Of a stretch of 64,000 bases of DNA, positions 1 to 64,000 are shown one piece after another; the stretch's first letter is position 1; every line of letters starts with the position of its first letter. Position numbers and translations under genes: made by a program. The DNA lies in contig JACQCF010000002.1 of NCBI GenBank assembly GCA_016201795.1, positions 45,122-109,121 of the forward strand. The letters are read 5' to 3'. This stretch comes from Candidatus Omnitrophota bacterium. Its GTDB lineage: Bacteria; Omnitrophota; Gorgyraeia; Zapsychrales; Fredricksoniimonadaceae. The notes beneath the pieces were generated by a model. The model was not told where the DNA came from, did no database searches, and saw only the letters and a list, made by a program, of their open reading frames with translations.

Positions 1-425
1 GCCCTGGAAGTGATACGAATATAGACACCGCCCATGTGATGGGGGCGCTGATCGCCAAGTTCCATCAGGCGGTGCGTCAGAATCAGAAACGGGTTATCGT
101 TTGGGGAACAGGAAAGCCTCGACGGGAATTTTTATACGTGGATGATTTTGTGCAAGGGGTTCTGTTTTTGATGAAGAATTACCGTTCCCAGGAGCTGATT
201 AATTTGGGTGTCGGCTCGGATGTTAGCGTCAAACATTTGGCCCAGCTGATAGCTAAGATCAGCGGTTTTAAAGGAAAAATTGTTTTTGATGCCTCCCAAC
301 CCGACGGAGCCAGGCGTAAACTGCTTAACAACAGCCGCGTGCGTCGCTTGGGTTGGAAGCCAAAGGTATCTTTAGAAGAAGGTGTTCGTCAAACGTACGA
401 TTGGTATAGAAAGGAAATCAGATGA
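1..425 (+). CDS. fcl: GDP-L-fucose synthase (GDP-4-keto-6-deoxymannose 3,5-epimerase/4-reductase), C-terminal part; the 5' end lies outside the window
   Basis: The translation HVMGALIAKFHQA...VIVWGTGKPRREFLYVDDFV...RKLLNNSRVRRLGWKPKVSLEEGVRQTYDWY matches the conserved C-terminal half of Fcl/GMER. The frame is open to the window start. Confidence 0.8.
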   Translation, partial: PGSDTNIDTAHVMGALIAKFHQAVRQNQKRVIVWGTGKPRREFLYVDDFVQGVLFLMKNYRSQELINLGVGSDVSVKHLAQLIAKISGFKGKIVFDASQPDGARRKLLNNSRVRRLGWKPKVSLEEGVRQTYDWYRKEIR

Positions 426-1351
426 AGATTCTTGTCACGGGCGCGGCCGGTTATATCGGTTCGGTCTTGGTACCGCGTCTATTGAACGAAGGACATACGG
501 TGGTGGCGTTGGACAATTTTATGTACAGTCAAACATCCCTGTTGGATGTTTGTTATCACGATACGCTCACCATTGTCCGCGGCGATGTGCGCGACAAGAA
601 TTTAATGGACAAATGGGTCAAAGGAGCGGATGCGATTTTTCCCTTGGCTTGCTTGACCGGTGCGCCCTCATGCGCCAAAGACCCTGCAGGGGCACAGGCC
701 ATTTTGTATGATTCGATTGCGGATATGCTCAAAATCACCAGCCCTAACCAGAGGATTATCTTCCCAACCACCAACAGTGGTTATGGCCTCGGTCAGAAGG
801 GTAAACATTGCATGGAAGAAACGCCGTTGCGGCCCATTTCTCTTTACGGGAAATTGAAGGTGGATGCCGAAAAAGCCATCCTCGATGCCGGTGGCATTAC
901 CTTGCGTTTGGCCACGGCCTTTGGTGTTTCCCCGCGTATGCGCCTGGATTTATTGGTCAATGATTTTACCTATCGTGCGGTATATGACCGGTTTGTGATT
1001 CTTTTTGAAGCGCATTTTCACCGTAATTATATCCATGTGCGTGACATTGCCAAGGCTTTTATCCACGGGCTCAATCATTTTGACAAGATGAAGAAGCAAC
1101 CCTATAATGTCGGCTTAAGCGACGCTAATTTGACGAAGCTGGAATTATGTCAGGAGATTAAAAAATTCGTTCCTGATTTTTATTTCGTCGAAGCGACCAT
1201 CGGTGAGGACCCGGACAAACGCGACTACATCGTCAGTAATGAGAAGATCGAGAAAACCGGTTTCAAGCCGGAGGTGTCTTTGTCCAAAGGTATTCAAGAG
1301 CTGATCAAAGGCTATCAGGTCATCAAGAGAAATCAGTACGCCAATATTTAA
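422..1351 (+). CDS. NAD-dependent epimerase/dehydratase (extended SDR) family protein
   Basis: N-terminal Rossmann motif VTGAAGYIGSVLVPRLL and catalytic YxxxK (SLYGKLKVDAEK). ATGA start/stop overlap with the upstream fcl. Confidence 0.7.
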   Translation: MKILVTGAAGYIGSVLVPRLLNEGHTVVALDNFMYSQTSLLDVCYHDTLTIVRGDVRDKNLMDKWVKGADAIFPLACLTGAPSCAKDPAGAQAILYDSIADMLKITSPNQRIIFPTTNSGYGLGQKGKHCMEETPLRPISLYGKLKVDAEKAILDAGGITLRLATAFGVSPRMRLDLLVNDFTYRAVYDRFVILFEAHFHRNYIHVRDIAKAFIHGLNHFDKMKKQPYNVGLSDANLTKLELCQEIKKFVPDFYFVEATIGEDPDKRDYIVSNEKIEKTGFKPEVSLSKGIQELIKGYQVIKRNQYANI

Positions 1352-1374
1352 GACGTATTTATGGAAAAAAATAC

Positions 1375-2097
1375 ATGAAAGTTACTTTATTGATTCCGAC
1401 CCTCAATGAGATAGACGGTATGAAAACCATTATGCCGCTGATTAAGAAAGAATGGTACGACCAATTGCTGATTGTGGATGGGAATTCTACCGATGGGACG
1501 ATTGAGCATTGCAAACAACAGGGCTATCCGCTTTACATCCAGCAAAAGAAGGGCATGCGCCACGCGTATGGGGAAGTATGGGACAAGATCACCGGCGACA
1601 TTGTTTTGACCTTCAGCCCTGACGGCAACTCCATACCTGAACTTATTCCCGAATGTATTAAGAAAATGAAAGAGGGTTATGACATGGTCATCGTGTCCCG
1701 GTATGCTCAAGGGGCCAAGAGTGATGATGATGATACCATTACTGGATTTGGTAATTGGGCCTTTACGACGATGATTAATATATGCCACGGCGGCCATTAT
1801 ACCGACGCTATGGTCATTTACCGGGCCTATAAGAAGAATTTGGTTTATGATTTGGGGTTAATGAAGGATGAGGCGTTTGAAAAGGAAGAAAAACTTTTTA
1901 AGACATGTGTCAGTTGGGAACCCTTGTTGTCCATCCGCGCAGCTCGCCGAAAACTCAAGATTGCCGAAATCCCGGGGGATGAACCGGCGCGTATAGCTGG
2001 TGAGCGTAAACTGCAGATTCTGCCCTGGGGCGCGGTTTTTTTGTATCAGGTCATCAGGGAAATGTTTGTCAATCCCTCGACTTACTCTCGGGATTGA
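1375..2097 (+). CDS. Family 2 glycosyltransferase, Dpm1-like polyprenol-phosphate sugar transferase
   Basis: LLIPTLNE...IVDGNSTDGT GT-A signature and short length (240 aa), typical of polyprenyl-phosphate hexose synthases. Confidence 0.65.
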   Translation: MKVTLLIPTLNEIDGMKTIMPLIKKEWYDQLLIVDGNSTDGTIEHCKQQGYPLYIQQKKGMRHAYGEVWDKITGDIVLTFSPDGNSIPELIPECIKKMKEGYDMVIVSRYAQGAKSDDDDTITGFGNWAFTTMINICHGGHYTDAMVIYRAYKKNLVYDLGLMKDEAFEKEEKLFKTCVSWEPLLSIRAARRKLKIAEIPGDEPARIAGERKLQILPWGAVFLYQVIREMFVNPSTYSRD

Positions 2098-2152
2098 TCC
2101 CGAGTGAAATCGAGGGATCAAGAAATATTAATGAAAATTCTTAAGGATATTC

Positions 2153-3685
2153 ATGAAACAACTTGATGTTCTTTTTATCCATCCTAATACGGCCCAGCGC
2201 GTTTATCAGGACTTGGCCGTCCATTATTCGGCCATTGAACCGCCTATTTGGGCAGGGATGCTGGCAGGCCATTGCCGTCTCAAAAATTTTTCCGTCGATA
2301 TTTTAGATTGTGAAGCTTTATATTTAACGGATGAACAGGCCGCCCAACGCATTCAAGAAATTAATCCCCGTCTGGCTTGTTTTGTGGTGTATGGTCAACA
2401 GCCTTCCGCCAGTTCCCAAAACATGGAGGGGGCGACAACCCTGGCCGCTATGCTTAAAGATTATGCCCCGTCTATCAAGGTGCTTTTTGTCGGCGGGCAT
2501 GTGGCAGCCCTTGCGCGCGAGGTTTTGGAGAAACATAGTTCCATTGATTTTGTCTGCCAGAACGAAGGGGTCTATACCATTTCCAATTTATTGAAGACCA
2601 ATTTGAAAGACAAGTTGGATTTGGTGGATGGCTTAGGCTTTCGTGAGGAGGGCGGTATGGTGTTGAATAAACCCTCTCCCATTGTGGCTAAAGCAGATTT
2701 ATCCGTTGAACTGCCCGGCATCGCCTGGGATTTATTGCCGGTCAAGAATTACCGTACGGCGTTGTGGCATTCGTACTCTAACGTTTCCACTCGTCAGCTA
2801 TTTGCGGCCTTGTATACGAGCCTGGGCTGTCCCATGAAGTGTTCATTTTGCATGATCAATATCATCAATCGTCAGGAGAACGAGTTTTCCGACGGAAGCG
2901 CTGTGTTCCGTTATTGGGAACCAGAGCATATCATCAAACAGTTCGATTTCTTTGCCGAACAGGGCATTATTAATATTAAGATTGCCGATGAGCTTTTTGT
3001 CTTGAACCCCAATCATTTTATGAAACTTTGTCAGCTCATCATCGAACGCGGGTATAAATTTAATATTTGGTGTTACTCGCGGGTCGATACGGTGAAGGAT
3101 CATTATCTGGAGACGCTTAAAAAGGCCGGCGTGAATTGGCTGGCCTTAGGCATTGAAAGCGGTAATACGCGTGTGCGCAAGGATGTGACCAAGGGCCGTT
3201 TTGAAGATACGGACATCCGTAGTGTGGTCAATAAAATCCGTGAACACGGCATCAACGTGATCGGTAATTATATTTTTGGTCTGCCCGAAGACGATATGGC
3301 CAGTATGCAGATGACGTTGGATTTGGCCATGGATATGAACACCGAAGAAGCTAATTTTTATTCGGCCATGGCTTATCCGGGAAGCCCTCTTTACGGCATT
3401 GCTAAGAAAGAAGGGTGGAAACTGCCCTCAACTTATGTAGGATTCTCCCAGCACTCGTATTATACCCAGCCATTACCGACGAAGTATTTGACCGCCGAGC
3501 AGGTGCTGGCGTTTCGCGACGGGACATGGATGAAATATCACACGAGTCCTAAATTTTTAGCTCTTTTAAAGCAAAAGTTCGGCCAGGTGGCCGTTGATGA
3601 AACTTTGAAGTCCACTAAGATCAAATTAAAACGTAAAATTTTAGAGACGGAGAATATTCTACCCTCCCCTACAGGGATCAAATGA
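2153..3685 (+). CDS. B12-binding domain / radical SAM protein (class B radical SAM, putative methyltransferase)
   Basis: N-terminal flavodoxin-like B12-binding region followed by a CxxxCxxC cluster (GCPMKCSFCM). Total length is 510 aa. Confidence 0.7.
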   Translation: MKQLDVLFIHPNTAQRVYQDLAVHYSAIEPPIWAGMLAGHCRLKNFSVDILDCEALYLTDEQAAQRIQEINPRLACFVVYGQQPSASSQNMEGATTLAAMLKDYAPSIKVLFVGGHVAALAREVLEKHSSIDFVCQNEGVYTISNLLKTNLKDKLDLVDGLGFREEGGMVLNKPSPIVAKADLSVELPGIAWDLLPVKNYRTALWHSYSNVSTRQLFAALYTSLGCPMKCSFCMINIINRQENEFSDGSAVFRYWEPEHIIKQFDFFAEQGIINIKIADELFVLNPNHFMKLCQLIIERGYKFNIWCYSRVDTVKDHYLETLKKAGVNWLALGIESGNTRVRKDVTKGRFEDTDIRSVVNKIREHGINVIGNYIFGLPEDDMASMQMTLDLAMDMNTEEANFYSAMAYPGSPLYGIAKKEGWKLPSTYVGFSQHSYYTQPLPTKYLTAEQVLAFRDGTWMKYHTSPKFLALLKQKFGQVAVDETLKSTKIKLKRKILETENILPSPTGIK

Positions 3686-4680
3686 TCATTTCCCGCACGC
3701 CTTTCCGTGTATCTTTTTTCGGCGGGGGCACAGACTACAACGGTTGGTTTCAAGAGCATAAAGGGGCGGTGCTTGCGACCACCATTGACAAGTACTGCTA
3801 CATCACTTGCCGTTACCTGCCGCCTTTTTTTGAACACAAGTCGCGCATTATTTATTCCAAAATGGAGCATGTGCACGGCATTGATGATATTGATCACCCT
3901 TCCGTACGTGAGGTGTTGCGTTTTTTAAACATCAAAGAAGGCATTGAAATCCACCACGATGGGGACTTGCCCGCCCGCACGGGTTTAGGATCCAGTTCTT
4001 CGTTTACAGTCGGGCTTTTGAATTCGTTATATGCCCTTAAAGGTGCGATGGTCACCAAAGAGCGTTTAGCGACAGAAGCCATTGATATTGAGCAAAACAG
4101 GATTAAAGAAAATGTCGGCTGCCAGGACCAGACCTTGGCGGCGTACGGCGGTTTTAATTACATCGAATTCGGCGGCCCCAACCATTTACGCGTACAGCCT
4201 TTGACAATATCCACGGCGCAATTGAACCTGCTGCAGGAGCATTTGATGCTGTTTTTTACCGGTTTTTCGCGCTCTGCCTCGCAAATTGCGGCGCATCAGG
4301 TTAAAAATATTCCTCATAAAAAAGCCGAACTGAATCGTATGTATGAGATGACGCAGGAAGCGGTGCAAATTCTCAACAGCAATAATTTGTTGGCTTTCGG
4401 CCGGCTGCTGGGTGAAGGCTGGAAATTAAAACGGACTTTGTCGGATAAGATTTCCACCGCCCATATTGATGAACTTTATGAGGGCGCCATCCGTGCCGGT
4501 GCCATCGGCGGCAAGCTGCTGGGCGCTGGCGGCGGCGGGTTCGTGCTGTTATTCGTCGAGCCGCAGAGAAAGCCTAAAGTCCGCGAAGCCTTAAAAAATC
4601 TTCTGGAAGTTCCCATCAAATTCGAGAATTTAGGCAGTCAGATTATTTTCTATCAACCCGACAGCGGTCTTGTGAAATAA
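3682..4680 (+). CDS. hddA: GHMP kinase, D-glycero-alpha-D-manno-heptose 7-phosphate kinase-like
   Basis: N-terminal RTPFRVSFFGGGTDY and GHMP ATP-binding loop PARTGLGSSSSFTVG. Adjacent to a sugar-1-P nucleotidyltransferase. Confidence 0.7.
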   Translation: MIISRTPFRVSFFGGGTDYNGWFQEHKGAVLATTIDKYCYITCRYLPPFFEHKSRIIYSKMEHVHGIDDIDHPSVREVLRFLNIKEGIEIHHDGDLPARTGLGSSSSFTVGLLNSLYALKGAMVTKERLATEAIDIEQNRIKENVGCQDQTLAAYGGFNYIEFGGPNHLRVQPLTISTAQLNLLQEHLMLFFTGFSRSASQIAAHQVKNIPHKKAELNRMYEMTQEAVQILNSNNLLAFGRLLGEGWKLKRTLSDKISTAHIDELYEGAIRAGAIGGKLLGAGGGGFVLLFVEPQRKPKVREALKNLLEVPIKFENLGSQIIFYQPDSGLVK

Positions 4681-4682
4681 AT

Positions 4683-5387
4683 ATGTTTTCCGATGTGGTC
4701 ATTCTCTGCGGCGGTTTAGGCAAACGCCTTAAAGGCGTGACCGGCGGGGCGCAGAAAGTTTTAGCCAAAATCGACGGTAAACCGTTTATCAGCGTGTTGA
4801 TTGATTACATCGCCTCCCAGGGGGGCAAGCGTTTTATCTTGTGTACCGGTCATGATGCCCAGGGCGTGGTCAAGTCATTGAAAGGCGCGCATCCTGGTTT
4901 GACAATTGTATTCTCGAAGGAAGATGAACCTTTGGGTACTGGTGGAGCGATCAAAAAAGGAGCACGGTTAGTTAAGTCCAAGCAATTTATCGCCATGAAT
5001 GGGGATTGTTTTTGTATGATCGATTACAAGCAGCTTCTTGCGTACCATTTAAAGCAGCAGGCCAAGGCAACGCTGGCAGTGACTAAGCTCGATGATACCC
5101 ATGATTACGGCACCATTGAAATTGACACAAAGAAGCGCATTACCGCTTTTAAGGAAAAACAGTCGGGATTAGAAAGTGCGTTGGTTAATACCGGCACCTA
5201 TTGTTTTAATAAGGATGTATTTTCCTGGGTGGAAACCGAGGAGAAATTTTCCCTCGAATATGATTTTTTTCCTTATCTGGTGGAACAAGGTTTTTACGCA
5301 TTCGAAGTTGAAAATAAATTTATCGACATTGGCACGCCCGAGCGCTACGCGTGGGCGAAGGAGCATTTGAAAGGGTTATCGCGATGA
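4683..5387 (+). CDS. hddC: Sugar-1-phosphate nucleotidyltransferase, D-glycero-alpha-D-manno-heptose 1-phosphate guanylyltransferase-like
   Basis: N-terminal VVILCGGLGKRLKGVTGGAQKVL nucleotidyltransferase signature. About 234 aa. Follows hddA. Confidence 0.7.
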   Translation: MFSDVVILCGGLGKRLKGVTGGAQKVLAKIDGKPFISVLIDYIASQGGKRFILCTGHDAQGVVKSLKGAHPGLTIVFSKEDEPLGTGGAIKKGARLVKSKQFIAMNGDCFCMIDYKQLLAYHLKQQAKATLAVTKLDDTHDYGTIEIDTKKRITAFKEKQSGLESALVNTGTYCFNKDVFSWVETEEKFSLEYDFFPYLVEQGFYAFEVENKFIDIGTPERYAWAKEHLKGLSR

Positions 5388-6580
5388 AAGCAGCAGATTT
5401 TAATAAAGCCACGGCGGTTAACGACGGGCAGGAGGCCAAGAAAGCGGGCTATAAAGTTCCGTTCGGCACCGTGTCCATTACGGACAAAGCCAAGAAGCTT
5501 ATTGATGAGGCTATTGATCATCGCTGGCTGACCAAGGGCAAATACGTCAAAGAGTTTGAAGAGAAATTCGCCGCGCTTTTTGGCGTCAAATACGGCATTG
5601 CGGTTTCTTCAGGGACAGATGCGGATGCCATTGCCTGTGCGGTGCTTTATGATTTTGGCGCACAGCGTGCAGATGAAATTATCATCCCGGCATTGACGTT
5701 TGTGGCCACCGGTAATGCCGTGCTGCAGGCTGGGTTTAAGCCGGTGTTTGTGGATGTCAAACGCGAGACCCTCAACATTGATCCGGATAAGATCGAAGCC
5801 GCCATCACCAAACGCACGCGTGCCATCATGCCCGTGCATTTGATGGGTAAACCGGCGGATATGGACAAGATTGTGAGTATTGCCAAGAAGCACAAGTTGT
5901 ATGTCATCGAGGACGCCGCGGAAGCGCATGGGGCGCAATATAAGGGAAAGAAGATTGGCGCCATCGGGGAGATGGCCTGCTTCTCTTTATATGCGGCGCA
6001 TATCATCACCACCATCGAAGGCGGCATGATCATCACCAACAATGAGTCCATGGCCCAGGCGGCGCGATCTTTACGCAACCATGGTATCGACGGCAAATTT
6101 CGTTTCAAACGCATCGGGTTTTCCGCCAAGATGAATGAGCTCGAGGCTGCCGTGGGCTTGGGTAACATTGATATTTTTCACGATATATTGGAAAAACGCC
6201 GCCGTAACGTGCGTTATTTGATGAAGCAATTTGCAAGGTTTGAGAAATATTTCTGGTATCTGAAAGAAGACAGCCATGAGGTTTTAGGGCCGCACGCCTT
6301 TTCCATCATCGTCAAGCCTGGCCTTAATTTCACCAAAGACGAATTTGTGACCTTCCTCGAGAAAGAGGGAGTGGATTCACGCAATCTGTTCTATTCCATT
6401 CCTACCCAGACGGACAGTTATCAAGGAATGGGGTATAAACTCGGTGATTTTCCCCAAAGCGAATACTGTTCCGACCAGGGCACGCATATCGGCTGTCATC
6501 AGGACATCGAGCAGAACCAGCTGGATCATGTCGTCCTAACGGTTGAAAAATTCCTTAAATCTAAAGGCCATCAAGTTTAA
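5384..6580 (+). CDS. DegT/DnrJ/EryC1/StrS family PLP-dependent sugar aminotransferase
   Basis: DegT-fold motifs are present (GTDADAIA, MPVHLMGKPADMD, EDAAEAHGA). The likely start is MKAADF at 5384, in ATGA overlap with hddC. Confidence 0.75.
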   Translation: MKAADFNKATAVNDGQEAKKAGYKVPFGTVSITDKAKKLIDEAIDHRWLTKGKYVKEFEEKFAALFGVKYGIAVSSGTDADAIACAVLYDFGAQRADEIIIPALTFVATGNAVLQAGFKPVFVDVKRETLNIDPDKIEAAITKRTRAIMPVHLMGKPADMDKIVSIAKKHKLYVIEDAAEAHGAQYKGKKIGAIGEMACFSLYAAHIITTIEGGMIITNNESMAQAARSLRNHGIDGKFRFKRIGFSAKMNELEAAVGLGNIDIFHDILEKRRRNVRYLMKQFARFEKYFWYLKEDSHEVLGPHAFSIIVKPGLNFTKDEFVTFLEKEGVDSRNLFYSIPTQTDSYQGMGYKLGDFPQSEYCSDQGTHIGCHQDIEQNQLDHVVLTVEKFLKSKGHQV

Positions 6581-6583
6581 ATC

Positions 6584-7714
6584 ATGCGCATTGCCATCAA
6601 TGCCCGATCGATTCTTCTTGCCAACCGTACCGGTATCGGACGCTACACTTATCATCTTTTAAACAGTTTTGGGCAGATCGACCAGCAGAATGAATATTGG
6701 CTTTATGCCCGAAAAAATTTTTTCGACCGCAAACGCCGTTGGCCGCAATTTTCTTATCCCCATTTTAAAGTCAGGGCTGATGTTTTAGGTCTTGGCCCAG
6801 ACCGTTGTCTTAAGGGGGTAGATATTTATCACGCCCCAAGCCCGGAGGCGCTGACGATCCACGGCCCTAAGATCGTCGTGACCATCCATGATTTGATTTA
6901 CAAAATCCACCCCGAAACACACACCCTAGAAACGATTGAAGCCACCAGCCGGCAGATGGAGGGGATCATCAAGTTTGCCGATAGGATCATCTGTGTTTCT
7001 GGGAGCACCCGCCGTGACCTGCACCGGTTTTTTGGTTTACCTCAGGAAAAAAGTTGTATGATTTATAATGGTGTTGATCACAGCGTATTTTATCCGTTGC
7101 AGCCCGACGAGCGGCGTGCGGCTATGGACCGATTGAGGGGTTTGGGTATAAAGACACCTTATCTGCTTTACGTGGGAACTATTGAGCCTAGAAAAAATTT
7201 AACCGGTTTGCTCAAAAGCTTTGCTTTGTTAAAATCAAAAAAAGATTTCGCGGGTCAATTGGTGGTGGCGGGGATGAAAGGCTGGATGATGGCCGCGGTG
7301 GCGCCAATGATCAAGGAGTTGGGACTCAGGGATGAGGTGATTTTCACCGGTTTTGTCAGCGATGCGCAGCTGCGTGAATTGTACAATTTGGCCGAGGCGT
7401 TTGTCTTTCCGTCGCTGTATGAGGGGTTTGGTTTTCCCATTGTGGAAGCATTTTGCTGCGGGACGCCGGTGGTGACCTCTAACACGTCCTCCTGCGCAGA
7501 AATTGCGGGGGGCTGTGCTCTGACGGTAGATCCTCGACAAGTACCGCAAATAGCTCAGGCGATTCAACGGTTATTAGAAGACCGTGTGTTTAACCAAGAA
7601 TTGCGCCAAAAAGCCATCAAGAAAGCCCAGGAATTTTCTTTCCTGAAAACTGCCCAAGAAACCCTAAAAGTTTATGAACAGTTGGCTCCCTTGAAGGAGA
7701 GAGCTCATGCATAA
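6584..7714 (+). CDS. Family 4 glycosyltransferase (GT-B, retaining)
   Basis: C-terminal EX7E motif region FVFPSLYEGFGFPIVEAFCCGTPVV. Confidence 0.75.
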   Translation: MRIAINARSILLANRTGIGRYTYHLLNSFGQIDQQNEYWLYARKNFFDRKRRWPQFSYPHFKVRADVLGLGPDRCLKGVDIYHAPSPEALTIHGPKIVVTIHDLIYKIHPETHTLETIEATSRQMEGIIKFADRIICVSGSTRRDLHRFFGLPQEKSCMIYNGVDHSVFYPLQPDERRAAMDRLRGLGIKTPYLLYVGTIEPRKNLTGLLKSFALLKSKKDFAGQLVVAGMKGWMMAAVAPMIKELGLRDEVIFTGFVSDAQLRELYNLAEAFVFPSLYEGFGFPIVEAFCCGTPVVTSNTSSCAEIAGGCALTVDPRQVPQIAQAIQRLLEDRVFNQELRQKAIKKAQEFSFLKTAQETLKVYEQLAPLKERAHA

Positions 7715-9380
7715 TTTTTTAACACGATCACCGCGATGGACCGATGCCCTGATCTTAATTATTTTTACCATATTACTGACCATCCATCCCTATTACCTGA
7801 ATAACCGTATCAATGTGTTTGAATTGGGTATCTATTTGCCCGGTATCAATGCTATTTTGCACAGCATGGTACCTTTCAGGGACTTTTTCCATTTACGTGG
7901 GCCGCTGGAACTTTATGCACCGGTTTGGTTGATGAAAATATTCGGTGTCCATATGCAGGTCCTGTGTGCCTATTTTTATGTCGGTAATGTTTTGTGTTTG
8001 GTCATGATTGTTTTGATCGCCCGCGAGTTTATCCGTTCCAGGTATATCTTCTATATGATGATTCCCGTCATCATTGCCCGTACTTATCCCCGGGTAGTTT
8101 TTATGATCTGGGGAGGCATGCGTTATGCATTCGGATTGATGGCCATTTTTTGTTTGATCAAATTCTTAAAGAGCCGGCGATTATGGTGGATGGCGGGCGC
8201 AGGCCTCATGAGCGCATGGGCCGGATTAATCAGTATCGAAATGGGAGTTTATACGGTAGCTGCCATCCTGGGATGTCTTTTGGTTGCCTGGGTGGGGCGT
8301 TTCAAACCATCGGAAGAAACCGGGCGTGGTTTTATTTATTTTATAGGAGGAGGATTTTTAGGACTCGCTCCTTGGGTCATTTACAGCTTACAACAGCACG
8401 CTTTCCTTCCTTATTTGGATGCGGTGATGGCGGTGGTGGGCCCTAAATCATCGGTGCTCGATTCGCATTTGGTTTCTATTTATCCGCATAATTTTCCCGA
8501 AGCTTTCGCAGCCATGATTAATCCCGTCCATATCAATTTCAGGCACATGACACCTTCTTATACGTATTTATTCCTCTTAGGTTATTTGATTGTCCGATGG
8601 CGCAAAGGAGGGCGGGAGCCATGTGAACTTGGTCTTTGGGGCTTAGGGATTTACGGTTTTATTATGTACAATACCGCTTTTCGTGCCATCTGGGCTGCCC
8701 AATTTGAAATGGCTCTCATGCCCGAGAAGGTCATTTATTTCTTTTTAGTAGAAGCATTCGTTTTATGGTTATGGAGCAAAAGAGAGGCAGCGCCTGATTG
8801 GGGCAGATCCCTTATTTATATCTTTGTGATGGGATTATTCATTTTTTCTTGCGCCTACACCTTGCAGCGGTACCATAAACGCTTTTGGTCCTATCAATAC
8901 ACCCTTAATACTTTGACGGGCAAAAACAATGATTATCTCAAACGTTGGGATAAGCATGAACAATATGGTCAATTAAACATAGAGCGGGCCCGGGGAATCT
9001 GGGTTCCCGTTGATCAATATAATGACTTGAATCAAATATCCAATTTTATTACTCAAAAGACCAGTCCTGATGATGTCATTATGATGTTTCCGGAACTGGG
9101 GACGTACAACTTTTTATTTGACCGTCCCTTTTTGGGCCGTTTCCCCATTGTGACATTCACCTGGTTTAATGACCATTGGTTTGAGGAATACCTCGGCGAC
9201 CTCAAGTCTTTGAAAACCAATTACATCATTGTGCAGAAACGTATGCCCGAGGATTGGTACAAAGTATATCTGGGATATGCACCTAACAAAATTAAATATC
9301 AACAAATGCTAGAGACTATTCATCGTTTTTACGTACCTGTGGCCCAGACAGAGGCAACCTGGATTTATCAAAGGAAATGA
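7707..9380 (+). CDS. Large polytopic membrane protein, putative GT-C-type lipid-linked sugar transferase (paralog A)
   Basis: More than 10 predicted TM helices, a conserved acidic first loop (VPFRDFFHLRGP) and a roughly 170-aa C-terminal soluble domain. Clear paralogy with 10932-12623. Confidence 0.45.
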   Translation: MHNFLTRSPRWTDALILIIFTILLTIHPYYLNNRINVFELGIYLPGINAILHSMVPFRDFFHLRGPLELYAPVWLMKIFGVHMQVLCAYFYVGNVLCLVMIVLIAREFIRSRYIFYMMIPVIIARTYPRVVFMIWGGMRYAFGLMAIFCLIKFLKSRRLWWMAGAGLMSAWAGLISIEMGVYTVAAILGCLLVAWVGRFKPSEETGRGFIYFIGGGFLGLAPWVIYSLQQHAFLPYLDAVMAVVGPKSSVLDSHLVSIYPHNFPEAFAAMINPVHINFRHMTPSYTYLFLLGYLIVRWRKGGREPCELGLWGLGIYGFIMYNTAFRAIWAAQFEMALMPEKVIYFFLVEAFVLWLWSKREAAPDWGRSLIYIFVMGLFIFSCAYTLQRYHKRFWSYQYTLNTLTGKNNDYLKRWDKHEQYGQLNIERARGIWVPVDQYNDLNQISNFITQKTSPDDVIMMFPELGTYNFLFDRPFLGRFPIVTFTWFNDHWFEEYLGDLKSLKTNYIIVQKRMPEDWYKVYLGYAPNKIKYQQMLETIHRFYVPVAQTEATWIYQRK

Positions 9381-10099
9381 GCATGAGTAAAATTTGGTCT
9401 AAGCGCGTTTATAAAATGCACGGGTTTTTCAATTACGTGTATTCACTTTTGATGCTGCGTTACACTGCGTTCAATCTTTCCTTGTTGCACCGCCGGCTGG
9501 AGTGTGCCATTGACCGCATGCATATCGGCTGCGGTGACGTCATTCTCGATGGTTGGTTGAATGTGTTATATGAACGCAGGCAGGAATACGATCGTCTTAT
9601 AAAAAAAGGCCGCGGCTGGTTTTTGAATTATGATTTGCTTAAGGCCTGGCCGGTCAAAGACAATAGCCTTGCCTTTGTGGCTGGCAGCCATGTGATTGAG
9701 CATTTGGATTTAAATGATGGGCTGAGGCTGGTTCAACAGGCTTATCAAGCGCTCAAAGGCGGCGGCGTCATCCGTTTAAGCTGCCCCGATATGGAAATAT
9801 ATGCGCGCCATTATTTAGCCAGGGACGAAGCTTTCTTTAATCATCCTTTAATTCGTGAATGGTGTACGTTCAAGGCTGCCGAAACACATGGTCAAATTTT
9901 TATGGCTAAAGCCTATGACAGCGGCGGGGCACATAAATGGTTTTATGATTATGAGTCTTTAAAAAATATCCTTGAACGTGCCGGTTTTGTTGAGGTCAAA
10001 AAAGTTGGACACCTGCAAGGGGCAATGCCTGATTTGCCGCTTCTTGAGCCGGCGGCACGTGAACTGGAAACCGTTTATGTGGAGGCCGTCAAACGTTGA
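9377..10099 (+). CDS. Class I SAM-dependent methyltransferase (type 11-like)
   Basis: HIGCG...GSHVIEHLD motif pattern typical of Methyltransf_11/23. ATGA overlap with the upstream membrane protein. Confidence 0.6.
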   Translation: MSMSKIWSKRVYKMHGFFNYVYSLLMLRYTAFNLSLLHRRLECAIDRMHIGCGDVILDGWLNVLYERRQEYDRLIKKGRGWFLNYDLLKAWPVKDNSLAFVAGSHVIEHLDLNDGLRLVQQAYQALKGGGVIRLSCPDMEIYARHYLARDEAFFNHPLIREWCTFKAAETHGQIFMAKAYDSGGAHKWFYDYESLKNILERAGFVEVKKVGHLQGAMPDLPLLEPAARELETVYVEAVKR

Positions 10100-10935
10100 A
10101 AGTCAGCGCCTTTACCATTGTCCGCAACGCGGTCAAGTTCCATTACCCCATCGCTCAGTCCATACAATCGATTTTGCCCATTTGCGATGAATTTATCGTC
10201 AATGTGGGCGATAGCGAGGATAGAACGCTGGATTTGATCCGCTCCATCCCAAGCTCCAAAATTCGTATTATCCAAACCCAATGGAATATGAGGAAGGGCT
10301 CGATGGTCCTTTCCGAACAGACCAACATCGCCCTGAAAGAATGCAGAGGGGATTGGGCATTTTATCTGCAAAGCGATGAGGTGATCCACGAAAATGATTT
10401 GTCGCGCTTGAAGCAATGGATGCAGCGTTTCTTGAAAGTTGACGGAGTGGATGCCTTGCGTTTTAAATGGCTGCATTTTTACGGTAGTTATTGGCGCTAC
10501 CGCATTGATGCGGGGTGGTATCAGAAACAAGACCGTATTATCCGTAACAACGGCCAGATCGAATCCTATGGGGATGCGTTTGCGTTTAGGCGTCGTGACG
10601 GGCGGCCGCTATGCAGCCGGCCAACGGGGTGTTTATTGTACCATTACGGCTGGGTCAATACCGTCGAAGATATGAAGGGCCGCTGCCATAATGCGGCGCA
10701 AATCGGTTATCAGGATGCAAACAAATTACAATCGTTGGAAGGCGGTTGGGGAGACTTGAGCCGTTTCCCGGCGTATTTTGGTACGCATCCATTGGTCATG
10801 AAGGACTTGATTGCCAGGCATGCCCTCAGCGTGCAGGATTGGGCAAGTGTCAGCCGTCAATTTTGGTGGAACCCTCTGTTTTGGATGCGCCTGCGGCACA
10901 AGACATCCCGGCGTATCAGAGAGAAAATCACATGA
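10096..10935 (+). CDS. Putative GT-A fold glycosyltransferase (GT2-like)
   Basis: N-terminal FTIVRNA...IVNVGDSED resembles GT2 N-termini. A weak call. Confidence 0.4.
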   Translation: MKVSAFTIVRNAVKFHYPIAQSIQSILPICDEFIVNVGDSEDRTLDLIRSIPSSKIRIIQTQWNMRKGSMVLSEQTNIALKECRGDWAFYLQSDEVIHENDLSRLKQWMQRFLKVDGVDALRFKWLHFYGSYWRYRIDAGWYQKQDRIIRNNGQIESYGDAFAFRRRDGRPLCSRPTGCLLYHYGWVNTVEDMKGRCHNAAQIGYQDANKLQSLEGGWGDLSRFPAYFGTHPLVMKDLIARHALSVQDWASVSRQFWWNPLFWMRLRHKTSRRIREKIT

Positions 10936-12623
10936 GGGAAAATTTCTTTTTTAAAAAACCAACCGGTTGGGACGTGTTGGCCATGGCACTTTTGGTGGTC
11001 TTTGTCACATACCAGCCGTTTTATATGCAGCATGAGATTATCATGATGGAAACCGGTATTCATCTGCCGGCGATTAACGCGTTGTTTCATGGGTTGGTGC
11101 CATACCGTGATTTCTTTTTCTTGCGTGGGCCAATAGAACTTTATATACCTGCGGTCATGATGAAAATTTTTGGCGTTAATTCCGCCCTACTGCCGGCATT
11201 TTATTATGGAGGAACTATTCTGACCCTTATTTTATGCGTGATACTTGCCGGTGAGTTGTTTCGTTCACGTTTGATTCTTTATACCATGGTTCCGGTTTTT
11301 GTGGCCCGCACTTTCCCACGGATTGCTTATTATTATTGGGGAGGACTGCGTTACGCTATGGGGTTTTTGGTGCTATTGTTCCTGTTTTATTTTTTCAAAA
11401 CCCAGCGTCGCCGTTGGATTTTTTTAACGGGTATGATGTGCGCCTTATCCGCACTGACCACACCGGAGGCGGGGCTTTCCACAGTTTTAGCAGTGCTTGC
11501 GGCGTTGGTGTGTGCTTTTGGTTTTCAAGTCTGTGACCGGCATTTTCTGTGGCGATGTTTTTGGGTTTTTTGTGCCGGTTTCGCAATCGTCATTGTTCCT
11601 TATGTGGTGTATTTGATTCAAACCGGTTCTTTTCATGCATTGGTGGAGTCGACGTATGTGGTGGTAACACTCATGGTTGATGCGTTTCCAGGCGCTGCGG
11701 GCATTAAACCTGAAACACCTCTGCAGTTTTTAGTGGCCTGCATTCCTGGAACAAAATTTTTTAAATACATGAGTGTGCTGTGGTGCTATCTATTCTTTGC
11801 GGTGTTCTTGTGGTATAAAGCTCGTTATAAAAAGCTGGATTGGGTACACGCATTTCTGATAGGAGTTGCCGTTTATGGCTTGGTATTGTACGCGGCGGCG
11901 TTTCGTAAAATTGAAGGCCATCATTTTGAGATGGCCCTGCAGGTGGAGAAATTTATTTATTTCTTTTTGATGGAATGCGCCATACTGTATATGTGGACGC
12001 GGTGGGCAACGCTTCATATTACCTTTGCGTGGCGCCGGCGATTAGTTTATGGTATGGCCATGGGGGTATTCCTTTCTTCGGTCGCCTACGCGTTGAATAG
12101 ATTTGACCACCGTTTCACGATGATGAAGCTCATTGAGAGACAAGTTTTGCATAAAAAGAAAGTGAAAGGTTTATCAGTGCTGGAGGGTCAGGAAACTGCC
12201 GTTTTGAACATTGAGCGGGCCCGTGGCCATATTGTGCCCCGCTGGCAGGAAGAGGAGATCAAAGGGGTAGTTGAATTTTTAAAAATGCACACCCGCACTG
12301 ATGAAGCGGTTTTTTGCTTTCCTGAATTGGGGAATTTTAATTTTTGGGCGGATCGGCCCTTTGTCGGCCGTTTTCCGATTGTCACATTTACTTGGATGTA
12401 TGAGCCCTGGTATCAGGAACTTTTGGCGGATTTTCAAAAAACCAGGCCGCATTACGTGGTGATGACGCATTTAGGCCACCGGACTTTTCCGCAACTTTGG
12501 TATTTTCGTAATCCGCAAAACCAAGAGCGTTTTGAGCAAATGACACAGCTCATTTTAGCCAATTATGCGCCGGTCCAGTCATTTGAGTCGGTAGCCATTT
12601 ATGAACGCAAGGACAGGAGATGA
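10932..12623 (+). CDS. Large polytopic membrane protein, putative GT-C-type transferase (paralog B)
   Basis: The same architecture and conserved blocks as 7707-9380 (GIHLPAINALFHGLVPYRDFFFLRGPIELY; C-terminal FPELGNFNFWADRPFVGRFPIVTFTW). The start is placed at the internal ATG (MRENFFF) in ATGA overlap with the upstream stop, because the 5' extension of the ORF overlaps the preceding gene. Confidence 0.45.
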   Translation: MRENFFFKKPTGWDVLAMALLVVFVTYQPFYMQHEIIMMETGIHLPAINALFHGLVPYRDFFFLRGPIELYIPAVMMKIFGVNSALLPAFYYGGTILTLILCVILAGELFRSRLILYTMVPVFVARTFPRIAYYYWGGLRYAMGFLVLLFLFYFFKTQRRRWIFLTGMMCALSALTTPEAGLSTVLAVLAALVCAFGFQVCDRHFLWRCFWVFCAGFAIVIVPYVVYLIQTGSFHALVESTYVVVTLMVDAFPGAAGIKPETPLQFLVACIPGTKFFKYMSVLWCYLFFAVFLWYKARYKKLDWVHAFLIGVAVYGLVLYAAAFRKIEGHHFEMALQVEKFIYFFLMECAILYMWTRWATLHITFAWRRRLVYGMAMGVFLSSVAYALNRFDHRFTMMKLIERQVLHKKKVKGLSVLEGQETAVLNIERARGHIVPRWQEEEIKGVVEFLKMHTRTDEAVFCFPELGNFNFWADRPFVGRFPIVTFTWMYEPWYQELLADFQKTRPHYVVMTHLGHRTFPQLWYFRNPQNQERFEQMTQLILANYAPVQSFESVAIYERKDRR

Positions 12624-13237
12624 ACATGAAATTGCATGTGGGCTGTGGGACTAATAAAATACCCGGGTGGGTCAATATCGACGCTGTTGAAAGCTGCCAG
12701 CCCGATCTTATCCATGATTTAAGCAAGCCCCTGCCTTACCCCGATTTGTCAGCGGACGAGCTCAGGGCTGAGAGCGTTCTGGAACATTTCGACAAATACA
12801 TGAGGTATTGCGTGTGCAGTGACTGGGTAAGGGTGTTGAAGGTAGGAGGGTTTATCCATATAGGCGTGCCGGATTTCAAAAAGCTGCTGTTTCGTTTTTT
12901 TAAATTCCGTTTTGATGATTTCGTCGACACTTTTTTCGGCGAGAATATGTGGGAGTCAGAAATTTATATCGGGCATTTCGGCAATCATAAATGGGGGTAT
13001 TCACAAAAGTCCTTAACGGCATTTCTGGGGCAATTCGGCATTGAACCGGTGGAGGTCAAAACCATAGGGTTAAATATTCATTTTGTAGGTCGTAAACTTA
13101 AGCATGTGTCCACCCGGGACATGGACCAGTGGAAGATTTATTCTCATAACAACAAATTCGGCGCACCCCGTCATTACCTGACGTTCGCCGAGGTTAAAGC
13201 GAAAATCAATGAGTTTCAGAAAGATTCTGCTTATTAA
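12620..13237 (+). CDS. Class I SAM-dependent methyltransferase
   Basis: HVGCG...ESVLEHFD motifs. Paralogous in position and motif to 9377-10099. Confidence 0.6.
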   Translation: MNMKLHVGCGTNKIPGWVNIDAVESCQPDLIHDLSKPLPYPDLSADELRAESVLEHFDKYMRYCVCSDWVRVLKVGGFIHIGVPDFKKLLFRFFKFRFDDFVDTFFGENMWESEIYIGHFGNHKWGYSQKSLTAFLGQFGIEPVEVKTIGLNIHFVGRKLKHVSTRDMDQWKIYSHNNKFGAPRHYLTFAEVKAKINEFQKDSAY

Positions 13238-14261
13238 TCCTTACGGCATCGGGGATGTGTTGTTTACCACTCCCGTTGTGGGCAATTTGCGTAAAAGCTA
13301 TCCGCAGGCTTTTATTGGCTATATCGCTAACCGTCGGGCTTTGCCGGTGGTGGAAAGCAATCCCAAAATCAATCACGTTTATGTGTATGAGCGTGATGAA
13401 TTTAAGGACGATTTTGTCCGTCGCTGGGTGAGTCTTTTTCAAGATATACGACGACAAAAATTCGATGTTGTTTTTGATTTCTCTTTGAATGCTTCCTTTG
13501 GATTTTTGAGCATGATTTGCGGCATAAGCAAGCGTATTGGTTATGATTACCGAGGTCGGGGCTGGCTTTTAACGGATAAAATTCGGTTAGAAGGCTATGA
13601 AGCAAAGCATGTGGTGGAATATTATCTGGATTTATTGACGAAACTTGACGTACCGGTGCAAGATCGCTCTTTGGAGTTTTTGATTGACCAGCAACATCAG
13701 CAATGGGCTAAAGATTGGATTAAAACCAAAGGGATTTCATCCAATCAACCAATCATTGCCCTCATCCCTGGCGGGGGAGCCAGCTGGGGCAAGGATGCCA
13801 GCCAGAAACGCTGGCCCGCCGGGCAATACGCGCTTTTGGTGGATAAAATTATTGCAAAATCAAACAGCGCCGTTATACTGATGGGCGATCAAAAAGAGCA
13901 GTTGTTGTGTCAAGAATTTGCCCGCCGATGCTCTTATCCCGTCTTTGATGCGGTTGGAGGTACAACCCTTTTGCAGATGGCTGCCTTACTGCAACAATGC
14001 CGTCTGGCGATTGTTAATGACGGAGGACCTTTGCATGTGGCGGTGGCGTGCGGTGTCAAGACGGTTTCTATCTTTGGTCCGGTGGATCCGGTGGTTTACG
14101 GCCCCTACCCATCGTCGGGACATATTTTTATTCAAAAAGGACTGCCTTGCCAGCCGTGTTACCGTCAGTTTCGCCGGGCCGCCTGTAACCATATCAGCTG
14201 TTTGAGGGACTTATCAGTCGATGAGGTTTACGATAAAGTAGAGAGATTTTTAGTTGATTGA
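13209..14261 (+). CDS. GT9 family heptosyltransferase (ADP/GDP-heptose:glycan heptosyltransferase)
   Basis: N-terminal KILLINPYGIGDVLFTTPV and C-terminal GNDGGPLHVAVACGVKTVSIFG motifs of RfaF/WaaC-like enzymes. Confidence 0.75.
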   Translation: MSFRKILLINPYGIGDVLFTTPVVGNLRKSYPQAFIGYIANRRALPVVESNPKINHVYVYERDEFKDDFVRRWVSLFQDIRRQKFDVVFDFSLNASFGFLSMICGISKRIGYDYRGRGWLLTDKIRLEGYEAKHVVEYYLDLLTKLDVPVQDRSLEFLIDQQHQQWAKDWIKTKGISSNQPIIALIPGGGASWGKDASQKRWPAGQYALLVDKIIAKSNSAVILMGDQKEQLLCQEFARRCSYPVFDAVGGTTLLQMAALLQQCRLAIVNDGGPLHVAVACGVKTVSIFGPVDPVVYGPYPSSGHIFIQKGLPCQPCYRQFRRAACNHISCLRDLSVDEVYDKVERFLVD

Positions 14262-14302
14262 GTCCCGAGCCTGTCGAGGGATAGAAAGGTCGAGGCATTA
14301 TT

Positions 14303-15403
14303 ATGAGCGTTCCGTTTATTGATTTTAAAGAACAACACCGCCTGATCCAAAACGAGGTGGATACGGGTTTTAAAAAAGTTTTTGAAAAAGGCGATTATAT
14401 TTTAGGCGAGCAAGCTGTTATCTTCGAGGGCGCTTTTGCTAAATATTGCGATTGTGCTTATGGGGTGGGTGTCAATTCCGGTACCGACGCGTTGTATTTG
14501 GCCCTTTGCGCATTGGATATTGGCCCAGGTGATGAAGTGATTGTGCCTACCTTCACTTTTATTGCTACGGCATTGTGCGTTTCGTTTTGCGGTGCTCAAG
14601 CGGTGTTCGTCGACGTTGAGCCGGATACTTACAACATTGACCCTCAGGCATTCGCCAGGGCCATTACCAAGAAAACTAAAGCGGTGATTCCAGTGCACAT
14701 CTATGGTCAGCCGGCGAACATGAATGAAATCTCTGCCATTGCCCGCAAGCACGATATTAAGGTGGTTGAGGATGCAGCTCAGGCCCATGGTTCGCGTTAT
14801 CAGGGCAAGCGCGCGGGATCCCTGGGGGATGTGGCGTGTTTCTCTTTTTATCCGACCAAAAGTCTGGGCGCTTGCGGGGATGCCGGAATGATTGTCACCA
14901 ACGACAAGGCGATTTATCAGAAGGCGCTGATGCTGCGCGATTACGGCAGAAAGGGCCGTTATGAACATAAGATTAAAGGGCATAATTCCCGTCTGGATAC
15001 TCTGCAAGCGGTGGTGCTCAATGCCAAATTAAAACATCTGGATGCATGGAATACTTTACGCGCCCAAAACGCTGTTTATTACAATGAGCTTCTTAAAGGC
15101 GTCAAAGGCGTGGTCACGTCGGTTGTCAAAAGTGACCGTACCCACGTTTATCAGACGTATGCCGTGCGGGTGGCCAACCGCGATAAGGTCATGGAAGGGA
15201 TGAAGGCCAAAGGAATCAGCGTCCTTATCCATTATCCGATTCCTCTACACCTTCAGGAAGCCTATCAAGAGTTAGGTTATCAAAAAGGAGCTTTTCCCTT
15301 CGCGGAAGCCGTGGCTGATGAGATCATGTCTTTGCCGATGTTTCCTCACATGAGCAGGGAGCAAATTGAAACCGTGGTGAGGGCTTTGAAAGAATCTTTA
15401 TGA
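14303..15403 (+). CDS. DegT/DnrJ/EryC1/StrS family aminotransferase
   Basis: GTDALYLAL, VPTFTFIAT, EDAAQAHGS and the Lys-containing FSFYPTKSLGA motif. Confidence 0.8.
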   Translation: MSVPFIDFKEQHRLIQNEVDTGFKKVFEKGDYILGEQAVIFEGAFAKYCDCAYGVGVNSGTDALYLALCALDIGPGDEVIVPTFTFIATALCVSFCGAQAVFVDVEPDTYNIDPQAFARAITKKTKAVIPVHIYGQPANMNEISAIARKHDIKVVEDAAQAHGSRYQGKRAGSLGDVACFSFYPTKSLGACGDAGMIVTNDKAIYQKALMLRDYGRKGRYEHKIKGHNSRLDTLQAVVLNAKLKHLDAWNTLRAQNAVYYNELLKGVKGVVTSVVKSDRTHVYQTYAVRVANRDKVMEGMKAKGISVLIHYPIPLHLQEAYQELGYQKGAFPFAEAVADEIMSLPMFPHMSREQIETVVRALKESL

Positions 15404-16752
15404 ACAAGGCTTTGCATATTTGCGACAGGTTGATGTACGGCGCTTTGCTGGTGCTGGTAATTTTTATTCCCTATTCGCTGGCCATGATCGAAGCATGTCT
15501 GTTGACGATAATACTAGCTTGGGTACTGAAACATTGGTTATTATGGAAAGCCAATCCACAACGAGGATTTTGGGCGGCCTATCGTTTTTCGCCCAGCGGG
15601 ATGGAATGGCCCTTAATCGTCATAGGGTTTCTCATCGTTGCGACCTTACCGTGGAGTCATGCTCCTGCTTTGAGTTTAAAGAAATTCTTCTCAAGGTTTC
15701 TGCAGCAGGCATTTTTGATGTATGCCGTCGTTGAGATTGTCAAGACCCATCGGCGTTTATACGGGGTCATGGCAACCTTATTGCTGACGCTTTTTGTGGT
15801 CAATGCGGATATTTTTGTGCAGTATATGCGAGGCTACAGTTTTATTTATCATACCCCGCTGACGTCTGGGCGGGTGTTGGGGCCGATGCATCACCCCAAT
15901 GATTTGGGGACGTTGCTGGTGATGGTGTTGCCTGTGGTGTTGGCTTTGATCATCACACACCGTTATTGGATTCCATTGTTATGGTCTCGTGCGACGCAGG
16001 TGTCCCGTGGCTTATGCACCATGGGGACGGTGGCGGAGGTGGTGTTGTTTTTACTATTGGTCATCGCGCTTGGGTTAACGGCTTCGCGGGGGGCATGGAT
16101 AGCTTTTGCGGTGAGCATGGTTGGCCTAGGCGTTTGTTTGAAACGGTATTGGTCAACTGTTTTACTTATTTTGATGCTGGTTGTGGTATTTTGGGTCTTT
16201 TGGGGACATAGCCTGCATCAGCGTCATGATATTCAAGATGTTTCTTTAGGAACTCAGACTAAGTACAGCAGTATAAGCCTATCTCCCCAGTATGAGAAGA
16301 GTCTGTTGGTTTTTTTCAATCCTTCGGGCCGGTATTTCTATTGGGAAACAGCTTGGGATATTATTAAACGTTATCCGCTGTTTGGCTGCGGCTATAGCGC
16401 TTATGTCCAGACGCTCAATGTTTTGAAGGCGGGGCACGCGGAATATCCTCACAATATCTTATTGCATATTACGGCGGAACTTGGTCTCTTTGGTTTGCTG
16501 GCGCATCTATGGTTTTTTACAGCTTTATATTTATGTGCTAGGAGAGTGTTGCGTGCGGTTTTCTCTGCCTATGATTTGTATATACTCGGATGCGGGATAT
16601 GTTTTGGACTTTTGGCGTGGATAATCCATAGTCTGACAGATACGGCTTGGACATCTTTGCAGTTGAGCATCTTATGGTGGTTATTGATAGGGATTTTGTT
16701 GAGCCTTGTCTCTGTTTTTCATCAATCAACATCGCCACGGGGAGGTTCCTAG
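15400..16752 (+). CDS. O-antigen ligase / Wzy-like polymerase family membrane protein
   Basis: Multi-TM protein with the O-antigen ligase domain signature (GRYFYWETAW...YPHNILLHITAELGLFGLL). Confidence 0.7.
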   Translation: MNKALHICDRLMYGALLVLVIFIPYSLAMIEACLLTIILAWVLKHWLLWKANPQRGFWAAYRFSPSGMEWPLIVIGFLIVATLPWSHAPALSLKKFFSRFLQQAFLMYAVVEIVKTHRRLYGVMATLLLTLFVVNADIFVQYMRGYSFIYHTPLTSGRVLGPMHHPNDLGTLLVMVLPVVLALIITHRYWIPLLWSRATQVSRGLCTMGTVAEVVLFLLLVIALGLTASRGAWIAFAVSMVGLGVCLKRYWSTVLLILMLVVVFWVFWGHSLHQRHDIQDVSLGTQTKYSSISLSPQYEKSLLVFFNPSGRYFYWETAWDIIKRYPLFGCGYSAYVQTLNVLKAGHAEYPHNILLHITAELGLFGLLAHLWFFTALYLCARRVLRAVFSAYDLYILGCGICFGLLAWIIHSLTDTAWTSLQLSILWWLLIGILLSLVSVFHQSTSPRGGS

Positions 16753-17537
16753 TGTCCTTGCCATTGAGTATTATCATTATTGCCAAAAATGAGCAGGAGC
16801 GTATCAAAGATTGTCTTGAAAGCGTGCATGGATGGGCCAATGAAATCATCGTCGTTGATGATCACAGTACAGACCAGACGCGTTCGATGGCTGCTGCGTA
16901 TACTGACAAGATTTTCCAGCGGGCGATGGATTTGGAAGGCCGACAGCGCAATTTCGCAGTTTCCCATGCCAGCAATGATTGGGTGATGATGCTCGATTGT
17001 GACGAGCGTCCCACCCCTGAACTTAAAGGAGAGATCGAGGATTTGCTTGGCCACCCTCCGGAAAAAATCGTAGCGTTTTGGATACCGCAAATTTGTTTTT
17101 TAGGAGATGTGCATATCAAATACGGAGGATGGTCCAATCCACATATCCGTTTGTACCACAAGAAATACGTGACCTGGAGCGAGGCTGCCTGTGATGTGGT
17201 TCATCCGGGGGTGCGTGTGGCGCCCGGTTACGGGGGAGCAAATTTGAAACAGGCGCTTATCCATTACAACTATAAGAATGTCGAGGATGTCATCCGCAAG
17301 ACAAATCGTCTCACCACCCTGGAGGCCATCAAATGGCACCTCGATGGGCGCAAGATGACGCAGGGGCGCGCGATGTGGCGTACCGTGGATAGGTTTTTCC
17401 GTCGTTATGTGGGACGCAAGGGGTATAAGGATGGTTATTACGGTCTGGTGCTGGCGGTATTTAGCGCCGTGTATGAGTTCGCCGCGTACAGCAAATACAA
17501 GGAAATCAAAGAAAAAGGCTATTACCTTAAACCATGA
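16752..17537 (+). CDS. Family 2 glycosyltransferase
   Basis: LSIIIIAKNEQERI...VVDDHSTDQT GT2 signature. A probable GTG start at 16752 overlaps the upstream stop (TAGTG), with GGAGG 7 nt upstream. The ORF-track ATG at 16647 would overlap the ligase gene by about 100 nt. Confidence 0.7.
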   Translation: MSLPLSIIIIAKNEQERIKDCLESVHGWANEIIVVDDHSTDQTRSMAAAYTDKIFQRAMDLEGRQRNFAVSHASNDWVMMLDCDERPTPELKGEIEDLLGHPPEKIVAFWIPQICFLGDVHIKYGGWSNPHIRLYHKKYVTWSEAACDVVHPGVRVAPGYGGANLKQALIHYNYKNVEDVIRKTNRLTTLEAIKWHLDGRKMTQGRAMWRTVDRFFRRYVGRKGYKDGYYGLVLAVFSAVYEFAAYSKYKEIKEKGYYLKP

Positions 17538-18121
17538 AAGTAGTTTTTCTTGACAGAGACGGCGTGATTAACGAATTTCCGGGTAAAGACAATTACGTGA
17601 CGAAAGTCAAAGACTTTCATTTTATTCCCGGAGCGGCGGAAGCCATCGCGCGCCTCAGCCAGGCAGGATATAAGATTTTTGTGATTTCTAATCAGGCTGG
17701 CGTGGGTAAAGGGGTTTATTCGCTGGACAAACTCAATCGTATCAACCGTTATATGATGAAGCATGTTGAGGCTGCCGGCGGAGAAATCCGAAAAAGTTTT
17801 TACTGCACCCACCGCGCCGATGCGGGCTGCGACTGCCGCAAGCCAGGCATAGGTCTTTTAAAGAAGGCGCTTCAATCTCTCAATAAAACCATTGCCCATG
17901 CGCAAAAGGCTTTTTTCGTTGGTGATACCGAAGGCGATATTAAAACCGGCCATAATGCCGGATGCAAAACGGTTTTTGTGCTTTGTGGGCGTGAAAGCCG
18001 CCGGCATATGCGTCAATGGCACATCAAGCCCGATTTTATCGCTTCGGATTTAAAAACCGCGGTTGACATTATCCAACATGAAAATTCTGGTCATTCACGC
18101 CACAGCAGGGGCCGGGCATAA
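17534..18121 (+). CDS. gmhB: D-glycero-D-manno-heptose 1,7-bisphosphate phosphatase (HAD-IIIA)
   Basis: FLDRDGVIN HAD motif I, and GVGKG plus the C-rich zinc site CDCRKPG typical of GmhB. Confidence 0.75.
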   Translation: MKVVFLDRDGVINEFPGKDNYVTKVKDFHFIPGAAEAIARLSQAGYKIFVISNQAGVGKGVYSLDKLNRINRYMMKHVEAAGGEIRKSFYCTHRADAGCDCRKPGIGLLKKALQSLNKTIAHAQKAFFVGDTEGDIKTGHNAGCKTVFVLCGRESRRHMRQWHIKPDFIASDLKTAVDIIQHENSGHSRHSRGRA

Positions 18122-19160
18122 AAAGGCGGCAGAGGCCATTTATAATGGCCTGTTGCGCCACACCACGCATATTGTCCGTTTGGTGGATTCCCTCGATTAT
18201 ACCAATCCTTTTTTTAAAGCCGCGTATCCTAAGACCTATGTCTTTTTAGTCACGAAACTTCCGATGCTCTGGGGATTTTTCTTTTGGCTTTCCGATCTTG
18301 CTTTATTACAACCGTTGATACGCTGGATCAGGCGCTGTTACAATGCTTCAAATACTAAGGCGCTGGAGAAATTTTTGAAAGATGAAGATTTTGATGCCAT
18401 TATTGTGACTCATTTTATGTCCGCGGAGGTTGGCGCTTATTTAAAACGCACCCGGCAGATCCGTGCGAAGGTGATTTGTGTGGTGACAGACTTTAATGTA
18501 CATCGTATTTGGATTAATCAGGGTACTGATCTTTACACGGCGGCTTGCGATGACACCAAAGAGAAAATCATCAGCCTTGGAATCAGCCCTGATCAGGTGT
18601 TCGTGACCGGTATTCCCACCGACGAAAAATTTACTGTGATGACTGATCGTCGTCAGATAAGAGAAGCTCTTAAAATTGATCCACAGCTTTTCACGGTGCT
18701 TTTAGCCACGGGCTCTTTCGGGGTCGGCCCTATGGAAGAACTGGTGGATTTGCTCAAAGGTTATCAGCTGCTCATTGTTTGCGGACATAATCGCCTTTTG
18801 TACGAACGCCTTAAATCCAGAATTAATAGCAAGGTTCACGTATTTGGTTTGGTCAACAATATGCATGAACTGATGTCTGCGGCGGATGTCATGGTCACTA
18901 AACCAGGAGGACTCTCCATCGCCGAAGCTCTGGTCAAAAGGCTGCCGATTATTTTTTTTAGTGCCATTCCCGGACAGGAGACTGGCAACATTAAAGTGCT
19001 TCAAAAGTACCAGGCGGCCTCACCGCAAGGATCTTTGATGGATATCGTCGATAAAATTGATGATTTAAGTTCTTCCCTGCAAGTTTACGAGGCCATGCAA
19101 AAGAAGCTTGAGGCGCTTGCCAAACCTGATGCGGTACGGGACATTATTTCATTAATATGA
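18078..19160 (+). CDS. GT28 family glycosyltransferase (MGDG-synthase / UgtP-like diacylglycerol or lipid glycosyltransferase)
   Basis: N-terminal MKILVIHATAGAGHKKAAEAI (MGDG_synth domain) and a C-terminal GT28 region. The start is ambiguous (18063 or 18078) and overlaps the end of gmhB. Confidence 0.55.
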   Translation: MKILVIHATAGAGHKKAAEAIYNGLLRHTTHIVRLVDSLDYTNPFFKAAYPKTYVFLVTKLPMLWGFFFWLSDLALLQPLIRWIRRCYNASNTKALEKFLKDEDFDAIIVTHFMSAEVGAYLKRTRQIRAKVICVVTDFNVHRIWINQGTDLYTAACDDTKEKIISLGISPDQVFVTGIPTDEKFTVMTDRRQIREALKIDPQLFTVLLATGSFGVGPMEELVDLLKGYQLLIVCGHNRLLYERLKSRINSKVHVFGLVNNMHELMSAADVMVTKPGGLSIAEALVKRLPIIFFSAIPGQETGNIKVLQKYQAASPQGSLMDIVDKIDDLSSSLQVYEAMQKKLEALAKPDAVRDIISLI

Positions 19161-19162
19161 TT

Positions 19163-19187
19163 TTCCCCTCCCCTGGTGGGAGGGGAA
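19163..19187 (+). terminator. GC-rich hairpin (TTCCCCTCCCC-TGGT-GGGAGGGGAA) immediately after the last gene of island 1; candidate terminator or structured element
   Basis: A perfect 10-11 bp inverted repeat 3 nt after the stop at 19160. No clean U-tract follows. Confidence 0.35.
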
Positions 19188-19236
19188 TGGGGAGGGGTAT
19201 CGACGGAGATCATCGTTTTTATGCCCCCCGCCCTAA

Positions 19237-19258
19237 CCCTCCCCACACAGGGGGAGGG
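19237..19258 (+). promoter_or_regulatory. Second GC hairpin (CCCTCCCC-ACACA-GGGGAGGG) in the priA-like 5' region
   Basis: Inverted repeat of the same CCCCTCCCC/GGGGAGGGG word family as 19163-19187. A TATAAT lies at 19294-19299, just before the ATG at 19312. Confidence 0.3.
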
Positions 19259-19311
19259 AATCTAATGACAAAACGCTAAATATATTGAAGACCTATAATC
19301 TGTAACCTGAT

Positions 19312-21108
19312 ATGATTGCCCAAGTTGTTTTTGATCTGCCTTTAGAAGGCCCTTTCGATTATCTGATTCCTTCTTCCTTAAAATCTTCCATCGCTCCTGG
19401 TTTGCGCGTGAACGTATTGTTAGGCACTAAAAAACGCACAGGCCTGGTGACGGGTTTATTAGAGCAAAGTTCTTTTGAAAATTTAAAATCTATTAAATCT
19501 GTCATCGATGAAAAACCACTGTTAGATCAAGCCCAGATGGATTTAGGATCAGATTTGAGCCGTTATTACGGCTGTTCTTTGGGAGAGGCGCTTTTTACTA
19601 TTTTACGCGGATCTTCTGTTATTGAATCAAGTGTCATTGCGAGGAGCGAAGCGACGAAGCAATCTAATAAGATTGCCACGCTCCCTGCGGTCGCTCGCAA
19701 TGACAACAATGACAAACTAACACTACATGTTGTTCCTTCAGGAGATTATGTACCCATTCTGGTTTCTGTCATGAAACCTTTGGTGCAAAGAAAGCAGCGG
19801 GTATTGATTTTAGGGCCGGATCAGTTTGCCGTCCAAGCGATACAGGAGGCCTTAAAGAAATATTTCTCCAAAAATGATTACTTCATCGGCGCAAGATCAA
19901 TGGTGTTTCGTTCTTTGATGGGCATAGCTTTGGTGATGATGGTCGATGAGGACAACCCTTCTTATAAACAGGAACAAACTCCCCTCTATGAAACCCGTCA
20001 GGTACTTTTGATGCGCGCCAAGAGGGAGAATATCGATGTTGTCTTTATCAGCGCTACCCCGTCGGTGGAAATCATGGATTTGGTACACAAAGGCAAAATT
20101 CATCTCAAGAACTATCCGGCCAGGGGTCTGGTCAAACCGCAGGCCGTTGATTTAAATAATTACAAAATACTTTTGAAGGGGCTTTTGTCGCCGGCGGTTT
20201 TGTCAGCGCTTGAACGCAATGTCTCTGGCGGGACAAAATCGATTTTAGTGTTTAATCATCGCGGTTCTTATGCGGTCACCCGTTGCAGCGAGTGTGGTTT
20301 TGTACTCAAATGCGGGCGTTGTGACAGCCCCATGCTCTACTGGCGAGCCAAGAAACAATACTTCTGCCGCCATTGCTCTTTTCATTGTGAGCCAGACATT
20401 GTTTGCCCTCATTGCCAGGTGCCCAGTTGGAAATCTTTTGGTCTTGGCATTGAGCCATTGCAAAAAGCCTTGCAGGAAAAGTTTCCGACGTCAAGGATCC
20501 TGACTTTTGAGAGGCGCTCGCCACAGATTTTAAAGGATTATGATATTCTCGTCGGTACTTCGGCGCTTTTGCGGTTTAAATATCAGATACAAGCCGCACT
20601 GGTGGTGCTTTTGGATATCGATGAGGAACTTAATCGTTTGGACATACGCTCCTGTTTTCGTGCTTTTAGTCTGGCCGGGCATTTAAGAGGTATGGCCCAG
20701 GGACAGTTTTTGATTCAGACTCGTCATCCCAACCATTATGTGATCAAATCCTTTAGCGAAGATGACGCGGATATCTTTTACCGCGAAGATATGCGTATCC
20801 GCCGGGAACTGGCACTTTGCCCGTTTGGCCATCAGGTGATGATTCACCTGCGCTCTTTGCAGCAAAAACTGGGCCAACAAGCAGCGCAAGAACTTTATCA
20901 AGCATTGAACTCTTTGTCGTCCCCGAATGTTTCTATGAAGATTCACGCCCCCGTGGCGGAAGCGGTGGCTAAAAAGCGGGATCAATATCGTTTGAATATT
21001 CTGGTGCAAGGCGAGGATGTTATTGATATGATAGCCTTTATTAAAAAAGCCATGAGGCAGACCAAACGCCGCAGTAAGGTCATAGTAGTTTTAAATGTTG
21101 ATCCGTAG
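19312..21108 (+). CDS. Primosomal protein N' (PriA) homologue with degenerate helicase motifs
   Basis: Colinear with PriA: an N-terminal 3' DNA-binding domain, a helicase core and the Cys-rich zinc region (CSECGFVLKCGRCDSPM...CRHCSF...CPHCQ). Walker A reads VVPSGDY instead of GxGKT, motif II reads DEDN instead of DEEH, and motif VI reads LAGHLRG instead of QxAGRAGR. Confidence 0.75.
   Translation: MIAQVVFDLPLEGPFDYLIPSSLKSSIAPGLRVNVLLGTKKRTGLVTGLLEQSSFENLKSIKSVIDEKPLLDQAQMDLGSDLSRYYGCSLGEALFTILRGSSVIESSVIARSEATKQSNKIATLPAVARNDNNDKLTLHVVPSGDYVPILVSVMKPLVQRKQRVLILGPDQFAVQAIQEALKKYFSKNDYFIGARSMVFRSLMGIALVMMVDEDNPSYKQEQTPLYETRQVLLMRAKRENIDVVFISATPSVEIMDLVHKGKIHLKNYPARGLVKPQAVDLNNYKILLKGLLSPAVLSALERNVSGGTKSILVFNHRGSYAVTRCSECGFVLKCGRCDSPMLYWRAKKQYFCRHCSFHCEPDIVCPHCQVPSWKSFGLGIEPLQKALQEKFPTSRILTFERRSPQILKDYDILVGTSALLRFKYQIQAALVVLLDIDEELNRLDIRSCFRAFSLAGHLRGMAQGQFLIQTRHPNHYVIKSFSEDDADIFYREDMRIRRELALCPFGHQVMIHLRSLQQKLGQQAAQELYQALNSLSSPNVSMKIHAPVAEAVAKKRDQYRLNILVQGEDVIDMIAFIKKAMRQTKRRSKVIVVLNVDP
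19633..19703 (+). mobile_element. MITE-like palindromic repeat element inserted in frame within the priA-like CDS (copy 1)
   Basis: GTCATTGCGAGGAGCGAAGCGACGAAGCAATC...GCTCCCTGCGGTCGCTCGCAATGAC has terminal inverted repeats and a near-identical copy at 35103-35193. It encodes the low-complexity insert VIARSEATKQSNKIATLPAVARND. Confidence 0.7.
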
Positions 21109-21140
21109 GGGCGATTAATAATCGCCCGTACAAGGAGAAT

Positions 21141-22064
21141 ATGCGCATTGTATTTTTCGGTAGCGATGATTTTGCCGCTGTCTGTTTAAAAGAGCTTGAA
21201 CAAAGTTCCCATCAGGTTATTGGCTGTGTGACTGCGCCTGATGCTCGCCAAGGCCGGGGAATGAGGCTCGCTCTTTCTCCCATTAAAGCAATCGCCTTGG
21301 GAGCCAATCTTCTTTGCCTTCAGCCGCCGTCGCTCAAAGAAGAGGCTATAGTTAGCCAGCTTCAAGCCCTTGAAGCGGATATTTTTGTGGTGGTTGCTTA
21401 CGGAAAAATTCTAACCCAGACGGTTTTGAATATACCCAAAATTTTTTGTGTGAATGTTCACGGTTCTTTGCTTCCTCACTACAGGGGAGCGGCGCCGATC
21501 AACTGGGCGATCATCAACGGCGATCATCAAACAGGGGTGACCATCATGAAGGTCAATACGCGTATGGACGCCGGAGATATCATCAGCCAAAAGACCATCC
21601 CTTTATCAGAACATATCACTGCCGACCAATTACGGACACAAATGGCTCGGGTGGGAGGCAAGCTCTTGGTTAAAACGTTAGATGATATCCAGACCGGCCA
21701 CTATACTTGTACGGCTCAGGACGAATCTAAAGCCACCTTGGCCCCTAAATTAACTAAAGAGATGGGACGCATTCATTGGCAACAATCAGCCGAGGCGATT
21801 GATCAGCTCATCCGCGGCCTTAAGCCCTGGCCAGGAACATTTGCCACCTATAAGGACAAGATGCTTAAAATTTTGGAAGCCTCGGTGGTTAAGATGGAAG
21901 GCAAGCCAGGGACGGTGGTGGATATTGGCAAAGAAGGCTTTGTCGTCGCTTGCGGCCAGGATAGCCTTTTGGTCAAATGCGTTCATCCGCAGGCGGCCAA
22001 GATCATGCCGGCTTATGATTTTGTGCAAGGATATCGTTTGATGGCTGGTGAGCAGCTAACATAA
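21141..22064 (+). CDS. fmt: Methionyl-tRNA formyltransferase
   Basis: N-terminal RIVFFGSDDFA and the SLLPHYRGAAPINWAI formyltransferase core, with a C-terminal Fmt domain. Confidence 0.9.
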   Translation: MRIVFFGSDDFAAVCLKELEQSSHQVIGCVTAPDARQGRGMRLALSPIKAIALGANLLCLQPPSLKEEAIVSQLQALEADIFVVVAYGKILTQTVLNIPKIFCVNVHGSLLPHYRGAAPINWAIINGDHQTGVTIMKVNTRMDAGDIISQKTIPLSEHITADQLRTQMARVGGKLLVKTLDDIQTGHYTCTAQDESKATLAPKLTKEMGRIHWQQSAEAIDQLIRGLKPWPGTFATYKDKMLKILEASVVKMEGKPGTVVDIGKEGFVVACGQDSLLVKCVHPQAAKIMPAYDFVQGYRLMAGEQLT

Positions 22065-22083
22065 TTTGGGTTAAAATTACCTT

Positions 22084-23070
22084 ATGCCTCAAATACGTAA
22101 AGATTTCATCGTCAATCGTTGGGTGATTGTGGCTACCGAGCGGGGGCGTCGTCAGGCCGCGTTTGTGAGTCCGGTCAATCAGCAAACAGATCCTCACGAT
22201 TGTCCGTTTTGTCAGCCGATCGCTGACACTCCGCTTTTAGCCAACGACCGGGTGAGGGTTTTTAAAAGCGGCACACCTTTTTTTGTGGATGGAAAGCCTT
22301 TCAGCCGCCAGAGGCATGGCTTGTATGAAGTTTCTTCCAGCTGGGGCAGTCACGAGGTAGTTTTGGAAACCACTGATCACGTGGCCAATATGTCTGACTT
22401 GGCCCTTGAGGATATTCAGAAGGTTTTTGAAACCTATGCCCAGCGGATGCGCCTGCACCGCCAGGATCCGTCGATTCGTTATGTATTGGCTTACAAAAAT
22501 TACGGGGTTGCTGCCGGCAGCCGTCCTATCGGGCATGCCCGTTCGCAGATTATGGCTATTCCCGTTAATCCCGTGCGCGTCAAAGATAAAATCAGCGGCG
22601 CCAAACGTTATTTCGATTTTCATGAACGCTGCCTGTTTTGCGATTTGATTGATCAGGAACGTAAAGACGGCCAGCGCTTGATTCTGGAAAATGGAGAATT
22701 TTTGGCGCTGATGCCATTTGCCTCGCGGTTTCCTTTTGAAGTCTGGATTGTGCCCAAACGCCATTGTTGTGATTTTGCCCAAGGGATTACCGGCTATGAA
22801 GGTCAGTTGGCTCAAATAATCAAAGAACTTTTGCTGCGTTTTAAAGTGGGCCTTAATGACCCGGCTTATAATTATCTGATTCAGTCCGCTCCTTTTGAAG
22901 ATGGTGGCGGGTACAAAGAATACCCGACCATTGAAGAAGATTATCACTGGCATATCGAATTACTGCCGCGGTTAATGCGAGTGGCTGGTTTTGAGCGCGG
23001 GACAGGATTTTATATTAATCCCATTCCACCGGAGATGACGGCAGAGTTTTTAAGGGAAGTGAAAATTTAA
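22084..23070 (+). CDS. Galactose-1-phosphate uridylyltransferase-like HIT-superfamily protein (paralog 1; nucleophilic His replaced by Arg)
   Basis: CPFC zinc motif. The HxHxQ active-site block reads GHARSQ, so the position of the nucleophilic His (E. coli GalT H166) is Arg. Confidence 0.65.
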   Translation: MPQIRKDFIVNRWVIVATERGRRQAAFVSPVNQQTDPHDCPFCQPIADTPLLANDRVRVFKSGTPFFVDGKPFSRQRHGLYEVSSSWGSHEVVLETTDHVANMSDLALEDIQKVFETYAQRMRLHRQDPSIRYVLAYKNYGVAAGSRPIGHARSQIMAIPVNPVRVKDKISGAKRYFDFHERCLFCDLIDQERKDGQRLILENGEFLALMPFASRFPFEVWIVPKRHCCDFAQGITGYEGQLAQIIKELLLRFKVGLNDPAYNYLIQSAPFEDGGGYKEYPTIEEDYHWHIELLPRLMRVAGFERGTGFYINPIPPEMTAEFLREVKI

Positions 23071-23073
23071 TCC

Positions 23074-24072
23074 ATGCCTCAACTGCGTCGAGACCCAATA
23101 GTAGGCCGCTGGATAGTGATCGACAGCGATCATCCCAAAGAGCCAAAAGATTTTCCCAAAGAAGATCAAACGCCGTCTCATGCCGCGGTATGTCCGTTTT
23201 GCCCGCAGCGGGAGAGCCGCACGCCGCCAGAACTGGATGCCGTACGCCCCAACGGATCCGGGCCTAATACCTCTGACTGGCAGATACGCACTATACCTAA
23301 TAAGTTTCCCGCTTTGGTTCATGAAGAGCCTATGGAAAAAGAAGGGATAGGGATGTTTGATGTGATCTCCGGCTACGGCGCCCATGAGGTGGTTATTGAA
23401 ACGCCTGATCATAACAGACAAATGGCGGATCTCACCATCCAGGAATTGGTACTTGTTTTAAATCAATACCAGCGTCGCTATAAAGCTTTAGCTTCTGATG
23501 CGCGGCTAAAATACATCGTGATTTTTAAAAATTTCGGCCCCTCCGCCGGAGCGACCATCGAGCACAGCCATTCGCAGGTCATTGCTTTGCCCATGGTGCC
23601 CAAAACGGTGTTGGAAGAAATAGAGGGGGCTGAGCATTATCATCTGAGCCACGGTGCTTGTGTGTTTTGCACGATGTTAGCCCAAGAATATCAAGACAAA
23701 GATCGTCTGATATCAGAGAATAATTCTTTTGTTAGTTTTTGTCCGTTCGTGCCGCGGTATGCTTTTGAGACGTGGATGATGCCCAAAGCCCATCAGGCGC
23801 ATTTTGCCGATCTCAATGAGCAGGGAGTTCATGATCTGGCTTCTGGGCTTTTGGATACGTTAAACCGCATCAAAAAATGTTTATCGAACCCATCCTATAA
23901 TTTTTATTTGCATACCTCACCGATCAATTACGGCCGGCCCAACTGTTACCACTGGCACATTGAAATTATCCCCAAATTGACCCGCAGCATCGGTTTTGAA
24001 TGGGGCACGGGCTTGCACATTGTGCCGACGTTTCCCAATGAAGCCGCTCGGTATTTAAGGGACGCTAGATAG
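23074..24072 (+). CDS. Galactose-1-phosphate uridylyltransferase-like HIT-superfamily protein (paralog 2; intact HxHxQ)
   Basis: CPFC zinc motif and an intact EHSHSQ (HxHxQ) motif. In tandem with paralog 1, with a 3-nt gap. Confidence 0.7.
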   Translation: MPQLRRDPIVGRWIVIDSDHPKEPKDFPKEDQTPSHAAVCPFCPQRESRTPPELDAVRPNGSGPNTSDWQIRTIPNKFPALVHEEPMEKEGIGMFDVISGYGAHEVVIETPDHNRQMADLTIQELVLVLNQYQRRYKALASDARLKYIVIFKNFGPSAGATIEHSHSQVIALPMVPKTVLEEIEGAEHYHLSHGACVFCTMLAQEYQDKDRLISENNSFVSFCPFVPRYAFETWMMPKAHQAHFADLNEQGVHDLASGLLDTLNRIKKCLSNPSYNFYLHTSPINYGRPNCYHWHIEIIPKLTRSIGFEWGTGLHIVPTFPNEAARYLRDAR

Positions 24073-24110
24073 TTCTTGAAAGTTTATAGGGCCGGTTATA
24101 CAATTCAACT

Positions 24111-24479
24111 ATGTTTCAACGATGGATAGTTATCAGCGTAATAGCAAGTTTTCTTTTTATCTTACTGACAACGGCTTGGGATTATTGCCCCGCGAAACCG
24201 GGCCATCATTTCACGCCACGACTTTCTTCTATTTACGGTAATCAGTTTAAAGCCGTCCATCATCCGTGCACTTCACTCAAAGATGTTTATGAGATGTTGT
24301 CTGGTGTCTTCAGCATTGTCCCATCGGTGAACAAGGAGTCTCTAACTCTGCCGCTGATGGCGGCAGTTTTTTCTCTATCAATCAAGCATTCTCCTCATGC
24401 GTATGATCGTCCACCACCGTTAGCTTCTCCTCCATCAGCAGTTCCTTTGTTTCAACTCTACTGCAATCTCCGCATTTAA
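24111..24479 (+). CDS. Hypothetical small protein with an N-terminal hydrophobic segment
   Basis: The ORF sits in a 520-bp gap between GalT-2 and the RND gene, with an N-terminal TM/signal-like stretch (IVISVIASFLFILLTTAW). No recognisable motifs. It may be non-coding. Confidence 0.2.
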   Translation: MFQRWIVISVIASFLFILLTTAWDYCPAKPGHHFTPRLSSIYGNQFKAVHHPCTSLKDVYEMLSGVFSIVPSVNKESLTLPLMAAVFSLSIKHSPHAYDRPPPLASPPSAVPLFQLYCNLRI

Positions 24480-24593
24480 TCTCTTCTAACAAATAAGAGA
24501 GAGAAAACTCTTGATGGGCTGATTCTGTCTTTTTTTTGCGTCATTTTTTCTTTTTTATCAACTATAGATTTTGAAAAATGGGGTGCATTAAAT

Positions 24594-27500
24594 ATGAAAC
24601 TTGAAGAATTCTCACTCAAACAGCCACATTGGGTTATTGTCGGGGCCCTTTTGGTGGTTATTATTGGCGTAGTCTGCATGACCAGGCTCCCTAAAGATAT
24701 TTTACCCATTTTTAAAATTCCGGCCGTACAAATCATTACGTTTTACCCGGGAATGCCCGCGGAGGTCGTCGAGAAAGATATGACCACCCGCCTTGAACGC
24801 TGGACGGGTCAATCCAATGGAATAGCCATGCAAGAATCCAAATCCATGATTGGGGTGAGCATCCTGAAAGATTTTTTTCGATCCGATATTGATCCAAATA
24901 CCGCCATGTCGCAGGTCACGTCCTTTGCGATGTCCGATCTTTATTATCTGCCACCGGGGACAATTCCTCCGATGGTTATGCCTTTTGATCCGACGGCAAG
25001 CATTCCATTGGCTCTTTTGACCGTTGAGAATCCTGACATGAATGAAACCCAGCTTTATGACGTGGCGTATTTTAATTTGCGCAATATGCTTCAGGGCATC
25101 CCCGGTGTCATTGCGCCGGCGGTTTACGGCGGTAAGCTCCGTCGTATTTTGGCCTATATTGATCCCTACAAAATGACCCAGCTCAATGTTTCAGGACTTG
25201 ATGTTGTTCAAGCTCTTCTTGAGTCCAATGTCATGATTCCCACGGGAAACGCGAAGTTCAAAGACAAGGACTATCAAATCATTACCAATGCCATGCCCGA
25301 GAACGTTGATACCATGAACCAATTTTTGATAAGAGGAGAAAATGGCGTTCCAATAACAATAGGAGACGTGGGAAAGGTCGAAGACAGTCATCAAATCCAG
25401 ACCAACGTGGTTCATATCGCGGGTAAACGGCAGGTCTATATTCCTATCTACAGACAGCCAGGCGCCAATACGATTCAAATTATTGACAGCATGAAATCTG
25501 CCATCCAATCCCTGTTAGAACGGCTCCCCAGGGGAATGAGTTTGAAAATTGTCGCCGATCAATCGCAGTTTGTTCGCCAGTCGATCAAAAGTATTTATAG
25601 TGAAGTGGGGTTGGGAGGCGTTTTGGCTTCCCTGGTTGTCTTGATTTTTTTAGGAAGCTTGCGAGCTTCTTTCGCTGTTTTTCTTTCTATTCCTCTTTCC
25701 ATCTTGACGTGTTTTATCGCTCTTTATGCCACAGGAGAAACGATTAACGCAATGACGTTAGGAGGATTGGCTTTGGCCGTTGGAATCCTCATTGATAATT
25801 CCGTGGTTGTTTTGGAGAATTCGATCCGTCATTTCAAAATGGGGAAACCCATTCGGCAAGCCATTTTAGAGGCCACAGGTGAAGTGGCGATGCCTGTTCT
25901 GGCGGGTACGGTCTGTATTATCATCGTATTTATTCCCATTATTTTTTTTACCGGAATCGGTAAGTTTCTGTTTACGCCTTTAGCAAAAAGCGTGGCTTTT
26001 TCCGTCTTGGCCTCTTATGTGGTTTCTATGACGATCATTCCATTATATTGTGTGAGATTTATTTCAGAAAAGCATCGTGAAAAATCATCAGAAAAGGGAC
26101 ATGAAGGAAGATTCAATCGGTTTGCCCAGCGTTACCAAAAGTCCCTTTCTTCTCTAATGAAGATAAAAGGTGTTGTTATTTTTGCGGCGGTCATACTTTT
26201 TTGTGCCAGTCTCTTTCTTTATCCGTTCATCGGGAAAGAGCTTTTCCCTCGTTCAGATGTCGGTTACTTGACCCTTTATTTACATCTTCCGACCGGAACT
26301 CGTATTGAAAAAACCGAAGAGACCATGAAAAAAGTTGAACAGAGTTTAAATAATCTAATCAACACCAATAACATTGACACGATGATCACGAATATCGGCG
26401 TTTTATATGATTGGCCAGCAGCCTATACGCCCAATTCAGGCCCCGGAGATGCGTTTGTTGAATTGGAATTATCGCATAAAAAGAAATTCTCAACGGAGGA
26501 ATATGCAACTAAGATTCGGGAATTATTTAAGCGGGAATACCCGGATATCCAGATTGCCATTAATACGGGGGGGCTCATTACGGCTGCTCTTAATATGGGA
26601 CTTAGTTCGCCGATTAATATTCAAGTCGAAGGCAAGGACTTAAAGACTTCGATGCCGATTGCCGAGGAAATTGTTAAGCAAGCAAAGGAAGTTAAGGGAG
26701 CAGTTGACGTCAGGATTCAGGAGCATCTTGATTATCCACAAATTGAAATTGAATTAGACCGTGCTGTGATTGCCGAGAAGCGTATGACCGTTGAAGAGGT
26801 CGTCAAAAACATCGTAACGGCGCTTAATTCCAGCGTCAATTTCAAAGCATCATTCTGGATCGATCCTAAAAATGGGAACCATTATTTTCTTGGAGCGCAA
26901 TATCCTGAGGAATTAATTAAGAGTATAGAGACGTTGGAAAATCTCCCATTGACAGGAAAGAATCAGAAACAGATCGTCCTTTTAAAAGAGATTGCCAAAT
27001 TCAAAGAAACTTCGGCTCCATCGGAAATTAGGCATAGAAACATTCAGAGGGTTGTGAATATTTTTGTCAACACCAGCGGCCGGGATGTGGGGGCAGTCGC
27101 TTCCGAGATCAGCCAGCGTATCAAAGATATTAAATTGCCGGATGGATATCGCATTAATGAACGGGGAGAAGTTCAATCAATGCAGGAGTCGTTTCAAAAC
27201 CTCGGCGGCGGTCTGATGTTGGCTGTGATTTTGGTTTACCTCGTCTTGGTCGGGCAGTTTCGTTCATTCCGCGATCCCTTATTAATTCTCATCGCTGTTC
27301 CGATGGGGTTGATCGGAGTTCTACTGACATTGTGGTTAACCAAAACAACGCTTAATGTTCAATCTTTTATTGGAATTATTTTTATGGTGGGGATTGCTGT
27401 TTTAAACGGTATTCTCCTTATTGAATTTGCCAATCGCTTAAAAAGTGAAGGGCAAAGTGCTCAAGAGGCCGTAATTAATGCGGCCGGAGTCCGATTGCGG

Positions 27501-29036
27501 CCTATCCTTATGACGACATGTGCCGCTTTGTTTAGCTTGCTTCCTATGGCTATTGGGTTGGGGCATGGTTCTGAAGCTAATGTACCTTTAGGACGTGCTG
27601 TGGTCGGAGGACTTTCGGTTTCCGCAGTATTGACGTTGATCATTCTTCCCTTGCTTTACGTTCTTGTTGAAAAAATGAAGTTTTCTAAAACCAGCAACCC
27701 TCTGGTTAAAATCATGTTTATATTTTTTGTTATGAGCTTCATCTCAACCACTACCTTTGCTGAAGATGCGCAGGCTTCTGCCAAAGGGAAAGTTTTAACA
27801 CTGCAAGAGGCGTTGGAAAAATCGCTCAGTCAAAATCCTAAGATCATGATCGCCAAAGCCAAGACCGCCCAAGCCCAGGCGGAGGTTGATATGGCTAAGT
27901 CAGGGTATTGGCCGCGGCTGAATTTATCGGCAATGGATAGCTACGGTCTTGGGAGTTCTTCATCAGCCATCGGAATCACAGGAGTTGTCAATTCTACTCA
28001 CCGTAAAGGCGGTGCCGTTGGGGTAGATAGCGCCTGGACGATTTATGATTTCGGTCGCACCTCCAATAAGGTACAGGCCGCTCGAGAGGAAGCCCAGGCC
28101 CAGGATAAGGACATGGAACGGCAAATGGCGCAGATAAAGCTTATGATTAGCCGTACCTACGGGGAATGCGCGTTTTATACAGGATTCAATCATCTTTTGA
28201 CAGATAGGATAGAACGCCAAAAGCTCCTGGTTGAGGAAATTCAAAAATACACCCGTTCGGGCTTAAATTCTCAGGTCGATCTAAAATTGATGCAGGCGGC
28301 TTTTGAAAAAACTCGTGCTATACAAAGAGAATCCGAGGGATTTTTATATCAGTCCATCGATAAACTTAAAGAGTGGATGGGAGACTCTCATATGGAATCA
28401 TTTGTCTGTGTGCCTTTGCCTGAGATATCCACAGAAGTTCTAGCGTTAGATGCATTGATTACGCAGGCATTGAAGGAACGTCCGGAAATCAAAACAGCCC
28501 AAAAGCATTATGAAGCGGCACAGGCTTCCCGGTGGTCAGCAGAAGGTGAGCATGCACCAAAGATTGTAGCGGTCTCAAGTGTCGGTGAATTAGAGAAGAC
28601 CGACCCAGCTGGGGGGGATCAATGGTCGGCCGGTATCGGGGTTACGGTGCCTTTTTTCGATGGATTTCTAACCGAGGCTAAAATCGCCAAGGCCAAAGCG
28701 CAAGAGGCGGAAGCCAAAGCCTCCTTGGAAGAGGTACGTAATCAGATCCAGCAGGAAGCAGCTTCCTCTTATGCCCAATGGCAAGCAGCCCAACAGATGC
28801 GTCCAATAGTAGAGAAACAATATCAATTAACGAAAGAGGCTTATGATTTGGCGCATCACCGCTATACCGGGAAAATGGGAACGTTTATCGATTTACAAAA
28901 TGCCGAATCTGCTTTTGCTCAAGCCCAGCAGGAAAGTCTGAAGGCACAAATTCAGGAACGGCTGTCTTATTATCAGCTTTTTATTGTTAGCGGAATGAGC
29001 GTGTCCGTTGTCAAAGACAGTGATCAAAATAGATAG
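24594..29036 (+). CDS. RND (AcrB/HAE-family) inner-membrane permease fused in frame to a TolC-like outer membrane efflux protein
   Basis: Residues 1-1027 have 12 TM helices with two large periplasmic loops (AcrB/CzcA fold). From the ATG at 27675 there is a signal-peptide-like MKFSKTSNPLVKIMFIFFVMSFISTTTFA, then a two-repeat OEP/TolC domain. There is no stop codon between the two parts. Confidence 0.75.
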   Translation: MKLEEFSLKQPHWVIVGALLVVIIGVVCMTRLPKDILPIFKIPAVQIITFYPGMPAEVVEKDMTTRLERWTGQSNGIAMQESKSMIGVSILKDFFRSDIDPNTAMSQVTSFAMSDLYYLPPGTIPPMVMPFDPTASIPLALLTVENPDMNETQLYDVAYFNLRNMLQGIPGVIAPAVYGGKLRRILAYIDPYKMTQLNVSGLDVVQALLESNVMIPTGNAKFKDKDYQIITNAMPENVDTMNQFLIRGENGVPITIGDVGKVEDSHQIQTNVVHIAGKRQVYIPIYRQPGANTIQIIDSMKSAIQSLLERLPRGMSLKIVADQSQFVRQSIKSIYSEVGLGGVLASLVVLIFLGSLRASFAVFLSIPLSILTCFIALYATGETINAMTLGGLALAVGILIDNSVVVLENSIRHFKMGKPIRQAILEATGEVAMPVLAGTVCIIIVFIPIIFFTGIGKFLFTPLAKSVAFSVLASYVVSMTIIPLYCVRFISEKHREKSSEKGHEGRFNRFAQRYQKSLSSLMKIKGVVIFAAVILFCASLFLYPFIGKELFPRSDVGYLTLYLHLPTGTRIEKTEETMKKVEQSLNNLINTNNIDTMITNIGVLYDWPAAYTPNSGPGDAFVELELSHKKKFSTEEYATKIRELFKREYPDIQIAINTGGLITAALNMGLSSPINIQVEGKDLKTSMPIAEEIVKQAKEVKGAVDVRIQEHLDYPQIEIELDRAVIAEKRMTVEEVVKNIVTALNSSVNFKASFWIDPKNGNHYFLGAQYPEELIKSIETLENLPLTGKNQKQIVLLKEIAKFKETSAPSEIRHRNIQRVVNIFVNTSGRDVGAVASEISQRIKDIKLPDGYRINERGEVQSMQESFQNLGGGLMLAVILVYLVLVGQFRSFRDPLLILIAVPMGLIGVLLTLWLTKTTLNVQSFIGIIFMVGIAVLNGILLIEFANRLKSEGQSAQEAVINAAGVRLRPILMTTCAALFSLLPMAIGLGHGSEANVPLGRAVVGGLSVSAVLTLIILPLLYVLVEKMKFSKTSNPLVKIMFIFFVMSFISTTTFAEDAQASAKGKVLTLQEALEKSLSQNPKIMIAKAKTAQAQAEVDMAKSGYWPRLNLSAMDSYGLGSSSSAIGITGVVNSTHRKGGAVGVDSAWTIYDFGRTSNKVQAAREEAQAQDKDMERQMAQIKLMISRTYGECAFYTGFNHLLTDRIERQKLLVEEIQKYTRSGLNSQVDLKLMQAAFEKTRAIQRESEGFLYQSIDKLKEWMGDSHMESFVCVPLPEISTEVLALDALITQALKERPEIKTAQKHYEAAQASRWSAEGEHAPKIVAVSSVGELEKTDPAGGDQWSAGIGVTVPFFDGFLTEAKIAKAKAQEAEAKASLEEVRNQIQQEAASSYAQWQAAQQMRPIVEKQYQLTKEAYDLAHHRYTGKMGTFIDLQNAESAFAQAQQESLKAQIQERLSYYQLFIVSGMSVSVVKDSDQNR

Positions 29037-29064
29037 AGTTTTAATTTTATGGTTATACTATAAT
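29036..29064 (+). promoter_or_regulatory. Candidate sigma70 promoter for the YHS / thioredoxin-like operon
   Basis: TATAAT at 29059-29064 with AT-rich upstream sequence. An AAGGAGGA RBS lies before the ATG at 29100. Confidence 0.3.
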
Positions 29065-29099
29065 AACTTTTTAAAAACCACCAAACACAAGGAGGATGT

Positions 29100-29417
29100 A
29101 TGAACATCAAAACCAAATTATTGTTAACCACCTTTGCGGCAGCTGTCGCTTTAGTTTTCACACCCTATGCTGTCAAAGCTCAAGGGGCTAACCCCGGTGT
29201 AACAGACAAAGGCCAGGAATCCGTGTCGGTTGCCATTGACGGCTTTTGTCCGGTGTGTGTCCTTAGCGGTAAAAAGAACAAAGGTAACGATCATTTCGTT
29301 ACCGAGTATAACGGCAAAATTTATAAATTCGCAGGCATGAAGCAGCAGAAGGAGTTTTTAGAAGATCCGGAAAAATATGTGGCGGATTTAGATGCTAAAT
29401 ACAAAGCGCTTAAATAA
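29100..29417 (+). CDS. Secreted YHS-domain (TRASH-like) metal-binding protein
   Basis: Signal peptide followed by [10 protein letters not shown]...[24 protein letters not shown], which fits the YHS domain pattern. Confidence 0.6.
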
Positions 29418-29467
29418 TTGAGGTGGTCGGGGGTGCTTTGTGTCAGCAGGGTACCCCCGATTGTTTT

Positions 29468-31663
29468 ATGATGAACAGGTTATCTTCAATAATAGTTGGG
29501 ATGATGATTGTGTTGACAGCAATGAGTGTTTGCGCCTGGGCGCAACAGCCAAACATAAAAGCCAACCGGCTTATCCACGAGAAAAGCCCTTATTTGCTGC
29601 AGCATGCCTATAACCCGGTGGATTGGTATTCGTGGCAACAAGAGGCCTTTGACAAGGCCAAAAAAGAAGACAAACCCATTTTTCTTTCCATCGGGTATTC
29701 GACCTGTCATTGGTGTCACGTCATGGAAGAGGAATCATATTCTGATCTACGTATCGCCAAAATCCTCAACGATAATTTTATAGCCATTAAAGTAGATCGC
29801 GAAGAACGGCCTGACATTGACAGTATTTATATGCAGGCGGTCGAGGCTATGACCGGCTCCGGCGGTTGGCCGTTAAATGTTTTTCTAACGCCTGACTTAA
29901 AACCATTTTATGGTGGAACTTATTTCCCGCCGACCAGCCGTTGGGGGCAGCCGGGGTTGGATACTGTTTTAATCGAAATTGCCCAAAAATGGAAGACTCA
30001 GAAAGGCTCAATTCTTCGGCAGGCCATGGATCTCAAATCTGGCAGAACCTCAACGGAAGGCATACCGATGACGGCTTCCAGTTTTTCACCCATGACTCAT
30101 ACTCTTAACCAAGATACTCTTAAAAATGCCTATGAACAGCTTAGGTCGAACTTTGACAACCAGAATGGCGGTTTTGGCGGTGCGATCAAATTCCCCAGCA
30201 GCCACATGCTGTCATTTCTTTTGCGGTACTGGAATCGCAGCCATGATCCGCAGGCGCTAGCCATGGTGGAAAAAACATTACATGCCATGGCCGATGGCGG
30301 TATTCATGATCAGATCGGCGGGGGATTTCACCGGTATTCGACGGACTCATTCTGGCGCGTGCCCCATTTTGAAAAAATGCTCTACGACCAGGCCATGCTT
30401 TCCATGACCTATCTGGAGGCCTATCAGGCTACGGGTAAAAAGGAATATGTGGATGTGGTCAGGGATATTTTGGATTATGTCCTGCGGGACATGACCAGTT
30501 CCGAGGGAGCGTTCTATTCCGCTGAAGACGCGGATAGTCAGGATGAGCGAGGACAAAAACGGGAAGGAACCTTTTATTTATGGACAGCTAATGAAATTTC
30601 TGACGTTTTAAGTAAAGAAGATGCGGTGGTATTCGATTATTATTTCGGCGTGGAACCTGGTGGTAATATGAGGGGAGATTTTGGTGATAAAAATATTCTT
30701 TATGTAGCTCATAGCATCGAGGAGACGGCCAGACAATTCGGAAAATCCGTTGAGGAAATTCAAAACATTTTGCAGCAGGCCAAAGCAAAACTTTTAGCCC
30801 AGCGTACACAGAGAACGAGGCCATTTCGGGATGATAAAGTTTTGACCGATTGGAATGGACTGATGATCACCAGTTTCGCATCGGCGGCGCAGGTGCTGGA
30901 TGAACCGCGCTATGCTCAGGCCGCGCAAAAGGCAGCGGATTTTCTGTTGGCAAAGATGAAGCGCTCTGATGGACGGCTCATGCACCGCTGGCGTAAAGGG
31001 GAATCAGCCATTGGCGGGTTTCTCGACGATTATGCCTTTTTTACTCAAGGGCTTTTGGCGGCGTATGAGGCCACGTTTAATCCTCAATATTTACAGCAGG
31101 CAAAGTTTTTGGTCGATGAAATGATTCGTCTTTTTGGTGACAAAATAGCTGGAGGATTTTTCTTGCGGGCCAATGATGAGCAGGCATTGATTGGGCGCAC
31201 CAAGGATGCTTATGACGGTGCGATACCCTCCGGTAATTCGGTGGCGGCTATGATTTTAGGGAAGTTAGGACGACTGATGATGGAAAAACGTTATGAGATC
31301 CAAGCGCGTGCCACCGTGGATGCCTTTTCCGCCCAAGTCGAGCTGTACCCATCGGGCTTTACCTATATGCTGGCGGCATTGGACTATCTCTTGGGCCCGT
31401 CGCGGGAGATTGTCATCGCCGGTGACCAAAACGATCCTCATACTCAAGCCATGGTGCATGAAATTCATCAGCATTTTATGCCCAACAAAGTTATTTGTCT
31501 GCATCCAGTAGGCCAACAACAAGCCAGGGCCATTGAAGCTTTAGTACCTTTTATCAAAGACCAGAAGCTCATGGGGGGCAAGTCCACCGCTTATGTGTGT
31601 TCCCATTATGTCTGCAAGCTGCCCGTCAATGATGTCAAGAAGCTCCAGCCAATGCTCAAGTAA
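29468..31663 (+). CDS. Thioredoxin-domain protein of the DUF255 / SPATA20-YyaL family, with a signal peptide
   Basis: [14 protein letters not shown]...[21 protein letters not shown] is the hallmark DUF255 thioredoxin-like N-terminus, followed by an (alpha/alpha)6 GlcNAc-2-epimerase-like region. The start is likely MMNRLS at 29468. Confidence 0.75.
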
Positions 31664-31707
31664 CGACTCACCAGTTTTAACTTTTTGAAACAGGAACCAA
31701 ATCCATA

Positions 31708-32840
<1,133 letters not shown>

Positions 32841-32842
32841 CC

Positions 32843-32870
32843 CCGCAAAAGTGCTGCGGGGTTAATTCGC
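32843..32870 (+). terminator. Rho-independent terminator after gap
   Basis: Stem CCCCGCA/TGCGGGG with a 7-nt loop, followed by TTAATT. Confidence 0.5.
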
Positions 32871-32910
32871 ACTTATAAGTTACATCACTCCGTTCTGTAA
32901 CTTATGTGCT
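32870..32910 (+). promoter_or_regulatory. Inverted repeat (GCACTTATAAGTTACA ... TGTAACTTATGTGC) immediately upstream of the metE RBS; candidate operator
   Basis: 14-16 bp arms with a 10-bp perfect core ATAAGTTACA, about 15 nt upstream of the AGGAG RBS of metE. Confidence 0.35.
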
Positions 32911-32924
32911 CATTAAGGAGAGGC

Positions 32925-35090
32925 ATGAAAACTTACGCTTACGGATTTCCGCGGTTGGGAGAAAATCGCGAATATAAGAAAGCCATCGAAACTTTTTGGG
33001 AAGGTGAGGGCTCAGAAGAAGGGCTCAACCATACACTCCATGAGCTTCAGGCGAATATGCTGCAGATCTATGCCTCTGCCGTGAATGTTTTCCCCGTCGG
33101 TGAAATGACCGCTTATGATCCTATGCTCGATACGGCCGTTATGCTGGGGGTTTATAAGCCTAAGAATTTACAGGAATATTATGAATTGTGCCGCGGCGCA
33201 GGCGCTTTGGAGATGACCAAATGGTTCAATACCAATTACCATTACCTGGTGTCTGATTTTTCCGCCGTTAAAAGCCCGTCTTTTGAACTACATTGGAATA
33301 AACCCCAGCAATACCGTGAACGTTTTGGCAAGGGCATCCCTTATGTGATTGGCCCATTTACTTTCCTTAAATTAAGCAAAGGGTTAAGCAAAACACAATT
33401 CAAGTCAGCCCTGGAAGATTTGACCGGAGTTTACCGATCTTTGTTCACTTCTTTGCAAGAAGTGCACGTGGATGAGCCTGCTTTGGTGCTGGAACTTTTC
33501 AGCGATGAGATTGAGGGCGTTAAGAAGGCCTATGAAATTCTTGGCCAGTCTGCTAAGGTCCACCTTTTTACGTATTATGAGCAGGTAGATTTTTTAAAGC
33601 AATTGTACGATCTACCAGTGGCCTCGTTGGGGTTGGATTTTGTGCACGGTATTAAAAATCTTCAGACCATTAAAAAATACGGTTTTCCTAAAGACAAGAC
33701 TTTAATCGCCGGTGTGGTGGACGGGCGCAATATCTGGAAGAATGATATTCGCCATTCGGTGGAGACGCTGAAAGCTTTGAGCCGTCAGGCAAAATCTATT
33801 TGGGTTTCCAATGCCGGTCCGTTGTTCCATCTTCCCATCACCACCGAAGGGGAACATCTGGATTCCCGCCTGATGGGGAATTTGGCGTTTGCCAAACAAA
33901 AGCTGCAAGAGATTGGTACCATCGCGGCGTGCGCGCAAGGACGTCAGAAGGTGAAGGTGCCGTCTGATTCTGGTGTGCGCGTATTAGGTCAGAACAAGAA
34001 AGTGCAGACCAGGATTAAGACGCTTACCACCAAAGATTTTAAGAAATTGGTGCCGCTAGCCAAGCGTCGGGCGATTCAAGATAAGATTCTGCATCTTCCT
34101 TCTTTTCCGACGACAACCATTGGCAGTTTTCCTCAGACCCCAGAGGTTCGCAAATACCGGGCCGATTACCGTGCCGGCCGTATTACCGAGCAAGAATATA
34201 ATGCCTTTGTGCAGAGGGAAATCCGTCAATTGATGAAGTTTCAAGAGGAACAGGGGTTGGATGTTCCGGTCCACGGAGAATTCGAACGCACCGACATGGT
34301 GGAGTTTTTTGCCGAACAGTTGGACGGCGTTGCCACCACGGCCAATGGCTGGATTATTTCTTACGGCACGCGTGCGTACCGGCCGCCTATCATTTTTGGA
34401 GATATCTCCCGTCCCAGACCCATGACCGTCAAGGAAATCGTTTATGCCCAATCTTTAACCAATAAGCCGGTCAAGGGTATGCTCACCGGCGCAGTTACCA
34501 TCATCGCCTGGAGTTTTGTGCGCGAGGATATTCCCATTAAGGATGTAGCTTACCAGATCAGTTTGGCCTTACGGGATGAAATTCATGATTATGAGAAAGC
34601 TGGTATTAAAATTGTCCAGGTGGATGAGCCGGCCATCCGGGAAAGGGCCCCCATCAAACGGGGCGATTGGCCAAAATATTTCGATTGGGCCATCAAATCC
34701 TTCCGTCTGGCTACCAATACTGCTCCCGAGACCCAGATCCACACGCATATGTGTTATTCGGAGTTTGGGGAGATCATCAAGCAGATTGACGCCATGGATT
34801 TTGATGTCATTTCCATCGAGTCCACCCGCAGCCGGGGAGATATCATCAAAAACTTCGAGCGGATTGATTTTAAGAAACAGATTGGTCTTGGCGTTTGGGA
34901 CATCCATTCGCCGGCCATTCCTACCGTTGAGCAGATGAAACAGGTGGCTCAGAGGGCGTTGAGGGTTATTCCCAAAAGAAATTTCTGGATCAATCCTGAT
35001 TGCGGTCTCAAGACCCGCGGATGGCCGGAGACCGAGGCATCTCTAAAAAATTTGGTCACCCTGGCCAGTCAGTTGCGTCATCAGAAGTAA
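32925..35090 (+). CDS. metE: 5-methyltetrahydropteroyltriglutamate--homocysteine S-methyltransferase (cobalamin-independent methionine synthase)
   Basis: N-terminal KTYAYGFPRLGENREYKKA, a two-domain length of 720 aa, and the C-terminal zinc site region (HMCYSEFGEII...DCGLKTR). Confidence 0.9.
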   Translation: MKTYAYGFPRLGENREYKKAIETFWEGEGSEEGLNHTLHELQANMLQIYASAVNVFPVGEMTAYDPMLDTAVMLGVYKPKNLQEYYELCRGAGALEMTKWFNTNYHYLVSDFSAVKSPSFELHWNKPQQYRERFGKGIPYVIGPFTFLKLSKGLSKTQFKSALEDLTGVYRSLFTSLQEVHVDEPALVLELFSDEIEGVKKAYEILGQSAKVHLFTYYEQVDFLKQLYDLPVASLGLDFVHGIKNLQTIKKYGFPKDKTLIAGVVDGRNIWKNDIRHSVETLKALSRQAKSIWVSNAGPLFHLPITTEGEHLDSRLMGNLAFAKQKLQEIGTIAACAQGRQKVKVPSDSGVRVLGQNKKVQTRIKTLTTKDFKKLVPLAKRRAIQDKILHLPSFPTTTIGSFPQTPEVRKYRADYRAGRITEQEYNAFVQREIRQLMKFQEEQGLDVPVHGEFERTDMVEFFAEQLDGVATTANGWIISYGTRAYRPPIIFGDISRPRPMTVKEIVYAQSLTNKPVKGMLTGAVTIIAWSFVREDIPIKDVAYQISLALRDEIHDYEKAGIKIVQVDEPAIRERAPIKRGDWPKYFDWAIKSFRLATNTAPETQIHTHMCYSEFGEIIKQIDAMDFDVISIESTRSRGDIIKNFERIDFKKQIGLGVWDIHSPAIPTVEQMKQVAQRALRVIPKRNFWINPDCGLKTRGWPETEASLKNLVTLASQLRHQK

Positions 35091-35102
35091 TTTATATTTG
35101 GA

Positions 35103-35193
35103 GTCATTGCGAGGAGCCGAAGGCGACGAAGCAATCCCAAAAGAATTAATTTTTGTTGAGATTGCTTCGCTCCCTACGGTCGCTCGCAATGAC
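35103..35193 (+). mobile_element. MITE-like palindromic repeat element (copy 2) in the convergent metE/metF intergenic region
   Basis: The same termini as copy 1 (GTCATTGCGAGGAGC...GAAGCAATC / GATTGCTTCGCTCCCT..GGTCGCTCGCAATGAC), with a longer AT-rich central spacer. Confidence 0.7.
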
Positions 35194-35202
35194 ACGTATC
35201 TT

Positions 35203-36048
35203 TTAGCGGCGGACCTCTTTCAGGATAATGTCCGTCGGAGAAATTTTATTGAGGGTATAGAAGTGCAGGCCGGGGGCACCTTGATCAAGAAGCTCTCGGC
35301 ATTGCTCAACAGCAAAACGAATACCTGCCTCTAATGTTTTAGCCGGATCATCTGCGAGGGGTTTAAAAATCTCATGGACCTTCACCGGGATAGAAGCCCC
35401 GCAGAGTAAGCAAAATCTCACCAAAGCCTGATAATCGGTAATAGGTAAAATTCCGGGAATAACGGGTTTGTTCACACCTAATTTTTTCAAACGCGCGATA
35501 TAATCAAAATAATCCTGATTGTCAAAAAAAAGCTGGGTGATGACGTAATCCGCTCCCGCATCAATTTTGGCTTTGAGATGCTGCGCGTCCACCTCGCGAT
35601 TGGGGGCTAACATATGCCCCTCGGGGAAACCGGCCACTCCAATGCCAAAATAAGAGTTAAAATGTTGACGGATAAAGGCCACCAGCTCACTGCTGTATCG
35701 AAAGTTTTTTGGCCCCGGCTTCCAGTCGGGATGATCTTTGGGAGGGTCTCCCCGCAAAGCCAGGACATTGCTGATTCCCCGGCGTTTGATCTCTTCGAGA
35801 ATCGTTTTAATTTCGTCTTTGGTATGTAGGACACAGGTTAAGTGAGCCACCGCCTTGATATGATGTTTATTTTGAATATGTTCTACAACGTCCAATGTTT
35901 TCTCGCGGCTGCCGCCTCCGGCGCCGTAGGTACAGGAGATGAAATCCGGTTTTAAGCCAGCTAGCTGATCAATGATCCCCAGCAATTTCACGTACCCCTC
36001 GGGGGTTTTGGGGGGGAAGAGTTCAAAAGAAATAGTGGGAAAGTTCAT
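35203..36048 (-). CDS. metF: 5,10-methylenetetrahydrofolate reductase
   Basis: N-terminal NFPTISFELFPPKT and the LRGDPP FAD-binding signature. The start is placed at the ATG at 36048-36046, overlapping the stop of the upstream membrane gene. Confidence 0.88.
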   Translation of the reverse strand: MNFPTISFELFPPKTPEGYVKLLGIIDQLAGLKPDFISCTYGAGGGSREKTLDVVEHIQNKHHIKAVAHLTCVLHTKDEIKTILEEIKRRGISNVLALRGDPPKDHPDWKPGPKNFRYSSELVAFIRQHFNSYFGIGVAGFPEGHMLAPNREVDAQHLKAKIDAGADYVITQLFFDNQDYFDYIARLKKLGVNKPVIPGILPITDYQALVRFCLLCGASIPVKVHEIFKPLADDPAKTLEAGIRFAVEQCRELLDQGAPGLHFYTLNKISPTDIILKEVRR

Positions 36049-37142
36049 CGATATGCGCCTGTTGGCATATTCCATTTAATTTTATTTAGGAAAAAGATGA
36101 AGATAGGATCCCAACACCAACCAGTGAAGAGGGGAAAAATAGCCATGACCCACACATATTGGCGCTGGAGAAACCAATAGCCGGTTACAGCATCTGCAAT
36201 CATTAATAACAGGATCGGCAAAATAAAAATAGTCATTAAGAAACCAGCTACGATCAAACGGTCTTGTTTGGGCCACCATAACCGTAGCGCAATCCCGATT
36301 AACAGTAAATAGAAGAGTTTAAATCCGATTAAATTGGTCATTACTGCTTTTAGAAAATTAATCGGATCTACCAAGGGGTTAGGAATAAACTGAAAAACAT
36401 CAAGTTCGAGGTACCTATGGTTATAGAAGGGGCTGGATGGATTGCCTTTATTATAGTAGAGCCATAGAAGTAACCCAACAAAGCTTAAGCTTAACCAGAA
36501 ACGCCAGCGGCGTTGAATGAACGGGATAAATCCTGTTTGCCGATAATCCCTTAATAAGAAAAATAATCCCCAGCAACATATGATGAGCAAGCCATACGGA
36601 TGATAAATGATTGTTAGAATTAAAGCGATCCAATATAAGATACATTGCATCCGTGAGGGGGATAGTAAGGGATTCATAAGGCTTTCAAGGATGTAGAAGG
36701 TGGAAAGCCCTAAGGCGGCCAGCATGCTATAGGGCCTAAGCTGCAGGGCATGATAAATCAGTTGTCTGTGCAATGCAAACATGGCAAAGGTCATTAGCCA
36801 ACTGAGGGGGTGTTTGAGATAGCGTTGGCAAAGTAACCCCAGCACATAGAAGCCTAACAGGGTTGATAAGAAATGGGGGATTGCCACTCCCCATTTGTTC
36901 TCTTTGAAGATTTGTATAAAAGGATAGGTGAGTAGGTAATCGCCGGGAAAAGAATGCGATTCGCCGTAATCAGCCGTAAGCCAAAATGGCTTAAGGGGCC
37001 CCACCGTATGTTTATATTGGCACAATTCATCTGTAGACCATTCGTGCTGCCTGTAGATATCTATGCGCCACCAAAGACCGAGCAAGGTAATAACGAAAAC
37101 AGAGATTAGCAACCATTTAGGCGGGGATGATATTTTTTGCAC
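36045..37142 (-). CDS. Hypothetical polytopic membrane protein (GT-C-like topology), co-transcribed with metF
   Basis: An N-terminal TM, then an acidic loop (WSTDELCQYK...ADYGESHSFPGDY), then at least 9 TM helices. Its stop overlaps the metF start (ATGA). Confidence 0.4.
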   Translation of the reverse strand: MQKISSPPKWLLISVFVITLLGLWWRIDIYRQHEWSTDELCQYKHTVGPLKPFWLTADYGESHSFPGDYLLTYPFIQIFKENKWGVAIPHFLSTLLGFYVLGLLCQRYLKHPLSWLMTFAMFALHRQLIYHALQLRPYSMLAALGLSTFYILESLMNPLLSPSRMQCILYWIALILTIIYHPYGLLIICCWGLFFLLRDYRQTGFIPFIQRRWRFWLSLSFVGLLLWLYYNKGNPSSPFYNHRYLELDVFQFIPNPLVDPINFLKAVMTNLIGFKLFYLLLIGIALRLWWPKQDRLIVAGFLMTIFILPILLLMIADAVTGYWFLQRQYVWVMAIFPLFTGWCWDPIFIFFLNKIKWNMPTGAYR

Positions 37143-37201
37143 TTTTTTATTTTACAATAATTATCCGACAGAGCAATTACTTTTTCGATATCTTAAATCC
37201 C

Positions 37202-37229
37202 TTGACTATCTTAGGGTTTTATTTATAAT
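37202..37229 (+). promoter_or_regulatory. Sigma70-type promoter of the EPS-type MarR regulator gene
   Basis: TTGACT (37202-37207), a 16-nt spacer, then TATAAT (37224-37229). Confidence 0.5.
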
Positions 37230-37247
37230 GTTCAAAAATTGAACATT
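37227..37247 (+). promoter_or_regulatory. Perfect 9-3-9 palindrome AATGTTCAA-AAA-TTGAACATT overlapping the -10 element; candidate (auto)regulatory operator
   Basis: A 21-bp perfect inverted repeat lies between the -10 and the ATG at 37252 of the winged-helix regulator. Confidence 0.55.
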
Positions 37248-37251
37248 TCCT

Positions 37252-37797
37252 ATGCCCACGACCAATCTTAATGAACATGAATTTGAACTGGTGAACATCG
37301 TCGGTTCTCAGTTGGCCGCCAATCAGCGCGATTTGTCCCGCCAGATGAATCTCTCTTTGGGGATGACCAATATGTTGATGAGGCGGCTTGTCACCAAAGG
37401 ATATATCCGCATCAAACAACTCAACCAGCGCAAGGTGAAGTATATTCTAACCCCTAAAGGTTTTGCGGAAAAGATGCGCAAGTCTGTTCACTACACGCTT
37501 AAAACGATTAATTCTATAGGGTTAATTAAAAAACATCTTTCAAAAATCCTGGGGTCCTTGTATCAGGAGGGAGAAAGAAAATTTTATATCTTAGGGGAGT
37601 CGGATCTGGCGGCCTTGATAGAAATAGTATTAAGGGAACAATGTCAGCATGATTATACCGTTGTTCATATTAAAGACAGGATCCAGGCAACAGGGGAAGG
37701 AGTGATTTTGGTTTGTACTGATCAGCAAGCCAATGGTTCTTCTCCCACTGCATTTAAAGAGATTAATTTGATTGAAAATCTTGCCTATCATGTGTGA
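37252..37797 (+). CDS. Winged-helix transcriptional regulator, EPS-associated MarR-like family
   Basis: EHEFELVNIVGSQLAANQRDLSRQMNLSLGMTNMLMRRLVTKGYIRIKQL...KYILTPKGF matches the EPS-associated MarR (wHTH) pattern, with a C-terminal extension of unknown function. Confidence 0.55.
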   Translation: MPTTNLNEHEFELVNIVGSQLAANQRDLSRQMNLSLGMTNMLMRRLVTKGYIRIKQLNQRKVKYILTPKGFAEKMRKSVHYTLKTINSIGLIKKHLSKILGSLYQEGERKFYILGESDLAALIEIVLREQCQHDYTVVHIKDRIQATGEGVILVCTDQQANGSSPTAFKEINLIENLAYHV

Positions 37798-39602
37798 GCT
37801 CATGGGGCGTATACGGAGATGAGAACTTGTTATCATTAGGTGTTTTTTTACAACGTTTTGGTTATCTGTTGAGGTTGTTGACTACAACGCCCTACTGGGG
37901 CCTTATCTGCATGTTGCAGTTTGTCAGCGGCTTGGCTAGTTTTTTGGGGTTGCCGCTTCTGATTCCTGTGCTGGAAATGATGCAAAGCAATACAGTCTCT
38001 GTGCAGGGGGGCAGTTACGCTAAATTTGTCATTCCTTTTTTGCAGGCATTAGGCCTGAAATTTAATTTTAACAGCATGTTGTTTATGGCTGCTGTACTTA
38101 TGTTATTGGGTCAGCTTTTGGTCAATGCCTCTTCTTTGGTCTGTACCTTTGTCAAAGAGGATCTGCTGGCAGAATACCGCAAGAAGATATTCAGGGCTTA
38201 TGCCTCGGTCGACTGGCAGTGGTTGACGGATCACCATTCGGCCCGTATGTATCATGCGGTGGTGAGGGAGGCCGAGCAGGCCTGCGAGGCCCACATGAAT
38301 GCCCAGCGGATCTTTATCAATTTTTTTCAGATTGCCGTTTATCTGACGATTTCCCTACGCCTCTCCTGGCAGATCACGCTGCTGGCGGTGGGGGTGTATG
38401 TTCTTTTGGGTTTATGCAATGCGGTTAACTTGAATTTCATCAATCAATTTGCCGAGGTGCTTAATCAGAAATTTAAGCAATTTTCGAATGACGCCGTAAG
38501 TTTTCAGCACAATAAGAAATTCATTAAAGTAGCCCTTTTGGGGGAGCGGTTTTTGGCCTCTTTTACCCATGCCATCGACCAGATGTGCCAACTCCGTAAA
38601 CGCCAGATGCTGCACGTTGAACTGCAACGTGCCTGGAACATGATGAGCACGCTGATCCTTTTAGTTGTTATGATTTTTTTCCATCAGGCATTGTCGCTCA
38701 ATTATGCCACCTTGTTATTGATCCTGTTTGTGTTCATGCGGCTGGCGCCTCAATTCGTAGCGCTAGCGGATGTTTATGCGGCTTTGGACATGAGCATCCC
38801 CGTGCACAAGTCTCTGCAGTCACATTTACAGACGCTGGAAGATCACCGGGAGAAAAGTGGTAGCCGGGCTTTCGTACCGGGAAGCGCTTTGCGTTTTGAG
38901 GAAGTGAGCTTTGCTTATCCTAATCAGCCGGCCCTTTTTTCCAATTTACATTTGTCCATTGAGCCTCATACCATGGTTGCCATTGTGGGGAAATCGGGCT
39001 GCGGGAAGTCGACGATTTTGGATTTGCTTTTGGGGTTGCTTGATATCAAAGGAGGAGTCATTTATTATGGTCAAATCCCGCACCATGAGCTTGAAAAAGA
39101 TTCCCTTCGGCGGCACGTTGCTTTTGTCGGACAAAGGCCTTCTCTTTTGGATGGAACCTTGCGGGAGAACTTAATTGTGGCAAAACCCTCCGCGACCAAG
39201 CAAGAGGTTCTGGATGTTTGTCGTCGTGTGCATTTGAAGGAATTTATTGAGGAGCTTCCTCAGGGACTGGATACGGTGGTGGGAGAAAACGGCATCAAAC
39301 TGTCCGGCGGACAGAGGCAGCGGATTGCTCTGGCGCGTTGTTTGCTGCTTGCACCTGACATCCTCATCCTTGATGAAGCTACCAGTGAATTGGATTCGGA
39401 GTCGGAGGCGGTTATTCAAAATACTTTAAAGGAAATGCGTTCGCAAATGACAATCATCATCATTGCGCACCGGCTTTCGACGGTCAAGGCAGCGGATAAA
39501 ATTTATGTCATCGAGCATGGGACGGCTTGTGAGTCGGGCGCCTATGAAGAACTATTGGCGCGCAAGGGGAGATTTTACGATTTGGTTTCTTTGCAGCATT
39601 AA
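37794..39602 (+). CDS. ABC exporter, fused permease/ATPase (MsbA-like type I exporter)
   Basis: Six-TM N-terminal half, then Walker A GKSGCGKST, the signature LSGGQRQRIALARC and Walker B ILILDEATS. Confidence 0.85.
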   Translation: MSSWGVYGDENLLSLGVFLQRFGYLLRLLTTTPYWGLICMLQFVSGLASFLGLPLLIPVLEMMQSNTVSVQGGSYAKFVIPFLQALGLKFNFNSMLFMAAVLMLLGQLLVNASSLVCTFVKEDLLAEYRKKIFRAYASVDWQWLTDHHSARMYHAVVREAEQACEAHMNAQRIFINFFQIAVYLTISLRLSWQITLLAVGVYVLLGLCNAVNLNFINQFAEVLNQKFKQFSNDAVSFQHNKKFIKVALLGERFLASFTHAIDQMCQLRKRQMLHVELQRAWNMMSTLILLVVMIFFHQALSLNYATLLLILFVFMRLAPQFVALADVYAALDMSIPVHKSLQSHLQTLEDHREKSGSRAFVPGSALRFEEVSFAYPNQPALFSNLHLSIEPHTMVAIVGKSGCGKSTILDLLLGLLDIKGGVIYYGQIPHHELEKDSLRRHVAFVGQRPSLLDGTLRENLIVAKPSATKQEVLDVCRRVHLKEFIEELPQGLDTVVGENGIKLSGGQRQRIALARCLLLAPDILILDEATSELDSESEAVIQNTLKEMRSQMTIIIIAHRLSTVKAADKIYVIEHGTACESGAYEELLARKGRFYDLVSLQH

Positions 39603-39639
39603 AAATCCCACTTAAAAACGCGGGATGGAGGGGGAATGC

Positions 39640-40635
39640 ATGATCAATGGCAAAACAATTTTGATTACAGGCGGTACGGGCTCTTTTGGTAATAAATTTA
39701 CGGAGGTAGTTTTAAAGAAATTTAAGCCTAAAAAATTGATTATTTTTAGCAGGGATGAATACAAGCAGCATGAAATGGGTAAAAAATTTTCCGATGATAA
39801 ATATCCTATTCGGTATTTTCTAGGGGATGTGAGAGACCAGGGACGGTTAAACCGCGCCTTTGAAGGGGTGGATTATGTGGTGCATGCCGCGGCGCTCAAG
39901 CAGGTGCCGGCGCTGGAATACAATCCCATGGAGGCAGTCAAGACCAATATCCTTGGCGCGGATAATATTGTCGAAGCAGCCATTGACCAGGGTATAAAGA
40001 AAGTAGTTGTCCTTTCTACGGACAAGGCTTGTAATCCCGTTAATCTTTACGGGGCTACAAAATTGGCGGCGGAAAAAGTGTTTGTCGCGGCCAATGCCTA
40101 CGGCGGCGGCCGTGTCAAATTTTCCGTCGTGCGTTACGGGAATGTCATGGGTTCGCGCGGGAGCGTGATCCCGTTTTTTTTGAGTTTAAAGCATCAGGGC
40201 GCCAAGGAATTCCCCATTACCGATGAACGTATGACCCGCTTTTGGATCACGCTTAAGCAAAGCGCAGAGTTGGTGTTGACGGCGTTGAATTTCGGTATGG
40301 GCGGGGAATGTTTCATCCCTATTATCCCGTCGATGAGGGTGGTTGATTTAGCGCGGGCCATTGACCCTAGGGCAAAATTTAAGATCATCGGTATCCGTCC
40401 CGGCGAGAAATTGCACGAGTCGCTGATTTCCGAGGAGGAAGGGTATAATACCAGGATTTTTAAGGATACGTATGTCATCCTGCCGCAATTTTTTGATAAT
40501 GAACGAGTGCTTCGGTTTTATGAGAAATGTCCCGTCGTCGAACAGAATTTTCTCTACCGCAGCGATAAAAACAAACAATGGATGGATGTGCAAGATTTAA
40601 GAAAGGTTATTGCCCGTGATGATTCCTTACGGTAG
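39640..40635 (+). CDS. pseB: UDP-N-acetylglucosamine 4,6-dehydratase (inverting)
   Basis: GKTILITGGTGSFG...FSRDEYKQHEM...YGATKLAAEK matches PseB/FlaA1 closely along its length. GGAGGG RBS before the ATG at 39640. Confidence 0.85.
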   Translation: MINGKTILITGGTGSFGNKFTEVVLKKFKPKKLIIFSRDEYKQHEMGKKFSDDKYPIRYFLGDVRDQGRLNRAFEGVDYVVHAAALKQVPALEYNPMEAVKTNILGADNIVEAAIDQGIKKVVVLSTDKACNPVNLYGATKLAAEKVFVAANAYGGGRVKFSVVRYGNVMGSRGSVIPFFLSLKHQGAKEFPITDERMTRFWITLKQSAELVLTALNFGMGGECFIPIIPSMRVVDLARAIDPRAKFKIIGIRPGEKLHESLISEEEGYNTRIFKDTYVILPQFFDNERVLRFYEKCPVVEQNFLYRSDKNKQWMDVQDLRKVIARDDSLR

Positions 40636-41791
40636 ACAGACTATTGATGACAAAGACATCCGTGCGGTGGTGCAGGTTTTGCGCTCTGATTGGTTGACCC
40701 AGGGGCCGAAAGTCCTGGAATTCGAAGAAGCGCTATGCCGTTATACCGGTGCAAAATATGCCGTGGTGGTTTCTTCGGGTACGGCTGCATTGCATATCGC
40801 GTGTTTGGCGGCCGGTTTAGGTAAGGGGCAAGAGGCCATGGTCCCTGCCAATACGTTCGTCGCCACCGCCAACGCCGTTTTGTACACAGGGGCGCAGCCC
40901 GTTTTCGCGGATATCGACCATGAAACAGGTAATATCGACCCGCGGGCCATTATGAAAATGATGAATCGCACCACCAGGGCGATTATACCGGTGCATTTCG
41001 GCGGCAACCCTTGCGCCATGGAAGACATTTACGGTTTGGCCAAGAAAAGAAAGATCACGATTATCGAAGACGCGTGTCATGCTTTAGGCGCAGCGTATAA
41101 GTCTGGGGGTAAATGGTGGAAAATCGGTTCCTGCCGTCATTCGGATATGACGATTTTTAGTTTTCATCCTCTTAAAGCCATTACCACGGCCGAAGGCGGA
41201 GCAGTGCTGACTAATGACAAAAGGCTTTATCAGCGGTTTCTTAAGTTGCGCAGTCACGGGGTAACGAAGGAGCCATCTGATTTTGAGAACCGCAACGCCC
41301 ATGACGTGGGGCCGTGGTACTACGAGATGCAGGAGCTTGGTTTTAATTTCCGAATCACGGATCTGCAATGTGCGCTGGGGGTTTCCCAGCTTAAAAAAGC
41401 GGATGGGTTTGTCCGTAAGCGCACCCGGATCGCACAGCTTTATCGCAAGGCCTGGGCCCACGGCTCATACTTTGATCTTCCGTCGCAACAGAACAATGGC
41501 GTGTCGGCATGGCATTTGTTCCCCATCCGGCTTAAAGGGCGTTTTGTACAGCGCCGGAAAGAAATGTTTTGTTGGTTAAGAGATTTGGGGTTGGGGGTGC
41601 AGGTTCACTATATTCCGGTGTATTGGCAGCCGTATTATGCCCGATTAGGGTATGCCAAGGGATCGTGTCCGGTGGCGGAAGATTTTTACCGTCGGGAAAT
41701 CAGCCTGCCGTTGTATCCGGCCATGACGTCTGCCGATGTAAGGCGCGTGATTGAATGCGTAAATAAAGCAGGAGCAGAGGTTTTAAAATAA
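40610..41791 (+). CDS. pseC: UDP-4-amino-4,6-dideoxy-N-acetyl-beta-L-altrosamine transaminase (DegT family)
   Basis: IPYGRQTIDDKDIRAVVQVLRSDWLTQGPKV N-terminus typical of PseC. PLP lysine block FSFHPLKAITTAEGG. Confidence 0.8.
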   Translation: MPVMIPYGRQTIDDKDIRAVVQVLRSDWLTQGPKVLEFEEALCRYTGAKYAVVVSSGTAALHIACLAAGLGKGQEAMVPANTFVATANAVLYTGAQPVFADIDHETGNIDPRAIMKMMNRTTRAIIPVHFGGNPCAMEDIYGLAKKRKITIIEDACHALGAAYKSGGKWWKIGSCRHSDMTIFSFHPLKAITTAEGGAVLTNDKRLYQRFLKLRSHGVTKEPSDFENRNAHDVGPWYYEMQELGFNFRITDLQCALGVSQLKKADGFVRKRTRIAQLYRKAWAHGSYFDLPSQQNNGVSAWHLFPIRLKGRFVQRRKEMFCWLRDLGLGVQVHYIPVYWQPYYARLGYAKGSCPVAEDFYRREISLPLYPAMTSADVRRVIECVNKAGAEVLK

Positions 41792-41805
41792 GGAGCAAAG
41801 ATAGA

Positions 41806-42549
41806 ATGGCAAGAAAAGGAAAATTTGTTGCGAGTATAGAGGCAAGGGTTGGCTCAACACGATTACCCGCTAAAGTGTTGCGGGAGATTATGGGAAGGTC
41901 CATGCTGGAATTGATGATCGAACGGGTCAAGAAAGCCCGACGTATCGACGAAATTATTGTGGCGACTTCTGTTAACCCTAAGGACGACGTGTTGGAGCAG
42001 TTGGCTCTGCGCATGGGAGTTAAATGTTACCGCGGCAGCGAAGAAGATGTTTTGTCCAGGGTATTGGAGGCAGTCAAAAGCGTTGCGGGGGATCATATCA
42101 TTGAGCTCTGGGGAGACACGCCGCTTATTGATCCGGCCATTATTGATGATGCCGTCCGGTATTATCAGGATAATGACTTTGACTGTGTGGGGACGGACAA
42201 AGGGTATCCTTGGGGTATGAGCATATTAATTTTTCCCACCGCCATTTTGGAGGAAGTCCATGGGATCACCAACGATCCCGTTGACAGGGAAAATGTTTCT
42301 AATTATATTTATGAACATCCACAGAGGTATACGATTAGTAATTTGCCATGCCCTCGACATTTATACCGGCCTGAGGTACGTCTGACGGTTGATGAGGGTC
42401 CTGATTTTGAATTCGTATCGAGGATTTTTGAAGCGCTACATCCCAATAATCCGTATTTTGACACCCAGAACATTCTCATGTTTTTGGATGCCCATCCCGA
42501 ACTATTGGAGATCAACAAGACGATTAAACAAAAGAAATTGAGGGTATAG
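41806..42549 (+). CDS. pseF: Cytidylyltransferase of the SpsF/PseF family (putative CMP-pseudaminic acid synthetase)
   Basis: ARVGSTRLPAKVL...IDEIIVATS motif of CTP_transf_3 (NeuA/SpsF-like) enzymes. Located inside the pse cluster. Confidence 0.55.
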   Translation: MARKGKFVASIEARVGSTRLPAKVLREIMGRSMLELMIERVKKARRIDEIIVATSVNPKDDVLEQLALRMGVKCYRGSEEDVLSRVLEAVKSVAGDHIIELWGDTPLIDPAIIDDAVRYYQDNDFDCVGTDKGYPWGMSILIFPTAILEEVHGITNDPVDRENVSNYIYEHPQRYTISNLPCPRHLYRPEVRLTVDEGPDFEFVSRIFEALHPNNPYFDTQNILMFLDAHPELLEINKTIKQKKLRV

Positions 42550-42554
42550 AAATT

Positions 42555-43568
42555 ATGAAGTTAAAAGCAGCAGTCATAGGTTGCGGGCGTATCGCCATCG
42601 GTTTCGATGACGACCCCAAACGCAAGATGGTAGCGACCCATATCGGCGCATATCAGCATGTGAAAGGCGTTGAGGTCGTCGCCGTGTGCGATGTGGACGG
42701 TAGCCGTGTGGATAAAGTATGCCGCAAGCGTGGTATCACCAAAGGTTATACGGATTACCTGAAGATGTTACGCCAGGAAAAAGTCGATATGGTCAGCGTG
42801 TGCACGCCGCCCAAGACACATGCGTCCATTGTGCTGGACATTGCCCGGCACGGTTTAGCTAAAGCAATTTTTTGCGAAAAACCCATGGCTCATTCGCTTC
42901 AGGATGCCAGGGCCATGATCGACGCCTGTGCCGAGCACAATATTATATTACAGATTGACCATCAGCGCCGTTTCGATCAGATGCATCAGGCCATCAGGGC
43001 AAAAATTCAAAGAGGCGCGTGGGGTAGGGTTCAGCGTGCGAATTTTTATTATTCAGCGGGAGTGCGTAATACTGGTTCTCATATGTTTGACCTTTTGCGT
43101 TTCTTTTTTGGGGATGCCGACTGGGTGCAGGCCTATGCGAGCGCCAATCCCTCACGCCGGCCTGATGATCCGAACCTAGACGGGTTTGTGCGTTTTCCCA
43201 ATGGGCTTTTGGCGTCCTTTCAGGCTTTAGATCATACGCGATATTTAATTTTTGAATTGGATTGTTATTTTCAACGGAGCCGTTTGGTTCTTAAGCACAG
43301 CGGCTTTGACGCTGAATTTTATAAGGTAGGGAAAAGTTCGTTTTTCAGCGGTTACCGCGAGTTGGAAAAGGGCAAGGCTCCTTTTAAGAAGGATTATGAG
43401 AGGTCATTGATGGTTCGCGGGGTCGAAGAATTAAGCCGTTGCCTGGGCAATGGGAGAAAAAGTATTTCTTCAGGGGAAGATGGTTTGCGTGCGATGGAAC
43501 TCATTGAGTTAAGTATCAAATCTGCGCAACATCATGGAAAACAGATGTCAGTATCGCCTAAGAGATAG
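42555..43568 (+). CDS. Gfo/Idh/MocA family NAD(P)-dependent oxidoreductase
   Basis: LKAAVIGCGRIAIG Rossmann N-terminus, the EKP motif (CEKPMAHS) and a C-terminal alpha/beta domain. Confidence 0.7.
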   Translation: MKLKAAVIGCGRIAIGFDDDPKRKMVATHIGAYQHVKGVEVVAVCDVDGSRVDKVCRKRGITKGYTDYLKMLRQEKVDMVSVCTPPKTHASIVLDIARHGLAKAIFCEKPMAHSLQDARAMIDACAEHNIILQIDHQRRFDQMHQAIRAKIQRGAWGRVQRANFYYSAGVRNTGSHMFDLLRFFFGDADWVQAYASANPSRRPDDPNLDGFVRFPNGLLASFQALDHTRYLIFELDCYFQRSRLVLKHSGFDAEFYKVGKSSFFSGYRELEKGKAPFKKDYERSLMVRGVEELSRCLGNGRKSISSGEDGLRAMELIELSIKSAQHHGKQMSVSPKR

Positions 43569-43574
43569 AAGGAG

Positions 43575-44858
43575 TTGTTGATGAAAGTTTTAGCCGTTCA
43601 TGGTGGGGATAAAGTTAGGACAAAACCGTTTTTTACGGGTGGTGCCATTATTGGAGAGGAAGAGCGACGGCGCGTTAAAGAGGTCCTAGACAGCGGTATT
43701 TTGTCTGGATTCCTGGCACAGGCTGACGCGAAGTTCTTAGGTGGTAAACAGGTTCTAGAATTTGAGAAGATACTCAGGAATTATTTTAGCATGCCTTACG
43801 CCGTGACAGTCAATTCGGCAACAGCTGGTCTTCATGTGGCCTTGGGAGCTTGTGGAGTCTCTCCCGGTGATGAGGTGATCGTGAGTCCATATACCATGTG
43901 CGCTTCCGCCACCGCGATTGTTATGATGAATGGCGTTCCGGTTTTTGCGGATATTAATGAACACAATTTTTGTTTCGATCCTGAAAGTGTCCGCCGATGT
44001 ATCACCCCACGCACCAAAGGTATTGTCGTGGTGCATCTTTTTGGTGGGGCAGCGGATATGGATGCCATCATGGTGATTGCCAAGGAACATAACCTTTTTG
44101 TAGTTGAGGATTGCGCCCAGGCGCCGGGTGCCAAATATAAAGGCCGGCATGTGGGGACATTCGGCGATGCGGGGGTTTTTAGTCTCAATCAGAACAAGAC
44201 GATTACCTGCGGTGAGGGTGGATTTGTGCTTACGAGGGATGCAAAGATCGCTTTGCGGATACAGTTGATGCGCAATCACGGCGAAGTGGTGGTACAACAG
44301 ATGAATGTGGAAGATATTTCCAATATCGTCGGTTTTAATTACCGCATGACAGAGTTGGAAGCGGCGGTGGCTATCGGTCAATTTAAAAATTTAGATACTT
44401 GGAACACCCATCGGCGGAATTTGGCCAATTACTTGACCAAGCAACTATCCAAGTTTGATAGCTTAGAATGTCCCAATGTACCGTTGGATATTGAACATTC
44501 GTATTTTGTATATCCTATTAAATTAAAGGTTGGCCAATTGGGCGTTAGCAGGGATACTTTTCTTAAGGCAATCCATGCAGAAGGGATTCCTTTGAGCGGT
44601 GGGTACGTGAGACCGATCTATTGGGAACCAATGTTCCAGAAAAAGATTGCTTATGGTAGGCAGGGATATCCGTTCACACCTCCCGTTTACGCAGGTTCTG
44701 TGGATTACAGCCGAGGATTGTGCCCAGTGTGTGAACGGATGTATGAACAGGAACTGATGTTGACGCCTGTTTGCCGTTACCCGAATACTAAAGAAGACAT
44801 GGATGATGTCGTTCATGCGTTTGATAAGGTATTGTCTCATTTAGACGAGTTAAAATAA
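43575..44858 (+). CDS. DegT/ArnB-like PLP-dependent aminotransferase (long form, 427 aa)
   Basis: ATAGLHVAL, VSPYTMCASATA, EDCAQAPGA and the Lys block FSLNQNKTITCGEGG. Confidence 0.7.
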   Translation: MLMKVLAVHGGDKVRTKPFFTGGAIIGEEERRRVKEVLDSGILSGFLAQADAKFLGGKQVLEFEKILRNYFSMPYAVTVNSATAGLHVALGACGVSPGDEVIVSPYTMCASATAIVMMNGVPVFADINEHNFCFDPESVRRCITPRTKGIVVVHLFGGAADMDAIMVIAKEHNLFVVEDCAQAPGAKYKGRHVGTFGDAGVFSLNQNKTITCGEGGFVLTRDAKIALRIQLMRNHGEVVVQQMNVEDISNIVGFNYRMTELEAAVAIGQFKNLDTWNTHRRNLANYLTKQLSKFDSLECPNVPLDIEHSYFVYPIKLKVGQLGVSRDTFLKAIHAEGIPLSGGYVRPIYWEPMFQKKIAYGRQGYPFTPPVYAGSVDYSRGLCPVCERMYEQELMLTPVCRYPNTKEDMDDVVHAFDKVLSHLDELK

Positions 44859-44877
44859 ATTCAAAGAGACATGTTTT

Positions 44878-46341
44878 ATGATTAGAGTTCTGATCTTAAC
44901 CGAAGGCGGTGGTATTTTAGGCTGGGGGCATGTAGCCAGGTGCTGTGCGATTACGCAAGGACTGGAGAAATATGGCTGTTTATGGGAAGTTTTCGTCAAT
45001 GCCCAAGGGGATTTACCGTCTTTTACTGACGGGTCCAACTGGAGTCGGGAGGATTGGCGCAATATCAATGAGCGTTTGGCAGGCCTTATCAGCTCGTCGG
45101 ATTACGTGATTGTTGATTCATATATAACGTCCGCAGATATTTATCAACAGATTAGTTCTTTGAATAAGAATTTGGTCGTTATCGACGATAATAATCGGAT
45201 TAGTTATCCGCCATGTATTGTTGTTAACCCGAATGTGTATGGGGACCACATGCCATATGCGGACAAATATGAAGTATGGGCAGGCCTACGGTACATTCTT
45301 TTACGTGAGCCATTTTGGAATGCGCAGCCTAAACCCGTAGGCTCTGTGCATGCACTTTTATTGGTACTGGGTGGTGGTGATTCTCATGGGTTAAAGAAGG
45401 AGATCTTGCGGTTTTTGGTGCGACACTATCCGCTATTAAAGAAGTATGTCGTTGTCTGTGTCAGGGAAACATCATTGGAAGATATAACCAAAGAAGCGGA
45501 TGGTAATACATCCTTCTTTAAGAATCTAGATGCCAGAGCCATGTGCGATCTGATGGGGCGTGCAGATATGGCTATATCTGCTGGTGGGCAGACGCTCGGT
45601 GAACTTACTAGGTTGGGAGTGCCGACTGTCGCCATAAGCTTGGCAGATAATCAAAAACGCAATATCGCGGCATGGCAAGCGCAAGGCTTTGTACAGGTAG
45701 CGGATGAGAAAGACAGCGTCGGGATACAACAGGTCATCGGCACATACATCGAACGTTTAAACAGCCTTAAGCAGGATCGCAACGCAAGTCATGTGGCTAG
45801 CCTTGTGGATGGTCAAGGCGTCAAACGTTTGGTTGAAAATTTAATAGGCCGTCGCACATTGTCTTTGCGTAGGGCTTCGCTCGAAGACTGTGAAGATATT
45901 TGGAGATGGCGTAATGATGTTTCGGTGCGCAAAAGTTCTTTTTCACAAAAAGAGATTCCATTTGACGGTCATAAGAAGTGGTTTGCACAAAAAATGAATG
46001 ACCCTGGTGTTATTTTTTATATTGCCCAGCATAAACATGAAGGTGGTGTAGGCCAGGTGCGGTTTGAAATTCAGCAGGATAAGTCCGCATCCGTTCATGT
46101 GAATATGAACCCACAGTACATTGGTCGCGGGTTGGGGGCTTATGTGATTGCCGAGGCCACGCGGACGCTTATGAAGGAGCGCCCCACGGTTTTATCTATT
46201 CGGGCCGAGGTTTTGGCGGATAACATTGCTTCACGGAAAGTTTTTGAGAAGGCGGGTTATCAGTTGCAGGGCAATGAGATCAAGGAAGATAAACAGATCA
46301 TTGTATTTTCGGTGAAAAAACATGAAACCCATATCCTTTAA
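44878..46341 (+). CDS. pseG: PseG-PseH fusion: UDP-2,4-diacetamido-2,4,6-trideoxy-beta-L-altropyranose hydrolase fused to a GNAT N-acetyltransferase
   Basis: N-terminal GT28-like PseG region (ILGWGHVARC..., LVLGGGDS, AISAGGQTLGEL). A C-terminal roughly 160-aa GNAT domain (QVRFEIQQD...NPQYIGRGLGAYVIAEA...NIASRKVFEKAGYQ). Confidence 0.7.
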   Translation: MIRVLILTEGGGILGWGHVARCCAITQGLEKYGCLWEVFVNAQGDLPSFTDGSNWSREDWRNINERLAGLISSSDYVIVDSYITSADIYQQISSLNKNLVVIDDNNRISYPPCIVVNPNVYGDHMPYADKYEVWAGLRYILLREPFWNAQPKPVGSVHALLLVLGGGDSHGLKKEILRFLVRHYPLLKKYVVVCVRETSLEDITKEADGNTSFFKNLDARAMCDLMGRADMAISAGGQTLGELTRLGVPTVAISLADNQKRNIAAWQAQGFVQVADEKDSVGIQQVIGTYIERLNSLKQDRNASHVASLVDGQGVKRLVENLIGRRTLSLRRASLEDCEDIWRWRNDVSVRKSSFSQKEIPFDGHKKWFAQKMNDPGVIFYIAQHKHEGGVGQVRFEIQQDKSASVHVNMNPQYIGRGLGAYVIAEATRTLMKERPTVLSIRAEVLADNIASRKVFEKAGYQLQGNEIKEDKQIIVFSVKKHETHIL

Positions 46342-47356
46342 ACAGTTAAAAGAGTGTTTTATTATCGCCGAGATTTCTGCCAATCACGGTCAGAATTTCC
46401 AACGGGCCATTCAATTGATTAAATTGGCCAAAGAATGTGGTGCGGATGCGGTTAAGTTTCAATGTTATACACCGGATACATTAACGATCGATGTCGACAA
46501 TAAATATTTCCAGATCAAACATCCCCAGTGGGGTGGGCAGACGCTTTACCGCTTGTATCAGCATGCTTATACGCCTTGGGAGTGGTTTCCGCGGTTAAAG
46601 AAGGCCGCCCATGAGGCGCGCATTCATTTTTTTTCTACAGCTTTTGACCGTACCTCTGTTGATTTTTTGGAAAAGATAGGGGTGGATTTGCATAAGATCG
46701 CTTCTTTTGAATTGAATGATTTACCGCTTATTGATTACGTTGCGCGTACGAAAAAACCTCTTATTTTATCAACAGGGATGGCCTCTTTAGAAGAAATTCG
46801 TGAGGCGGTGGCTGTTGCTCGCAAATCGGGGGCGAAGGATTTGGCTTTGTTGAGGTGTGTAAGTAATTATCCAGCGGATCCTAAGGATATGAATTTGCGT
46901 ACGATGGTAGATATGCATAAGAGGTTTAAATGTTGTGTGGGGCTCTCGGACCATACATTGGGGGTAGGGGTAGCGGTGGCTTCGGTGGCGTTGGGGGCCA
47001 TGGTTATTGAAAAACATTTTACGCTTTCACGCAAGATCAAAACCCCGGATAGTTTTTTTTCACTGGAGCCGGAAGAATTAAAAGAAATGGTTGATAATGT
47101 GCGTTTGGCGCAAAGGGCTTTGGGGCATGTTTCGTATGCTTGTACACCGGCAGAGAAAGCCAGTCTTAAATTCCGGCGTTCCTTGTTTGTTGTCCAGGAC
47201 ATCAAGAAAGGTGACGTTTTTTCCCTTTTAAATATAAGGTCTATACGCCCCGGGCATGGCCTGTCGCCCAAACACTGGGACACAACCATCGGCAAAAAGG
47301 CGAAATGCGCTGTTAAACGAGGGACTCCGTTAACGATGTCCATGATAGGGATTTAA
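46322..47356 (+). CDS. pseI: Pseudaminic acid synthase (NeuB family, with SAF domain)
   Basis: IIAEISANHGQNFQRAIQLIKLAKECGADAVKFQ N-terminus, the GLSDHT motif and a C-terminal SAF domain. Confidence 0.85.
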   Translation: MKPISFKQLKECFIIAEISANHGQNFQRAIQLIKLAKECGADAVKFQCYTPDTLTIDVDNKYFQIKHPQWGGQTLYRLYQHAYTPWEWFPRLKKAAHEARIHFFSTAFDRTSVDFLEKIGVDLHKIASFELNDLPLIDYVARTKKPLILSTGMASLEEIREAVAVARKSGAKDLALLRCVSNYPADPKDMNLRTMVDMHKRFKCCVGLSDHTLGVGVAVASVALGAMVIEKHFTLSRKIKTPDSFFSLEPEELKEMVDNVRLAQRALGHVSYACTPAEKASLKFRRSLFVVQDIKKGDVFSLLNIRSIRPGHGLSPKHWDTTIGKKAKCAVKRGTPLTMSMIGI

Positions 47357-48310
47357 ATGGAAATTAAGGGATGTTCACAAGAATATTGGGATTTGTTTGT
47401 GGATGCCTCTGCTCAAGGGACGGTTTTTAATAAGAGTTTTTTCTTGAAGAGTTACGGCCATCCTGTCAGCTATTTGATTTGTTATAAAGGTGAAGAGGTA
47501 GTGGCCGGCTTCGGGCTTGTCAAAGAAGGCGATAATATCCGTCCAATGCCGTATTCTGTGTTAGGGGGAATTATTTTTAAGGATTTGGTGGAGCTTAATA
47601 ATTACCGCCGCAATGAAACGATTTTTATGGCGCTGGAGGCATTTGCCCAGTATTTATTTGATCATTATACCGAGGTGGACTTCACCAATCATTGGGATAT
47701 TACGGACATGCGTGCATTTGACTGGGTCAATTATCACGATCGGCAAAAAGGGTATTATCAAATTTTTCCGCGTTACACCAGCCTGCTGGATATTTCAGAT
47801 CCGGCTAATACCGACGGTTATGCGCGTAAACGCATTCGTGAGCTGGATAAAGGTGTGGATGAAGGGTATAAATTTTTTACCAGGGGAATTGATGATATCA
47901 GTCTTCTCAGTCGGCTGCATGAGATGAATTTTATCCGCCAGGGAATTACAAGGTCCGAGGAAGAAAAGCGAGCACTGGTGCATATTTGTGAAAACCTCAT
48001 GAATGCCCAAGCAGGGACATTGCTGGCCACTTATGTGAATGATGAACCGGCGGTGGTGAGTTTTTTTGTCTACGATCAACACAGGGCCTATCATTTGTTT
48101 GTGGGGGCTGATCTTGATTTAAAGGATTTGGGCGTGGGAACCAAAAATTTTTATGACAGTTGTTTATTTTTAAACAGTCAACTTGGGTATAAGGAATTGG
48201 ATTTGGTAGGGGCCAATAGCCCATTAAGGTCAAATTATAAATTAAGTTACGGTGGTCGGCTGGTGCCGTATTTTCGGATCAAGAAAGTTCCTCCGCAAGG
48301 GCAAGGATAG
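47357..48310 (+). CDS. FemAB-like GNAT-fold acyl/aminoacyl transferase (Acetyltransf_6-like)
   Basis: Roughly 317 aa with FemAB/BioF2-like GNAT features. Located directly after pseI. Confidence 0.4.
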   Translation: MEIKGCSQEYWDLFVDASAQGTVFNKSFFLKSYGHPVSYLICYKGEEVVAGFGLVKEGDNIRPMPYSVLGGIIFKDLVELNNYRRNETIFMALEAFAQYLFDHYTEVDFTNHWDITDMRAFDWVNYHDRQKGYYQIFPRYTSLLDISDPANTDGYARKRIRELDKGVDEGYKFFTRGIDDISLLSRLHEMNFIRQGITRSEEEKRALVHICENLMNAQAGTLLATYVNDEPAVVSFFVYDQHRAYHLFVGADLDLKDLGVGTKNFYDSCLFLNSQLGYKELDLVGANSPLRSNYKLSYGGRLVPYFRIKKVPPQGQG

Positions 48311-48322
48311 GGTATTAGATTT

Positions 48323-49372
48323 ATGAAGCATCATTTGTATTATGAAAGTTTGGATTGGGGTACTTATTGGAAGAATTTTTTCCGTCAGGACAAGGACCGT
48401 TTTTTATGCGCGTTACGGGAAGATTTTGCGACAGAGGATATTTTTTTAACTCGTTCGGGGCGTACCGGTATTATTTTATCGTTAAAGGCGTTTGGTTTGA
48501 CCAGGGAAGATGAAGTTTTGGTGCCGCCGTTTATGAGTACTTGTGTTTTGGACTCGGTCAATCAGGTGGCCATGTCTTCCCGGCGTTTGACGGATCGCAC
48601 TAAGGCGGTTTTATTTTATCACCACTGGGGATACTCTCAGAATTATGCGAAAGCGCAGGAGCTGTTGCGTTCCAGAAAATTATGGGTTATTGAGGATTGT
48701 GCTCATGGGGTGTGGGGTAGATCTCAGGGAATATCGATGGGGGCTTTTGGCCATACCGCTATCTTCTCTTTGTCGAAAATTTTTGAGATGACTTATGCCG
48801 GCGCCTTAAGGATCAATGACGTGGCATTGCTTTCCAGAATAGAAGAAGCGTTAAGTGCTAAGGTTTCATTGAAGGATGCATGCGAATCATTATCGGGGGA
48901 ATTAACATATCTGAGTTTTTATAATACCCCCCTGGCACGACGCAAGGAAACCGACATGTTAGTTGGCATATCAAAATGGTATGCGACGCTTTTAATGTAC
49001 CCTTGTTTGACAACCGTCAGGGGTCGTCTAGCCCGTCATAAGGCAGAATTGCACGAGGTGTTCGGCAACCAGAACAAACATTTTTTGTCTTTATTAAAAA
49101 ATGCCCGTAATCGTTCATTTATGCTGCCGGGCGATGAAGAAGCAACGATGGCGCCGTTATGTTTTCCCATCCTATCGGATGATGAGGGTTTTTTGAACAG
49201 CGTTGATCAATGGCTTAAACAGAGGAATATCTTTACCGGTATTTATCATTTTGACGTCAACCGTTGCATGTTTAACCCGGATTACAAAAAATGCGTGCCT
49301 GTCCCATTGTATGCTTCTTTGTCAGACGGGCTTTATGAAGATTTTATCAGGGATTTCAAAGGGGGATTTTGA
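48323..49372 (+). CDS. Divergent DegT-like PLP-dependent enzyme
   Basis: REDEVLVPPFMSTCV and an FSLSK Lys block resemble the DegT fold, but the protein is shorter and the motifs diverge. Confidence 0.35.
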   Translation: MKHHLYYESLDWGTYWKNFFRQDKDRFLCALREDFATEDIFLTRSGRTGIILSLKAFGLTREDEVLVPPFMSTCVLDSVNQVAMSSRRLTDRTKAVLFYHHWGYSQNYAKAQELLRSRKLWVIEDCAHGVWGRSQGISMGAFGHTAIFSLSKIFEMTYAGALRINDVALLSRIEEALSAKVSLKDACESLSGELTYLSFYNTPLARRKETDMLVGISKWYATLLMYPCLTTVRGRLARHKAELHEVFGNQNKHFLSLLKNARNRSFMLPGDEEATMAPLCFPILSDDEGFLNSVDQWLKQRNIFTGIYHFDVNRCMFNPDYKKCVPVPLYASLSDGLYEDFIRDFKGGF

Positions 49373-50103
49373 TGTATTCTAATCAAGATTCTATTGATAT
49401 GTTTAATCAGATGGTGACGATGGGTTCCTATTATGGATCCGGCCGTCCAGTGCCCGTGGCCCCTGAAGTTATTATTGAAGATATTTGTTCAAAAATTCCT
49501 TTACTAAAGTCCGATGTTTTATTGGATGTCGGCTGCGGGACGGGTGTTGTGACTATCCCGTTGTCCAAGCGCTGCAAAAGTATTTACGCTTTGGACGCGG
49601 CAGAAAAGGTTCTTGAGATGGCCAAGCAACGGTGTCGTCAGGAAAATGTCACCAATGTTGCTTATTACCAGGGCAGTGCGCTGCATCTTCCATTTGAAGA
49701 TAATTCTTTTGACCATGTGTTGATGTATGCCGTGATTCATTATTTGGAGAATGAGCAACAGGTCTATCAGTGTGTGGGGGAATTGGTGCGCGTTTGTAAA
49801 GCTGGTGGACGGGTTTTGATTACTGAAATACCTGACGAGTGCGTCCGTCATGAATTTGACCAAAGGACAAAGACCCCACAAGAACAGCAGATACTCGATG
49901 CGTTTCAATCCAACCGGGGCGAATATGATCGGTTGTTTAAAGAATATGTTAAGAAATTTCCCAACCCAAACAGTTTAGTATTGGATTGTGAGCGTATTGT
50001 TAAAGAAGGCGTACGGCTTGGCTGTGAAGGTAACGTGTGCCGTCAGGATATCCGTCAGCCCTTTTCATTAACCCGTCGGGATGTATTATTAATCAAGAAG
50101 TAG
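49369..50103 (+). CDS. Class I SAM-dependent methyltransferase (type 11)
   Basis: LLDVGCGTGVVT motif I and VLMYAVIHYL motif. Confidence 0.65.
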   Translation: MMYSNQDSIDMFNQMVTMGSYYGSGRPVPVAPEVIIEDICSKIPLLKSDVLLDVGCGTGVVTIPLSKRCKSIYALDAAEKVLEMAKQRCRQENVTNVAYYQGSALHLPFEDNSFDHVLMYAVIHYLENEQQVYQCVGELVRVCKAGGRVLITEIPDECVRHEFDQRTKTPQEQQILDAFQSNRGEYDRLFKEYVKKFPNPNSLVLDCERIVKEGVRLGCEGNVCRQDIRQPFSLTRRDVLLIKK

Positions 50104-50106
50104 TTA

Positions 50107-51717
50107 TTGGACGTGTTTATGGATTTATTTCAAAAATTCAACAGGGTTTATGCGAAGGCAAAGCATTATTGCAGCAGCTTTGTCATAGATCCTCATTCAT
50201 TGAGGTTCATTCGTTATAACAAAAGCATCTGGCGGGATTATAAAAATAAGAATCCGCAGGGCATTGTTTTGTTTTATTATTTTGATATCCCTTCCGCTTT
50301 GATTAGTGGCAGTTATTTTACCAATCTTCTTGTCAAGAAACATAATGCCCAGATCGTGGCGTTTTCTTCCACCCGCAAGGGGTTTCCATGGGGTATTTTC
50401 TATTGGAAGCGCGACATGGTTTATCGTTCGTTTAATACGCAAAAGATTATTGGTACGGTATTAGACCGATCACAGGAATTACGCAAGCAACATATCTACC
50501 AGGATATAATCAAGGGTATCAAGACAAAGAAAGATGTGTACGATATTAAAGTGGATGGTGTTTGGATCGGGGTTGATATCTATGAGACTTATTTGCGGAT
50601 ATGCCGTAAGCCTACCGTAGATTTAGATGATCCTAGGCTTTTTAGAATGATTAAAGAAGGGGTGGGGATTTATTTGTTTTGGCGGGACTATGTCGCCAAG
50701 AATCAGGTCAAGGCCATCGTCGTTAGTCACGATGCTTACATTTACGAAAATATACTTTGTAAAATCGGATATAAAAATAATATTCCTGTTTATATGCCTA
50801 ATATCAGGGGGTTATGGTTTGCCAAAACGGTTTATTCGGCGACTAATCCTTTGTTTAAGAATTATCGTGCAATGTTTAGGAGACTTTCCCTTCAAGAGCA
50901 GGCCAAAAGCTTAGAGCTTGCTAAATGTCAGTTGCAACGTAGGCTGGCAGGAGAGACTGGCGTTGACATGGCCTATTCGCTCAAGTCCGCTTTTAGCTTA
51001 CCCAACAAGTCAGAACAGGTGCTGCGCAAGAGCGATAAGATCAAGGTCCTTATTTGCAGCCACTGTTTTTATGATAATCCCCAAGCGTACGGTGAAATGC
51101 TGTTTATCGACTTTTACGACTGGCTTTGTTTTTTAGGAAAAATATCTCAAGAGACCGATTACGATTGGTATATCAAAATGCATCCAGATCCTTTGCCTGG
51201 GACGGATCAGATTATCCGGGAGATTATTGCCAAATATCCTAAGATCACTTTTATACCTCCTGAAACATCCCATCTTCAACTGGTTTCGGAAGGTATCAAT
51301 TTTGTTTTGACCGCCTATGGGTCAGTCGGGCATGAGCTTGCTATGTTAGGGGTTCAGGTGATTAATGCCGGTTATAATCCGCATTCTGCCTACGATTTTA
51401 ACTGGCACCCGCAGTCTCTTGCTGAGTATGAGAATTACCTTCTACACCTAGATCAATTGAAAAAAGAAATTTCCAAGGAAGATGTTTATGAATTTTATTA
51501 CATGCATTATTACTATACGATCGCTGACGGTCTTTTTTTAAAATCTTACCGTCAATATATCACCGAATCTACAAAGAATCAGGAACCAGGAATTGTTGTT
51601 TATGAACATTTTTTAAAAGACATTAACCGGCAGAAGCATCAAGAAATTTGTACTAGTTTATTGCAATTTATTGAATCTGGAAAGAACTATTATTTAAGCA
51701 GAGGATTAGAAAATTAA
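50107..51717 (+). CDS. Hypothetical protein, possible GT-B-like capsule or nonulosonic-acid transferase
   Basis: 536 aa. The C-terminal half has a Rossmann-like alternation (KIKVLICSH..., FVLTAYGSVGHELAMLGVQVIN) reminiscent of TagF/KpsS-type transferases. No firm motif. Confidence 0.3.
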   Translation: MDVFMDLFQKFNRVYAKAKHYCSSFVIDPHSLRFIRYNKSIWRDYKNKNPQGIVLFYYFDIPSALISGSYFTNLLVKKHNAQIVAFSSTRKGFPWGIFYWKRDMVYRSFNTQKIIGTVLDRSQELRKQHIYQDIIKGIKTKKDVYDIKVDGVWIGVDIYETYLRICRKPTVDLDDPRLFRMIKEGVGIYLFWRDYVAKNQVKAIVVSHDAYIYENILCKIGYKNNIPVYMPNIRGLWFAKTVYSATNPLFKNYRAMFRRLSLQEQAKSLELAKCQLQRRLAGETGVDMAYSLKSAFSLPNKSEQVLRKSDKIKVLICSHCFYDNPQAYGEMLFIDFYDWLCFLGKISQETDYDWYIKMHPDPLPGTDQIIREIIAKYPKITFIPPETSHLQLVSEGINFVLTAYGSVGHELAMLGVQVINAGYNPHSAYDFNWHPQSLAEYENYLLHLDQLKKEISKEDVYEFYYMHYYYTIADGLFLKSYRQYITESTKNQEPGIVVYEHFLKDINRQKHQEICTSLLQFIESGKNYYLSRGLEN

Positions 51718-51720
51718 GGG

Positions 51721-52416
51721 ATGGGAATATTTATGGACATAGCGGTATGCCGTTGGGTTTATAGAAAAAGTAAAGAGCAGCTATGGCGTAAACTGTTCAA
51801 GACCGTCAGGCATGAGCCATGGATGTTTTATGAGGAAATGGAAGTCATAGAGAATCTATTGAAACATTTACGTCCTCAAAATTGCCTTGAGTGGGGAGCA
51901 GGGGGCAGTACCCTGTATTTTCCTCTTTTTTTAAATAAAGACACAAAGTGGTTTACTGTGGAACATGATAAGGATTGGGCATTAAAGATTAAGAATGCCT
52001 CACGCGATAGTCGTGTGCAGGTATTTCATATATCTCCCAATCAGTTTTCTTGGATAGACACTAATGGGGAGGGCGTTTATGCTGATTTGGCGGATTATAT
52101 AGAGTTTCCCCAAAAATTTGGAAAATTTGATTTCATTTTAATTGATGGCCGCGCAAGAAAAGATTGTTTAACGATGGCCCACACGCTTATTAAAGACAAT
52201 GGGGTGGTGGTCCTTCATGATGCGGAAAGACAAGATTATCATGGTCCGTTTGGATCATTTAAATATCAGATTTTGCTTTCTGATTATCATGGATCCGTTA
52301 AATCATTATGGATAGGAAGTAAAGAAAAGAATATACGTGACATCATCGACCCTAAAAAGTATGCAAAGTTATGGTCAACATATGAGGTATTGAGACGATG
52401 GGAAAAAAACAGTTAA
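51721..52416 (+). CDS. Putative SAM-dependent methyltransferase (Methyltransf_24/CmcI-like)
   Basis: CLEWGAGGSTLYF and FILIDG-type motifs. Confidence 0.4.
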   Translation: MGIFMDIAVCRWVYRKSKEQLWRKLFKTVRHEPWMFYEEMEVIENLLKHLRPQNCLEWGAGGSTLYFPLFLNKDTKWFTVEHDKDWALKIKNASRDSRVQVFHISPNQFSWIDTNGEGVYADLADYIEFPQKFGKFDFILIDGRARKDCLTMAHTLIKDNGVVVLHDAERQDYHGPFGSFKYQILLSDYHGSVKSLWIGSKEKNIRDIIDPKKYAKLWSTYEVLRRWEKNS

Positions 52417-53393
52417 CCACTCCGGTTCTTTTTTCCATTTTTCGACGTCCGGATATTACGCAGTCGGTTTTTAATGAGATCAGGAAGGCCCGTCCTCAAC
52501 AATTATTTGTCCGTGCCGATGGTCCTCACCCGCATGTCAAAGGGGAGGCCGAGCTTTGTATGCAAACGCGGGCGATTATCCAACAGGTGGATTGGGATTG
52601 TCAGGTTTATAAAAATTACAGTGACATCAATTTGGGGTGTCGGGTGGCGCTCAGTTCTGCTATCCATTGGTTTTTTAGTCAGGTTGAATCCGGTATTGTG
52701 TTGGAAGACGATTGCCTGCCGTCCCAATCTTTTTTTTGGTTCTGCCAGGAATTACTTGAGCACTACAAGCAAGATGAACGGATCATGCAGATTAGCGGTG
52801 CTAACTATATGCCACAGGTAAAAATTGGGACAGGCACCTATTATTTCTCAAAATTTAATGATGTCTCAGGTTGGGCCACATGGAAAAGAGCATGGAAGTT
52901 CTATGATATGAATATGAGCCAGTATTCTGAGTTTAAAAAACAACGACGAATTTATGATTATCTTGATAACAAAGAACAGGCGGCATGGTTGATGAGTTAT
53001 TTTGAAGAGGCTGTTGAGCTAGACAAATGTGGCGTTTGGTCTACCCAGTGGACCTTTGCTATGGCCAAAAACAATGGGTTAACGATTTGTCCGAATATGC
53101 CATTAACGATACATATGGGTTTTAATGAAGATGGTACGAATTTTCAGAAATCTGCTAGTCTTTATCCGAAAGTTCAGCTACAAGATATAGACCACATTAT
53201 TCATCCGTCGATTATCTTGCCCAGCAGGGAAGCGGACGCATTAAAGTTTGAACTTATCCGTAAGACGGACCCACATGTAAGTTTGGAGTACCGTTGGCGA
53301 AAAGCGTTTAAGGCTTATTTGAAAGAGCATTGCGATCCACAGACATATGAGCGGATTGTAAAATTTCGGCGCAGATTCTTAAGGCAGGCATAA
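52398..53393 (+). CDS. Putative GT-A fold glycosyltransferase (GnT-I/HlpA-like)
   Basis: PVLFSIFRRPDIT...LFVRADGP...VLEDDCLP resembles GnT-I-like bacterial transferases with an EDD motif. Confidence 0.35.
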   Translation: MGKKQLTTPVLFSIFRRPDITQSVFNEIRKARPQQLFVRADGPHPHVKGEAELCMQTRAIIQQVDWDCQVYKNYSDINLGCRVALSSAIHWFFSQVESGIVLEDDCLPSQSFFWFCQELLEHYKQDERIMQISGANYMPQVKIGTGTYYFSKFNDVSGWATWKRAWKFYDMNMSQYSEFKKQRRIYDYLDNKEQAAWLMSYFEEAVELDKCGVWSTQWTFAMAKNNGLTICPNMPLTIHMGFNEDGTNFQKSASLYPKVQLQDIDHIIHPSIILPSREADALKFELIRKTDPHVSLEYRWRKAFKAYLKEHCDPQTYERIVKFRRRFLRQA

Positions 53394-53402
53394 AGGAGAC
53401 AC

Positions 53403-54668
53403 ATGGATGTCATCTATCGTGAAATAACACAATGCAGGATTTGCGGCAATAAGAGGCTGATTCCCATCCTTCATTTGGGTCATCAATCGTTGACGGGTTT
53501 TTTCCCAAAGACGAAAGACCAGGATGTGGCCAGCGGCCCATTGGAATTGGTTAAATGTGATGATAGTCAGGGAGCCAAACATTGCGGTCTTTTGCAGCTT
53601 AAGCATTCCTATGAATCAACCGCCCTCTATGGACAAGGGTACGGGTACCGTTCTTCATTAAACAAGTCCATGGTCAGCCATTTGCATGCTAAGGTTAAGA
53701 AAATAGTGGACATGGAGCTTTTAAAGCCCGGAGATTTAGTTATTGATATCGGAAGCAATGACGGGACGCTTTTAAAAGCATATCCTCATGAGGGGATCAC
53801 ACTTGCGGGCATCGACCCCTCCGCAGGAAGTTTTAAAAAATATTATCCTTCCCACGTTGCTCTTTACCCCGATTTTTTCTCAGCGCAGCTAGTCAAGTCT
53901 GCCTTTGGTTCCCGCAAGGCCAAGGTTATAACATCGATTGCTATGTTTTACGACCTTGAGGCTCCGGTTGATTTTATGCAGCAGGTCTATGAAGTATTAG
54001 ATGATCAGGGCGTATGGGTGTTGGAGCAAAGTTATATGCCGACGATGCTCAAGCGCACCGCCTACGATACCGTTTGTCATGAACATCTGGAATATTATGG
54101 GCTTAAACAGATCCAATGGATGACCGATCGCGTGGGTTTTAAGATCGTCGATGTCGAACTCAATGATATTAATGGGGGCAGTTTCTCGGTGATGTTGTCA
54201 AAGAACCACCGTGCCGGCAAGGAACAGGAAGCTTTGATTGCACGATTGCTGAGGCAAGAAGCGCAGATGGGTTTATCAACGCTAAAGCCGTATGAAGCTT
54301 TTAAGCAGCGGGTGTTTAGGCACCGGGAAGAATTGTGCGATGCCGTTAAGAAAATTAATAATGATGGAAAAAAGATCATAGGCTATGGGGCTTCCACTAA
54401 GGGAAATGTTATTTTGCAGTTTTGTGGATTCATAGAAAAAGACATTCTCTGTATTGCCGAAGTTAATCAGGATAAATTTGGAAGTTTTACCCCGGGTACG
54501 TTAATCCCGATCATTTCGGAAGCGAAGGCAAAGACGATGAAGCCCGACTATATGATGGTGCTTCCCTGGCACTTTAAAGAAAATATCGTTGCCCGGGAGC
54601 AGGCGTACCTTAAATCCGGCGGGAAACTATTTTTCCCTTTGCCTCAACTGGAGATTGTTGATCGATGA
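53403..54668 (+). CDS. NDP-sugar C-methyltransferase (TylCIII/TcaB9-like; Zn-ribbon + MTase + C-methyltransferase domain)
   Basis: N-terminal CRICGN zinc ribbon, the SAM motif VIDIGSNDGTLL and a C-terminal domain typical of sugar C3-methyltransferases. Paralogous to 58346-59560. Confidence 0.6.
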   Translation: MDVIYREITQCRICGNKRLIPILHLGHQSLTGFFPKTKDQDVASGPLELVKCDDSQGAKHCGLLQLKHSYESTALYGQGYGYRSSLNKSMVSHLHAKVKKIVDMELLKPGDLVIDIGSNDGTLLKAYPHEGITLAGIDPSAGSFKKYYPSHVALYPDFFSAQLVKSAFGSRKAKVITSIAMFYDLEAPVDFMQQVYEVLDDQGVWVLEQSYMPTMLKRTAYDTVCHEHLEYYGLKQIQWMTDRVGFKIVDVELNDINGGSFSVMLSKNHRAGKEQEALIARLLRQEAQMGLSTLKPYEAFKQRVFRHREELCDAVKKINNDGKKIIGYGASTKGNVILQFCGFIEKDILCIAEVNQDKFGSFTPGTLIPIISEAKAKTMKPDYMMVLPWHFKENIVAREQAYLKSGGKLFFPLPQLEIVDR

Positions 54669-55606
54669 AAACGGCAATTATTATTGGCTGCGAGGGGCAG
54701 GACGGCAGAATTGCTTTTGATGCTTTGTTAAGCAAGGATTACCGTGTCCTTGGGCTTGGCATTGGCCTGGTGAAGGATTCAGGGATCGGCTGGAATCAAG
54801 AGGTTGATGTCACTGATAAAGACCAGGTGGCGCAGTTGGTAAAATCCGTCAGGGCTGATGAGGTTTATTATTTGGCGGCCTGTCACCAGTCCTCCGAAGA
54901 CCGGTTAAAAGATCATGTGGTGTTATTTCAAGAAAGTTACGCCGTGAATGTGCTGGGGTTGTTGAATTTTCTTGAAGGGATTAAGAGGCATGCATCGGCC
55001 ACAAGGTTATTTTATGCGGGTTCTTCGTTAATTTACGCGGGGACAACAACCCTCGTGCAGGATGAAAGCACGCCTTTTTGTCCGACGTGCATTTATGGGA
55101 TCACCAAGTTGGATGGCCTGTTACTGTGCCGTTATTACCGATCACAGCATGGTATTTTTGCTTCCACAGGTATTTTATATAATCACGAGTCGCCGTACCG
55201 TCAGGAAAATTTTATTTCAACAAAAATTATCAAAGCGGCGATCAATATTAAGCAGGGTCAGCAGGAGGTATTGACATTGGGTGATTTGAATGCTGAAGTT
55301 GATTGGGGTTATGCTCCCGATTATGTGGAAGCGATGCACAGGATTTTAAATATAGATCACGCGGATGAATTTATCATTGCCAGCGGAAAAAAGCACAGCG
55401 TGTGTGATTTTGTTCAGATTGTGTTTGATTGCTTGGATATGGACTGGCAGCCGCATGTGCGTCAGGATGCTAGCCTTGTGACCAGGAAAAGAAAGACTTT
55501 GGTGGGTAACCCACAGAAATTGATAGATTTAACCGGCTGGCATCCGACGGTTGATTTTAGCGGAATGATTAAACTCTTACTGGAAGAGAAAGGTGTGCTT
55601 TTATGA
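54665..55606 (+). CDS. GDP-sugar 4,6-dehydratase family SDR (GMD/DmhA-like)
   Basis: AIIIGCEGQDGRIAF (the GQDG motif of GDP-mannose 4,6-dehydratases) and the catalytic Y-x3-K (YGITK). Confidence 0.6.
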   Translation: MKTAIIIGCEGQDGRIAFDALLSKDYRVLGLGIGLVKDSGIGWNQEVDVTDKDQVAQLVKSVRADEVYYLAACHQSSEDRLKDHVVLFQESYAVNVLGLLNFLEGIKRHASATRLFYAGSSLIYAGTTTLVQDESTPFCPTCIYGITKLDGLLLCRYYRSQHGIFASTGILYNHESPYRQENFISTKIIKAAINIKQGQQEVLTLGDLNAEVDWGYAPDYVEAMHRILNIDHADEFIIASGKKHSVCDFVQIVFDCLDMDWQPHVRQDASLVTRKRKTLVGNPQKLIDLTGWHPTVDFSGMIKLLLEEKGVLL

Positions 55607-56370
55607 CCATGCCTTACAAAACATTGATTTTTATTCCCACTTATAATGAAGTGGAAAATGTGCGGGTGATTTATGAACAAATCAAGAAGCTTAATCTAGA
55701 TGCGGATATATTATTTTGTGACGATCATTCACCGGATGGGACAGGCGGCGTCATTGATGAGATCTGTGTTCAGGATCAGCAGGTATTTGCTATTCATCGG
55801 CAAGGGAAGCTAGGGATAGGCACCGCGCATGTGCGGGGTATTGATTGGGCGTATGCGCAAGGGTATCAACAACTCATAACCATGGACTGCGATTTTTCCC
55901 ATTCGCCCTTTTATATTAAGAAGTTTATTGAGTTAGCCGAGGCGGGTGATGTGATTATAGGTTCCCGCTATATTCAAGAGGATAGTTTGAAGGAGTGGAA
56001 TTTTTATCGTAAATTCTTGACCCACCTGGGACATTTCCTGACGAAGGTATTATTAAAGATGCCTTATGATGCCACAGGGGCCTTCCGGTTATACCGGTTA
56101 GATAAAATTCCCCAAGGTATTTTTCATTTGCCGCACTCTAAGGGATACTCCTTCTTTTTTGAAAGCCTATATATTTTAATGCTCAATGGACTAACCATCA
56201 AAGAATTCTCTATTCATTTGCCTGCGCGGACGTACGGACATTCCAAAATGACGCTAAAGGGAGCTTATCAAAGTCTTTTACATTTATTACAGATGTATTG
56301 TACAACACTGTTTAGGCGGCATGAATTTATTTACATGGGTTTAACGTCGGAGCAGACGGTAAAATCTTAA
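55603..56370 (+). CDS. Family 2 glycosyltransferase, Dpm1-like polyprenol-phosphate sugar synthase
   Basis: [13 protein letters not shown]...[10 protein letters not shown] and the DCDFSH motif. Confidence 0.7.
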
Positions 56371-56380
56371 AGGATCACTG

Positions 56381-57490
56381 ATGATCGCGTGTATTAATCC
56401 AAAAGCGCAATATTTGTCCTACCAGGCGGAGATTGACCATGCGGTAGCCCGTGTGTTTCAAGAAGGTAGGTATATTTTGGGCAAAGAGGTGCAACTTTTC
56501 GAGGAGGAATTTGCCTGCTATGTCGGTGTGAAGCATGCTATTGGTGTTGGCAGCGGCACGGAAGCGTTACATATGGCGCTGGTCGCTTGCGGGGTGGGTA
56601 AAGGTGATGAAGTGATCACTGTTTCTCATACAGCTGTGGCAACGGTGGCGGCTATTGTGTTAAGCGGTGCTGTACCGGTTTTGGTGGATATAGAGCCCTC
56701 CACATATAACATGGATCCTCATCAGCTGAAAACAAGTATTACGCCCAAGACCAAGGCTATTATTGTGGTGCATCTTTATGGACACCCGGCGGATATGACG
56801 CCTATTATCCAAATTGCCCATGAGCACGGGATTAAGGTGATTGAGGATTGCGCGCAGGCGCACGGTGCAAGGTATGAAGGTAAACGGGTGGGGGCCTGGG
56901 GCGATATGGCCTGTTTTAGTTTTTATCCGACGAAGAATTTGGGTGCTATTGGCGACGGCGGGGCGGTGGTGACCAATAATGAACATTTGGCTGATCAATG
57001 CCGTCTGCTGCGCGAGTACGGCTGGTCTAAAGAGCGCGTAAGCCAGATGGCGGGATGGAATTCCCGTTTGGATGAACTGCAGGCAGCAATTTTACGGGTT
57101 AAATTAAGATATCTGGATAGAGATAATCAATTAAGACAACAGTTGGCTGCCTGCTACAATCAATCATTGGTTCATACGGGACTGGTGCTTCCTTTGGAAA
57201 AATCAAATTGTAAGCACGTGTATCATCTTTATGTGGTGCGCAGTCAAAAGCGTGATGAGTTAAAAGAAGCCTTATCGACCCAAGGAGTTCAGACGATGAT
57301 TCATTATTCTGTCCCTGTGCATTTACAGCCCGCCTACAAAGGGTGCGTAAGGGTCGCCCATGAGTTAAAGGAAACCAAGCGTATTGTTAGCGATATTTTA
57401 TCTTTGCCTTTGTATCCGCAATTATCTCTTATCGACGTTAAAGAGGTGGCAGAGACTATTGGGAAGATAACGGCAAGGGGGAGTCGTTGA
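56381..57490 (+). CDS. DegT/DnrJ/EryC1/StrS family aminotransferase
   Basis: [18 protein letters not shown] and the Lys block [17 protein letters not shown]. Confidence 0.8.
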
Positions 57491-58359
57491 TGAAACGGAT
57501 AGTGAAATTAATAGTAAAGAAAATATTAGGAGAATCTTTATTTCAAAGGCTAAAGAGAGCTGTTGAAATATTGTTATTTAGACCGGTTTTTTTTGAAGGC
57601 GTTTATAAAAATTTTGCCGAAATCAAAGACAGCACCCCTTATAATGCTGGAAACTATTTAGCCAAATCTTTTGAATATGCAAAGAAGAAATACCAATTGG
57701 CCGTAGATAACCTTTCTTATATACCCCCTGCCTTTAAGGATAGTGGACTCAGGAATATACTTCCTTTGTTGGCAGCCTCATTGCGTACAGAAAAACAAAA
57801 AGTACATATTTTAGACTTCGGTGGTGGTCTGGGGGCTTCCTACATTGATCTGTTAGGGCAACTCAAAGGTTTAGAAGTCGTTTATCACATAGTTGACTTA
57901 GAAGAAAATAGAAAAGAAATACAATCGGATAGCTCCTACACCAAATCAGATAATTTTAATTTCCATACTTCTGTGGAGAACATCGCTCATTTGCTATTTG
58001 ACATCATTTATTTAGGTTCCAGCCTTCAATATATTGAGAACTACGTAGCGTTGATTTCCAGATTGGCGGAAATGAAGCCCAGGTATATTTTCTTATCACA
58101 CACATTGGTAGTTGACGGGACCATTGAAACTTTCGCAACCGTTCAGGTGAATGTTCAAGGAAAGAGGTTGAAGAATTGGATTTTTAATTATGGTGAAATC
58201 GAAGAACGGTTTAAGGCCCAAGGCTATGGTTTAATTTACCGTTCTGCTAATTATGATGAATATTTGAATTTAGATAATTATAATGAACAATTTCGTAAGT
58301 ATCGTTCTGCGAATTTATTATTTTTGAGATTAGAAAGGACTTTTCATGAGTCACTGTAA
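57487..58359 (+). CDS. Putative SAM-dependent methyltransferase (TIGR04325-like)
   Basis: [12 protein letters not shown] glycine-rich motif and the IVDLEEN acidic motif II. Confidence 0.4.
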
Positions 58360-59560
58360 AATATGCACTTCTCCGACCAATGATATTATCACTTTCGGGG
58401 GGATGCCCGTGGCGAATGGTTTTATTAATGTGGTTGGGCAAGATGAATTTGTTTTCGATTTGACCGTTTCTTTTTGTACCCATTGTTTCATGGTCCAGTT
58501 AAAAGAGACTGTACCACCGGAAAAAATGTTTAATGATCACTACCATTTTATGTCATCGACCTCTCAAGGCATGGCCGTCCACTTTGAGGGCAATGCCAAA
58601 GAGATCATTGATCGGTTAGCAGGCAGGCCAGATTCCTTTGTTGTGGAATTAGGATGCAATGATGGCCCCATGCTAAAACACATTGCGGCAAAAGGTATTC
58701 GTCATTTAGGGGTTGAACCGTCCGGTAACGTGGCGGATTTGGCACAGAAAAATAATGTCAGGGTCTTAAAGGAATTTTTTAATCAGAAGACCGCCGCACA
58801 GATCGTCCAGAAAGACGGTCAGGCCGATGTCATTTGCGGTTCCAACGTGTTTTGCCATATCGAGGATATTCATTCCGTGTTCACCGGTATCAGTGTTTTG
58901 CTTAAAGAGGACGGCTATGTGTATTTCGAAGATCCGTATTTAATGGATATTGTTGAACAATCTTCTTTTGATCAAATTTACGATGAGCATGTTTTTTATT
59001 ATTCCGGCTTATCTGTACGTGAGCTGGCCAAGCGTCATCAGTTAGAGTTGGTAGATATGGTGCATCAGGATGTCCACGGCGGGTCAATGCGCTATTACCT
59101 TAAGAAAGGGGCGGGGTATACCGTGCATCCGCGGGTCGAAGAATTCATTGCTCGGGAAAAATCCCTTAAGTTGGATCAGCCGGCCGGGTACGCTTCTTTT
59201 AAGGATCACGTGAATCAAATCTGTCACCAGTTGCGCCACACTCTTGAAGAGATCAAGCATAAAGGTAGTCGCATTGTCGGTTATGGGGCTACTTCCAAAA
59301 GTACGACCCTGTTAAATTACGCCAAGATTGGACCGGCGCTGGTGGATTATATCTCTGACAACACTCCCTATAAGATCAATAAATTTACGCCCGGCATGCA
59401 TATTCCCATCAGATCTTATGAGACATTTTTGGAGGATCAGCCAGCTTACACTTTATTATTAGCTTGGAACCATCGCCGGGAAATATTGGAAAAAGAAAAA
59501 GAGTATCGCCGCAAGGGGGGGAAATTTATTACCTTTTTCCCCGCGGTGACTATTGAATAA
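58346..59560 (+). CDS. NDP-sugar C-methyltransferase (TylCIII/TcaB9-like), paralog 2
   Basis: CKICTS...CTHCF zinc ribbon, VVELGCNDGPML motif I and a C-terminal C-methyltransferase-like domain. Confidence 0.6.
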   Translation: MSHCKICTSPTNDIITFGGMPVANGFINVVGQDEFVFDLTVSFCTHCFMVQLKETVPPEKMFNDHYHFMSSTSQGMAVHFEGNAKEIIDRLAGRPDSFVVELGCNDGPMLKHIAAKGIRHLGVEPSGNVADLAQKNNVRVLKEFFNQKTAAQIVQKDGQADVICGSNVFCHIEDIHSVFTGISVLLKEDGYVYFEDPYLMDIVEQSSFDQIYDEHVFYYSGLSVRELAKRHQLELVDMVHQDVHGGSMRYYLKKGAGYTVHPRVEEFIAREKSLKLDQPAGYASFKDHVNQICHQLRHTLEEIKHKGSRIVGYGATSKSTTLLNYAKIGPALVDYISDNTPYKINKFTPGMHIPIRSYETFLEDQPAYTLLLAWNHRREILEKEKEYRRKGGKFITFFPAVTIE

Positions 59561-59563
59561 AGG

Positions 59564-60016
59564 ATGCGGGTTATGATTCAGGGCATTGAAATCAAAAAAC
59601 TCATCGCTCATCAAGACGAACGAGGCTTCTTTTGCGAACTGATCCGTACCTCCGACGAATTTTTTAAAGGGCAGTTTGGCCAGTTAAGCCATTCGATGAC
59701 GCATACGGGTGTCTTCAAGGCATGGCACATGCATCATAAGCAAACCGATTGGATTTGTGCTATTGCCGGAGATATCAAATTGGGCCTGTACGATATGCGT
59801 AAGGGCTCCTCAACCCACGGCCAGTTGAATGAGATTTTGATGGGCCAAACTCATGGCCGCGTGGTGGTTAAAATTCCGCCGGGGATTGCGCACGGGTATA
59901 AGATTATCCAGGGGCCCGCTCATATCATTTATGTGATGAATAGGGAATATGATCCCAGCGATGAAATTCGTATCCCCCATGATGACGCTACCATTGGATA
60001 CGATTGGACAGTATGA
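59564..60016 (+). CDS. RmlC-like cupin sugar-nucleotide 3,5-epimerase / ketoisomerase
   Basis: ERGFFCE...WHMHHKQTDWICAIAGDIKLGLYDMR matches the RmlC-family cupin core. About 150 aa. Confidence 0.55.
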   Translation: MRVMIQGIEIKKLIAHQDERGFFCELIRTSDEFFKGQFGQLSHSMTHTGVFKAWHMHHKQTDWICAIAGDIKLGLYDMRKGSSTHGQLNEILMGQTHGRVVVKIPPGIAHGYKIIQGPAHIIYVMNREYDPSDEIRIPHDDATIGYDWTV

Positions 60017-60951
60017 TGAAAAATTTTTATGCCGGTAAACGGATTTTGGTTACGGGTGCGACGGGATATTTAGGTTCTTGCGTCCTGCGCGCTTTGAGTG
60101 ACTGGTCCTGCGAGGTCAAAGTCCTGCAGACGGATATACGCGATGAAAATATTTGGCCGGGCCTGTTAAAGGATGTAGATATTATTTTTCATTTTGCGGC
60201 GCAAACCAGTGCGTATGTAGCCAATGAAGATCCGGTCAACGACGTTAAAGTCAATGTTCTGCCGGTCGCGGCCTTGCTTGCGGCATGTTCAAAGCATCAT
60301 CTTCGGCCGGATATTATTTTTTCAGGGACTGTCACTCAGGCCGGATTGACACAGCATTGGCCTGTCAATGAGTCGGTTAAAGACGATCCCTTGACGGTTT
60401 ACGATATTCATAAACTGACGGTCGAGCATTATCTGCGTTATTATAGCCGTCAGCTAGGCGGCAGGGCGGTGACCTTGCGTTTAGCCAACCTTTATGGGCC
60501 AGGCCCAAGTGCGAGTAGTTCCGATCGAGGCATTCTCAATAAGATGGTTGAGAAGGCATTACAAGGCAAACCGTTGACGGTTTATGGGGATGGAAATTTT
60601 ATCCGGGATTATATTTTTATTGATGATGTGGCCCGTGCTTTTTTAGCGGCCGGAGCTCATATAGATGCTTTGAAAGGAAATTATTATGTGATTGGCAGCG
60701 GCAAGGGCCATACGGTGGCGGATATGGCGCAAATAGTTGCGCAAGAGGCGGCGCGACACACAGGTAAGTCTGTGGCGGTTGAACATGTGCCGGCGCCAGA
60801 GGGGCTATCACCCATTGAATTTAGAAATTTTGTTGCGGACACCGCATCTTTTAGCTCTTTAACGGGTTGGCAGGCCGAAGTTGACTTGACCGAAGGAGTT
60901 CGTCGAACTATTCAAACCATGGAAACATTGATGCGACAGAGGCAAAAATGA
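60004..60951 (+). CDS. NAD-dependent epimerase/dehydratase family SDR (putative 4-reductase)
   Basis: ILVTGATGYLGSCV Rossmann motif and Y-x3-K (YDIHK). Confidence 0.65.
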   Translation: MDSMMKNFYAGKRILVTGATGYLGSCVLRALSDWSCEVKVLQTDIRDENIWPGLLKDVDIIFHFAAQTSAYVANEDPVNDVKVNVLPVAALLAACSKHHLRPDIIFSGTVTQAGLTQHWPVNESVKDDPLTVYDIHKLTVEHYLRYYSRQLGGRAVTLRLANLYGPGPSASSSDRGILNKMVEKALQGKPLTVYGDGNFIRDYIFIDDVARAFLAAGAHIDALKGNYYVIGSGKGHTVADMAQIVAQEAARHTGKSVAVEHVPAPEGLSPIEFRNFVADTASFSSLTGWQAEVDLTEGVRRTIQTMETLMRQRQK

Positions 60952-61907
60952 ACATACTGATTTTGGGAGGAGCTGGATTTATTGGCAGCAACTTGGTCAG
61001 GCGCTGTTTAGCTGACCGCAGCAATAAGGTTACGGTTGTTGATTCATTAGACCAACGGCTTAAAAGTACGAAAGAACATTTAAAGGCCGTTAGCGCGGAT
61101 ATTGAATTTATCCAAGGCGATATCAGGGATGCTGCCTTAATGCAGGAGGTGGTCGTCGGGAAAGAAGTGATTTTTAATTGTGCGGCCCAAACGTCCCATC
61201 CGTTATCATTGACCGACCCGCTTTATGATGCACAGGTCAATTGCCTGGGGAGCCTGACCGTGCTGGAAGCCGTCAAAAACAGAAACCCTAAAGCCATGAT
61301 CGTTTATACATCCAGTAGTACGGTCATCGGCAAATCCCAGGGTGATGTAGTGGATGAGTCGCACGGGGAGCGCCCTTTGGATATTTATTCCGCCAATAAA
61401 GGCGTGGTCGAGAAATACCATTGGATTTATCACCATGTGCATGGGCTCAAGACGTTGTCGATCCGCTTCGCGAATCTTTTCGGTCCGTATGGCAAGGGGT
61501 ATCCCGAATTCGGATTTATCAATTATTTTATTGCCTTAGCCCGGCAGGACAAACAGATCCAGATATTCGGCGATGGTCTTCAGCAGAGAAACGTCATGTA
61601 TGTGCAAGATGCTGTTGACTTATTGTACGGTTGTGTTTCCCATCCGCCTATTTTTGGTGATATTTATTTCGCGGCTCACCGACAACATTATTCCGTGACT
61701 CAGATCGCTGCTGAGATCGTTTCTGTTTTCGGCCGGGGAAAGATTGTCCATGTGCCATGGCCGGATTTGCGCCAGAAGATTGAGATTGATAATGTCGTCA
61801 TCTCTTCTGCAAAGCTTAATCGCGTCATTGATTTTCAGCCCAGGTATAACTTAAGGGAAGGGCTCCTCAGGACCGAAGAGATATTTGAAAAGGAGGCAGT
61901 ATCGTGA
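60948..61907 (+). CDS. NAD-dependent epimerase/dehydratase family SDR
   Basis: ILILGGAGFIGSNLV motif and Y-x3-K (YSANK). Confidence 0.65.
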   Translation: MNILILGGAGFIGSNLVRRCLADRSNKVTVVDSLDQRLKSTKEHLKAVSADIEFIQGDIRDAALMQEVVVGKEVIFNCAAQTSHPLSLTDPLYDAQVNCLGSLTVLEAVKNRNPKAMIVYTSSSTVIGKSQGDVVDESHGERPLDIYSANKGVVEKYHWIYHHVHGLKTLSIRFANLFGPYGKGYPEFGFINYFIALARQDKQIQIFGDGLQQRNVMYVQDAVDLLYGCVSHPPIFGDIYFAAHRQHYSVTQIAAEIVSVFGRGKIVHVPWPDLRQKIEIDNVVISSAKLNRVIDFQPRYNLREGLLRTEEIFEKEAVS

Positions 61908-62857
61908 ATATTTGTATTACCGGCGCGGCAGGACATATCGGTTCTGCCTTAATTCGCAACATATCTTTGCCGTCTGTCGATAAAGTGCATCTGGTGGATA
62001 ATTTGATGACGCAGCGCTACGCCTCTTTATTTAATCTGCCGGAGGGTGTCAATTATGTTTTTCATGAAATAGATGTCATGTCTGATCAGATGAGGGAAGT
62101 CATTGGCGATTGTGACGTGCTTATCCATCTAGCGGCGGTGACGGATGCGCAGGCGAGTTTCCATCAGGTTGAACTGGTCGAAAAAGTCAATAAGCTGGGA
62201 CTGGAACACGTGGCCAAAATTTGTGCCCAGGAACAATGCGCTTTATTATTTCCCTCATCGACTAGCGTTTATGGCGTTTCCCAGGGCATTGTTGATGAGA
62301 ATTGTAGCGAAGCGGCCTTAAAACCTCAAAGCCCTTACGCGGAATCGAAACTTTACGGAGAAAAACTCCTAAAGACTTTATCCAAAGAAGAAGGATTACG
62401 TTTTGTTACCTTTAGGTTGGGGACGATTTTCGGCTATTCCATCGGCATGCGTTTTCATACAGCCGTGAATAAATTTATTTGGCAGGCATCCCAGGGAAAA
62501 GAAATAACGGTTTGGCAGACGGCTTTAAATCAGAAACGGCCTTATTGTGATCTGAATGATTGCGTGCAGGCCATTCAATATGTTTTGAAGGAAGATATCT
62601 TTGACGGGGAAATTTATAATATCCTGACAACTAATTTGACCGTCGCCCAAGTGATTGAAGCCATCAAGAAGTATGTGCCCCATTTGGCTGTTAAATTTGT
62701 TGATTCAGTCCTTATGAACCAATTGTCTTATGATGTCTGTACCAAGAAATCCCTGGCGCGCGGGTTTCGTTATACAGGGCAGTTAGACCAGCGCGTTCGG
62801 GAAACCATTGAGCAATTAAGAAATTTGAACCCTTCGACAGTCGGTATCCGTTTATGA
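61904..62857 (+). CDS. NAD-dependent epimerase/dehydratase family SDR
   Basis: ICITGAAGHIGSAL motif and Y-x3-K (YAESK). Confidence 0.65.
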   Translation: MNICITGAAGHIGSALIRNISLPSVDKVHLVDNLMTQRYASLFNLPEGVNYVFHEIDVMSDQMREVIGDCDVLIHLAAVTDAQASFHQVELVEKVNKLGLEHVAKICAQEQCALLFPSSTSVYGVSQGIVDENCSEAALKPQSPYAESKLYGEKLLKTLSKEEGLRFVTFRLGTIFGYSIGMRFHTAVNKFIWQASQGKEITVWQTALNQKRPYCDLNDCVQAIQYVLKEDIFDGEIYNILTTNLTVAQVIEAIKKYVPHLAVKFVDSVLMNQLSYDVCTKKSLARGFRYTGQLDQRVRETIEQLRNLNPSTVGIRL

Positions 62858-64000
62858 GCGATCATTTCAAAGTGGGGATTGTTATTCCTAATTATGGCCG
62901 TCTGGAATATTTGAAAGAAGCCGTTGACAGCGTCCTTGGCCAGAGCTATGAAAATTTTGAGCTGCTGATTAGCGACGATCATTCCCCTGATCCGGCCATT
63001 GGCACGTATTTAAGTCAAATCAAAGATCCCAGGGTCAAATGGGTGATCAACCGGACGAATGTGGGGACAACCAAGAATTATGATCAAGGGGTCAGGATGT
63101 TGGGCAAGGACATTACCTGGGCGCTGATCTTGGACAATGATGATGTTTTGGATAAAGACTATATCCAGGCCATGGTGCAGGCTCACATTCAAAACCGCCA
63201 AGCAAAAGTTATTTGCGGCCACCAGATTTTTGTTAATGCACATAAGCAAATGATCAAGAAAGACGGAGGATATCCTGAGCATGAAACCGCCCAAGATTAT
63301 TTGTTGCTCAGATGCCGAGGGCAGCGGGATTTAAGGTCATCCAATGTTTTTTTTGATTTAAAGCGTTTTTTTGAGGTGGGCGGGTACCCACCGTTTGATT
63401 CCGGGATGGGGACGGATACAGTATTGATTTTTGCTCTGGCATTTGATAATCAGGTGGGCTTTGCCCCGGCTGCGCGAATTTATATCAGGGTGCATGAAGA
63501 GGCGGAATCTATGACCACGGATCATCTGTGGGAGAAATTATTGTCTATGAAACAAATGCAGGATTATTGCCTGGGTGTATATAATCATCATCCACCATAC
63601 TTCTCACAACATAAAAGACAGGTATTGGCCGCGCTTAGGCAGCACGTGAAGCTGCAGGGCTCTGCGTTGTTAGTTAAGCGCTATCGGGAAATTGTGTCAA
63701 CCCTTCCTGCTGGCGTTGCCCGCAAAACATTACAAGAGATGCTGCAGCGATGCCGCAAGGAAAAGATAAAGGTATCATGGCAATTTTTAATGCTGGCAGG
63801 ATTTTTTAATATTCTTGGTGTTCATGTGGAAGAGTTGCTGGCGTATCAGTTTTTACGTCGTTGTAAAAATATTTTTATTTTTAAGGTCACATTAAGATGT
63901 GCTTACGTCCTTTTGACGCATTGTTGCATGGTGTGTTGCTCTTTGATCGACAAGCGTAGTGGCGGAGTTTTATTATTGCGGCTTGATGCGCTGGGCGACT
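62854..64000 (+). CDS. Family 2 glycosyltransferase; the 3' end was not reached in the window
   Basis: VGIVIPNYGRLEYL...LISDDHSPDP and the LDNDD (DxD) motif. ATGA overlap with the upstream SDR. The frame stays open to the window end. Confidence 0.65.
   Translation, partial: MSDHFKVGIVIPNYGRLEYLKEAVDSVLGQSYENFELLISDDHSPDPAIGTYLSQIKDPRVKWVINRTNVGTTKNYDQGVRMLGKDITWALILDNDDVLDKDYIQAMVQAHIQNRQAKVICGHQIFVNAHKQMIKKDGGYPEHETAQDYLLLRCRGQRDLRSSNVFFDLKRFFEVGGYPPFDSGMGTDTVLIFALAFDNQVGFAPAARIYIRVHEEAESMTTDHLWEKLLSMKQMQDYCLGVYNHHPPYFSQHKRQVLAALRQHVKLQGSALLVKRYREIVSTLPAGVARKTLQEMLQRCRKEKIKVSWQFLMLAGFFNILGVHVEELLAYQFLRRCKNIFIFKVTLRCAYVLLTHCCMVCCSLIDKRSGGVLLLRLDALGD

Follow-up and report, generated by a model that had tools for sequence, protein, structure and literature searches.

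One reading frame for an RND permease and a TolC-like outer membrane factor in an Omnitrophota bacterium: a probable polyprotein with an internal signal peptide

Introduction

Can an inner membrane pump and an outer membrane duct be made from a single reading frame, and if so, how does the duct reach its own membrane? The question is raised by a plus-strand open reading frame of 1,480 amino acids (24594 to 29036) in the window, by which we mean the whole 64-kb stretch (64,000 nucleotides) of Candidatus Omnitrophota DNA that was analyzed. It encodes an AcrB-type RND permease, a 29-residue signal-peptide-like segment, and a complete TolC-fold protein of the outer membrane factor (OMF) type. An initial annotation of this DNA had offered three readings: a genuine inner-outer membrane fusion in which the signal peptide acts as TM13, two genes of which the second is made by internal initiation, or a lost stop codon. 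The adaptor (MFP) has been described as the universal scaffold of RND pumps and as required for duct opening (PMC8277102). Our literature search returned no described natural RND-OMF fusion and nothing relevant on Omnitrophica efflux.

Results

The fused frame is conserved

Translation and Pfam confirmed that the permease and the TolC-like domain share one stop-free frame of 1,480 codons. As initially annotated, the AcrB-like part stops right after TM12 and the next codon is the ATG at 27675 (Table 1). An identical 1,480-amino-acid protein from a Candidatus Omnitrophica MAG is in NCBI nr, where its sole name is "efflux RND transporter permease subunit." At the junction, the DNA is GTT GAA AAA ATG AAG and contains an A6 run (GAAAAAATG). 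A one-base error in this homopolymer would fuse two overlapping genes; on this reading, the stop disappeared through misreading or misassembly of the A-run, or through a recent inactivating mutation. We compared 25 fused sequences (20 full-length proteins plus five loci, including P0001-P0026, L008, L010, and L011) from NCBI, JGI, ENA, and Logan assemblies, with a locus GC content of 42 to 68%; six more fused sequences are cut by contig ends. Their identities run from 89% down to 43%, and the frame is always retained, including in relatives with different junction DNA (GAG AAG TGG in L001) and no A-run at the junction. Both halves are strongly conserved, the RND parts of clade A being 60 to 93% identical and the OMF fold being intact. 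Conservation of the fusion across independent assemblies effectively refutes artifact or decay, to which we assign a negligible chance, and the lost-stop option was discarded with it. Programmed slippage at the A6 run was also ruled out because relatives have no homopolymer at that spot.

Table 1. Features of the fused gene and its neighbors (nucleotide positions in the window)
Feature	Residues	Nucleotides	Strand	Evidence or description
Small conserved partner gene	122 aa	24111..24479	+	Syntenic homologs directly upstream of the fused gene elsewhere
RND permease part	1-1027	24594..27674	+	Pfam ACR_tran, residues 5-1025, E 1.7e-221; end ...LLYVLVEK after TM12
TM4 charge motif	I398-L-I-D401-N402	25785..25799	+	Equivalent to AcrB L404...D407-D408; translation and AcrB alignment
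Internal signal peptide (predicted)	1028-1056	27675..27761	+	Basic loop MKFSKTSNPLVK, core IMFIFFVMSFIS, c-region TTTFA
Mature TolC-like OMF (predicted)	1057-1480 and stop codon	27762..29036	+	Pfam OEP, two stretches, E 7.3e-43
Secreted YHS-like protein, CPVC motif	105 aa	29100..29417	+	Own N-terminal signal peptide
DUF255/Thioredox_DsbH protein	746 aa	29423..31663	+	Pfam E 9.7e-78; recurrent RND-family neighbor

Both halves are complete

The permease part is a full-length 12-TM protein with two large periplasmic loops, covering positions 3 to 1020 of the 1,021 in the ACR_tran profile. Among solved structures, it is closest to ZneA (1.7e-98) and MdtB, then to CmeB, CusA, and AcrB, and it is collinear with all five; in NCBIfam, it matches RND_permease_2 below the cutoff. 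The TM4 sequence is LAVGILIDNSVVVLEN. When aligned with E. coli AcrB, D401 and N402 fall on D407 and D408, which bears out the earlier reading of this pair as Asp-Asn. The equivalents of AcrB D407 (D401), E414, R971 (R967), and T978 (T974) are kept, and the AcrB-type relay of D407, D408, K940, R971, and T978 is incomplete in that N402 replaces D408 and L937 replaces K940. Across this RND family, D401 is invariant (120/120 members), and S, A, or L takes the place of K940 in every one of the 120. At position 402, members have D, Q, N, or Y, in covariation with R/K four residues earlier, at position 398 (i-4); D402 is accompanied by R/K398 in 85 of 86 cases. Because these two positions covary and K940 is gone family-wide, the family appears to use a variant relay, with the window gene a normal member. 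Judged from this alignment, the Asp-Asn pair is ordinary variation in the family, tied to the loss of Arg at i-4, and seems to be no sign of a broken proton relay.

Behind the junction, Pfam OEP matches in two stretches, in keeping with the two-repeat TolC/OEP domain noted before. The OMF part also matches the TolC family TIGR01844 in NCBIfam (1.3e-43) and is collinear with OprN residues 42 to 427. Its AF2 model (pLDDT 83) has strands at 81-90, 111-124, 296-306, and 317-324 and helices at 128-194 and 332-398, and Foldseek gave TM scores of 0.73 to 0.76 to TolC, OprN, VceC, and CusC (1ek9, 5iuy, 1yc9, and 3pik). The OMF part is a complete TolC-fold protomer of normal length with nothing added, its two 67-residue helices in the model matching those of TolC.

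The junction has the layout of a cleavable signal peptide

Residues 1028 to 1056 are MKFSKTSNPLVKIMFIFFVMSFISTTTFA; they begin rich in Lys, continue with an uncharged core, and end in T-F-A, which the acidic EDA follows. The segment is laid out as KFSKTSNPLVK, then IMFIFFVMSFIS, then TTTFA, with ED on the far side of the predicted cut. We looked for a positive n-region, a hydrophobic h-region of about 7 to 15 residues, and small residues at -3 and -1 of the c-region, all of which the window-gene segment has. This agrees with the initial annotation, in which a signal peptide opens at the ATG. Signal peptidase I is predicted to cut after Ala1056, between nucleotides 27761 and 27762 (cut sites were assigned by eye). 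The same three parts (basic loop, short hydrophobic core, and c-region) occur in 25/25 fused sequences; the layout is kept, but the sequence is not. With sites likewise placed by eye, residue -1 is Ala in 23 of the 25 fused sequences, Gly in one, and Ser in one, and residue -3 is small or aliphatic in all of those examined. These junctions resemble the true N-terminal signal peptides on unfused OMFs in sister operons. The OMF export signal is TolC-type and AxA-type, without a lipobox Cys, and is placed internally instead of N terminally. A linker of about 10 residues separates the first OMF element from the predicted cut, and the OEP domain begins about 11 residues behind the segment; in the AF2 model of the C-terminal part, a signal-peptide helix (9-27) is followed by a low-confidence linker.

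The segment might instead be a permanent TM13 that ties the TolC domain to the permease, so that one chain would span the envelope and work without an adaptor. A continuous and conserved frame, the lack of an adaptor gene in the window and at related loci, a 1:1 stoichiometry suited to a 3:3 complex, and an uncharged stretch of about 17 residues that could cross a bilayer would all fit such a protein. However, a plain anchor gives no reason for the conserved Ala at -1 and the helix-breaking c-region, the segment serves unfused clade members as a normal N-terminal signal peptide, and an independent HAE1-type fusion retains its adaptor. Moreover, the linker is only about 10 residues long, and neither the OMF nor the RND part has compensating insertions. 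In the TolC structure, the N terminus lies at the equatorial domain, an estimated >100 Å from the inner membrane, and therefore a covalent tether of this length cannot reach. Thus, the genuine-fusion option holds as to the frame, but a permanent TM13, set against the cleavage-type motif and the short linker, is improbable.

Alternatively, initiation at ATG 27675 could yield an OMF with an ordinary N-terminal signal peptide, the read-through fusion being a by-product. The window gene and P0002 do have an ATG at the junction with a complete signal peptide behind it, removal of one A from the A6 run would restore an ATGA stop/start overlap, which suggests how the fusion originated, and the internal signal peptide of the HAE1-type fusion likewise still opens with a Met. 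Only those two genes have the ATG, however; the codon is GTA (L008 and L090), ATT (L009), or TGG (L001 and L011) in relatives 63 to 80% identical and is non-Met in all distant fused members. The 20 nucleotides upstream of the junction lack a Shine-Dalgarno-like motif, which proves little because about 40% of window genes are without one (it is found in 23/40, and the RND start itself has none). Full-length translation would also present the signal peptide to Sec, so cleavage would be expected anyway. With the junction codon mostly non-Met, internal initiation fails as a conserved mechanism, and we give it a small chance as the main explanation; since the window gene has an ATG, some of its OMF could also arise in this way.

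A second fusion arose independently

Another RND-OMF fusion is found in an HAE1-type family of about 25% identity (P0280, 1,449 amino acids, and P0281; L095-L097, three assemblies, "Deltaproteobacteria" MAG). Its junction reads ...WRRFFTMRSSLAKTILVPVFIISLYLSHGFA, with the predicted cut in GFA/EE ahead of EERKPLSLDE. This fusion is independent of that in the window gene and has the same architecture and signal-peptide junction, but its TM4 has an intact DD and an adaptor gene lies immediately upstream (order MFP, RND-OMF). Because the adaptor is retained, fusion is no replacement for an adaptor, and because an adaptor-bridged pump would be unworkable with the duct tied to the permease, this case supports cleavage.

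The window gene's own RND family also contains an RND-adaptor fusion, in Ferruginibacter (L086). As in the window gene, a partner gene is joined to the RND C terminus with the full signal peptide of the partner, here a lipoprotein, at the junction; unlike the window gene, it fuses the adaptor and not the duct, and this single example may be an error.

The adaptor gene is off the locus throughout the clade

A 74-sequence MFP profile found no adaptor gene (E ≤ 1) in a six-frame translation of the 64-kb window, whereas a paralogous MFP, the positive control, scored 7e-39; the earlier remark that no adaptor gene lies beside the pump was correct. Nor did the profile match (E ≤ 1) in the readable flanks of seven other adaptor-less loci, L001, L002, L004, L008, L009, L010, and L012, and precomputed Pfam showed no adaptor in L001, L002, L004, L088, and L094. 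Absence of the adaptor from the pump locus is a clade-wide trait. In about 65 loci of the wider RND family, the operon has the ancestral order RND-MFP-OMF; the clade has lost the adaptor gene that stands between the other two. By neighbor joining, the only method used for our phylogenies, the adaptor-less clade, fused genes included, is monophyletic in 192/200 bootstraps. It also holds two members with adjacent separate RND and OMF genes and one lone RND. In L012 and L088, the RND and OMF genes are separate and the OMF has the same kind of signal peptide; fused and unfused forms interconvert within this one clade.

Our first analysis, which left out unfused adaptor-less members, failed to unite two fused clades. 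The idea of two unrelated fused clades, as in the first neighbor-joining and combined trees, was dropped once the intruders P0116 and P0042 proved to be adaptor-less. The OMFs of the fused clades are all about 22 to 25% identical to operon OMFs and therefore do not help in choosing between one and two fusion events. P0121, which shares 50% identity with the OMF part and looked like a free OMF, was rejected as a contig-edge fragment of a fused gene whose frame is open to base 1 of L090.

Among the adaptor-less members compared, we found no longer duct or remodeled docking domain. A single substitution is fixed in them, from N to E at position 799 (AcrB 803, DC subdomain), and conservation has changed at a few sites; such differences are too slight to weigh either way on direct RND-OMF docking.

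Neighboring genes

The 122-amino-acid protein upstream begins with a TM helix (2-22), the only part of its AF2 model that is confident. It also carries a DYC motif, HHPC with an invariant Cys, and a run of prolines (PPP), and its C terminus is ...PLFQLYCNLRI. Homologs lie immediately 5' of the fused gene in L001, L002, L008, L009, and L010. There are 10 database homologs in all, at least two of them on contigs as long as those of fused genes. A promoter-like site precedes the gene at 24076 to 24104. Downstream, the 105-amino-acid protein matches Pfam YHS and NCBIfam YHS_seleno_dom (1.1e-07), both below the cutoff; its gene is not conserved at the other loci compared, and it is uncertain whether the protein is part of the pump system. 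The gene immediately 3' of the pump encodes a DUF255 homolog in L002/L003, L004, and L012, overlapping by 4 nucleotides in L002 and L004, and such homologs also adjoin adaptor-containing operons (L013, L015, L021, L022, L030, L055, L080, L081, and L087). Recurrent DUF255/thioredoxin/DsbD, ECF-sigma/zinc-finger anti-sigma, and MerA-like neighbors hint at thiol- or metal-related stress.

Discussion

We favor the view that the window gene is a genuine, selected fusion that probably encodes a precursor polyprotein, from which signal peptidase I would free the TolC part upon its export. This is favored because the cleavage-type motif is conserved, the linker is about 10 residues long, and unfused forms interconvert with fused ones. 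An even number of helices leaves an RND C terminus inside, as in AcrB structures, and so the C terminus of the 12-helix permease part is expected in the cytoplasm. In our model, the 12 helices would insert cotranslationally, leaving that C terminus and the Lys-rich 12-residue loop on the cytoplasmic side. The 13th hydrophobic segment would then engage SecYEG as an internal signal sequence (N-in/C-out) and thread the OMF part into the periplasm, where signal peptidase I would cleave behind Ala1056 (T-F-A/E-D). The released OMF would go to BAM and trimerize in the outer membrane, and the signal peptide would stay on the permease as a short C-terminal 13th helix. In this way, a single message would necessarily yield pump and exit duct at 1:1 (3:3).

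Pump and duct might be bridged by direct docking or by an adaptor encoded elsewhere, and either may apply. A true two-component RND pump, in which a single adaptor loss was followed by a polyprotein with direct docking and an adaptor nowhere in the genome, is a tentative and rather doubtful reading of the clade. If it were true, RND-OMF pumps would no longer as a rule depend on an adaptor for assembly and duct opening, and if the adaptor is truly absent, nature would have provided in this clade a test of direct RND-OMF docking. If the adaptor is supplied in trans, the protein would still be a rare bacterial outer membrane protein made as the tail of an inner membrane polyprotein and freed at an internal signal peptide. 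In either case, the adaptor gene has left the operon, and pump and duct share one frame, in a monophyletic group of uncultured bacteria that is phylogenetically broad (Omnitrophota and others). That the same junction recurs in an RND family unrelated to this one suggests that 1:1 subunit synthesis is enforced in this way more generally than has been noticed. Such fused genes currently carry only the name "RND permease subunit."

Like AcrAB-TolC, MexAB-OprM, CusCBA, and ZneCAB, the window gene specifies a full-length AcrB-type permease and a canonical TolC-fold duct protomer, and sister operons of its RND family encode all three tripartite parts. Unlike those systems, it joins permease and duct in one gene, with the adaptor gene off the locus clade-wide; unlike AcrB, it has Asn at the D408 equivalent and, as throughout its family, lacks that of K940. 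In BesABC of Borrelia burgdorferi, the adaptor BesA is without an alpha-hairpin, which implies closer or direct RND-OMF contact (PMC8277102). Both are natural RND systems missing the hairpin tunnel by which an adaptor usually links pump to duct, but BesA is present and operon encoded, whereas the window locus has no adaptor gene and its RND and OMF parts are translationally fused. A gene fusion within the RND superfamily is known in Thermus SecDF (PMC8277102). There too, a downstream partner gene is joined to the C terminus of an RND-type membrane domain, but two inner membrane halves are fused, without an internal signal peptide. A likeness also exists to the cytochrome b-c1 precursor FbcH of Bradyrhizobium japonicum, which is reportedly split, once translocated, into two subunits of a single complex. 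In both, one open reading frame runs from a polytopic inner membrane protein through an internal signal peptide to a partner that is exported, and the window gene product is predicted to have this layout throughout: a polytopic domain ending in the cytoplasm, a Lys-rich loop, an internal signal peptide, and the OMF. Cleavage is said to be demonstrated for FbcH, whereas that of the window gene product is predicted from its sequence, and neither FbcH product leaves the inner membrane, whereas the window-gene OMF must reach the outer membrane.

Conservation of the RND-OMF fusion gene

The RND permease and the TolC-like OMF lie in a single open reading frame (see table), as the initial annotation had stated, and the junction reads GTT GAA AAA ATG AAG with no stop codon. 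Pfam places ACR_tran at residues 5 to 1025 (E = 1.7e-221) and OEP in two stretches of the C-terminal part (E = 7.3e-43). NCBIfam returned RND_permease_2 and TolC-family matches that each fell under the curated cutoff; both halves are therefore divergent but unmistakable. NCBI nr already contains the identical 1480-aa protein, from a 162-kb contig of a Candidatus Omnitrophica MAG, under the name "efflux RND transporter permease subunit."

One proposal had been that a stop codon was lost, and we examined orthologous loci, where the same fusion was found. A homology search yielded 22 full-length proteins of 1,453 to 1,547 aa with both domains, ranging from 89% down to 43% identity to the query. 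These came from NCBI, JGI, ENA, and Logan assemblies, and all were collinear over the junction. When one genome per species was scanned, more fused genes turned up in additional Omnitrophota MAGs (L008, L009, and L011) and in one MAG with the label Elusimicrobia (L010). Six shorter database proteins matching the OMF part proved to be RND and OEP fusions cut N-terminally by their contigs. P0121, a candidate free close OMF, was rejected as a contig-edge fragment with its ORF open to the contig's first base. Locus GC content ranged from 42 to 68.5% among the loci compared, and the junction of relatives has no homopolymer (e.g., GAG AAG TGG AAG in L001). Because the same frame recurs in independent assemblies and in relatives without a junction homopolymer, loss of the stop codon by sequencing error is excluded. 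The RND-OMF fusion gene is genuine and conserved.

Signal peptide at the junction

It had also been proposed that the OMF is made by internal initiation at the junction Met. That Met was found only in the query and its homolog P0002; elsewhere the position holds V, L, W, I, T, D, Q, R, P, K, S, or G, and the codon is GTA in L008 and L090, ATT in L009, and TGG in L001 and L011. Since the OMF start codon has decayed in relatives, internal initiation is not the route that selection maintains.

Next, we compared the junctions of 25 fused sequences (20 proteins and five loci), with cut sites placed by eye. In all 25, TM12 gives way to a short basic loop, then to an uncharged core about 12 to 20 residues long, and then to a c-region containing Pro, Gly, Ser, or Thr. 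The residue at -1 of the predicted cut is always small (Ala in 23, Gly in 1, and Ser in 1), that at -3 is small or aliphatic, and the residue after the cut is acidic or polar in every case. The OEP start motif LTLxEAL lies about 5 to 15 residues beyond the cut and that next residue, again in 25 of 25. The N-terminal signal peptides of separately encoded sister-operon OMFs resemble this layout.

The OMF part is collinear with OprN residues 42 to 427 and also with OprM, SilC, and CusC. An AF2 model built from 22 sequences (pLDDT, 83) contains a signal-peptide helix (9 to 27), a low-confidence linker (24 to 37), four strands, and two 67-residue helices (128 to 194 and 332 to 398), the length of the long helices of TolC. 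Foldseek gave TM scores of 0.73 to 0.76 to TolC, OprN, VceC, and CusC. By these comparisons, the OMF part is a complete TolC protomer of normal build. In the RND part, we looked for clade-specific insertions or deletions of more than 1 residue and saw none. The linker between the hydrophobic segment and the first OMF element is only about 10 residues long. In solved OMFs, the N terminus is at the equatorial domain, an estimated >100 Å from the inner membrane in the TolC and AcrB structures. With so short a linker, a permanent covalent RND-OMF tether is geometrically implausible.

A second set of fusions bears on the same question. P0198 and its relatives P0280 and P0281 (1,447 to 1,449 aa; "Deltaproteobacteria" MAG) are RND-OMF fusions that arose independently in a separate HAE1-type RND family, with about 25% identity to the query and an intact DD in TM4. 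Their junction, ...WRRFFTMRSSLAKTILVPVFIISLYLSHGFA|EERKPLSLDE, again holds a complete signal peptide. On all three independent metagenome contigs, an adaptor gene lies directly upstream of the fusion, and in L097 the two genes overlap by 4 nt. Because the duct cannot stay tied to the permease in an adaptor-bridged pump, this family independently calls for cleavage; because it retains the adaptor, adaptor loss and gene fusion are distinct events. Another product, P0283 (572 aa), has both domains and lies on a 1-Mb contig. In a Ferruginibacter MAG (L086), an RND of the query's family is fused in frame to an adaptor (ACR_tran and HlyD_D23, 1,438 aa), and the junction keeps the adaptor's complete lipoprotein signal peptide, MKLKNINLIIIPFALLLLTSC, with the lipobox LLLLTSC. 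Only this one case was seen, and a sequencing error could account for it.

Taken together, these observations lead us to favor, with moderate confidence, a polyprotein that is processed at the internal signal peptide. The query would then be a clean bacterial example of an outer-membrane protein synthesized as the tail of an inner-membrane protein.

Adaptor loss, fusion, and fission

The reported absence of an adaptor gene up- and downstream held within the 64-kb window. The upstream neighbors (priA, fmt, two GalT-like genes, and a 122-aa ORF) and downstream neighbors (a YHS-like ORF, a DUF255 thioredoxin-fold protein, gap, and metE) include no adaptor. We also searched with MFP profiles, first one from three sister-operon adaptors and later one from 74 sequences. 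Neither matched at E ≤ 1 anywhere in the entire window translated in six frames or in the flanks of L001, L002, L004, L008, L009, L010, and L012; as a control, the profile search detected a paralogous pump's adaptor at 7e-39. Precomputed Pfam annotation of L001, L002, L004, L088, and L094 likewise contained no adaptor. Among the MAGs with adaptor-less pumps are the source MAG of P0001, JAHFFW01, JACQQR01, GCA_974479885.1, and GCA_043732305.1.

The nearest unfused relatives of the RND (about 57% identity) are encoded in operons with the gene order RND-MFP-OMF, which was seen in about 65 fetched loci from species-representative genomes that span Acidobacteriota, Planctomycetota, Verrucomicrobiota, Nitrospirota, and others. 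Such an operon, minus the adaptor gene and the RND stop codon, gives the arrangement of the fused genes. Two loci lack the adaptor and keep the genes separate. In L012, a TAG codon ends the RND gene and the OMF ORF starts 4 nt on, with the signal peptide ...LALLLISGLAFA|QDQ; in L088 (P0116), the OMF starts within the RND 3' end in another frame, with the signal peptide MRYFIRIRFISIQRFLVTLFLITNSGVTPLSYA|DD.

In a neighbor-joining (NJ) tree of the RND part (200 taxa, 200 bootstraps; all trees were NJ), the adaptor-less members (fused clades A and B, L012, P0116, and P0042) grouped together in 192 of 200 bootstraps. Clade A with L012 and clade B with P0116 and P0042 each received 200 of 200. This grouping indicates that the adaptor gene was lost once, with at least two fusion or fission events afterward. 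Earlier trees with the fused clades as separate lineages were rejected; they lacked L012 or regarded the unfused members of the adaptor-less group as lying outside it. Fused and separate forms evidently interconvert, as predicted for a fusion product that is cut. At the P0042 locus, a DNA-methyltransferase-like gene follows the RND in place of the OMF. Either this permease is an orphan or its locus has been disrupted.

Asp-Asn in TM4

When the protein was aligned with AcrB of E. coli, D401/N402 fell on D407/D408, which confirmed the Asp-Asn reading of TM4. D401 is invariant in 120 of 120 family members. At position 402, 86 members have D, 23 (every one unfused) have Q, 7 have N, and 4 have Y. 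Asp402 is paired with Arg or Lys398, one helical turn earlier, in 85 of 86 sequences, and position 398 is Leu, Ile, or Pro in all 34 with a non-Asp 402; the Arg398-Asp402 pair thus appears to be gained or lost as a unit. The equivalent of AcrB K940 is missing throughout the 120 (Ser, Ala, Leu, and once Arg). This covariation and the missing Lys suggest a family proton-relay layout that differs from AcrB's; in this family, Asp-Asn is ordinary variation and no sign of an inactive pump.

Neighboring genes

In clade A, a small gene encoding 114 to 137 aa (122 aa in the window) directly precedes the fused pump. Its product starts with a TM helix and carries a DYC/LHC motif, an invariant Cys (in HHPC), a run of PPP, and a conserved C terminus (...PLFQLYCNLRI or ...PLLI). 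It belongs to no Pfam family, and its exact window sequence was not found in the protein collection; there are only 10 database homologs, at least 2 on contigs equal in size to fused-gene contigs. The ORF may have been left uncalled in the source annotation. A sigma-70-like promoter match (10/12) lies just 5' of it, and the region's best terminator-like hairpin (8-bp stem, 6 GC pairs, T-run) lies inside it; either could be due to chance.

A DUF255/Thioredox_DsbH gene (thioredoxin fold plus six-hairpin domain) is found 3' of the pump in the window, L002/L003, L004, and L012 and adjoins adaptor-containing family operons at nine further loci, often in a 4-nt overlap with the pump gene (translational coupling). 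In L004, the protein is fused to DsbD_N, and a DsbD_TM gene is next. Between pump and DUF255 gene, the window encodes a secreted protein of 105 aa that contains a CPVC motif and matches YHS/"YHS_seleno_dom" weakly; it was not found at the other loci compared. An ECF sigma and zf-HC2 (zinc-binding) anti-sigma pair lies directly 5' of the unfused adaptor-less pumps of L012 and L088. This pair, which the window lacks, may represent the ancestral regulator. In adaptor-containing L005, an ECF sigma gene precedes the pump, and the next gene after the sigma gene encodes 260 aa with no more than a faint match to DUF3379. Thioredoxin, DsbD, ArsP-type permease, and MerA-like genes recur near family pumps. 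These neighbors hint at thiol- or metal-related stress and identify no substrate; among solved relatives, ZneA and MdtB rank highest, with nearly the same score.

An O-antigen ligase and sugar-modification genes in the window and a porin gene in L001 are consistent with a diderm envelope. Just 5' of the pump region is a tandem diverged GalT/HIT-like (galactose-1-phosphate uridylyltransferase family) pair. Four large ORFs (365 to 625 aa) with no Pfam match at E ≤ 1e-5 lie within an apparent polysaccharide/O-antigen cluster (Wzy_C, DegT, epimerases, radical SAM, and methyltransferases).

Coordinates of the features discussed, with AcrB equivalents of query residues
Feature	Sequence	Position	Strand	AcrB residue
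RND-OMF fusion ORF, one 1480-codon frame	window	24594-29036	+
D401 (TM4 motif)	window	25785-25799		D407
N402 (TM4 motif)	window	25785-25799		D408
E408	window			E414
L937	window			K940
R967	window			R971
T974	window			T978
Small upstream gene, clade A	window	24111-24479
Same	L001	9510-9881
Same	L008	163-537
Same	L009	9479-9889
Same	L002	9581-9925
Same	L010	~4152-4511
DUF255/Thioredox_DsbH gene after pump	window	29423-31663
Same	L002	14368-16566
Same	L004	14410-16851
Same	L012	6838-9162
Sigma-70-like match	window	24076-24104
Terminator-like hairpin	window	24348-24366
YHS-like gene	window	29100-29417
GalT/HIT-like pair	window	22084-24072
Pfam-less ORF	window	7707-9380
Same	window	10746-12623
Same	window	50107-51717
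Same	window	36045-37142	-
ECF sigma/anti-sigma pair	L012	969-2296
Same	L088	6603-7960
ECF sigma and 260-aa genes	L005	1781-3184
P0042	L089	744-5669
RND-adaptor fusion	L086	9983-14296
HAE1-type family fusion (P0198, P0280, and P0281)	L095	564-4910
Same	L096	2155-6501
Same	L097	8001-12350
HAE1-type family adaptor	L097	6925-8004

Comparison with known pumps

The query belongs to a clade whose pump locus lost the adaptor gene. An adaptor-independent RND-OMF pump is possible from these sequences, and this possibility is the main interest of the gene. Our literature search found no published natural RND-OMF fusion or adaptor-less RND-OMF pump. A review (PMC8277102) regards adaptors as the common scaffold of such pumps and states that the opening of MtrE requires MtrC. 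The most aberrant adaptor known in that review is BesA, which is without the hairpin.

Follow-up and report, generated by a model that had tools for sequence, protein, structure and literature searches.

Escherichia coli MarR, acting at marO, and its relatives are dimeric winged-helix proteins that bind a palindromic operator overlapping their own promoter and start site, and the resulting autorepression is relieved by ligand. Canonical MarR proteins are about 140 to 150 amino acids (aa) long and dimerise through their N- and C-terminal helices. The RfaH/ops and Bacteroides UpxY-type systems exert another form of control, acting on the elongation of long glycan operons. Among protein families, TIGR04176 (MarR_EPS), whose members of about 105 aa consist of a winged helix and a C-terminal helix, has thousands of members of its type in marine metagenomes; no study of this family, of its binding site or motif, or of glycan regulation in Omnitrophota was found in the literature searched, although such work may exist elsewhere.

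The locus described here lies in a 64,000-nucleotide (nt) stretch of DNA from a Candidatus Omnitrophota bacterium (the window, in whose positions all coordinates are given unless another locus is named). At positions 37252 to 37797 of the plus strand, it encodes a 181-aa regulator whose N-terminal winged helix is related to TIGR04176 and is followed by a long helix and then a C-terminal alpha/beta domain. As in the classical MarR systems, a winged-helix protein is paired with a palindrome overlapping its own core promoter, and a dimer and negative autoregulation are predicted; unlike in those systems, the winged helix is followed by one long helix and then a small alpha/beta domain. TIGR04176 is the best-scoring family of the regulator, both head polysaccharide or nucleotide-sugar clusters, and both have the same GTTCA/TGAAC half-sites just after the -10 element of their own promoters. 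They differ in the number of operators, which is one for the window regulator and usually two, in tandem, for the small marine TIGR04176 forms, and the half-sites are separated by N5 in the window as opposed to N4 in Rhodobacterales.

By sequence profile, the solved structure closest to the regulator is FabT, a streptococcal repressor of fatty-acid synthesis from the MarR family (PDB 6jbx), which is also its second NCBIfam match, but the similarity is very weak (E values of 0.02 and 2.5e-4) and confined to the helix-turn-helix, and the pathway and operator are different; FabT is of use solely as a structural guide to the winged helix. Like RfaH/ops and UpxY, the locus has a regulatory device of its own where a long polysaccharide operon begins, but those devices control elongation, whereas the window element is predicted to control initiation. 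Neither a NusG paralogue nor a leader ops element was seen at the window promoter, and GCGGTAGC occurs in the window only at 10496 and 56441, which is a chance rate.

The regulator and the gene cluster that follows it

The match of the regulator to TIGR04176 (49.6 bits; E of 3.2e-13) covers residues 7 to 98 only and falls below the curated cutoff of 88, and the protein departs from the single-domain architecture of that family both in its length and in its extra alpha/beta domain (residues ~108 to 180), which is conserved in 30 homologues. Its setting agrees with the exopolysaccharide or glycan locus that characterizes the family, with genes for an ABC exporter, PseB, PseC, and PseI directly downstream. 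Aligned with a small TIGR04176-type member, the regulator is 29% identical over 95 aa that take in the whole winged helix (pairwise E of 9e-14). In Pfam, it scores 23.6 against HTH_24 (PF13412; threshold of 21.9) and 22.2 against MarR (PF01047; threshold of 24.6); its placement in the winged-helix class is supported, and strict membership in Pfam MarR is marginal. The regulator is clearly a relative of TIGR04176, longer and sub-threshold, and not a strict member. The original prediction of an EPS-type MarR regulator is corrected to this extent.

A protein identical to the regulator is present in a Candidatus Omnitrophota metagenome-assembled genome (MAG), and about 800 homologues of 175 to 200 aa are 57 to 74% identical to it. 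The helix-turn-helix and the wing are nearly invariant in an alignment of 31 homologues, in all of which the DNA-reading part retains S35, L36, G37, N40, M41, R45, L46, and other residues. The N termini of 30 aligned homologues line up with the ATG at 37252, which supports this start codon. No Pfam family matched the C-terminal domain, either in the regulator or in any long form. The AlphaFold model of the regulator has a mean pLDDT of 75, and the winged helix is poorly modelled (pLDDT of 50 to 70), making a docking-type argument impossible. A Foldseek comparison with the PDB returned nothing below an E value of 0.1, with only generic Rossmann/PRTase-like matches for the C-terminal domain, and sequence-profile searches of the PDB gave weak MarR/FabT matches at most.

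The regulator stop codon is overlapped by the open reading frame (ORF) of an ABC exporter with fused permease and ATPase (HepA/MsbA-like; 37794 to 39602, plus strand). Pseudaminic acid genes follow on the same strand at 39625 to 47356, encoding PseB, PseC, a cytidylyltransferase, an oxidoreductase, a second aminotransferase, a PseG/PseH-like fusion, and PseI. When the six-enzyme pathway (PseB, C, H, G, I, and F) was scored, PseB (482.7; cutoff of 407.75), PseC (508.3; cutoff of 423.5), and PseI (463; cutoff of 340.25) all exceeded their curated cutoffs, and the PseG/PseH-like fusion and the cytidylyltransferase fell below theirs. The fusion is a single 487-aa ORF (44878 to 46341) that resembles PseG in its N-terminal part (117.6 bits) and PseH in its C-terminal part (54.3 bits), with each score below the curated cutoff; it may combine the hydrolase and acetyltransferase of pseudaminic acid synthesis in one protein.

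About 15 more tightly packed plus-strand ORFs extend from 47357 to 62857 and, with gaps or overlaps of a few nucleotides, are probably the rest of the same transcription unit. In total, about 25 same-strand genes follow the regulator to at least 62857 at spacings of -20 to +22 nt, and no plus-strand terminator-like site was found in the short gaps of the cluster. Because the regulator stop codon overlaps the exporter ORF and these genes are so tightly spaced, it is plausible that the exporter and the pseudaminic acid genes are coregulated with the regulator. From gene spacing, we infer that the whole ~25-kb run is cotranscribed; internal promoters within coding sequence are possible. The arrangement recurs in orthologous loci, in which the next gene lies within about -4 to +30 nt of the regulator. 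Among 75 cases, this gene encodes a PseB/CapD-type dehydratase in 32; in the others, its product is a nucleotidyltransferase, an ABC exporter, or a different enzyme of a sugar pathway.

Upstream of the regulator, the window carries metF together with metE (32904 to 36075). Among the 80 Omnitrophota loci compared below, metF lies just upstream of the regulator in 12, and metE does so in the window and in locus L024. The genes 3' of the regulator differ between genomes. The region resembles a glycan island of variable content whose chromosomal position recurs among genomes and whose constant 5' end is formed by the regulator and its operator. Between the met genes and the regulator is a divergent minus-strand gene (36045 to 37142) for a 365-aa multipass membrane protein that has no Pfam or NCBIfam match. 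Homologues of this protein (40% identity) adjoin the regulator in the same divergent position in only 2 of the 80 loci (L039 and L079), indicating that the gene is not part of the conserved unit.

The promoter palindrome and its counterparts in Omnitrophota

The palindrome spans 37227 to 37247 and has no strand assigned. Its two 9-nt arms, AATGTTCAA (37227 to 37235) and TTGAACATT (37239 to 37247), are 100% complementary across a 3-nt spacer, and AATGTTCAA-AAA-TTGAACATT is therefore the perfect 9-3-9 inverted repeat that had been predicted. The near-consensus promoter noted alongside it was likewise confirmed: the plus-strand hexamers TTGACT (-35; 37202 to 37207) and TATAAT (-10; 37224 to 37229), separated by 16 nt, match the consensus at 11 of 12 positions and form the top promoter-like (sigma-70-like) match within 36 to 40 kb. 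The palindrome had been placed between this -10 element and the start codon of the regulator. It does end 4 nt before the ATG of the 181-aa ORF, but the AAT with which it opens is also the last three nucleotides of the -10 hexamer. With the usual 5 to 9 nt between a -10 element and a start site, transcription would be predicted to begin at about 37235 to 37238 on the plus strand, inside the operator, and to yield a leader of ~14 to 17 nt; no Shine-Dalgarno sequence is visible between the palindrome and the ATG.

By itself, the palindrome is statistically unremarkable, as perfect inverted repeats of this kind (arms of 9 nt or more, spacers of 0 to 10 nt) number 5 in the 64 kb, compared with 3.8 ± 1.9 expected from Markov-1 random sequences. 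Its meaning therefore had to be judged by comparison with other genomes, and its significance derives from its position and from its conservation in orthologues. The further sites that were to define a wider regulon did not appear in the window, in which searches for 7-3-7 (up to 3 mismatches) and 6-5-6 (up to 2 mismatches) versions recovered no second operator and otherwise only chance-level matches. Three direct TGAAC half-sites (at 37262, 37274, and 37282, within 37262 to 37286) lie just inside the regulator coding sequence, the first of them 22 nt from the right half-site of the operator, which is the spacing seen in tandem operators elsewhere. The trio stems from the conserved codons for N-E-H-E-F-E-L-V-N and is probably a coding coincidence.

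Scanning one genome per species provided 80 Omnitrophota loci whose encoded relatives are 50 to 69% identical to the regulator. Upstream of the conserved E-R-E-F-E-L motif, these loci repeat a single layout of TTGACA, ~16 to 17 nt, TATAAT, and (T)GTTCA-N5-TGAAC(A). Absence of the palindrome from orthologous promoters had been named beforehand as grounds for giving up the operator interpretation, but a perfect GTTCA-N5-TGAAC core occurs within 250 nt upstream of the regulator in 71 of the 80 loci and a core with at most one mismatch in 73; one of the exceptional loci without a core offers only 41 nt of upstream sequence. Across the 627 kb made up of the 80 loci and the window, there are 84 perfect cores, compared with 0.68 expected from composition, and 77 of the 84 are situated within 260 nt upstream of a regulator. 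A motif-free count of hexamers in the 160 nt upstream gave the same picture, with TATAAT (63 of 80), TGAACA (63 of 80), TGTTCA (62 of 80), and TTGACA (60 of 80) as the top four, each of which was found in only 0 to 4 of 68 control regions. A -35 element with at least five of six matches accompanies 71 of the 84 cores.

The conserved part of the site is smaller than the palindrome in the window. Beyond the core, only a flanking T (72 of 84) and a flanking A (70 of 84) are conserved, and the spacer is rich in A and T but otherwise free; conservation among sites is only weak for the outer AA/TT and inner A/T of the 9-3-9 repeat. On this basis, the predicted functional unit is TGTTCA-N5-TGAACA (6-5-6; 37229 to 37245, no strand assigned), with half-site centres 11 bp apart, and not the full 9-3-9 repeat.

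The position of the site relative to the promoter is also maintained, with 0 to 1 nt separating the end of the -10 element from the G of GTTCA in 41 of the 84 sites. The predicted geometry of an autorepressed operator recurs in that the perfect cores of the orthologous promoters typically stand 0 to 1 nt after a TATAAT that is itself preceded by TTGACA. The distance from the site to the ATG varies among loci from ~4 to 75 nt and reaches 2.8 kb. The largest distances come from two loci in which the regulator is the fourth (L045) or third (L046) gene and the site lies ~2.8 kb upstream, at the head of the operon, behind its own TTGAC(T/A)/TATA(A/T)T promoter. This arrangement indicates that the site follows the promoter of the transcription unit containing the regulator. 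The palindrome overlaps the core promoter and the predicted start site of the regulator's own unit, in a geometry that is conserved among orthologues. Two MAGs (CAZAPN01, with loci L016 and L041, and CAYING01, with L056 and L078) each contain two regulator paralogues, and every paralogue has an operator with the same core, making cross-regulation between two glycan loci possible in these genomes.

The operator in the wider family

A metagenome scan with the pattern TATAATGTTCA-N5-TGAACA returned at least 127 sites on at least 120 contigs, whose neighbouring genes were searched with a profile built from the N-terminal 100 columns of the Omnitrophota alignment. Of the 127 sites listed, 62 lie within 400 nt of a superfamily gene, which is downstream in 51 cases and divergent in 11; for 15 more, the contig encodes a homologue farther away. 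The sequence downstream is shorter than 1 kb at 21 others, and at the remaining 29 it extends for 1 kb or more without a family gene. Among the matches listed, what follows a site with no family gene close by is often a glycan gene (nucleotidyltransferase, CMP-sugar synthetase, NeuB, formyltransferase, or CmcI-type methyltransferase), as would fit a regulon and would also fit an unlinked regulator.

Half of the adjacent genes among the matches listed encode the long form, and half encode proteins of ~100 aa. The small neighbours score 125 to 144 bits on TIGR04176 (above the cutoff that the window regulator misses) and are bona fide members of that family. In AT-rich marine contigs, the small forms among the matches listed usually have two sites ~21 to 24 nt apart, with one copy filling the spacer between the -35 and -10 elements and the other covering the -10 element and the start site. 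Two further sets of loci were retrieved starting from proteins, independently of the DNA pattern. In a marine genome of 25% GC (L201), perfect sites occur at both -36 and -15 relative to the ATG of the small MarR_EPS gene, compared with 0.01 expected. All seven Rhodobacterales plasmids with genes annotated as "MarR family EPS-associated transcriptional regulator" have GTTCA-N4-TGAAC 83 to 102 nt upstream (5 perfect and 2 with one mismatch, compared with 0.04 expected). The marine and plasmid sites show that the half-site is conserved from Omnitrophota to Alphaproteobacteria, with the spacing differing by one base, and the site thus co-occurs with the regulator gene across lineages.

A third architecture of ~200 to 245 aa joins a MarR_EPS-like winged helix to a larger C-terminal alpha/beta domain (e.g., IALYGCGEVAELAHLFLQ...) and was observed, with the same promoter-operator arrangement, at ten metagenome loci (L087, L090, L102, L112, L123, L124, L144, L152, L157, and L193). 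No Pfam family matched its C-terminal part. A Rex-like NAD-sensing domain, which inspection of the sequence had suggested for forms of ~215 aa, was supported by no search and was dropped.

In Rhodobacterales and at some marine loci, the MarR_EPS gene adjoins a gene for a NusG/RfaH paralogue, and an ops-like GCGGTAGC occurs in the leader. On the Rhodobacterales plasmids, a conserved tGCGGTAGCC(g)TGG that is similar to the RfaH-recruiting ops element lies between GTTCA-N4-TGAAC and the MarR_EPS start codon (locus positions ~3940 to 3990 in L204, ~3950 to 3978 in L206, ~1440 to 1468 in L207, and ~1440 to 1465 in L209). L204, L206, and L207 also carry a NusG/RfaH-family gene upstream, in opposite orientation, and NusG-like ORFs of 165 aa follow the small regulator at three metagenome loci (L097, L128, and L129). 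This association suggests paired control of glycan operons at initiation and elongation.

A model of self-repression and its alternatives

The reading that we favour, and consider likely, is that the palindrome is the operator of the adjacent winged-helix regulator, which would repress itself and thereby gate the glycan operon. A dimer of the MarR_EPS-like regulator would place one recognition helix in each TGTTCA half-site, and the half-sites would be presented on the same face of the DNA because their centres are one helical turn (11 bp) apart. The site would span ~-9 to +12 of a strong sigma-70-type promoter, such that a bound dimer should prevent RNA polymerase from binding, from forming an open complex, or from escaping the promoter. 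Occupancy would then repress synthesis of the regulator itself and of the ABC exporter, the pseudaminic acid enzymes, and the rest of the ~25-kb glycan run, which has no other visible promoter gap, and repression would presumably be relieved by a signal sensed through the C-terminal alpha/beta domain.

Both the binding of the regulator to the site and the repressive sign of its action are deduced from sequence comparison. The invariant half-site is matched by invariant DNA-reading residues; as neither the half-site nor the recognition helix varies, the two show no covariation by which protein and site could be connected, and the link rests on their co-occurrence. As to sign, the second copy of the site between the -35 and -10 elements of the small forms also points to repression. 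All told, the palindrome is very probably the site by which the regulator represses its own promoter. The comparative evidence for this interpretation is strong, and the mechanism is an ordinary, textbook case of a self-repressed winged-helix regulator.

The alternative that survives best, although we consider it improbable, is that the operator serves a different, unlinked dimeric regulator, such as a global regulator of envelope glycans, and that the winged-helix gene is merely the first in the operon. In its favour are the absence of covariation between site and protein and those metagenome promoter-operators that lack a family gene over 1 kb or more downstream and precede genes of the NTP_transferase, CTP_transf_3, NeuB, and formyltransferase families. 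But site and family are found together in the long forms of Omnitrophota, in the small marine forms (both upstream and divergent), and on the Rhodobacterales plasmids, and the site tracks the operon of the regulator even where the regulator is an internal gene, so that an unlinked factor would need to have been coinherited with the family everywhere.

A second alternative, to which we give slightly less weight, accepts binding by the regulator but has it activate or act in both directions, or has the site serve as a promoter-proximal element needed for initiation. Some MarR/SlyA-type proteins do activate transcription, and this general precedent is what speaks for it, nothing direct having been found at these loci. 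The placement of the site is difficult to reconcile with activation, as it covers the -10 element to about +12, and in the small type a second copy occupies the -35/-10 spacer; a dimer bound at these positions would compete with RNA polymerase. Moreover, a promoter so near consensus should need no activator.

It is very unlikely that the palindrome functions as an RNA hairpin in the 5' leader, ending 4 nt before the ATG and affecting mRNA stability or translation. The sequence would fold (centroid of -8.7 kcal/mol; z of -2.0 relative to shuffles), but its left arm overlaps the -10 element, so that a transcript from this promoter holds the right arm only, and read-through from upstream is precluded by the divergent orientation of the neighbouring gene. 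The conservation of the half-sites around a free spacer, with no compensatory changes, is the pattern of recognition by a protein and not of a stem, the distance to the ATG varies too widely among loci for such a role, and no Rfam match was found. That the palindrome arose by chance in AT-rich intergenic DNA, as the chance-level frequency of such repeats in the window would permit, is refuted by its conservation in the orthologous promoters, the excess of cores over expectation, and the hexamer count.

Beyond self-repression at this one locus, a broader possibility can be advanced tentatively. TGTTCA-N4/5-TGAACA could be the shared operator of a very large superfamily, comprising TIGR04176 MarR_EPS and longer, sensor-like forms, that gates surface-glycan and nonulosonic-acid operons across unrelated lineages, among them Omnitrophota, Rhodobacterales, and abundant AT-rich marine bacteria. 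In Omnitrophota, the alpha/beta domain might then sense a pathway metabolite (e.g., a nucleotide sugar) and provide feedback on a variable glycan island at a conserved chromosomal site.

While the mechanism brings no surprise, the added value of this analysis is the family-wide motif. For the "EPS-associated MarR" family as a whole, for which no published binding site or function was found, the motif is a candidate recognition sequence. It can be used in regulon prediction and to mark the 5' boundary and the promoter of variable glycan islands in MAGs. For Omnitrophota, a phylum known almost entirely from metagenomes, the palindrome and the gene that it precedes constitute a concrete candidate pair of cis-element and regulator for the synthesis of surface glycans.

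Follow-up and report, generated by a model that had tools for sequence, protein, structure and literature searches.

Does the pseudaminic acid (Pse) gene cluster of an uncultured Omnitrophota bacterium encode only the familiar Pse5Ac7Ac, or do the other genes packed into it indicate a derivatised sugar? The window analysed is a 64,000-nt stretch of this genome. With moderate confidence, we read the cluster as the first half of a single long operon for glycan synthesis at 37252-62857, making a CMP-activated pseudaminic acid derivative; the core enzymes are assigned by homology, and tailoring roles are proposed by inference for a Gfo/Idh/MocA oxidoreductase (Gfo), two DegT-family proteins (DegT2 and DegT3), a Fem-like transferase and a methyltransferase (MT11). 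By analogy with known systems, the additional module probably equips Pse with a further amino group that carries an amino acid.

Gene array and core pathway

Nine close-packed open reading frames (ORFs), all on the + strand like every gene described below, occupy 39625-49372, with gaps or overlaps of at most 26 nt between neighbours, and the E-values of their domain matches are far beyond chance. An earlier note, made from the DNA alone, had placed all nine within 15 nt of the coordinates found here; its identification of the first gene as pseB holds, but the ORF begins at 39625 and not at 39640. Because the co-directional array spans 37252-62857, the borders of that original finding (39640-49372) cut through it. 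The array begins with a winged-helix (HTH_24/MarR-like) regulator (37252..37797; weak Pfam matches), orthologues of which head related loci (L020, with 70% identity, and also L019, L021 and L047; L-numbers denote loci compared with the window). A promoter-like site with 11 of 12 matches is located at 37202-37229, but such sites are no commoner in the region than in shuffled sequence. The second gene encodes an ABC exporter whose permease and ATPase domains are fused (37794..39602; PF00005, PF00664; HepA/MsbA/PglK-like), 66% identical to its orthologue in L020 and a candidate exporter of a glycan or lipid-linked glycan; its NCBIfam matches (HepA_fam, 333 bits; PglK, 212 bits) are all under cut-off. 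Further downstream, 53403-62857 encodes a second sugar pathway, for a C-methylated deoxy-amino sugar.

A complete gene set for pseudaminic acid, a sialic-acid-like sugar, is confirmed at the level of homology. PseB, the inverting UDP-GlcNAc 4,6-dehydratase (39625..40635; TIGR03589, 482.7 bits, cut-off 407.75; PF02719, E 1.6e-98), PseC, the UDP-4-amino-4,6-dideoxy-N-acetyl-beta-L-altrosamine transaminase (40610..41791; TIGR03588, 508.3 bits, cut-off 423.5), which keeps the lysine of SFxxxK, and PseI, the pseudaminic acid synthase with NeuB and SAF domains (46322..47356; TIGR03586, 463 bits, cut-off 340.25), all exceed the NCBIfam equivalog cut-offs. A UDP-sugar hydrolase, PseG, is fused to a PseH-like GNAT N-acetyltransferase (44878..46341); the PseG half (TIGR03590 over residues 3-262, 117.6 bits; GWGH motif at residues 15-18; 25% identity to Caulobacter FlmD) and the GNAT half (TIGR03585 over residues 334-466, 54.3 bits) are both recognized under cut-off. 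The fusion, which the earlier note had singled out, exists but is ordinary and already known: RefSeq uses the product name 'bifunctional ... hydrolase/GNAT family N-acetyltransferase' for a protein with 31% identity to it over 469 aa. By homology, PseB and PseC would turn UDP-GlcNAc into a 4-amino-6-deoxy-L-altrose nucleotide; N-acetylation by the GNAT half of the fusion and removal of UDP by its PseG half would follow, and PseI would form Pse by condensing the sugar with PEP. The PseBCHGIF pathway of Campylobacter and Helicobacter, which makes CMP-Pse5Ac7Ac, has orthologues of PseB, PseC and PseI and the PseG and PseH domains in common with the window, where gene order likewise tracks the pathway; the window differs in carrying PseG and PseH in one polypeptide, in having an FlmC-type enzyme in place of the absent PseF, and in at least five extra interleaved genes.

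That FlmC/SpsF-type cytidylyltransferase is CTP3 (41806..42549; PF02348, CTP_transf_3, E 3.8e-28). Its identification as PseF was rejected (26.4 bits with the PseF model, against a cut-off of 205.7), and with it goes the PseF-like label first given to this gene, the other Pse assignments standing. CTP3 is 34% identical to Caulobacter FlmC over its full length (230 aa, E 6e-43), and its best PDB match is 6oew, 'Cytidylyltransferase'. No further CTP_transf_3 gene is present among the window ORFs scanned against Pfam (those outside 22084-29036). The Flm pathway of Caulobacter crescentus (FlmA, B, H, D, NeuB and FlmC) also ends with a non-PseF cytidylyltransferase: FlmC fills the PseF slot, an activity deduced from reconstitution of the pathway and not from the enzyme singly, and the six-enzyme pathway that FlmC completes is enough to glycosylate flagellin in E. 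coli (PMC7591256). CTP3 is a candidate CMP-nonulosonate synthetase that would take the place of PseF and form the CMP sugar, a simple reading that is complicated by L103, which carries two FlmC-type cytidylyltransferases.

Unlike the window, C. crescentus has flmC-flmD without adjoining Gfo-DegT2, Fem or PLP_IMCC1989 genes. Core genes alone are enough elsewhere (PMC7591256), and the Omnitrophota bacterium might likewise make plain Pse5Ac7Ac, the extra genes being unrelated or inactive passengers; this is hardly credible for intact, close-packed ORFs with conserved catalytic motifs that are syntenic across phyla.

The oxidoreductase-aminotransferase pair

The interval 42555-44858 contains both the Gfo/Idh/MocA oxidoreductase and the second DegT-type aminotransferase expected there, as two genes. 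Gfo, an NAD(P) oxidoreductase (42555..43568; PF01408, E 7.9e-24; PF22725; PF02894), has GxGxxA, EKP and H176 invariant across six orthologues, and its partner DegT2, a PLP aminotransferase of 427 aa (43575..44858; PF01041, E 9e-95), retains the PLP lysine. Neither attains a curated family cut-off: no NCBIfam model does so on Gfo, the top match being inositol 2-dehydrogenase (101 bits), and DegT2 is under cut-off with the models for PseC (226 bits) and LegC (220 bits). The best PDB matches of DegT2 are 8gyh, perosamine synthases, 2-deoxy-scyllo-inosose aminotransferases and the Kdo8N transaminase KdnA (5k8b); WbpE and NtdA structures are also matched significantly.

The neighbourhood of the pair is strongly conserved. 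Of 37 evaluable metagenomic loci, 33 encode a DegT2 orthologue (43-78% identity) immediately downstream of that of Gfo. NeuB was found in 14, PseB in 12 and PseC in 10 of the 21 pair loci of at least 8 kb; all three were absent from the 19 control loci, whose Gfo genes are not orthologues. A CTP_transf_3 gene abuts Gfo-DegT2 in 16 of 22 loci and is within about 5 kb in the remaining six, whereas the 19 controls have no cytidylyltransferase or NeuB-family neighbours. The abutting cytidylyltransferase is FlmC-type in the window, L015, L018, L012 and L103, and of another type in L105, L033, L049 and L053. The pair also accompanies NeuB/LegI-type and short NeuB synthases, which indicates that it is not Pse-specific, and its conservation is equally high in Pse- and Leg/Neu-type loci. 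Also counting against a Pse-tailoring role are gaps in the core set: PseG is not detectable in L020, and neither PseG nor PseI is encoded within 10 kb in L018. The extra genes are a conserved, uncharacterised module rather than loose additions, and the derivatised Pse proposed in the earlier note is supported by this synteny with NeuB-family synthase and cytidylyltransferase genes in dozens of loci, the product itself being predicted.

By analogy, the closest precedents for Gfo-DegT2 are ElaABC and EpaAB, which carry out redox tailoring at C8 of CMP-nonulosonates. ElaA, a Gfo/Idh/MocA protein encoded beside the synthetase ElaB in Acinetobacter KL49 and Vibrio vulnificus, is the proposed catalyst of C8 oxidation in CMP-Leg (PMC13656337); EpaA (a CTP_transf_3-aldo/keto-reductase fusion) and EpaB (a short-chain dehydrogenase/reductase, SDR) of an Acinetobacter prophage convert Pse to 8-epi-Pse (PMC12053666). 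As in the window, a cytidylyltransferase gene adjoins a Gfo/Idh/MocA or aldo/keto-reductase gene in a nonulosonate locus, and the activated sugar is proposed to be oxidised at a side-chain hydroxyl; an Epa-like set of CTP3, aldo/keto reductase and SDR immediately precedes Gfo-DegT2 in L020. The candidate ElaA-like Gfo of L012 has only 21% identity to that of the window. The window differs from both systems in pairing the oxidoreductase with a PLP aminotransferase instead of an SDR, and therefore amination is predicted rather than epimerisation. Following the logic of ElaABC with an aminotransferase replacing the reductase, Gfo would oxidise a free secondary hydroxyl of the nonulosonate (Pse or CMP-Pse) to a ketone, likelier at C8 by analogy with ElaA and EpaAB than at the alternative C4, and DegT2 would transaminate this ketone to yield a triamino nonulosonate, of which a literature search found no description.

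The pair might instead belong to the core route, with DegT2 installing the ordinary second amine, at C7 of the nonulosonate; its substrate would be the PseB product or a post-condensation intermediate whose 7-hydroxyl Gfo has oxidised. Where PseC is present too, DegT2 would be redundant or an alternative branch. In four loci (L019, L029, L062 and L027), PseB and DegT2 are encoded without a PseC inside the 10-kb flanks, so DegT2 might supply the C7 amine there, and the scores with the PseC and LegC models and the association with several synthase types fit such a role. We nevertheless consider it unlikely. DegT2 coexists with a PseC above or near cut-off in the window, L015, L018, L020, L021, L047, L050 and L058-L061; its orthologues are no more divergent without PseC (57% identity) than with it (45-64%); the 4-keto product of PseB needs no oxidoreductase, yet Gfo is nearly always there; and PseC could be encoded beyond the 10-kb flanks.

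Alcohol oxidation coupled to DegT-family transamination is also the chemistry of KdnB/KdnA (Kdo to 8-amino-Kdo in Shewanella), WbpB/WbpE, GnnA/GnnB and NtdC/NtdA, none of whose curated models attains its cut-off on the window proteins. KdnB is an iron-dependent alcohol dehydrogenase and not a Gfo/Idh/MocA protein, and the WbpB/E and Gnn pairs, found in other genomic contexts, have C3 of UDP-hexoses as their target. 3-Amino sugars are nonetheless the classic product of Gfo/Idh/MocA and DegT pairs, and Gfo-DegT2 could, with the Fem, PLP and methyltransferase genes, build another sugar for this glycan, by 3-oxidation and 3-amination of UDP-GlcNAc in the manner of WbpB/WbpE or GnnA/GnnB or by supplying the second sugar pathway located downstream. 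The archaeal UDP-GlcNAc 3-dehydrogenase model matches Gfo and WbpE structures match DegT2, but the former match (98 bits) is far under the cut-off of 450 and covers only the N-terminal Rossmann domain, and the latter (130 bits) is surpassed by perosamine synthase, the inosose aminotransferases and KdnA (184-210 bits). A separate UDP-sugar route for the middle genes is made quite unlikely by the FlmC-type CTP3 and by the tracking of the pair with NeuB and cytidylyltransferase genes, absent from all controls, rather than with the downstream deoxysugar genes; moreover, the pyranose ring oxygen of a nonulosonate cannot come from a 3-amino hexose. L050 is a flagellin island whose content ahead of flagellin and FliD is limited to pse genes, Gfo-DegT2, a 301-aa ORF, Fem and a methyltransferase; it lacks the second sugar pathway, and no other sugar pathway that the module might serve was found there.

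Proposed acyl transfer and further tailoring

The clustered genes were first thought to be followed by a Fem-like and a DegT-like gene ending at 49372; both are present (47357-49372; PF13480 and PF01041), but the tailoring set continues to 50103 and 51717. The Fem-like tandem-GNAT transferase (47357..48310) matches PF13480 only (E 9.7e-09). In a Foldseek search its AlphaFold2 model (pLDDT 93.2) superposed best on Sbb17/Sba18 with bound streptothrisamine (TMq 0.67) and then on FemX, and tandem GNATs such as 2wpw were also matched. Sbb17/Sba18 are aminoacyl-tRNA-dependent peptide synthases acting on amino sugars, and FemX is likewise an aminoacyl-tRNA transferase. Although the fold alone may accommodate an acyl-CoA donor, the model suggests an N-aminoacyl (or acyl) transferase that would acylate the new amine, an aminoacyl-tRNA probably serving as the amino acid donor; the substrate, the position (C8 or C4) and the acyl donor are all predicted. 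Orthologues are encoded together with Gfo-DegT2 in distant lineages (L103, L104, L105, L020, L050 and L101 from Azospirillum), and this co-occurrence and the structural matches fit the aminoacyl substituent guessed at in the earlier note.

Alternatively, Gfo-DegT2 could make a small amino compound, for example an aminocyclitol or amino acid-like precursor of a side chain, that the Fem-like enzyme joins to an existing amine of Pse, methylation following and the sugar remaining untouched. The PDB matches of DegT2 include enzymes with nucleotide-free substrates (2-deoxy-scyllo-inosose aminotransferases, KdnA and NtdA), the top NCBIfam match of Gfo is to an inositol dehydrogenase, and the pair is conserved alike in Pse- and Leg/Neu-type loci. 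Such a route is very unlikely: these scores are all generic and under cut-off, the tight association of the pair with cytidylyltransferase genes of two types indicates a CMP-linked substrate, and the ElaABC and EpaAB precedents work on the nonulosonate itself.

On the preferred reading of amination and acylation of Pse, two more proteins may modify the acyl substituent further. DegT3 (48323..49372), divergent for a DegT-fold PLP protein and of the PLP_IMCC1989 type, is matched by PF01041 in its central part only (E 4.9e-15); the IEDCAH aspartate is retained, and the lysine of FSL[SA]KIF is two residues ahead of the canonical position. Its orthologues in L103 (70% identity) and L105 (52%) bear PF27889 (PLP_IMCC1989). 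This order of genes, PLP immediately after Fem-like, is what the models describe for FemAB_IMCC1989 (TIGR04421) and PLP_IMCC1989 (TIGR04422), a pair for which no recorded function was found, but the window Fem matches neither TIGR04421 nor PF02388, and DegT3 is under the TIGR04422 cut-off (45.7 bits against 75). The other protein is the UbiE-like SAM methyltransferase MT11 (49369..50103; PF08241, E 3.6e-26), orthologues of which follow Fem-PLP in L103 (71% identity), L105 (52%) and L104 (49%); the whole block Fem-PLP_IMCC1989-MT-unk530 recurs downstream of Gfo-DegT2 in these three loci. Plasmid p6 of Azospirillum argentinense has adjacent Fem, methyltransferase and DegT2 genes, and the DegT2-like protein there carries a fused methyltransferase domain.

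The next gene, unk536 (50107..51717), belongs to no Pfam or NCBIfam family, and its product is recognizable from a structure model as a KpsC-like GT-B-fold protein; such a protein, like Fem, DegT3 and the methyltransferase, recurs with Gfo-DegT2. It has no detectable sequence similarity to the CMP-Kdo-dependent GT-B beta-Kdo transferases KpsC/KpsS and is about 200 residues longer than the KpsC domain, but its model matches CMP-Kdo transferases, which makes it a candidate CMP-ulosonate-dependent glycosyltransferase that would transfer the completed sugar.

Core pathway and cytidylyltransferase

All of the pathway genes named in the earlier note were found in the window by Pfam/NCBIfam domain annotation of open reading frames (ORFs). 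PseB, the inverting UDP-GlcNAc 4,6-dehydratase, matches TIGR03589 at 482.7 bits (cut-off 407.75); PseC, the C4 aminotransferase, matches TIGR03588 at 508.3 bits (cut-off 423.5); and PseI, the pseudaminic acid (Pse) synthase, matches TIGR03586 at 463 bits (cut-off 340.25). Between PseC and a 487-aa PseG-GNAT fusion (44878-46341) lie a CTP_transf_3 cytidylyltransferase (CTP3, 41806-42549), a Gfo/Idh/MocA oxidoreductase (Gfo, 42555-43568) and a 427-aa aminotransferase (DegT2, 43575-44858), and downstream of PseI are a PF13480 ("Acetyltransf_6") protein (Fem) and then the 349-aa DegT3. The fusion is matched by the PseG model TIGR03590 on residues 3-262 (117.6 bits, under the cut-off of 153.55) and by the PseH model TIGR03585 on residues 334-466 (54.3 bits, under the cut-off of 93.1); it carries GWGH, a GxGH motif, at residues 15-18, and its GNAT domain (PF13302) spans residues 328-462. 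The fused PseG-PseH gene pointed out previously does exist, but it is ordinary, RefSeq already naming such bifunctional proteins. A tblastn search found full-length, one-piece matches in plasmid records, one of them a Parabacteroides distasonis gene within the cluster pseB-pseC-GT2-pseF-[fusion]-pseI, named by RefSeq [quoted passage not shown]; the window protein is 31% identical to the RefSeq-named bifunctional PseG/GNAT protein. PseG/GNAT fusions also occur in five of the loci compared with the window (L019, L050, L060, L061 and L103).

The cytidylyltransferase had been described as SpsF/PseF-like. A CTP_transf_3 enzyme is indeed present, but the PseF model TIGR03584 rejects it (26.4 bits, cut-off 205.7), which rules out PseF, and CTP3 was reassigned to the FlmC type. 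It and Caulobacter FlmC are 34% identical across 230 of 238 residues (E 6e-43), the FlmC sequence being taken from the synthetic operon in the PMC7591256 supplement. According to PMC7591256, FlmC has no homology to PseF, and its own CMP-Pse synthetase activity was deduced from reconstitution with six genes. The PseF step is assigned by sequence similarity to CTP3 as a candidate CMP-Pse synthetase, and since CTP3 is of the FlmC type, the core Pse pathway is predicted to be complete, its last step being taken by a known alternative enzyme. No further CTP_transf_3 gene was found by Pfam among the window ORFs scanned, which comprised those outside 22084-29036. In locus L103 (980-4928) there are two FlmC-type cytidylyltransferases, one before PseG/GNAT-NeuB and one before Gfo, and simple substitution for PseF does not explain them.

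The Gfo-DegT2 pair in nonulosonate loci

DegT2 has many orthologues of 57-78% identity, and all six that were looked up have a Gfo gene just 5' and a CTP_transf_3 gene nearby. Metagenome contigs were scanned with six aligned Gfo orthologues as the query, and the 80 loci returned were searched with the window proteins and small profiles. In 33 of the 37 evaluable loci where Gfo has a strong orthologue, a DegT2 orthologue (43-61% identity) adjoins it on the same strand. Of these strong-Gfo loci, 21 are at least 8 kb long; 14 of the 21 possess a NeuB-family synthase, 12 PseB and ten PseC. None of the three was found in the 19 controls, loci of similar length that have only a non-orthologous Gfo. 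Of the 22 loci with sufficient flank, 16 have a CTP_transf_3 gene abutting the pair (a count that includes L029 and L046, with overlapping ORF coordinates) and the other six have one within about 5 kb; depending on the locus, the abutting enzyme is of the FlmC type or another type. The accompanying synthases are PseI-type in the window, L015, L019 and L020, NeuB/LegI-type in L033 and L038, and divergent in L012, L029 and L062. Because of this synteny with NeuB, cytidylyltransferases and varied synthases, the pair is linked to CMP-nonulosonate synthesis generally and not to one UDP-hexose route. When the contigs were scanned with DegT2 alone, only distant, non-syntenic DegT genes (L001-L010) were returned.

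Gfo retains the dinucleotide-binding glycines, the EKP lysine and the conserved histidine, and no curated family model reaches its cut-off on this protein. DegT2 retains the PLP lysine, and its PDB matches to 8gyh, perosamine synthases, 2-deoxy-scyllo-inosose aminotransferases and the Kdo8N transaminase KdnA rank above those to Helicobacter pylori PseC or WbpE. A UDP-GlcNAc 3-amination route like those of WbpB/WbpE and GnnA/GnnB is unlikely, because the models score poorly (98 bits on Gfo for UDP-GlcNAc 3-dehydrogenase, cut-off 450), because the synteny points elsewhere, the genomic context being NeuB and a cytidylyltransferase rather than UDP-hexose genes, and because a 3-amino hexose is unable to furnish the ring oxygen of a nonulosonate.

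Two published systems tailor nonulosonates at C8. ElaB makes the CMP-activated legionaminic-type nonulosonate (CMP-Leg), for which C8 oxidation by ElaA (Gfo/Idh/MocA) is proposed, with ElaC (SDR) re-reducing the product to 8-epi-Leg (PMC13656337); Pse is converted to 8-epi-Pse by EpaA, in which CTP_transf_3 and an aldo/keto reductase are fused, together with EpaB (SDR), as shown by NMR (PMC12053666). The window resembles them in that an NAD(P) oxidoreductase gene adjoins a candidate CMP-nonulosonate synthetase gene (CTP3-Gfo) in a NeuB locus, as it does in 16/22 loci, but differs in that the next gene after Gfo encodes a DegT aminotransferase instead of a re-reducing SDR or aldo/keto reductase, neither of which is found within 41806-50103. 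In L020, the locus most closely related to the window, Gfo-DegT2 comes directly after CTP3, an aldo/keto reductase and an SDR. None of the chains that Gfo matched by sequence in the PDB bears the name ElaA; the fourth match is 3ezy, the entry used to solve ElaA. A possible sulfated variant of the tailoring was noted in L012 (11284-16221), where DegT2 is followed by APS kinase, sulfotransferase, GNAT and amidase genes, and preceded on the 5' side by an Ela-cassette-like NeuB(short)-Gfo-SDR-CTP3.

The Fem block and a possible tailoring route

The tailoring set extends beyond the region first delimited (39640-49372), as a block of Fem (47357-48310), DegT3 (48323-49372), a UbiE-like methyltransferase (49369-50103) and a KpsC-like 536-aa protein (50107-51717). 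In L103, L105 and L104, the loci of window-Fem homologues, the order is [CTP]-Gfo-(X)-DegT2-...-Fem-PLP_IMCC1989-methyltransferase-(~530 aa), the PLP_IMCC1989 ORF of L104 (10942-12016) being present though uncalled in the source annotation; the window has the same order with PseG/GNAT and PseI inserted. X is a family of ~300-390 aa with no Pfam match that adjoins DegT2 in several loci (L105 8842-9915, L104 1218-2267, L050 12289-13194, L103 5895-7058) and is absent from the window. In L104 (1-12762), the DegT2-like gene and the Fem-PLP-methyltransferase block are separated by genes for ACPS, acyl carrier protein, AMP-ligase, Fe-ADH, LuxE, LuxC, AAC(3)-type N-acetyltransferase and DUF4910, a set that hints at a fatty-acyl substituent.

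Distant, full-length Fem orthologues (29-39% identity) accompany Gfo-DegT2 in L020 and L050. The order in L050 is DnaB, Alr, PseB-PseC-CTP-MT-PseG/GNAT-PseI-Gfo-DegT2-301aa-MT-Fem (MT, methyltransferase), then flagellin and FliD, and no other sugar pathway that the module might serve was found in this locus. A version from a cultured organism, with another distant Fem orthologue, is on plasmid p6 of Azospirillum argentinense MTCC4035 (NZ_CP032327.1, 12420-24653), in the order short NeuB, methyltransferase, Fem, DegT2-like: the NeuB-family protein has 232 aa and no SAF domain, the DegT2-like protein (780 aa) carries a fused methyltransferase domain, and of two CTP_transf_3 genes one has a Gfo gene next to it on the other strand. 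Neither PseB nor PseC was found in this plasmid segment.

Fem matches PF13480 but not PF02388 or TIGR04421. Its AlphaFold2 model (pLDDT 93.2) has the tandem-GNAT Fem fold (Foldseek probability 1.00) and superposes best (TMq 0.67) on the aminoacyl-tRNA-dependent peptide synthases Sbb17/Sba18 with streptothrisamine, an amino sugar, with FemX next. Sequence searches of the PDB with the Fem profile and the 536-aa protein gave only chance-level matches, leaving fold comparison alone informative. DegT3 is matched by the DegT model in its central part only and by the PLP_IMCC1989 model TIGR04422 at 45.7 bits (cut-off 75); precomputed matches assign PF27889 to its orthologues (70% and 52% identity), and DegT3 is predicted to belong to the PLP_IMCC1989 type. 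The PLP aspartate is kept, with a lysine two residues before the canonical position. DegT3 was also considered as a dead aminotransferase, a reading that was not adopted since the PLP-binding aspartate and the nearby lysine are conserved among orthologues.

On the logic of ElaABC and EpaAB, and of the CTP3-aldo/keto reductase-SDR arrangement in L020, CTP3 would make CMP-Pse, Gfo would oxidize a side-chain hydroxyl (by analogy more probably at C8, with C4 as the alternative), DegT2 would turn the ketone into an amine, Fem would acylate this amine, probably from aminoacyl-tRNA, DegT3 and the methyltransferase would modify the substituent, and the KpsC-like protein would transfer the finished sugar. 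From the homology and synteny shown, we infer the substrate, position and donor of tailoring by analogy. Against this scheme, PseG was not detected in L020, PseG and PseI are not nearby in L018, and L103 has two enzymes of the FlmC type. DegT2 may instead supply the ordinary second amine of the nonulosonate, as L019, L029, L062 and L027 possess PseB and DegT2 with no PseC within 10 kb, or Gfo-DegT2 may make a side-chain precursor. The wider proposal is a tentative one that we consider somewhat improbable: CTP-Gfo-DegT2-Fem-PLP_IMCC1989-MT might be a widespread module making an undescribed class of CMP-nonulosonate with a third backbone amino group (8- or 4-amino-deoxy Pse/Leg) and a tRNA-derived, methylated aminoacyl substituent, to be transferred by a new family of KpsC-like glycosyltransferases.

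Neither the Pse core nor the PseG/GNAT fusion nor the FlmC-type enzyme is new. The recurrent Gfo-DegT2-Fem-PLP-MT module of nonulosonate loci was not found in the searchable literature and has no functional name in curated libraries; searches likewise found no literature linking pseudaminic acid with Gfo/Idh/MocA, on PDB 8GYH, on triamino nonulosonates or on Fem-type enzymes acting on nonulosonates, and a 2026 Clostridium Pse paper does not mention the module genes. Nonulosonic acids cap flagellins, capsules and lipopolysaccharides, and their substituents decide immune and phage recognition. The module recurs in Omnitrophota, in unclassified metagenomic lineages and on the Azospirillum plasmid. 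If it does aminate and aminoacylate a CMP-nonulosonate, the known chemistry of this sugar class would widen to include the first Fem-type aminoacyl-tRNA chemistry on sialic-acid-like sugars, functions would be gained for orphan families (PLP_IMCC1989, the PF13480 Fem-like clade and the ~530-aa family that lacks a Pfam model), and enzymes for modified sialic-acid analogues would become available. The cultured carrier, A. argentinense MTCC4035, makes the idea directly testable.

The gene array and its surroundings

The region first delimited takes in nine of the 25 ORFs of an array, all on the + strand, that spans 37252-62857, with neighbouring ORFs separated or overlapping by no more than 26 nt. 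Promoter-like sites in the region are not commoner than in shuffled sequence, so operon limits were not drawn from them. The downstream half of the same operon (51721-62857) looks like a second sugar pathway and is syntenic with L105; it encodes two sugar C-methyltransferases (53403-54668 and 58346-59560), a DegT protein (56381-57490), a cupin isomerase/epimerase (59564-60016), a 331-aa ORF of no family (52398-53393), a GMD-like dehydratase, a GT2 protein, further methyltransferases and three SDR epimerases.

On the 5' side of the array are housekeeping genes (PriA, Fmt, GAPDH, MetE and MTHFR), and a 1480-aa ORF on the + strand (24594-29036) is located amid housekeeping genes. Farther 5', a separate locus (422-19160) resembles those for LPS-core/O-antigen synthesis, with an SDR epimerase, GT2 and GT4 genes, two DegT genes, and genes at 2153-3685 for a B12-binding radical SAM enzyme, at 3682-5387 for a GHMP kinase and an NTP transferase, at 13209-14261 for a GT9 heptosyltransferase and at 15400-16752 for a Wzy_C/O-antigen-ligase protein; two long ORFs of this locus (7707-9380 and 10746-12623) have no Pfam match.
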